This document shows, one piece after another, positions 1 through 24,000 of a stretch of 24,000 bases of DNA. The notes beneath the pieces are model-generated. The model did no database searches and was not told the DNA's origin. It worked only from the letters and a program-made list of their open reading frames with translations. The stretch's first letter is position 1, and every line of letters begins with the position of its first letter. Origin of the DNA: Candidatus Nanopelagicaceae bacterium (GTDB taxonomy: Bacteria; Actinomycetota; Actinomycetes; Nanopelagicales; Nanopelagicaceae); contig OZ254130.1 in NCBI GenBank assembly GCA_965268005.1, positions 977,858 to 1,001,857 of the forward strand, in the 5' to 3' direction. The translations under genes were made by a program, and so were the position numbers.

Positions 1-2546
1 GAAAGCTTGCGATAAACATTACGGAGATGGGTCTTCATAGTGTTCTGTGAAATGTGAAGTTGCTTGGCAATTGCGCTAATTGGAATACCTGTCGATAGGT
101 GCTTCAAGATCTCTAATTCACGAGAAGTTAGCTTTTCTTCGAGAGAGCCGGTATCTGCGTTCATCGTTTGTATCCGTTCTGTCATATCTCGAACAAGGTT
201 TTCTACATAAAAGGTTGGATGGATTGCTGCGACTTTTACAAAAAGTGGATAAGTCTTTGTTTGACGTACAAAGGTTTCGTGGAAACCAACTTCAGCGCCA
301 AGGTCAATGGCTTTTTGTAATGATTTCAAGGCAACATGTTCTTGATCTCTAAAGGCGTGGGTTTCAGACATCCACTTAAAAACTTTCTGGCGAGGAGTTT
401 TATCAGGAAGTTTAGATATTACAGAATCAATTTTTTGAATGTTCTTACGAACTTCCGAATTAAATTCAAGCTGCTTCACCATATCAAGTTTTGGCATTCG
501 CTGAATCAATTGATCGGCTCGTTCGTAATCTTCGATGACGTATCTCAAGAAGGCTTCGCTCATATCAATCATCCAACCCATTTGGTTGGTACGAGGAAAT
601 GATGAGAGGTACTTTCGTTGGTCGGAGATTGCAGTGATGGCTGATTCAATCTTTCCAAATGAAACATCAATACGAAGTGTTGAACCTTTAGCTAGGAAAT
701 GCCAAGGCCAGATTCCCCATCGCTTCGAAATATCTGCAACGTTGTTGTAGATTTCAGATGACTTTTCTAAATGGGAAAATTCCAATTCGCAACGTGCCAT
801 AACAATCATCGCATCCATCGCACCGAATATTCCTTTGTATAGACCATTGTCAGCCTGGTTTATCGCAATATTTGCCGCCTCTGCAGCTTGGAAAAATTTT
901 CCTTCCCCAAACAAAGACATGGCCTGCATGCACTTAATTTGGTAGGCCGAATTTACCCAGGTTGTATCGATAAATAGATTGCTAGCAAGATCGTAATAAT
1001 GAGTAACCGTTTCATAATCATCTTGAATAAAAGCCAGATCTGCTGCCAATCGATACAAAGAAATACGATCCTCATTGCGGGCTTTATCCGCAGGGTCGGT
1101 CTTGCTGATTGCCTCCTGAATCTTCTCCTTCGAACGATCCATCTCACCGCGGGCAAAGTAAACATAGGAATTGATCAAAGCAATTTGAGCCTTGCGAGCA
1201 ATCCCGTCTTCATCATCACCGGTTAGAAATAATGCTTCTTCAGCGGTTGCCTCTGCCTTATTGAAATCTAAATTCACCAGATGCCCGATGGCGTTAATAA
1301 TTAATTTTCGCGTTTCTCCTTGAGTCGTTCCATCTCCGGCATATCTTGACCAGCGAATTAATTCATCGCCTCGTCCAATTTGTGCCATTTCGCGAATTCC
1401 AGGGCGCAAAATCTCTGTAAAACGAACTAGGTCGCCCGATTGGAAAGAGTAATTAATTGCTGAGGTCAGATCATTAATTGATACAAAATACTCCGCAAGC
1501 TTCGAGTAGATTTCAAGGTTAGCCTGATTGTTCTTCGAACTTAATTGCGAAAGAGCATCATGAACTATTTGATTAAATTTATATGTTCTACGCAATCCTG
1601 AAGAAACTGTTACAAAAGCCCCGTCTGTAACAAGTTTATTAATGTATGCCTCAGAATAATCCTCACCTAAAACTATTTTTGCACACTCTAAATCAAACTC
1701 TTCCAGCAAGCTCAATCGCAAGAGCTTTGACTGATTTTCTGGCAATAAGGTGCTATAAGTTTCAAGAGCCAAAATTCCTAAGGGGTTACTTGAATTAGCT
1801 GAAAAATCGGTGGAGTGATTCCCCTGTGCAATATTTCGCGAAAGCATCTGCACTGCCGCTGGCCATCCCTCGCAAACTTCTAGAGATTTCAGCGAAGTTT
1901 CGTCATGAACGTCTATGCCATTGAGCTTTGCAACTTTTTCAACTTCATCGCATGAAAATTTTAAATCTTGGCTGGTTATTAAACTCAGATTACCTACCGA
2001 TGCATACCGCGCTAAGGATGTTTCAGGAGTTAGGCGTCTGATCAAAACTAGGTGGATATTTTCTGCCAGGAGATCAACTATTGGTTGAGCAAAATCTGCA
2101 ATACCTGCATTATCAATTCGCCCATTGTCTAAAACAAAGTTAATTGGTTGGTTCAATTGTGCGACTTCAAAGTTAATGGCTTTAATCGCAGTAAATGGAT
2201 CCGAGCTTTGAATCTCTTTATTACCTTTTCCAAACTCAGGAAAGGTGTGTCTGATGCTGCTTAAAACATAACTGGGAAACTCTAAGAATGAGTCATCACT
2301 ATTTACTGTGTACCAAAAAGTCGGGCGGGAATCCTGTGCCGCCCATTCAGCAACTAAAGAGGTTTTGCCGTAACCGGCTGGAGCAACAACCAAAGTGGCA
2401 CCTGGTGTTTCTCGTTGAAATAGAGGAAACAGCCGAGAGCGGGATAGGAAGTTAGCCGGAATCGGAGGGGTGATTGTTCGGCTCAGCGCTAACCCTGCTA
2501 GCCCGTTCGGCTTGATCTCCATGCGTAAAGGGTGATGGGTGATCAT
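1..2546 (-). CDS. Large ATP-binding LuxR-family transcriptional regulator (MalT/LAL type), C-terminal few residues beyond the left window edge
   Basis: The minus-strand frame is open from ATG 2546 (alternative ATG 2522) to nt 1 with no in-window stop, which explains its absence from the ORF track. My translation starts MITHHPLRMEIKPNG. It has a MalT-like Walker A 'LVVAPAGYGKTSLVAEW', a long helical/TPR-like middle, and a LuxR HTH 'LTSRELEILKHLSTGIPISAIAKQLHISQNTMKTHLRNVYRKL' in frame at nt ~131-3. The plus-strand ORFs at 80-1226 are antisense to it. Confidence 0.8.
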   Translation of the reverse strand, partial: MITHHPLRMEIKPNGLAGLALSRTITPPIPANFLSRSRLFPLFQRETPGATLVVAPAGYGKTSLVAEWAAQDSRPTFWYTVNSDDSFLEFPSYVLSSIRHTFPEFGKGNKEIQSSDPFTAIKAINFEVAQLNQPINFVLDNGRIDNAGIADFAQPIVDLLAENIHLVLIRRLTPETSLARYASVGNLSLITSQDLKFSCDEVEKVAKLNGIDVHDETSLKSLEVCEGWPAAVQMLSRNIAQGNHSTDFSANSSNPLGILALETYSTLLPENQSKLLRLSLLEEFDLECAKIVLGEDYSEAYINKLVTDGAFVTVSSGLRRTYKFNQIVHDALSQLSSKNNQANLEIYSKLAEYFVSINDLTSAINYSFQSGDLVRFTEILRPGIREMAQIGRGDELIRWSRYAGDGTTQGETRKLIINAIGHLVNLDFNKAEATAEEALFLTGDDEDGIARKAQIALINSYVYFARGEMDRSKEKIQEAISKTDPADKARNEDRISLYRLAADLAFIQDDYETVTHYYDLASNLFIDTTWVNSAYQIKCMQAMSLFGEGKFFQAAEAANIAINQADNGLYKGIFGAMDAMIVMARCELEFSHLEKSSEIYNNVADISKRWGIWPWHFLAKGSTLRIDVSFGKIESAITAISDQRKYLSSFPRTNQMGWMIDMSEAFLRYVIEDYERADQLIQRMPKLDMVKQLEFNSEVRKNIQKIDSVISKLPDKTPRQKVFKWMSETHAFRDQEHVALKSLQKAIDLGAEVGFHETFVRQTKTYPLFVKVAAIHPTFYVENLVRDMTERIQTMNADTGSLEEKLTSRELEILKHLSTGIPISAIAKQLHISQNTMKTHLRNVYRKL

Positions 2547-2564
2547 GGGTTAATCAAGGTAACC

Positions 2565-2582
2565 TCACCCCATATGGGGTGA
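2565..2582. promoter_or_regulatory. Perfect 18-bp palindrome TCACCCCATATGGGGTGA in a divergent promoter region; candidate operator
   Basis: Read directly; the reverse complement is identical. It lies between the LAL regulator start (2546, minus) and the membrane protein start (2586 or 2634, plus). A second inverted repeat, GGTTA-N7-TAACC, lies at 2548-2564. Confidence 0.35.
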
Positions 2583-2585
2583 TTA

Positions 2586-3209
2586 GTGCAGGTTATTTCC
2601 CTGCAGGGCTACCCTGAGCAGCGTGAGGCGTTCATGATCGATATTGCAGCTTTAGCCACTGCTGTACTGCTCTTTAATCTGATGCCTGCATTTGCCCCAC
2701 CAACGTGGGCTGTACTTGTTTTATTTAGCCTAAACACCGATCTTCACCCAATAGTCATTGTGGGGGTCGGGGCAATATTTGCAGGCACAGGTCGTTACTT
2801 GCTGGCACGTGCAACAGGATTATTTCGAAATCGAATTAGCAAAAAATCCTTAAGCAACTTAGAAGCTGCACAAACTCTGCTTACTGAAAATACATCTCGC
2901 AAGGTGCTGACAATTGGCTTATTTGTTTTATCACCTTTGCCATCGGCTCAACTTTTTGAGGCAGCGGGATTAATGGGTGTCCGGTTGCTGCCATTGACCG
3001 TGGCTTTCTTTTCAGGCCGGTTAGTCACTTACAACTTTTATGTTTTTGGAGCGAGCGAATTAAAGGCTCATGGGATTGGCGATCTGATTACAAAAGAATT
3101 TAAATCAGTTTGGGCAATACTTTTTCAAATACTTATGATTACTTCAGTGGTACTTCTAACAAGGATTGATTGGAAAAAGTACTTACCTACAAAGCCAAGT
3201 TCTTCTTGA
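2586..3209 (+). CDS. Integral membrane protein, possibly DedA/YqaA-like (VTT-type); function unknown
   Basis: 207-aa ORF (GTG start) with several hydrophobic segments and the motif 'LMPAFAPPTWAVLVLF'. An internal ATG at 2634 (MIDIAALATAVLL), preceded by GAGG, is an equally plausible start. The 3' end overlaps the convergent DinB gene by 23 nt. Confidence 0.55.
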   Translation: MQVISLQGYPEQREAFMIDIAALATAVLLFNLMPAFAPPTWAVLVLFSLNTDLHPIVIVGVGAIFAGTGRYLLARATGLFRNRISKKSLSNLEAAQTLLTENTSRKVLTIGLFVLSPLPSAQLFEAAGLMGVRLLPLTVAFFSGRLVTYNFYVFGASELKAHGIGDLITKEFKSVWAILFQILMITSVVLLTRIDWKKYLPTKPSSS

Positions 3210-3648
3210 TTTGCTCTGCGTGATCATTTCCGTGACGTGTGTAGGTTTCTAGCCAACGCTTTAGTGAGTACTCACCAGCTTCGGTGTGAGTTCCTTTTAA
3301 TTCAAGTTGATCCGGAGTTAGGCGCTGAATAATGTCCAGTGATGCTGCGCGTACTGATTTAAATACAGCGATCGAATTTTCAACGGGAAGAGTTGTGTAA
3401 CCAAGAGTCTCATTCTTAGCCCACATTCCTTCTTCATACCCCTGAATTACAGGGTTTGGCTCTGCAACTAATCTGCGAAGGCGTGCATATGACTGCGCCT
3501 CACTGTCTGCACAGTGGTGAATGACTTGGCGAGAACTCCAATCCTCCCCCGCATGAACATCTAACTTAGATTCAGGTACAGATGTCGCGATTGCTAGAAA
3601 CTCTTGTGTGGCAGCTTCATATGCTGCTGCTAATTCTTGAATACTCAT
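3187..3648 (-). CDS. DinB-family (DinB_2-like) metal-dependent four-helix-bundle protein
   Basis: 153-aa ORF with His-containing motifs typical of the DinB superfamily: 'SRQVIHHCADSEAQSYARLRRL' and C-terminal 'RHGNDHAEQIKKNL'. An AAGGA Shine-Dalgarno sits 8 nt upstream of the ATG. Confidence 0.75.
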   Translation of the reverse strand: MSIQELAAAYEAATQEFLAIATSVPESKLDVHAGEDWSSRQVIHHCADSEAQSYARLRRLVAEPNPVIQGYEEGMWAKNETLGYTTLPVENSIAVFKSVRAASLDIIQRLTPDQLELKGTHTEAGEYSLKRWLETYTRHGNDHAEQIKKNLAL

Positions 3649-3650
3649 TG

Positions 3651-3800
3651 CTAACGTCCTTGAACGCTGTGTTGCCCGCGAGGTTCAATCATGTGTCCAT
3701 CATCTTCAACCTTGTCTACAAGTAGCACGACGATGACGACTAAAAGGCCTGCAATAACTGCAAGTAGTGCCGTTGCTGTCTTATCTAGATTAATCTGCAT
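3651..3800 (-). CDS. Small single-pass membrane protein (49 aa), below the ORF-track size cutoff
   Basis: My translation is MQINLDKTATALLAVIAGLLVVIVVLLVDKVEDDGHMIEPRGQHSVQGR*. A strong SD, AGGAAGAGGA, lies upstream of ATG 3800. The TAG stop at 3651-3653 is 2 nt from the DinB start, suggesting translational coupling. Confidence 0.45.
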   Translation of the reverse strand: MQINLDKTATALLAVIAGLLVVIVVLLVDKVEDDGHMIEPRGQHSVQGR

Positions 3801-3842
3801 GATGTCCTCTTCCTGTGTGCGTTTAGTGTATCCCCACAGATA

Positions 3843-3881
3843 GAAAAAGAACGGCGACTAGGTTTCCCCAGCCGCCGTTCT
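3843..3881 (-). terminator. Rho-independent terminator downstream of pstS
   Basis: On the minus strand the sequence reads GAACGGCGGCT-GGGGAAACCT-AGTCGCCGTTC followed by TTTTTC. It lies about 20 nt after the pstS stop. Confidence 0.7.
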
Positions 3882-3901
3882 ATACCCTCGTTAAAGAATA
3901 T

Positions 3902-5050
3902 TTAGCCGATCTTTGCAACCTGAGCGAGTGACTTCTTAAGAAGCTCACCATCGATTACAGAGAATCCAAGAGCTCCACCGACATCCTTTGAACACTTCGT
4001 ACTCAAGATGTAGTTTGCGAACTCCTTAACAGCCTTAGCCTTTGCTGCATCTGGATACTTAGTATCTGCAAGAAGGTAAGAAACGATACCTAGTGGGTAA
4101 GCGCCCTTTTCCTTAGTTGCATAATCGTAAGTTAGGTATCCGTTTGCATCCTGTGATGCTGATGCAAGGAATGCACCAACACCAGTTGAATCTGGCGCAA
4201 CAGATGATCCTGCCGGGTTGATCAAGTTAGCGATCTTCAACTTGTTAGCTGCTGCATAGTTAACTTCAGCATATGTGATTGAGTAAGGAGTCTTACCAGC
4301 GAGCTGAGCAACTCCAGTTGAAGATGCTGCACCAACAACGCGACCAAGGTTTGCAACATCATTGATGTTTCCTGGGAATGAATCCTTGAACACCTTGTTC
4401 TTCGACTTTGTCCAAACAGAGCCAGCTGACTTGTTTAGGTAGTTTGTGAAGTTTTCTGAAGTACCTGATGAATCTGAACGATACACAACCTTGATTGGCT
4501 GGTTAGGCATTGTGTAGTGACCTGTAATTGTCTGAGTACGTAGAACAACTGGGTTGCCCTTTGCATCCTTTGCAGGGTTGCCGTTCTTATCTAGCTTGTA
4601 AACAGTCTTTACGGTTGAACGGTTGTTATCAGCAACGATCGCTGGATCATTCCAACGGGTAATTGTTCCAGCGAAGATTCCTGCAACTGTTGCTGCTGAA
4701 AGATTAAGGGTTGTCTTTGCTGGCAAGTTGTGAAGGATTGCAATTGGAGCTGCAACTAGTGGAACGTGGATGAGTGAAGAACGCTTTGTTGATGCTGTGT
4801 AAGCACCATCAGACATCCAGAAGTCACCAATTGACTTATCTGAGTTTGATTGTCCTGTACCTGATGATGATGAAGCGTAAACATATGTGTGTGCTGTGCT
4901 TGATGCGAAACCAGCTTTGCAACCTTCGATCAAAAGCGCTGGAAAAGATGCGCCTGAACCTTGAAGATCAACTGCATAAGCTGGAGTTCCTGCTACCAAA
5001 CCGAACGCGAGTGCAAGTGATGCAACCTTCGCGAGCTTTGAAATTCTCAT
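3902..5050 (-). CDS. pstS: Phosphate ABC transporter substrate-binding protein PstS
   Basis: The ORF-track protein carries PstS-type motifs ('LQGSGASFPALL', 'YRSDSSGTSENFTNYL'). I prefer the start at ATG 5050 (MRISKLAKVASLALAFGLVAGTPAYA-VD signal peptide), preceded by the SD GAGGGGAAG, over the tracked start at 5086. Confidence 0.9.
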   Translation of the reverse strand: MRISKLAKVASLALAFGLVAGTPAYAVDLQGSGASFPALLIEGCKAGFASSTAHTYVYASSSSGTGQSNSDKSIGDFWMSDGAYTASTKRSSLIHVPLVAAPIAILHNLPAKTTLNLSAATVAGIFAGTITRWNDPAIVADNNRSTVKTVYKLDKNGNPAKDAKGNPVVLRTQTITGHYTMPNQPIKVVYRSDSSGTSENFTNYLNKSAGSVWTKSKNKVFKDSFPGNINDVANLGRVVGAASSTGVAQLAGKTPYSITYAEVNYAAANKLKIANLINPAGSSVAPDSTGVGAFLASASQDANGYLTYDYATKEKGAYPLGIVSYLLADTKYPDAAKAKAVKEFANYILSTKCSKDVGGALGFSVIDGELLKKSLAQVAKIG

Positions 5051-5085
5051 GTACTTCCCCTCATAGATGTTTGAACTACGGGGCA

Positions 5086-5162
5086 AACCTATGGAGCGAA
5101 AATGAACGAAGAGCGCTCGGAATCCGAACGCTCTTCGACATTTAGGTGAACAGTAAGTAAAC
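5086..5162 (-). promoter_or_regulatory. Candidate PHO-box array (six 11-nt units, four with GTTyry cores) plus a -10 TAGGTT for pstS
   Basis: Minus-strand units are GTTTACTTACT(5162) GTTCACCTAAA(5151) TGTCGAAGAGC GTTCGGATTCC(5129) GAGCGCTCTTC GTTCATTTTCG(5107). These are followed by CTCCA and then TAGGTT (5091-5086). The cores lie at 11/22/22-nt spacing. The last-unit-5 nt-TAGGTT geometry is identical to that upstream of phoU. Confidence 0.5.
5107..5137 (-). terminator. Strong hairpin between pstB and pstS; possible partial terminator or attenuator, overlapping the PHO-box array
   Basis: A 9-bp stem CGAAGAGCG/CGCTCTTCG (5107-5115 with 5129-5137) is extended by an inner 4-bp stem TCGG/CCGA. 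On the minus strand it is followed by TTCATTTTCG. Confidence 0.4.
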
Positions 5163-5165
5163 GAT

Positions 5166-6038
5166 TTAGCCGAATCGACCCGTCACGTAGTTTTCTGTGC
5201 GCTGATCCTTTGGTCGAGAGAAGATCTCGCTTGTTGGGGCGCATTCGACCATTTGACCGGGACCGCCATCGGAAAGGAAGAATGCTGTGTAATCAGATAC
5301 ACGTGCTGCCTGCTGCATATTGTGAGTCACGATAACGATTGTCATAGTGTCTGACAGGTGGCGAATAGTTTCTTCGATGCGAAGCGTTGAACCTGGGTCA
5401 AGTGCAGAACATGGTTCATCCATCAATAGAACTTGCGGGCGAACCGCTAGCGCACGTGCAATACATAGTCGTTGCTGCTGACCACCTGAAAGTGATCCAC
5501 CATGTGCGCCAAGGCGATCCTTCACTTCATTCCAAAGTCCTGCACGCTCTAGGCACTCTTCAAGAAGGTCATCCTTATTTTCAACCTTAAGTTGAGCAAG
5601 CTTTAATCCCGACAAAACATTCTCGCCAATAGACATTGATGGGAATGGGTTTGGCTTCTGAAATACCATTCCGATTTGTAAGCGAATCTTTGTTACATCT
5701 GTTCCTGGTGCATAAACATCTTTGCCATCTAGCAATACTTCGCCGGCCATGGCAGCACCTGGAATGAACTCGTGCATGCGATTGATTGTGCGAATGAATG
5801 TTGATTTACCGCAACCAGATGGTCCAATAAGCGCGGTTACTGTTCCTGCACCAAAGTTCAGATTGATGTCAGCAAGTGCGTGATGCTTTCCGAACCATGC
5901 ATGGATGCCACGTGTTTCTAGACCGGTACCCAAGGCACGCGTGCCAGGTACCTTTCCATTTGCGTTAGCAACATCGGCCAATGAACTTGGGCGAACCGCT
6001 GTATCCATGGTGTTCTCGCTTTCTTGTGAGTTAATCAT
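5166..6038 (-). CDS. pstB: Phosphate ABC transporter ATP-binding protein PstB
   Basis: Motifs present: Walker A 'GPSGCGKST', ABC signature 'LSGGQQQRL', Walker B '[11 protein letters not shown]'. I prefer the start at ATG 6038, which forms an ATGA overlap with the pstA stop. ATG 6008 (MDTAVRP) is an alternative. The tracked start at 6122 would overlap pstA by about 90 nt. Confidence 0.9.
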
Positions 6039-7078
6039 TTGGCACCTTTTCGTGAACCTAGATAACGTGCCGATGTAAACAGAATTAGTACAAGTCCTAC
6101 TAGAACCAATAAACCAGCCCATGCACGAGTAAGTGCTTCTGGTGAGCCAGCGTTAAATGACTTCCAGATGTAATACGGCAAAGAACCCATTGGGCCATTA
6201 AATGCATTTGGATTTACCTTGTCGCCACCACCGGTAAGCAACAGAATTGGCGCAGTTTCTCCGGCAATGCGAGCTACTCCAAGAATTACCGCAGTGATCA
6301 AACCGCTCTTAGCAGCTGGCAAGACAATCATTGCCACAGTGCGCCACTGAGTTCCACCAAGTGCAACGCCAGCTTCACGAAGATCATTTGGGATTAGATT
6401 CAAAACTTCTTCAGAGGTTCTAGCGATTGTTGGAATCATCAAGATTGTTAAAGCAAGGGCTCCCATGAATCCTGAGTATGCCTTTGTTATTGGATATAGG
6501 ACAGCTGACAAAATGAATAATCCAGCAACGATTGATGGAACACCGCTCATCGCTTGTACTAAGAATCGAATCGGTCCTGTGAAACGACCCTTGATCTCAG
6601 TGAGATACAGAGCGGTAAGAATTCCGATAGGTACGCTCATGATTAGTGCGAGTGCAACCAAAGTTATTGTTCCTGTGATTGCGTGCAGCAGTCCACCATT
6701 TGAAAGTGGATCTGTCGGTGTCGCCATAGACATATCGTGCGTAAAGATATTTAACTTAATACCAGGCAAACCCTTTTGTAGCACTGTAAATAAGATACTT
6801 GCAATTGGCATTACGGTAACGATTGCACCAATTGCAACAACTGAATTTACAAGTGCATCTTTAGCAGCAGCACTTCCACGTTGAATTCCCTTAAGCGATG
6901 CGGTTAAACCCATGTAAACGAAGAAGAAAACCGCAAAAAGTGCAAGCTTTCCCTTCATTGGGGTAATCGCAACTACTGCATATGAAGAAAGTAATGAAGC
7001 GATGAAGATGCTTAGATCGACTAATCGATCCTTCTTTGAAGCCTTCCAAGGCTTAGTTGGCTGCACAGTTGTACTCAT
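6035..7078 (-). CDS. pstA: Phosphate ABC transporter permease PstA
   Basis: 347-aa polytopic membrane protein with a PstA-type '[10 protein letters not shown]' region and the EAA-loop-like '[15 protein letters not shown]'. Its start overlaps the pstC stop in a 4-nt ATGA. Confidence 0.9.
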
Positions 7079-8052
7079 CGTCCCGACTTTCCTGTGCGCT
7101 TAACAATGACATTTGCAAGAGCGTTGACAACAAGTGTTAGCAAGAACAGAACCAAGCCGGCTGCCATAAGTGCCTTGATTTCATATGGGCTTGCATCGCC
7201 AAATTTCAAAATAATTAATGAGGCAACGTTTCCACCTGCGCCCAAAAGCACATGCCAGTTGACCTGGAAAACAATATTTAACACGGTGAAGACGGCAACG
7301 GTTTCACCCATTGCGCGACCAAGTCCCAACATCGCTCCACCAATGACACCACTGCGACCATGAGGAATAACAACAGCTTTGATCATTGCCCAACGTGTTG
7401 CGCCAAGTGCATATGCGGCTTGAATTCGATCGAGTGGTGCTTGTGAAAATACTTCACGAGAAACTGAAGTAATGATCGGAATAATCATGATTGCTAGAAC
7501 TACACCTGCAACGAACGGTGATCGGGTGTAGACCGGAACCTGCATATCAAATACAGGAATCCATCCAAGGTAACGATGTAAAAGCTTTGCCCAGTATTCA
7601 ACGCTGGGCATTAGAACTAAGAAGCCCCAAATACCAAACAAGATTGATGGAAATGCAGCCATCATGTCGATGATCGCAACCAAGAACTTCTTCAACCAAC
7701 CTGGCGCGTAGAAGTTAAGGAATAACGCTGAAAAAACCGAGATTGGCAAGGCAATAACCACTGCAACCAATGCGCAAAGAATTGTGCCCACAAGCATCGC
7801 TGCAAGACCAAAATGGCTTTCAGTTACATTGCCGGCGTCATCTGTACTAATTGACCAATCGGCGTGAGTAATGAAGCCAATGCCTTCTTGACGTAGTACT
7901 TCAAAGCCGCGATATCCCAAGAAGATTGCAATCAATCCAAGGATTACGAGTGAAGAAACTCCTCCGGCTGTAACAACAGCGCGAAAAATCTTGTCTGAAC
8001 GACGTGGTTCAGTAGTTAATTCGCGAGGTGATGGTGGAACAAGTGTGGTCAA
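7075..8052 (-). CDS. pstC: Phosphate ABC transporter permease PstC
   Basis: 325-aa polytopic membrane protein with the PstC-like 'MMAAFPSILFGIWGF' and 'AAYALGATRWAMI'. It starts 5 nt after the phoU stop. Confidence 0.9.
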   Translation of the reverse strand: MTTLVPPSPRELTTEPRRSDKIFRAVVTAGGVSSLVILGLIAIFLGYRGFEVLRQEGIGFITHADWSISTDDAGNVTESHFGLAAMLVGTILCALVAVVIALPISVFSALFLNFYAPGWLKKFLVAIIDMMAAFPSILFGIWGFLVLMPSVEYWAKLLHRYLGWIPVFDMQVPVYTRSPFVAGVVLAIMIIPIITSVSREVFSQAPLDRIQAAYALGATRWAMIKAVVIPHGRSGVIGGAMLGLGRAMGETVAVFTVLNIVFQVNWHVLLGAGGNVASLIILKFGDASPYEIKALMAAGLVLFLLTLVVNALANVIVKRTGKSGR

Positions 8053-8057
8053 TTTGC

Positions 8058-8708
8058 TTACGCAAACTTTCCTGTTACCAAGTAATACACGCGACGTGAT
8101 ACAGAAACCGCGTGGTCTGCATAACGCTCGTAGTAACGACCAAGAAGTGTCAGATCGATTGCGCTTTCAACTCCGTGCGCCCAACTTGGATCTACCAATG
8201 TTCTAATCAACTGGCGGTGAAGTTTGTCCATCTCGTCATCATCAGTTTCAACTTCTAAGGCAACCTGGGTATCGCGAGATGCAATTACTGAACCGGTCTT
8301 GCGTGCAATCTTTTCTGCAGCTTCACCCATTTGTTTGAAGCTTGCTGTTAGCTCAGCAGGAATCGCGGCATCAGGATGACGCAAGCGAGTAATTTTTGCG
8401 ACGTGATGAGACATGTCGCCCATACGTTCTAAATCCGCACTCATTCGAAGCGCAGTTACCAGCGCACGCAAATCTGAAGCAACTGGTTGCTGACGCGCAA
8501 TGATGTCGATGATGCGTGCATCAAGTGCATGCTGAAATTCATCGATGCTGTCATCTGTCGCAATTACCTCTTCAGCTAACTTCAAGTCGCTATTGAGAAT
8601 TGATTCAGTTGCCTTTGCGATTGAAATGGCAACCATGTCTGTGAGGTCAACTAGTGACTGAGAGACGCCATCTAGTTCATCTTGGAAAACTGATCGAATA
8701 AGAGCCAT
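8058..8708 (-). CDS. phoU: Phosphate signalling complex protein PhoU
   Basis: 216-aa two-repeat PhoU with 'SADLERMGDMSHH' and 'GRYYERYADHAVS' metal-binding motifs. Confidence 0.9.
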   Translation of the reverse strand: MALIRSVFQDELDGVSQSLVDLTDMVAISIAKATESILNSDLKLAEEVIATDDSIDEFQHALDARIIDIIARQQPVASDLRALVTALRMSADLERMGDMSHHVAKITRLRHPDAAIPAELTASFKQMGEAAEKIARKTGSVIASRDTQVALEVETDDDEMDKLHRQLIRTLVDPSWAHGVESAIDLTLLGRYYERYADHAVSVSRRVYYLVTGKFA

Positions 8709-8714
8709 GGCGGC

Positions 8715-8769
8715 AACCTACGAGCCGGGGGTGAATAGATTCTGTCTGCAAAGTGAACGCAGGGTTAAC
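8715..8769 (-). promoter_or_regulatory. Candidate PHO-box operator (four 11-nt direct-repeat units) plus a -10 TAGGTT for leaderless phoU; shared divergent region with senX3
   Basis: The minus strand reads GTTAACCCTGC GTTCACTTTGC AGACAGAATCT ATTCACCCCCG, then GCTCG, TAGGTT (8720-8715), GCCGCC and ATG (8708). For the plus-strand kinase gene, TAGAGT (8786-8791) lies 7 nt before GTG 8799. Confidence 0.5.
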
Positions 8770-8798
8770 TGGCGCGCCCAGGCTATAGAGTTGGTCAC

Positions 8799-9863
8799 GT
8801 GAAGTTCCTCCGCAAGGAAGCAGATGCGCCAGATGAGCGTGCGCTACCGAGCATGCTGCTGGAAACCCTGTCTCAGTTAGATGGCGAAGCGGTTGTTCTG
8901 GCAAATGGAGAAGTGCCGATCTTTACTACCCCCGGCATCGACCAGATCGGCCTTTTGCGTGATGGTCGAATTCAAAGTGCCGAGCTTCTAGCGACCGTTC
9001 GCGTTGTTCGCAGAAAGCACTCCCGACAAACAGGAGTAATAGAACTTCCCCGCGGGCCTATTGGTGAAGGTCGCCATGAATTAACGGTCAATGTAATTCC
9101 ACTTACCGAAAATGACTTAGTTCTTGTTTTGCTACGAGATGAAAGTGAAGCTCAACGTGTTGACGAAGTTCGCCGCGATTTCGTTGCCAATATTTCTCAC
9201 GAATTAAAAACACCAATTGGTGCGCTCTCGTTACTTAGCGAAGCCGTATTGGGAGCAAAGAATGATCCTGCTGCCGTCGAGAAATTTGCGACGAGAATGC
9301 AAACAGAATCAAAAAGACTTACAGATCTAGTACAAGAAATTATCAATCTTTCAAGGCTGCAAGACTCTGATCCACTGTCTGTGCCTAGTGAACTGCACAT
9401 TCAAGATCTCATTAATGAAGCGATTGATCAGAGCCAAGTCACCGCTGATAGTCGTCATATCTGGGTTTCCAATAGCGAAGTTGTTGATGGTCTAATTCTT
9501 GGTGATCGAGAACAGTTGATTATGGCGATTCAAAACTTGATTGAAAACGCGATTAACTATTCACCTGAAGGAACAAAGGTGAACGTCACTTCAACGGTTG
9601 ATGATGGAATCATCGACATTTCAATAACCGATCAAGGAATTGGAATTCCCGAGGCGGATTTAGATCGAATCTTTGAGCGTTTCTATCGTGTAGATCCGGC
9701 GCGCTCACGGCAAACAGGTGGAACAGGATTAGGACTTTCAATCGTTAAGCACGTAGCGCTAAAGCATGGCGGTGAGGTTAAAGTGTGGAGTGCCGAGAAT
9801 GTAGGCAGCACCTTCTCGCTTCGCTTGCCACTGTATGTACCTTCTGAGGAGATCGCACAATGA
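8799..9863 (+). CDS. senX3: Sensor histidine kinase, SenX3/PhoR-like, with no predicted transmembrane segment
   Basis: H-box 'FVANISHELKTPIGAL', N-box 'LIENAINYSPEG', G1 'DQGIGIP', G2 'GGTGLGLSIVKH'. The N-terminal ~130 aa look PAS-like and are not hydrophobic. An in-frame TAA at 8766-8768 prevents any N-terminal extension. An ATG at 'SMLLETL' is an alternative start. Confidence 0.85.
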   Translation: MKFLRKEADAPDERALPSMLLETLSQLDGEAVVLANGEVPIFTTPGIDQIGLLRDGRIQSAELLATVRVVRRKHSRQTGVIELPRGPIGEGRHELTVNVIPLTENDLVLVLLRDESEAQRVDEVRRDFVANISHELKTPIGALSLLSEAVLGAKNDPAAVEKFATRMQTESKRLTDLVQEIINLSRLQDSDPLSVPSELHIQDLINEAIDQSQVTADSRHIWVSNSEVVDGLILGDREQLIMAIQNLIENAINYSPEGTKVNVTSTVDDGIIDISITDQGIGIPEADLDRIFERFYRVDPARSRQTGGTGLGLSIVKHVALKHGGEVKVWSAENVGSTFSLRLPLYVPSEEIAQ

Positions 9864-10549
9864 CAAAGATTCTTATCGTTGAAGATGAGTCCTCATTTTC
9901 TGAAGCCCTGGCCTTCTTATTAGGTAAAGAGGGTTTTGAGGTAACTGTTGCTGAAGACGGCCGTCAAGCTTTAGATATGTATGCAAAAGATGGTGCAGAC
10001 CTAATCTTGCTTGATTTAATGATTCCTGTTGTATCTGGCATCGAAGTTTGCAGAACTATTCGCACAACTTCGCAAGTACCAATCATTATGTTGACCGCGA
10101 AAGATGCCGAAATTGACAAGGTTGTGGGTCTCGAACTGGGTGCTGATGATTATGTAACTAAACCTTATTCATCCCGCGAACTTATTGCTCGCATTAAAGC
10201 GGTCTTGCGTCGCGGAATCTCAGATGAATCATCGGAAGCTGAACATGGAATTCATACCGTTGCAGGTATCAAGCTAGACATTGGCAAGCACCAAGTAACA
10301 ATTAACGGTGAAGTTGTTTCACTCCCTCTTAAAGAGTTCGAATTACTGGAGTTCTTAATGCGCAATGCTGGTCGCGTACTTACTCGTTCGCAATTAATTG
10401 ATCGTGTGTGGGGTGGCGATTACTACGGCGATACAAAGACTTTAGATGTTCACATCAAACGCTTGCGTGCAAAGATTGAAGCAGATCCAGCAAACCCTGT
10501 TTTAATTCAAACAATTCGCGGACTTGGATACAAATTAGAAAGTAACTAG
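9860..10549 (+). CDS. regX3: OmpR-family response regulator, RegX3/PhoP-like
   Basis: The receiver domain reads 'MTKILIVEDESSFSEALAFLLGKEGFEV...LLDLMIPVVSG' and continues 'KVVGLELGADDYVTKPYSSRELIARIKAVLRR'. This closely resembles mycobacterial RegX3 as I recall it. The winged-helix C-terminus includes 'TIRGLGYKL'. Its start overlaps the kinase stop as ATGA. Confidence 0.9.
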   Translation: MTKILIVEDESSFSEALAFLLGKEGFEVTVAEDGRQALDMYAKDGADLILLDLMIPVVSGIEVCRTIRTTSQVPIIMLTAKDAEIDKVVGLELGADDYVTKPYSSRELIARIKAVLRRGISDESSEAEHGIHTVAGIKLDIGKHQVTINGEVVSLPLKEFELLEFLMRNAGRVLTRSQLIDRVWGGDYYGDTKTLDVHIKRLRAKIEADPANPVLIQTIRGLGYKLESN

Positions 10550-10627
10550 CGAGTGGCAGCACTCCGACTATCACTTTAGGGCTGTACCACTCACTCCCTT
10601 CTTCTTGTTCGACCATAAAATAGAGGC

Positions 10628-12163
10628 ATGACAACTCTAGAAAATATCCGTGAGAGTATAGAAAATCCAAAGTTCACCTATCGACAAAGAGTTGCCGTCC
10701 TCGCTAATTTGGCTGAAAATCTTCTTGATCCACCTCCTGTGCGAAAAGAGTGTCGCGAGGCACTAGAGGCACGAATTATTTGCGATATGTATGAAGGTAA
10801 CGCGCCATACCGTCCTCGCTATTTACTTCCTGATTACGCAATTGTCTTAGAAAACGGTTCAGCTTTTCTAGAATTACCTGCCGCAAAGAATCTAGATGAT
10901 GCTTTGGCATTTCTATTAATAATGTATTCCGCAACCCCCTCAATCACTGGATACCCTGTCTATTTCGGAGATCTCGATACATTGTTGCTGCCATATATCG
11001 AAGGTATTAGTGACGAAGATTTGTACGCAAAATTAAAGCGTTTCTGGATCAGCCTCGATCGAATGTTTCCAGATGCATTTGCGCATACAAATCTAAGTCC
11101 TGTGTATAACAGAGTCTCCAAGTTGATTCTCGCTTTGGAGCGCGAATTACTTCAGGTAGTACCAAACATAAGTTTAAAGGTGGATCCAGAATTAACTAGC
11201 GATGAGTACCTAATGGATGCGGTGAAGACTGTTTTTGCATGCGGTAAGCCACACTTCATAAACGATCCAATGATGCAATCAGATTTAGGTGCGCGCTATG
11301 CAGCGGTTAGTTGTTACAACTCCCTGAAAATCGGTGGCGGTTCACATACCCTGGTTCGGATCAATTTAAAAGCTACCGCAGAACAATGTAATGGAGGCAA
11401 GGATCAATTCTTTGATCAAACCCTCCCCCATTACCTTGATCTAACTGCAGAGCTCATGGAGTCACGCATCAACTATTTAGTTGAAGATTCCGGTTTTTAT
11501 GAAAGTAATTGGCTCGTGAACGAAAGATTATTGGATTTGGATAAGTTCTCAGCGATGTTTGGAATTTTCGGTCTAGCTGAGTGCGTCAACATTTTGATGG
11601 AGCGAGAAGGTGATTCAGGAACTTATGGTCACAGCTCCATGGCGGACGATCTTGGTTATGAAATTACTAGTTTCATTGCAAATTGGGCATCCCAGAGAAA
11701 GATGCCTTACTGCAATGGAAATAACGGTAGAGCGCTACTGCATTCACAATCCGGAATTGATCTTGATATCGGTGTGACCGCTGGTACTCGAATTCCAATC
11801 GGCACTGAACCTTCCTTACTAGAGCATTTGAAAACCGTTGGCCGTCATCACCATTTATTTGCATCTGGAATAAGTGATGTTCTGTCATTCGATGAAACTG
11901 CGGTCAAAAATCCTCTTGCCGTAGTAGATGTCATAAAGGGTGCATTCAAATCCGGGATGCGAGATTTCACCTTTAATTTAGACAGCAACGATTTCATCCG
12001 TATCACCGGTTACTTGGTACGTAAATCAGATTTACAGAAAATGCCCGCTGCTCGCCATAGCAGCACTTATTTGGGTGCGGGATCTGTTGCTGATTCTCAC
12101 GTCGACCAACGTAATGTGAAAAGAGTTGTGAGTCATGAAAGCTCGCCACGCACAGGTAGCTAA
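10628..12163 (+). CDS. Short glycyl-radical enzyme, YjjI-like (DUF3029 family), substrate unknown
   Basis: 511-aa ORF. A glycyl-radical-type motif 'FIRITGYLV' lies about 50 aa from the C-terminus (compare PFL RVSGY and NrdD RxCGYLG). A mid-protein stretch 'AVSCYNSLKIGGGSHTLVRINL' resembles an NrdD-like Cys loop. The size matches E. coli YjjI (about 516 aa as I recall). It is followed immediately, with overlap, by an activase gene. TAAAAT (10616-10621) sits 6 nt before the ATG. Confidence 0.7.
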   Translation: MTTLENIRESIENPKFTYRQRVAVLANLAENLLDPPPVRKECREALEARIICDMYEGNAPYRPRYLLPDYAIVLENGSAFLELPAAKNLDDALAFLLIMYSATPSITGYPVYFGDLDTLLLPYIEGISDEDLYAKLKRFWISLDRMFPDAFAHTNLSPVYNRVSKLILALERELLQVVPNISLKVDPELTSDEYLMDAVKTVFACGKPHFINDPMMQSDLGARYAAVSCYNSLKIGGGSHTLVRINLKATAEQCNGGKDQFFDQTLPHYLDLTAELMESRINYLVEDSGFYESNWLVNERLLDLDKFSAMFGIFGLAECVNILMEREGDSGTYGHSSMADDLGYEITSFIANWASQRKMPYCNGNNGRALLHSQSGIDLDIGVTAGTRIPIGTEPSLLEHLKTVGRHHHLFASGISDVLSFDETAVKNPLAVVDVIKGAFKSGMRDFTFNLDSNDFIRITGYLVRKSDLQKMPAARHSSTYLGAGSVADSHVDQRNVKRVVSHESSPRTGS

Positions 12164-12830
12164 TGTCATTCCATTCTCGTGGGTAGATGGTCCTGGAAAT
12201 CGCTTTGTACTTTTCTTACAAGGCTGCAATTTTAACTGCCTAGCCTGTCATAACCCTCAAACTATTCCTTTACATACACGTCGGGTACGAGAATTAACCG
12301 TTTCTGAAGTATTGGATCAGATCAAAGAATCTATGCCATATATATCCGGTGTCACCATTTCTGGTGGTGAAGCCACAGTTCAACATGAATTCATCGCTGA
12401 ACTGTTTACCGCAATAAAAGAGAGTGATGAGCTTTCGGCATTAACTACATTCATTGATAGTAATGGGAATGCCTCGTCCGAAGTCTGGGACCAGCTCGCC
12501 AAAGTTACGGATGGAATAATGCTTGATTTGAAGGCGCTGGATGAGCAGCGACATATTGAGCTGACCGGCAACACTAATTCAGTAGTTCTGGATTCGATCA
12601 AGCATCTTCAGAAACTTGGCAAACTGTACGAAGTTCGATTACTTCTTATTCCTGGCGTCAATGATTCCGATCAACAGTTGATTGATACAGCTGTGTGGTT
12701 AAAAAATATCGATCCTGCGATGCGCATCAAAATTAATGCATTTAAGACTCATGGTGTGAGGGCCGCAGCCAAAAATTGGCCGGAAGTCTGCGATGAGGAT
12801 ATGTCTCGGTACTCGGCAATTATTTCGTAG
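12135..12830 (+). CDS. Glycyl-radical enzyme activating protein (radical SAM, PflA/YjjW-like)
   Basis: 231-aa ORF with the N-terminal activase signature 'VDGPGNRFVLFLQGCNFNCLACHNP' (CX3CX2C) and the SAM-binding 'TISGGEAT'. It has only 4 Cys in total, so no auxiliary ferredoxin-like cluster insert. It overlaps the upstream GRE gene by 29 nt. Confidence 0.85.
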   Translation: MKARHAQVANVIPFSWVDGPGNRFVLFLQGCNFNCLACHNPQTIPLHTRRVRELTVSEVLDQIKESMPYISGVTISGGEATVQHEFIAELFTAIKESDELSALTTFIDSNGNASSEVWDQLAKVTDGIMLDLKALDEQRHIELTGNTNSVVLDSIKHLQKLGKLYEVRLLLIPGVNDSDQQLIDTAVWLKNIDPAMRIKINAFKTHGVRAAAKNWPEVCDEDMSRYSAIIS

Positions 12831-13314
12831 GGCTTTTGCGAATCATTCTTTGGTGAAACTTTCCGGGCTGACGAGTGCTTGGAGTGTCATCGCCAATTTT
12901 TACAAAACCTAATTTTTCGTAGGCGGCAATTGCGCTGTAGTTATCGATCCACACGCCTAGGCCTTGAACCTTCCAATCACGATCTTGGGCATCAACAAAC
13001 TGCATCATGGCTCGAAATAGACCGTTGCCCCGAAATGCAGGATCACTCCAACATCCACCAATCCAGCATGTGGCCCCAAAGTCTCCTTCAAGAACTTCGA
13101 GGTACATCATGGCTGCATCATGTCCATCAACGGATGCAACTAGGAACTCGTTCTTAATGAACTTTTCACGCCAAGTAGCTTCATCTTCAGCACTTTCCTT
13201 CTCAAAAGTTCCACCGAATGCTTCAGGGTTGGCTCTTAATGAACGAAGCCTTATGTCGCGAATGCGAGCCCATTGATCTGCATCAACTATTTCAACGAGA
13301 ACCTCTTGATTCAT
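12820..13314 (-). CDS. GNAT-family N-acetyltransferase
   Basis: 164-aa ORF with GNAT motif A 'FRGNGLFRAMMQFV' and the C-terminal 'AIAAYEKLGFVKIG'. It converges on the activase gene and overlaps it by 11 nt. Confidence 0.8.
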   Translation of the reverse strand: MNQEVLVEIVDADQWARIRDIRLRSLRANPEAFGGTFEKESAEDEATWREKFIKNEFLVASVDGHDAAMMYLEVLEGDFGATCWIGGCWSDPAFRGNGLFRAMMQFVDAQDRDWKVQGLGVWIDNYSAIAAYEKLGFVKIGDDTPSTRQPGKFHQRMIRKSPTK

Positions 13315-13367
13315 GTCCTAATGATGCCATCTGCACAATGAACTGTCAGAAAGATTAGAATGATGCA

Positions 13368-15431
13368 ATGTTGATCAAGTGGTCACTAGCCGCCGTTAAG
13401 GCTCGCTCACTTGTTTTGGCCATGTGGATTGCCCTAACCGCTTTTGGTCTATTCGGTGCATCCAATCTGGATCAATATCTAACAACCTCACTTGTAGTGC
13501 CAGGCAGTTCTTCGGCAGCTGCCAACGAAATCCTGAATGAAAAGTTCAAGGAAAATACTGAAGGCACATTCACCGTTATGTATAAGTACAAGCAGGCAAC
13601 AACGGAGGAAATTGAAGGTTTTAAAATTGCGGTTCGTGAAGCTGCTGCGGTAATTCCGGGTTCAGAAATTACTCAAGAAAAAGCCTTTGCAGGGACTCTG
13701 TACGCAAACATCGGAACCCCATTTGATCTTAAAGAGGCTGCCGAATACACAAAGGCATTTCGCTCGGCATTATTAACCCAAGGTCTGAAGGGTGCACTAG
13801 TTAGCGGTCCCCCAGCCATAGAAAGCGATGTCGTTCCAATTCTTTCTAGCGACTTACACCGAGGTCAAGTAATTGCAGTTGTACTAGCAGCATTACTTCT
13901 CGTAGCTACATTGGGCTTTACCTGGGCGGTTTTAATTCCTCTCCTTTTTGGTTTAGCAACAATCTCAACAACCTTGGGAATCATCTATTTACTGGCACAA
14001 CATTTCTTAATGGTTTTGTATGTCCCGAGCATCGTTGAATTAGTTGGCTTGGGCCTTGCGATTGATTACTCGCTTCTGATGGTTAGTCGCTATCGTCGAG
14101 AAATAGAAATAAGTAAAGATCCTTTAGCCGAAACCATGAATACTGCCGGCAAAACTGCTGTCATATCGGGAGCAACAGTTGCATTGGGTCTTTCAACCTT
14201 ACTTTTGGTTCCCGTTCCCTTTGTTCGATCTCTGGGTCTTGCCTGCTTAATCCTGCCTTTAGTTTCAATTGCCGCGGCAGTCACACTTCAACCAATTTTA
14301 TTATCGGCATTAGCTAAGACAAGCAGTTCAAAGTTCAAAGGTTTTCTTAATTTTTCATTTGACCGCTTAATTGAGGTAGCAATCAAGCGACCTCGTGTGG
14401 TGCTTGCATCATCACTAGCCGTTGTGACGCTACTAATGTCGGCATTGACGTGGTTTCAAGTCACTCCAAGTTCGTTAAGCGCGATCCCTGACCATCTTGA
14501 GTCTGCACAAGCGCTAAATGCAGTGACATCTAAGGTTGGCGTGGGAGTAATAACTCCTTCAGAAATTGTTGTCGATCTAGGACCAAATACAACCGCACAG
14601 AAATTAGCTGATGTTCGATTTGAGTTTGTGAAGAGAATCGCAGCTGACAAAGAGGTCTTCACGGTAGCTAATGGCGAGAAGTGGCCATATGTTGATCCGA
14701 CGGGGCGTTACCTGCGCATCTATGTTTTTGGAAACCATGATCTTGGCTCAAGTGAAACCAGAGGGCTAGTTTCAGATCTAAGAAATAAGTACATCCCCGA
14801 AGCTGGTTTTCCTACAGGGACAAAGTTCTATCTGGGCGGTGCCCCTGCGCAAGGCATTGATCTGCTTGATGCAATTTCAGCTTCGCTGCCGCTGATAATC
14901 ACCTTAATTTTGCTCATTACTTTCCTGATTTTGTTACGAACTTTTCGTTCAGTGGTATTGGCTATAAAGGCGATTGTTTTAGATTTAATCTCAATTGCAG
15001 TTTCGTTTGCTGTTCTTGTTCTAGTCTTTAAATTTGGAATTGGCACCTATCAACTTGAGCAACTTGAAGCCTGGGTGCTCGTGTTGCTATTTGCCGTCTT
15101 GTTTGGCCTTTCAATGGATTACGAAATCTTCATTGTTTCCCGTATGCGAGAAGCTTGGGATCACGGTGCAAGTAATGAGGAATCAATTCGTGAAGGAATG
15201 CGAAACTCTGGAACAGTTGTAACTGCAGCGGCATTAATCTTCATAACTGCTCTCACCGGTTTGATAACTGGACACTTTGCAGGCTTGCAACAACTTGGGG
15301 TCGGACTAGCAGCTGGCGTTCTCATTGACGTAACAATAATTCGTGGATTGCTTCTTCCTAGCGCCATGATGTTATTAGGCAAATGGAATTGGTGGATGCC
15401 AGGGCAAGGAAAAACCCCGTCTAACACCTAA
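13368..15431 (+). CDS. MMPL-family (RND superfamily) membrane transporter
   Basis: 687-aa ORF with two 6-TM-type hydrophobic blocks, each followed by MMPL-type motifs 'GLGLAIDYSLLMVSRYRRE' and 'GLSMDYEIFIVSRMREA'. TAGAAT (13356-13361) sits 6 nt before the ATG. Confidence 0.85.
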   Translation: MLIKWSLAAVKARSLVLAMWIALTAFGLFGASNLDQYLTTSLVVPGSSSAAANEILNEKFKENTEGTFTVMYKYKQATTEEIEGFKIAVREAAAVIPGSEITQEKAFAGTLYANIGTPFDLKEAAEYTKAFRSALLTQGLKGALVSGPPAIESDVVPILSSDLHRGQVIAVVLAALLLVATLGFTWAVLIPLLFGLATISTTLGIIYLLAQHFLMVLYVPSIVELVGLGLAIDYSLLMVSRYRREIEISKDPLAETMNTAGKTAVISGATVALGLSTLLLVPVPFVRSLGLACLILPLVSIAAAVTLQPILLSALAKTSSSKFKGFLNFSFDRLIEVAIKRPRVVLASSLAVVTLLMSALTWFQVTPSSLSAIPDHLESAQALNAVTSKVGVGVITPSEIVVDLGPNTTAQKLADVRFEFVKRIAADKEVFTVANGEKWPYVDPTGRYLRIYVFGNHDLGSSETRGLVSDLRNKYIPEAGFPTGTKFYLGGAPAQGIDLLDAISASLPLIITLILLITFLILLRTFRSVVLAIKAIVLDLISIAVSFAVLVLVFKFGIGTYQLEQLEAWVLVLLFAVLFGLSMDYEIFIVSRMREAWDHGASNEESIREGMRNSGTVVTAAALIFITALTGLITGHFAGLQQLGVGLAAGVLIDVTIIRGLLLPSAMMLLGKWNWWMPGQGKTPSNT

Positions 15432-15463
15432 GTGCTAAACGGGGTTTTAGTCCCGTGACTACA

Positions 15464-17122
15464 TTACTTAGTTACTGTGATTGCGAAGTGAATAGAAGGC
15501 AATTGATATCCAAGTGCCAATCCTGGGAAGTCACGATCAGCTGTCAAGATTGGAAGCATTCCGTAAGGAGTTCCCGCAAATGAAGGTTGATTTGTGTACA
15601 TCAATGGCCATAGATCGATGATGTGAGTTCCTGGCTTTCCTGTGGCCTTCAAGTGCACAACCATGTATCCATTTGAATTAAATCCACATCCATAACCAAT
15701 GTATGAGTTGTCATATGTAACAGCCAAAGTGTTATCGAGTTGTGTCCAACCCACTCCCTTGATTGCAATTGTGAACTCTTCTCCCGCTTTGAACTTATTT
15801 GTAGGTACTCCAGAACCATTGCGTGATTCAGGAAGTCCTGAAGGATCGGCCTTTGCAAGACCTGCACTTAAGACCTTCCCTTTGCTATCGACGTAATTGA
15901 AGATGCTCTCTTGTACATAGAAAGGAACTTGTGCCTCAATGACTCCATCCTTCTTTATCTGTACAACGTGCCATCCACCTAAGTGATCTGGAATCTGGAT
16001 CTCTTTTGTTATGTCAGCTGACTTAACATCAATAGTTCCTAGTGGAACAGAGTTGTAAACCCAGCAAGTTCCTGTGCAGTTAACTCGGTTACCAACAACA
16101 GTTGCCCATTCAATTGTGTGGGTTCCAGATGTAGTTAATCCCTTTACATCAAGACTTACCTTTGTATATACGGGCCCTGCATCCTTGGACAATGTTGCAA
16201 CAGCCTTTGTATTTGGGTCTAACCCAACTGATGACAATGTTGTCTTTTGAGTAACAGTTGGAGTTACCTTGTCGGGATATGTTAAGTAAGCCGCAGGTGC
16301 ACCAGCATCTTTTGTAACTGTAAAGGTCTGAGTGCCGCCATTAGCAAATGGAACAGGTGCTTGAATGATGTTCAAGTATGGAATTCCAATTCCATCCAAA
16401 ACATACAAAACATGCTTTCCAACCTCACCGGAAGCTCGGATTACTGCCTTACCTGTTCCGCGAGTCCATAGAGCCTGCATTTCACCGGCAAATTGATTGT
16501 CATACAAAACAGATCCACCAGCTGTGTAAAGGCTTGCGCCCATTCCTGTGTATGTAATTGTTATTGGAGTGCCAATTGGACCGCTCTTTGGAGAGATCGA
16601 AACGGTACGAAGCATCTGGTAGCCACCATGGGCTACAGCAACACCATCTACGACTGCATAAATATCATGCACACCACCGAAATCAGATGGCACCTTTGAC
16701 TTAAAGGTAAATCCACCATTTGCATCGGTAGTTACTGTCGCCATGTTGACGTAGAACTTGGTGTACTTGACGCCCATATAGTTGATCGTGTTTGGCTGAA
16801 CATCTGCCACCCAAGTACCTTCATTTGTGGACCACACCAAAGTCATTTGCTTATTTGGGGTTAAACCCTTTCCAATTACGGAAAAGGCACTTCCAACAAA
16901 ACCCTGCTGTGGTGTGACCTCTAGATTGACGGTTGTTTCAGGTGTTGTAAATGCTCCCGCCTTTACCGCTGTATATGGAAGTGGCGCAACACCTTTAATG
17001 TCACTTGGAGCTGTCAATGTGATCAGCGTGGAGGCTGTGTCGGCACCTTGTGCCGGCACAACCATCGCCATCGCTAGACCACAAGCAACTGCGATACGCA
17101 GTGCCAGTGTTCTCTTCTTCAT
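15464..17122 (-). CDS. Secreted protein with about four tandem Ig/IPT-like beta-sandwich modules; function unknown
   Basis: 552-aa ORF with the signal peptide MKKRTLALRIAVACGLAMAMVVPAQG-AD. A module pattern recurs: FSVIGKGL...GGVHDIYAV, ITITYTGMG...GKHVLYVL, VSLDVKGL...GGWHVVQI and FTIAIKGVG...GTHIIDLW. The SD AGGAGAGAG lies upstream. There is no LPXTG, lipobox or C-terminal TM segment. Confidence 0.75.
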   Translation of the reverse strand: MKKRTLALRIAVACGLAMAMVVPAQGADTASTLITLTAPSDIKGVAPLPYTAVKAGAFTTPETTVNLEVTPQQGFVGSAFSVIGKGLTPNKQMTLVWSTNEGTWVADVQPNTINYMGVKYTKFYVNMATVTTDANGGFTFKSKVPSDFGGVHDIYAVVDGVAVAHGGYQMLRTVSISPKSGPIGTPITITYTGMGASLYTAGGSVLYDNQFAGEMQALWTRGTGKAVIRASGEVGKHVLYVLDGIGIPYLNIIQAPVPFANGGTQTFTVTKDAGAPAAYLTYPDKVTPTVTQKTTLSSVGLDPNTKAVATLSKDAGPVYTKVSLDVKGLTTSGTHTIEWATVVGNRVNCTGTCWVYNSVPLGTIDVKSADITKEIQIPDHLGGWHVVQIKKDGVIEAQVPFYVQESIFNYVDSKGKVLSAGLAKADPSGLPESRNGSGVPTNKFKAGEEFTIAIKGVGWTQLDNTLAVTYDNSYIGYGCGFNSNGYMVVHLKATGKPGTHIIDLWPLMYTNQPSFAGTPYGMLPILTADRDFPGLALGYQLPSIHFAITVTK

Positions 17123-17167
17123 AATCTCTCTCCTAAATCATTGAATTGTGGGTGGGACTAACTGTTG

Positions 17168-18118
17168 TTATGCCTTTGGTAGCGCAAAGAGAGTTAGCTG
17201 TGAAGCAGGCATAAAGTTTGACTGCCAAGTTCCTGTTGCACCTTTTAGTGGGATATCTAGTTTGACTGTGCGGTAGTAACTGACACGGTCATACACAGTT
17301 CCACCTGAAGCGTTAAGAACACGCTTTCCATTTTCCATACGTGGAACAAGCTTTGTTGAAAGAACTTTCATGGTTGTTGAATCTTTAGCAACCATGGTTA
17401 CCTTGAAGTTAATTACTCCAAGAGTGTTATACAAAGGTGCTGCACCAGTCTTTAAGACACCAGTCCAGAATGCTGCTCCGCTGTGATTTCCATATGACAT
17501 TTGAATTGGATCTTTAACACCTGCGATTTCTATGTAAGCCTTTGCAGTATTGGTTGAATCCATTACCGCTCCACCCTGATCAGAATTATTTGCATAAATG
17601 CGGAAAACAATTCCTTGACCAACGATGTACTCACTTTGTACAGCGCAGCTAACACCAAAACGTGGTGCAAGGGGTCCTGATGTTCCGCTCGCTAGCACTG
17701 TGTCTACATAGATATGAATTGGAGAAACAACGCCTTGAACAGGCACACCAATCTTCACATTGAGTGTGTTTCCGCTCGCTGGCGCGAAATTAACAGCATC
17801 TGTTGGAGTAAATGTTCCGGTAATAGCAGTTGCACCTGCAGCTGCTGGCACCCAAGAGCACTTTGCAACAAATGGGGTTACGGTTGTCGTTGCAACAGCT
17901 TCACAGCCTGTAACAATCTTGCCATTAACTGTGAATGCAACCGTTCCAGCTGCACTTGCAGTTCCGTTAATGATGATTGGACCTAGATCAAAGACACCAT
18001 TTCCGCCTGACATAACCAATGTTGAAGCAGCTGGCGCAGCAAGAGCTTGACCGCCAGTTGATACAGCACCGACAAGTGCTAGAACCGCTACTGCGATTCC
18101 TGAGATTACCTTTTTCAT
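17168..18118 (-). CDS. Secreted protein with an N-terminal bacterial Ig-like domain and an unknown C-terminal domain
   Basis: 316-aa ORF with the signal peptide MKKVISGIAVAVLALVGAVSTGGQALA-AP. The segment 'GTVAFTVNGKIVTGCEAVA...AKCSWVPAAAGATAITGTFTPTD' is Big_3-like. The SD AAGGAGAAATAA lies upstream. Confidence 0.75.
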   Translation of the reverse strand: MKKVISGIAVAVLALVGAVSTGGQALAAPAASTLVMSGGNGVFDLGPIIINGTASAAGTVAFTVNGKIVTGCEAVATTTVTPFVAKCSWVPAAAGATAITGTFTPTDAVNFAPASGNTLNVKIGVPVQGVVSPIHIYVDTVLASGTSGPLAPRFGVSCAVQSEYIVGQGIVFRIYANNSDQGGAVMDSTNTAKAYIEIAGVKDPIQMSYGNHSGAAFWTGVLKTGAAPLYNTLGVINFKVTMVAKDSTTMKVLSTKLVPRMENGKRVLNASGGTVYDRVSYYRTVKLDIPLKGATGTWQSNFMPASQLTLFALPKA

Positions 18119-18151
18119 TTATTTCTCCTTAATTCGAGTTCGGGACTTAAA

Positions 18152-18790
18152 TTATTTGGTCTTGATATTTCCGCTGACATCCATAGTGAATGCCGCAGTT
18201 TCTTTCGCTCCACCTTTAACACTGAATACGCCAGTAACCTTGAGATTTCCAGTTGCTCCTGCGTACTTACCGGTGCCACTTGTAATAGTTGCGCTTCCGG
18301 TGATTTTGATAGTTGTTGGAGCTGACTCATCTTCTGCGCAACCCTTTGATGAAGTATCAAAAGTTACGTTGATGGTGTTTCCGCCACCGCCGATAGAACC
18401 CTTTGCATCGAAGCCATCACATAAACCAGCAGGTGCTGCAGATCCAGAACCTGTCATATCTGTAAGTCCTAGAACATTTCCAGTTCCCTTAGCTGTTGCA
18501 GATGTAACTTGAAGGAATGTATCGCCCCAAACAATGTTGAGGCTTCCCTTGTAGTTACCTGAAAATGCAACAGTTCCGCCAGTTGCTGGTGCAGTTGTTA
18601 CCTTTGGCTTTGTTGTTGAATAACCGGTTGGGCACTTTGGTGAAGCTGCAGTTACCTTCTTTACTGTTGTGCCTTTATAGCAAGTGATTGTTTTACTTGC
18701 CGCATTTGCAGTTGCACCGTTTGCAAACAAGAAAGCTACTGCTGTAAAAAGAACAAGCGCCTTTGCTTTTCTTGAGTAAATTCTTTTCAT
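18152..18790 (-). CDS. Secreted protein with a Cys-bracketed N-terminal hairpin motif and a dirigent/AOC-barrel-like C-terminal motif; function unknown
   Basis: 212-aa ORF with the signal peptide ...FLFANGATANA-AS. It continues 'TITCYKGTTVKKVTAASPKCPTGY', then a Thr/Pro linker. The C-terminal 'ITSGTGKYAGATGNLKVTG' resembles the TGGTGxYxGAxG motif. The SD GGGAG lies upstream. Confidence 0.75.
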   Translation of the reverse strand: MKRIYSRKAKALVLFTAVAFLFANGATANAASKTITCYKGTTVKKVTAASPKCPTGYSTTKPKVTTAPATGGTVAFSGNYKGSLNIVWGDTFLQVTSATAKGTGNVLGLTDMTGSGSAAPAGLCDGFDAKGSIGGGGNTINVTFDTSSKGCAEDESAPTTIKITGSATITSGTGKYAGATGNLKVTGVFSVKGGAKETAAFTMDVSGNIKTK

Positions 18791-18953
18791 TGTGAACTCC
18801 CATCTCTCCCTGAGTTTTGCTGTTCTTACGAGAGAAAGACTGTCACTTCTGAAAAGTTAATAAAGAGTTATTGCGAGGGCTACCCCTTCACGCAGTATTG
18901 CGTCCATCACCTAATTACTGTGATCTGTTACTAAGAGTGCTAGCCCTAAGCGG

Positions 18954-19853
18954 TTAGTTTGACTTTGCAATTCTTTCGCGAGCTACCTGCATCGCTGGTG
19001 GTTCAGGACCCAATATTGCTAAGAAAATGTCCAAGCTAACTCGTGAAACTCGAAGCCATAGCTTTGAACGCTTTTCCAATCCAAGCAGTGTCAATTCATG
19101 CTGATCTAATGTTGCAATTGCGGCATTTGAAATAACTTTGTAAAAGAATTTACCTGCACCATCAAATGGAGGGTTCAAAATAAAACGAACAACTTCGGCA
19201 GTTCGTGCAACAGTTGCCAAATCATTCTTTCGGAAATCATCAAGTGTGGCTTCTAATTCAGCGACAGACTTCGGAGCATTTATCAGACCAAGTGGGACGG
19301 CACTTTTGCTCCACTGAGCTACATATTCATCTGCGCCTTGGTCGATTGAATAACCTAGCGCAAGGTGTGCTTTCAAGAACGAGTCAGTGAATGCGCAGTG
19401 CACCCACAATAAGAATCGTGGATCTTTTGCTTTGTAGCTCTGATCATGTCCTTGTTTGTTCTTGAATTCACCTTTTACATGATCATGCATTGCATTGACT
19501 CGGGCTGCTTCTCGCTCAATAACTTCTGCTGCAGCAAATGTTGTAACCGTTAGCCAACGAGTTGTTCCTGCTAATCGGCCTAATGGATCAGATTCATATC
19601 GAGAATGTTCCGCAACGCCTGAAAGCGGAGCGGGGTGAGCGGCCTGCAATAAAAGAGCTCTGACTCCCCCAACTAAAGTTGCGATGCATCCATGTACTTG
19701 CCACACAGCGCTGCCTGGACCAAATAAACCAGGACCAGAACCGATTGCAATTGTGTTCACCCAATCAGGACGACCATCTTTAGATCCTGAAACATTCTCG
19801 CGGAACTTATCTGCCAGTGGCTTTGTCAGCGGAAACTTATGGAATTCAAACAC
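18954..19853 (-). CDS. MpaB/DUF2236-family oxygenase-like protein
   Basis: 299-aa ORF (GTG start) with the family-typical 'GGVRALLLQAAHPAPLSGVAEHSRYESDPLGRLAGTTRWL'. TACGAT (19865-19860) sits 6 nt before the GTG. Confidence 0.8.
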   Translation of the reverse strand: MFEFHKFPLTKPLADKFRENVSGSKDGRPDWVNTIAIGSGPGLFGPGSAVWQVHGCIATLVGGVRALLLQAAHPAPLSGVAEHSRYESDPLGRLAGTTRWLTVTTFAAAEVIEREAARVNAMHDHVKGEFKNKQGHDQSYKAKDPRFLLWVHCAFTDSFLKAHLALGYSIDQGADEYVAQWSKSAVPLGLINAPKSVAELEATLDDFRKNDLATVARTAEVVRFILNPPFDGAGKFFYKVISNAAIATLDQHELTLLGLEKRSKLWLRVSRVSLDIFLAILGPEPPAMQVARERIAKSN

Positions 19854-19895
19854 CGGGTAATCGTAGAAGCAGGCTTAATGCTGCGCCAATTGAAA

Positions 19896-20468
19896 TTATG
19901 AGCCGAAGTTTGTTTTCTTGTAAGGCTTTCCCTTTTGATCGTAGGTAATCCAGACACCTACCTGCTTGCCATTTTTGAATGTTCCAGAGCGCATGATTAC
20001 GCCATCTTTACGGAACCACTTCCAATCACCATGCATCTCTTCATTCTTAATCTTGCCAGTAGCCTTCAAGACTCCGTTTCCATAAAATTCTAGAAACTCA
20101 CCGGTCTTCTTTGGGTATGCAGCATTTAGCTGCTGAATTCTTACCTTAATAATCTTCTTTAATAGCGGCTTGGGAAATCTCTTGTCGACAGCAAAGTGAA
20201 TGGAACCTTTTGTTTGTTCGTATTGGGCAAGCTCTGCTTTTAAGAGCGAAGTCGTTGAGCCGCTATAAGGAAATACACTGTTGTGTTTCTTGTAGCCGTC
20301 ATAACCAAATACCCCAATGCCTTCAATAACAAAAGTTGGGATTCCGTATTTGATAGTTTCTGTTGCGGTCGGTAGTTCTGCTGCGATCATTTCGCGCAGG
20401 TTTTGAAGGATTGCGCGCTGCCCTATTTCGAACTTCTTCAGGTGCTTATCGACTAACGCCTTGCTCAC
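19896..20468 (-). CDS. DUF1801 (YdhG-like) domain protein fused to C-terminal MORN-variant repeats
   Basis: 190-aa ORF. The N-terminal ~115 aa look like DUF1801 ('IKYGIPTFVIEG...GSIHFAVDKRFP'). The C-terminus 'FYGNGVLKATGKIKNEEMHGDWKWFRKDGVIMRSGTFKNGKQVGVWITYDQKGK' fits MORN_2/YwqK-type repeats. Confidence 0.65.
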   Translation of the reverse strand: MSKALVDKHLKKFEIGQRAILQNLREMIAAELPTATETIKYGIPTFVIEGIGVFGYDGYKKHNSVFPYSGSTTSLLKAELAQYEQTKGSIHFAVDKRFPKPLLKKIIKVRIQQLNAAYPKKTGEFLEFYGNGVLKATGKIKNEEMHGDWKWFRKDGVIMRSGTFKNGKQVGVWITYDQKGKPYKKTNFGS

Positions 20469-20471
20469 GAT

Positions 20472-21104
20472 TTACTCCCGTTCGTTCCAAGCCGCATTAA
20501 TTGTCTCAACGAAGGCTTCCAAAGGTTGCGCGCCAGAAATTCCGTACTTCATATCCACTACAAAGAAGGGCACCCCTGTCGCCCCTAGTTGGGTAGCCAT
20601 GTCGCGGTCTGCCAAAACTTCATTTGTAAATTGATCTGATTCCAATACATTCATCACATCTACTGCTGGAATTCCAACAGATTCGGCAACTGCACAAATA
20701 TCTTGGTGAGAAAACAGAGGCAAAGAGTTTTCGAAGTAACTTGAATACATCGCTTCTAGTAATTCATCCTGCTTGTTGATAGTCGCTGCATAAAGAAGAA
20801 CTCGATGAGCATCAAAGGTATTGCCAGATAGGGTGTCATCGAGGTTGTAACAAAGGCCTTCGCCATCGGCTACCGCGCAAACATTTGCCTGCATCTCTTT
20901 TACTTGGTCTGCAGAAACTCTGTACTTTTCAGCTAAATGCTTTCCTGTTGGAACAACGCCTTGTGCATCTGGTTGTAATTGAAAAGCGCGATGGCGGATG
21001 ATGATTTCATCCTTGTGCTCAAAGCCAGAAAGAGCCTTTTCTAGACGGCGCTTTCCGATAAAGCACCATGGGCAGACAACATCAGACCACACATCAATAA
21101 TCAT
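20472..21104 (-). CDS. DsbA-family (FrnE-like) thiol-disulfide oxidoreductase
   Basis: 210-aa ORF with an N-terminal 'DVVCPWCFIGKRRLEKAL' CPWC active site and 'GVPFFVVD' near the C-terminus. There is no signal peptide. Confidence 0.85.
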   Translation of the reverse strand: MIIDVWSDVVCPWCFIGKRRLEKALSGFEHKDEIIIRHRAFQLQPDAQGVVPTGKHLAEKYRVSADQVKEMQANVCAVADGEGLCYNLDDTLSGNTFDAHRVLLYAATINKQDELLEAMYSSYFENSLPLFSHQDICAVAESVGIPAVDVMNVLESDQFTNEVLADRDMATQLGATGVPFFVVDMKYGISGAQPLEAFVETINAAWNERE

Positions 21105-21937
21105 GAATTAATCACGCCAGTCGCAAGAAGAACAAGAATTAATGAGCCAAGGCATACGCGATAAATAATGAATGGGAGGAAGCTCTTTGTGGATACAAAC
21201 TTCAACAACCACGCAATAACGATGTAGCCAATGACGAAGGCAACCCCAGTTGCGACTAGCGTTTCGGGGATCGAAAAGACATTTGGTGCTGCATCTGATG
21301 AAAAGGCATCCTTTAATTCATACAGGCCACTTCCAAAGACTGCAGGAAGGGCCAATAAGAATGAGTAGCGAAGTGCAGCTTCGCGGGTGTAACCAAGGAA
21401 GCGTCCCATCGCGATTGTTGCACCAGATCGAGATACTCCTGGAACTAGTGCAAGCGCTTGTGCTGCACCATACAAAATTCCATGTCTTGAATTGAGCTGA
21501 TCAAGTGTTCGTTCACTCTTGCCGACTTTGTCTGCAAAACCCAGAATCAATCCGAAGATGATCATTACTGACGCAATCAGCCAGAGCGAACGAAGATCGT
21601 TTGTAATGATGTCTTTACCTAGGTAGCCCAAGACAACGATTGGAAGGCTGCCAACAATAATAAGCCAACCCATGCAAGCTTGGCCCTTTCCTTCAGCTGA
21701 CAGTTCAGCACGGAGCAGAACTTGCTTGACCCACGACACCACAATTGCCTTGATGTCATTGCGAAAGAAAATAAGTACTGCAAGCTCGGTGCCGATTTGA
21801 GTAATAGCTGTAAATCGAGCACCTGGATCTTGGGCTTTATTCATGAACTCGCCCACGATGCGGATGTGTGCACTAGATGAAATAGGAAGGAACTCAGTAA
21901 GTCCTTGAACAATTCCTAAAAAGATTGCCGAGAACAT
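21101..21937 (-). CDS. uppP: Undecaprenyl-diphosphate phosphatase UppP (BacA)
   Basis: 278-aa polytopic protein with 'GIVQGLTEFLPISSSAHIRIV' and 'PGVSRSGATIAMGRFLG'. Its stop overlaps the DsbA-like start by 4 nt. Confidence 0.9.
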   Translation of the reverse strand: MFSAIFLGIVQGLTEFLPISSSAHIRIVGEFMNKAQDPGARFTAITQIGTELAVLIFFRNDIKAIVVSWVKQVLLRAELSAEGKGQACMGWLIIVGSLPIVVLGYLGKDIITNDLRSLWLIASVMIIFGLILGFADKVGKSERTLDQLNSRHGILYGAAQALALVPGVSRSGATIAMGRFLGYTREAALRYSFLLALPAVFGSGLYELKDAFSSDAAPNVFSIPETLVATGVAFVIGYIVIAWLLKFVSTKSFLPFIIYRVCLGSLILVLLATGVINS

Positions 21938-21992
21938 ACTGAGCCCCTGTCGCTATTAGTAGAGGTCAATAGTAACTAGTGCGCCAAGAGAT

Positions 21993-22982
21993 TTACTCTT
22001 TTGCGTCGTGCTCCCCTGTGATTCTTCCAGCATGTGCTTTTGCCGATGGGTCCTTGCTGGATTTAATCAAGCTAGCCACAGTTGAAATAGCCAAAATTGA
22101 TGCGATTACTCCAAGGCTTACAGGTGTAGGAATCTTTGGAATATCGTGGAACTGCTCATGTAAGTAGGTCATGATCAGCTTTACACCGATAAACATCAAG
22201 ATAAATGAGAGACCTAGAGATAGGTAAATCAACTTATCTAGAAGGCCCTTGAGCAAGAAGTACAGAGCGCGAAGTCCTAGCAGTGCAAATGCGTTGGCTG
22301 TAAAGACCAAGAAGGTCTGTGATGTAACACCAAATGTCGCTGGGATTGAATCCAATGCAAAGAGAAGATCTGTCGAAGCAATCGCAATGATTACCAAGAA
22401 CATAGGAGTTGCATAACGCTTTTCGTTCAGCTTGATAAACAATTTAGTTCCATGGAATTCATCAACCATTGCTACACGCTTGCGAATTGTGCGAACCATA
22501 AAGTTGTCATTTGGTTCAGGATCTTCATCCCAGTGCTTGAACAGACCAACGCCTGTCCAAACCAAGATTGCTCCGAAGATTACAAATGTGAATGAGAAAG
22601 CACCAAGGGCTGCTGCTCCGATTGCAATAAAGATTGCGCGCAATACAAGCGCAAGCATTACACCGATAAGCAGGATTCTCTGGTGGTAAATACTTGGCAC
22701 GGCAAATTGAGCCAAGATAATTACGAAGATAAATAAGTTATCGATAGATAACGAGTACTCGACTAAGTAAGCCGCAAAGAACTCGGTTCCGAAAGTCGAA
22801 CCGAAGTAACTCCACACCCAGGCACCAAAGCCAAGTGCGATGCTTACATAGAAGGATGTCCAGGCTGCTGCTTCTTTGAATTTAACATCATGTGCTGTGC
22901 GACTTGATGTAAATAAATCAATGGCGATTAAGGTTGCAATTAGCCCAACCGTTATCGCCCAAATCGTTGATGAAACTTCCAT
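21993..22982 (-). CDS. TerC-family integral membrane protein (likely Mn2+/metal exporter type)
   Basis: 329-aa polytopic protein with the TerC signature 'YLVEYSLSIDNLFIFVIIL' and a second 'ASTDLLFALDSIPA'. It is preceded by a yybP-ykoY-type leader. Confidence 0.9.
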   Translation of the reverse strand: MEVSSTIWAITVGLIATLIAIDLFTSSRTAHDVKFKEAAAWTSFYVSIALGFGAWVWSYFGSTFGTEFFAAYLVEYSLSIDNLFIFVIILAQFAVPSIYHQRILLIGVMLALVLRAIFIAIGAAALGAFSFTFVIFGAILVWTGVGLFKHWDEDPEPNDNFMVRTIRKRVAMVDEFHGTKLFIKLNEKRYATPMFLVIIAIASTDLLFALDSIPATFGVTSQTFLVFTANAFALLGLRALYFLLKGLLDKLIYLSLGLSFILMFIGVKLIMTYLHEQFHDIPKIPTPVSLGVIASILAISTVASLIKSSKDPSAKAHAGRITGEHDAKE

Positions 22983-23014
22983 TGTTATTTCTCCCTTGAC
23001 TCGCGTAATTGTTT

Positions 23015-23112
23015 AACGTGGCCAAGGTCTCCCTAACCGTAAAACGGCCAGCGCCCCGGGTTTTTACACCGTATTGACGAGGTAGCTGTATCTAGGTACT
23101 CCCCTTAATTAA
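23015..23112 (-). promoter_or_regulatory. yybP-ykoY (Mn2+) riboswitch in the TerC leader
   Basis: The minus strand reads UUAAGGGGAGUACCUAGAUACAGCUACCUCGUCAAUACGGUGUAAAAACCCGGGGCGCUGGCCGUUUUACGGUUAGGGAGACCUUGGC. It contains the conserved blocks GGGGAGUA, GUCAAUAC and GGGAGACCUU. The P1 helix pairs UUAAGG with CCUUGG. TerC-family genes are a classic regulated target of this riboswitch. Confidence 0.75.
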
Positions 23113-23146
23113 TTTAATTCTAAGGGGGCTTTAAGGGTGGCGCAAA

Positions 23147-23551
23147 TTAATACGCGCCTGTTGGTACTTCCTGATTTTCTAAAATTGCCCATTCAGCATC
23201 GGTAAATAAGCGTGAGCGAATCAAGAATCGTTTACCTTCGGGTGATTCGAGAGAAAAACCACCACCGCGACCATCCACCACATCAACGGTTAGATGCGTG
23301 TGCTTCCAATACTCAAATTGAGAAGCCGACATCCAGAAACCAATTGGCTCCTGAATGCCGGCTACTACCAAATCCCCGAGCTTTACATCCTGACCCCCGA
23401 CGCGGAATTCGCCAGCTGGGTAACACATTGGAGAAGATCCATCACAGCATCCACCTGATTGATGAAACATCAATGGGCCATGAATTGAAGTTAATTTTCG
23501 AAGAAGTTCTTCGGCAGTTTCACTTAATTCAACGCGTGATGGATTCTCCAT
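23147..23551 (-). CDS. DUF779-family protein
   Basis: 134-aa ORF with the family hallmark 'GPLMFHQSGGCCDGSSPMCYPAGEF'. It lies directly downstream of an aldehyde dehydrogenase, which is the usual genomic partner. Confidence 0.85.
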   Translation of the reverse strand: MENPSRVELSETAEELLRKLTSIHGPLMFHQSGGCCDGSSPMCYPAGEFRVGGQDVKLGDLVVAGIQEPIGFWMSASQFEYWKHTHLTVDVVDGRGGGFSLESPEGKRFLIRSRLFTDAEWAILENQEVPTGAY

Positions 23552-23569
23552 GTCTTAACTGTAATCGGC

Positions 23570-24000
23570 TTAGAAGAATCCGAGCTTGTTTGGTGAGTAC
23601 GAAACAAGCAGATTCTTTGTCTGCTGATAGTGATCAAGCATCATCTTGTGGGTTTCACGTCCGATACCTGATGACTTGTAACCACCGAATGCGGCTCCTG
23701 CTGGATATGCGTGATAGCAGTTAGTCCAAACACGACCTGCTTGGATTTCACGACCTGCACGGTAGGCAGTGTTTGTGTCGCGAGTCCACACACCTGCACC
23801 TAGTCCGTACAAAGTATCGTTTGCAATCTCCATCGCATTATCAAATCCATCGAACTTTGTAACAGATACAACTGGTCCAAAGATTTCTTCCTGGAAGATA
23901 CGCATCTTGTTATTGCCTTCGAAGATTGTTGGCGTTACGTAGTAACCACCAGATAGTTCGCCGCCAAGATCTGCGCGCTCTCCACCAGTGATTAGCTTTG
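23570..24000 (-). CDS. NAD(P)-dependent aldehyde dehydrogenase, C-terminal part (5' end beyond the right window edge)
   Basis: The frame stays open upstream of the tracked Met, reading ...[45 protein letters not shown].... It carries the 'EEIFGPV' and '[11 protein letters not shown]' ALDH motifs. Confidence 0.9.

Follow-up and report, generated by a model that had tools for sequence, protein, structure and literature searches.

A YjjI/YjjW-type glycyl-radical gene pair with a single-cluster activase in freshwater Candidatus Planktophila

The DNA analyzed here very probably carries a self-contained two-gene YjjI/YjjW glycyl-radical system of Candidatus Planktophila, with its own leaderless promoter, overlap-coupled translation and no regulation by Pho; we put the probability of this reading at roughly 0.88. 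The enzyme family itself is known, and what deserves attention is a clade-wide variant of the activase in a host where such a system is ecologically unexpected.

Both genes lie on the forward (+) strand of the window (the whole stretch of DNA that was analyzed, 24,000 nucleotides). The yjjI-like gene (10628..12163) encodes 511 aa and the yjjW-like gene (12135..12830) encodes 231 aa, and the overlap of 29 nt described in the initial annotation was found at 12135..12163 (+), between the 3' end of the enzyme gene and the 5' end of the activase gene. The same overlap occurs in most actinobacterial loci as well as in E. coli K-12 yjjI/yjjW and probably couples the translation of both genes. Wherever a locus offered room to see, the activase gene stands directly 3' of yjjI (72 out of 72). 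The nearest genomes are Candidatus Planktophila MAGs with 76-88% identity, and the host is Candidatus Planktophila (acI), a freshwater actinobacterium. The host had been regarded as a low-GC, streamlined actinobacterium and an odd fit for an oxygen-labile enzyme; the G+C content is 43-45%, and Planktophila belongs to the aerobic plankton. Rfam families and tRNA genes were not found in the whole window.

Family, conserved residues and proposed chemistry

The open reading frame at 10628..12163 is a full-length YjjI-family glycyl-radical enzyme (GRE). The TIGR04040 profile matches the 511-aa protein with 675.7 bits (curated cutoff 498.3) over profile positions 2-497 of 497, and PF11230 matches with E = 1.4e-194 and 647.4 bits (cutoff 23), so that the YjjI/DUF3029 assignment made from the bare sequence is upheld by two profiles above their curated cutoffs. 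E. coli YjjI aligns with 45% identity over 507 aa. The assignment as such is not new, as close homologues are labelled 'YjjI family glycine radical enzyme' by JGI and NCBI.

The predicted glycyl-radical site is Gly461 (codon 12008..12010, +; R-I-T-G-Y-L-V-R), which is located inside FIRITGYLV 50 residues before the C-terminus, the place where a glycyl-type motif had been noticed earlier. Its predicted counterpart, the thiyl-radical Cys229 (codon 11312..11314, +; V-S-C-Y-N-S-L), is located inside AVSCYNSL at the tip of a β-hairpin. The Cys of SCYNS and the Gly of RITGY, whose conservation among homologues had been named as decisive, are both invariant in an alignment of 25 sequences with 32-91% identity, E. 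coli YjjI included. In this alignment S228 and N231 are also invariant, Y230 is present in at least 90% of the sequences, and Cys229 is the sole invariant Cys of the YjjI family. Gly461 aligns with Gly465 of E. coli YjjI, a residue that was labelled by a radical probe in live cells (bioRxiv 10.64898/2026.08.13.742689). From E. coli to Planktophila 30 columns are invariant, including R64, H153, N180, N231, R244, E299, H372, Q374, R388, R458 and R495, and because of this common set of residues the substrate would be the same across the YjjI family.

The downstream gene had been read as a radical-SAM GRE activase. Its 231-aa product matches PF04055 (E = 2.8e-21) and PF13353 (E = 2.2e-15), and TIGR04041 with 253.8 bits, just 3.6 bits above the cutoff of 250.2; the TIGR04041 match is split in two stretches because an insert is missing. 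The N-terminus reads MKARHAQVANVIPFSWVDGPGNRF...GCNFNCLACHNP, with VDGPGNRF at residues 17-24. In line with the first description, the CX3CX2C motif is the only cluster motif, and the protein has four Cys in total: C31, C35 and C38 (codons 12225..12248, +), the predicted ligands of a single radical-SAM [4Fe-4S] cluster, and C219, which is not conserved among homologues. The ferredoxin-like insert that had been ascribed to E. coli YjjW is indeed missing. The two activases are 38% identical and their alignment shows one clean gap of 42 residues after residue 44; the E. coli stretch opposite the gap has eight Cys in two ferredoxin-like CX2CX2CX3C cluster motifs. The short form is not, as had been supposed, a special feature of this copy: the 64 loci that lack the insert all group in a single YjjI clade, which consists essentially of Actinomycetota. 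The insert is present in E. coli, in Anoxybacter and in loci L076-L080 of our survey. Its loss is a derived character of this single clade, ancient and clade-wide and not a recent lesion, and the single-cluster form arose through this loss inside the YjjW lineage. A reading of the pair as a defence system was also considered and rejected: PADLOC returned nothing for the enzyme, and for the activase no more than a weak, generic resemblance to radical-SAM proteins (viperin).

By analogy with the chemistry established for glycyl-radical enzymes, we infer the following course of radical formation in the present pair. The activase would bind one [4Fe-4S] cluster via C31/C35/C38 and cleave S-adenosylmethionine reductively, yielding a 5'-deoxyadenosyl radical that would remove a hydrogen at Gly461 in the enzyme. 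The stored glycyl radical would be handed to Cys229, which is expected on the finger loop opposite, and the resulting thiyl radical could then take a hydrogen atom from the substrate. The enzyme would need anoxia or very low oxygen in order to be active.

Transcription and the phosphate neighbourhood

A −10-like hexamer, TAAAAT, is located at 10616..10621 (+), followed by the six nucleotides AGAGGC and the ATG of yjjI at 10628, which is a leaderless arrangement. TAnnAT is found at equal distance in 23 out of 23 aligned Planktophila loci, and the six spacer bases vary. A TAnnnT box 6-7 nt before an in-frame start occurs in 60 out of 74 loci, compared to 0.9% of random positions, and the −10 box is kept whatever gene stands upstream. 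As the box recurs at this position in so many loci, a separate, leaderless promoter appears to drive transcription of the pair, an idea of the initial annotation that gains strong comparative support.

Upstream of the pair and on the same strand, a phosphate-type histidine kinase gene (8799..9863, +) and an OmpR-family response-regulator gene (9860..10549, +) were identified by domain matches; all NCBIfam equivalog scores of the two proteins are below cutoff. The response-regulator gene ends at 10549 and leaves the 78 nt to the ATG that had been reported for regX3. The intergenic spacer that follows it (10550..10615, +) contains a conserved GAGnGnCAGCACTC motif and no convincing terminator, as stated before: a consensus scan of the 78-nt gap found none, and its best hairpin is no better than that of shuffled sequence (z = -0.41). 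GCACTC...GAGTGC hairpins with T-runs are present in related loci in an inconsistent manner. As no terminator separates regX3 from the pair in this window, transcription of the phosphate regulator operon may continue into the pair.

This raises the question whether the pair is a member of the phosphate-starvation (Pho / SenX3-RegX3) regulon, either co-transcribed with the two-component genes upstream or controlled by their products, and performing a phosphorus-related radical reaction. The same-strand position 78 nt 3' of the response-regulator gene, unbroken by a convincing terminator, would fit this explanation, as would the adjacent phoU and pst genes, which are divergent and upstream of the two-component genes, and the recurrence of this gene order in 22 related Planktophila loci. 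A survey of gene neighbourhoods, suggested in order to see whether the senX3-regX3 linkage is conserved in related genomes, revealed however that it is restricted to a single, monophyletic subclade of Planktophila; in sister lineages of the genus and in all the remaining Actinomycetota loci the neighbours are unrelated. A phosphate link, already termed speculation when it was raised, is unlikely for this reason. The pair's own −10 box is moreover conserved regardless of the upstream gene, and in the aligned Planktophila loci the stretch from the post-stop motif to the −10 box holds nothing conserved that could act as a PHO box, which agrees with the earlier failure to see one. Data from E. coli and Yersinia point to anaerobiosis and nitrate rather than to phosphate: in Yersinia intermedia anaerobic conditions induce both yjjI and yjjW (PMC3792023), and yjjI of E. 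coli groups with narG and with FNR/NarL-type motifs (PMC3228777). Membership in the Pho regulon thus seems improbable to us, and judged from the comparison of loci the adjacency to regX3 most likely represents local gene order.

For clues to the substrate the flanking open reading frames (±6-7 kb) of 80 loci were clustered in two rounds. Beyond the activase no conserved neighbour was found among these loci within this distance, only local synteny blocks. Neither conserved neighbours nor the window itself give a pointer to the substrate. Among the genes of the synteny blocks we noted by eye an aminotransferase, a decarboxylase, a phosphoglucomutase, MscL, gyrase-like genes, TldD/PmbA and CysK.

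Selection, host physiology and significance

Planktophila, one of the most abundant groups of bacteria in freshwater, is considered strictly aerobic. An oxygen-labile enzyme in an aerobic streamlined genome could be seen as a decaying or idle relic without present function, and there are two arguments for this view: the hosts are aerobic plankton, cultured Nanopelagicales respiring oxygen and not being recovered from anoxic samples (PMC12817590), and the activase has lost a domain. The state of the genes argues against it. About 70 loci have both open reading frames intact, the catalytic motifs are invariant throughout, and the promoter box is conserved together with the 29-nt overlap. Because nearly every pair shows saturated dS, the comparison with the neighbouring genes was made by dN and not by dN/dS ratios; dN is 0.09-0.20 for YjjI, 0.12-0.17 for RegX3 and 0.21-0.26 for SenX3. 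Values as low as those of the response regulator point to strong purifying selection on YjjI, about equal to that on RegX3. The gene is furthermore kept in streamlined genomes of less than 1.5 Mb (PMC12817590), and the loss of the insert is ancient and shared by the whole clade. A relic is therefore extremely improbable, and we favor a functional YjjI/YjjW system.

In August 2026 YjjI was still an uncharacterised putative glycyl-radical enzyme (bioRxiv 10.64898/2026.08.13.742689), and our full-text literature searches found no functional assignment for YjjI/DUF3029. Such searches also found no literature joining glycyl-radical enzymes with Planktophila or Nanopelagicales, and radical enzymes are not mentioned in a 2025 survey of the Nanopelagicales (PMC12817590). 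The pair could hint at a possible low-oxygen facet of acI physiology. A rather doubtful extension of this thought, which we offer only tentatively, is that the pair gives Planktophila a hidden low-oxygen or anoxic capability, that it performs an essential radical reaction common with E. coli, and that the ancient loss, in this clade, of the activase's two auxiliary Fe-S clusters is an adaptation for arming the system in largely oxic habitats. In streamlined aerobic plankton the family has stayed intact, under strong constraint and with apparently autonomous transcription, and its distribution through the Actinomycetota is vertical. A core reaction that acts on a common metabolite, and is not specific to the gut or to fermentation, is suggested by these features. 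With a 511-aa enzyme and a single-cluster activase of 231 aa, the Planktophila pair represents a small handle for the family.

Comparison with known glycyl-radical systems

The initial annotation had proposed that a structure prediction should reveal a GRE barrel. A first AlphaFold model based on a shallow alignment (70-98% identity) had a pLDDT below 50 in the Gly domain; in a second model, for which 19 sequences of 54-70% identity were added, the confidence of this domain was restored. The model of the 511-aa enzyme has a pLDDT of 87.5 and a pTM of 0.88, with strands 224-228 and 231-234 flanking Cys229 and strands 456-459 and 462-465 flanking Gly461. Its best 50 structural matches in the PDB are all GREs (E down to 1e-16), with class III ribonucleotide reductase (RNR) first (TMq 0.69-0.72), and the predicted fold is a GRE/NrdD-like barrel. 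A sequence search of the PDB with the enzyme gave no match at E <= 1.

NrdD (PDB 8p2s, 9dca, 1h7b) with its 10-stranded GRE barrel is thus the best structural match. The finger-loop Cys is aligned in both proteins, as hhalign pairs Cys229 with E. coli NrdD Cys384 (in PMGCRSF), and each carries its glycyl motif close to the C-terminus. This closeness is an argument that the pair might be a compact class III (anaerobic) RNR variant with an NrdG-like activase: the closest solved folds are those of NrdD (E ~1e-16), PF13597 (NRDD) matches residues 182-356 marginally with 29.5 bits against a cutoff of 26.2, Cys229 falls on the NrdD Cys384, and the activase has a single cluster as in NrdG. The particular features of an RNR are however missing from the protein. 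The second essential Cys of NrdD (E. coli Cys175) stands opposite a gap in YjjI, Cys229 being the only invariant Cys of the family; there is no C-terminal four-Cys zinc ribbon, the last YjjI Cys occurring no later than residue 362, and no ATP-cone match in the enzyme. Sequence identity to the NrdD structures is 12-14%, YjjI is about 100-200 residues shorter, the activase stays far under the NrdG cutoff (95.5 vs 131), and E. coli possesses NrdD and YjjI side by side. An RNR variant is very improbable on these grounds; the enzyme is a YjjI-family GRE and not a ribonucleotide reductase.

The general barrel is also common to PflB, PflD/YbiW, CutC and glycerol dehydratase (TMq 0.6-0.73), together with the logic of a relay from Gly to Cys. 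Compared to these PFL-type GREs, YjjI is about 250-300 residues shorter, is without the Cys-Cys pair of PFL and has an Asn two residues past the Cys where they have a Glu. The Pfam domains PFL-like and Gly_radical have no match in the enzyme at E <= 0.01. For PflD and YbiW, structures that contain sugar-phosphate ligands became available in 2024.

With regard to the activase, PflA (TIGR02493) and NrdG have a like architecture of about 230-250 aa, in which the CX3CX2C cluster stands alone and the ferredoxin insert is lacking. Residues 14-208 match the PFLA profile collinearly on positions 8-202, but the score of 149.6 is well under the cutoff of 231.75, and by sequence the activase groups with YjjW.

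The closest known system is the yjjI/yjjW pair of E. coli (b4380/b4379), in which the activase gene is immediately downstream with an overlap of identical length. E. coli YjjI is of nearly the same size (516 aa vs 511 aa) and has the same VSCYNSL and R(V/I)TGY(M/L)VR motifs, and the DGPG and CX3CX2C motifs of E. coli YjjW are common to the present activase. The neighbours are unrelated, deoCABD flanking the E. coli pair whereas regX3 and a GNAT gene flank the present one. The putative leaderless promoter is a feature of the present pair, unlike E. coli yjjI/yjjW. Finally, E. coli is a facultative anaerobe, whereas the present host is an aerobic, streamlined freshwater actinobacterium.

The gene pair and its family

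The enzyme gene occupies 10628-12163 (+; 511-aa ORF) and the activase gene 12135-12830 (+; 231-aa ORF), so that the two ORFs share 29 nt (12135-12163). The Cys229 codon of the enzyme lies at 11312-11314 (+) in AVSCYNSL and the Gly461 codon at 12008-12010 (+) in FIRITGYLV, 50 residues before the C-terminus. The activase N-terminus reads MKARHAQVANVIPFSWVDGPGNRF...GCNFNCLACHNP, and its cysteines number four (C31, C35, C38, C219). Upstream, an OmpR-type response-regulator gene (+) ends at 10549, leaving a gap of 78 nt whose 3' end is TAAAAT (10616-10621) and AGAGGC, followed by the ATG at 10628. ORFs, overlap, motifs, cysteine count, gap and TAAAAT box had all been described in the initial annotation, and each item was correct on re-reading the sequence. 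G+C content is 41-50% across the window, with no local change at the pair.

For the 511-aa protein, Pfam PF11230 (Glycyl radical enzyme YjjI-like) gives E = 1.4e-194, and NCBIfam TIGR04040 gives 675.7 bits across the whole profile, well over its curated cutoff of 498.3; its sole further profile match is partial and marginal (NRDD, 29.5 bits vs 26.2). The 231-aa protein matches Radical_SAM and Fer4_12 and reaches 253.8 bits, in two stretches, on the YjjW-family activase model TIGR04041 (cutoff 250.2), and all other activase models for glycyl-radical enzymes (GREs) stay far under their cutoffs with it. With both TIGR models above their curated cutoffs, the earlier proposal of a GRE and activase pair of the YjjI clade is upheld; the pair is a bona fide member of the already known YjjI/YjjW family. 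Several metagenome clusters already carry the label "YjjI family glycine radical enzyme", given by JGI or NCBI.

Compared to E. coli K-12, the enzyme shares 45% identity with YjjI over 507 residues, VSCYNSL and R(V/I)TGY(M/L)VR being kept in both. The activase shares 38% identity with YjjW; a single clean gap of 42 residues follows residue 44, where E. coli YjjW possesses an eight-Cys ferredoxin-like insert (CNDCGECVPQC...CEQCDTCLKRC). The E. coli yjjI and yjjW genes likewise overlap by exactly 29 nt (9516-9544 of that locus, L081). Most actinobacterial loci have this exact overlap in common with the window and E. coli, despite a protein identity of only 38-45%. In Anoxybacter the overlap is 26 nt.

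Conserved residues, fold and constraint

An alignment of 25 sequences with 32-91% identity to the window protein, E. coli YjjI included, contains 30 invariant columns. Among them are S228, C229, N231, R458 and G461 as well as E56, R64, D144, H153, N180, R244, E299, H372, Q374, R388 and R495, with Cys229 as the only invariant cysteine. The Gly of RITGY and the Cys of SCYNS, on whose conservation the GRE reading had been made dependent, thus both belong to this set. From its Arg-, His- and Asn-rich composition we would infer only compatibility with an anionic small-molecule substrate. E. coli YjjI Gly465, which aligns with Gly461, was labelled by a probe (bioRxiv 10.64898/2026.08.13.742689). The family is compact, with 476 clusters at 50% identity, many of them fragments, among 1.84 billion representatives (E <= 0.001).

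A sequence search of the PDB with the enzyme gave no detectable entry. The first AlphaFold model was built on a shallow alignment and its C-terminal domain was unreliable; after 19 sequences of 54-70% identity were added, the second model reached a pLDDT of 87.5 and a pTM of 0.88. It contains two beta-hairpins, 224-228/231-234 around Cys229 and 456-459/462-465 around Gly461, each residue sitting at the turn or beside it. Foldseek against the PDB returned GREs only, as the proposed fold had led one to expect: class III ribonucleotide reductases at the top (TMq 0.69-0.72, E about 1e-16), then PflD, YbiW, PFL, dehydratases and succinate synthases. Results with the first model were alike. The predicted fold is NrdD-like, and profile alignment puts Cys229 on Cys384 of E. 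coli NrdD (PMGCRSF). Despite this likeness a ribonucleotide reductase is ruled out, because NrdD Cys175 aligns to a gap in YjjI and neither the zinc-ribbon cysteines nor the ATP cone has a YjjI counterpart.

Compared with twelve relatives, dN is 0.09-0.20 for YjjI and 0.18-0.29 for the activase, against 0.12-0.17 for RegX3 and 0.21-0.26 for SenX3, the regulator and kinase encoded upstream; the comparison rests on dN, as synonymous sites are saturated (dS >2 or not computable). The enzyme is therefore constrained at least as much as the response regulator. Taken together, the low dN, the invariant motifs and the conservation of promoter and overlap exclude a decaying relic.

Regarding function, the activase was the only gene family that travelled with yjjI in the neighbourhood survey of the loci, and PADLOC gave no defence-system signal for the pair. 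E. coli yjjI falls into a bicluster together with narG and motifs of FNR and NarL type (PMC3228777), and anaerobic induction in Yersinia intermedia was 4.3-fold for yjjI and 2.1-fold for yjjW (PMC3792023).

Promoter and phosphate neighbourhood

The aligned intergenic regions contain two conserved elements, GAGnGnCAGCACTC right after the regulator stop and a TAnnAT box separated from the ATG by exactly 6 nt; these spacer bases vary, and no Shine-Dalgarno sequence occurs in these regions. In 60 of 74 loci, irrespective of the upstream gene, TAnnnT precedes an in-frame start by 6-7 nt, compared to 0.9% for random positions in the same loci. Judged by its sequence, this is a canonical leaderless arrangement, and its conservation whatever gene lies upstream argues that the pair would be an autonomous transcription unit, in agreement with the leaderless promoter suggested initially. 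Read-through from regX3 may also occur: hairpins resembling terminators follow regX3 in some loci only, and for the window the reported lack of a convincing terminator holds, since a consensus scan of the 78-nt gap was empty and its best hairpin is not better than shuffled sequence (z = -0.41). GAGnGnCAGCACTC lies at 10551-10564, and 23 Planktophila loci (L001-L022 and L040 of our survey of related genomes) keep it at this position, directly behind the stop codon of the response regulator; it yields a GCACTC...GAGTGC hairpin with a T-run in only some of them.

The link of the pair to phosphate is most likely an incidental gene order. phoU, histidine kinase and response regulator lie directly upstream of yjjI in 22 loci (L001-L020, L022, L040; tblastn with the window flanking proteins), which form one subclade of the YjjI tree. 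The arrangement is missing in other Planktophila lineages (L021, L023-L028, L032-L034, L059) and in all other taxa; the senX3-regX3 linkage, whose conservation the initial annotation had proposed to survey, is thus confined to one Planktophila subclade. The failure of that annotation to find a PHO box was confirmed, as the intergenic alignment holds no conserved candidate between GAGnGnCAGCACTC and the TAnnAT box.

In the window, the phosphate transport genes (3902-8708, -; phoU, two permeases, ATPase, phosphate-binding protein) are divergent from the kinase/regulator pair, an order which resembles the Streptomyces phoU / phoR-phoP layout. Kinase and regulator score under all NCBIfam equivalog cutoffs, and SenX3 and RegX3 are therefore provisional names. 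Convergent with the activase gene is a GNAT acetyltransferase gene (12820-13314, -), with an 11-nt overlap at the 3' end of the latter. As a neighbour it is not conserved: within loci of the regX3 arrangement L001 alone has it, and an aminotransferase-like gene (named by eye) replaces it in most. A stop-free frame of >849 codons (3-2549, -) runs off the left window end; its last residues resemble a LuxR-type helix-turn-helix (…ELEILKHLSTGIPISAIAKQLHISQNTMKTHLRNVYRKL), by eye a large MalT/LuxR-like regulator. Downstream of an MMPL transporter gene, three successive ORFs (15464-17122, 17168-18118 and 18152-18790, all -; 552, 316 and 212 aa) lack Pfam matches at E <= 1e-4. The genes at 18954-23905 (-) show no evident relation to the pair (MpaB/Lcp-like oxygenase, DUF1801+MORN, DsbA-like, UppP (BacA), TerC, DUF779, 3' part of an aldehyde dehydrogenase).

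Distribution and the short activase

In a genome scan, 361 species-level genomes contained relatives, the best of which are in MAGs of Candidatus Planktophila (acI-A, Nanopelagicales; 76-88% identity), followed by other Actinomycetota (61-72%; Dactylosporangium, Nocardioides, Planomonospora, Jatrophihabitantaceae) and by Trueperaceae and one Verrucomicrobiales MAG (60-63%). Metagenomes hold >120 clusters (90% identity) at >=70% identity. According to a 2025 survey, which makes no mention of radical enzymes, all cultured Nanopelagicales isolates respire aerobically, some Planktophila possess cytochrome bd and P. vernalis a nitrate reductase (PMC12817590).

In the actinobacterial-type loci (L001-L074), every activase that follows yjjI and whose start was cleanly called has 231-261 aa, 3-6 Cys and no insert. 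The insert is present in L075-L080 (11-17 Cys), and 287-aa activases with Fer4 domains occur in Anoxybacter fermentans and a second NCBI genome. All loci with an insert-less activase (64/64) form one YjjI clade with no long form within it (neighbour-joining tree, E. coli root), which makes a single loss of the insert at the clade's base probable; its members are essentially all Actinomycetota. The minimal activase had been presented as a peculiarity of this copy; alignment to E. coli YjjW bears out the absence of the insert, and the peculiarity falls away since the form is clade-wide. The window activase is typical of its lineage.

Beyond routine annotation, the pair offers an apparent one-time insert loss at the base of a clade, a conserved leaderless promoter, a 29-nt overlap also present in E. 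coli, and its retention, strongly constrained, in freshwater plankton that are streamlined and respire oxygen. With respect to known activases, the short YjjW form converges on the architecture of PflA and NrdG; the window activase aligns collinearly to the PFLA profile but, with 149.6 bits, stays under the cutoff of 231.75.
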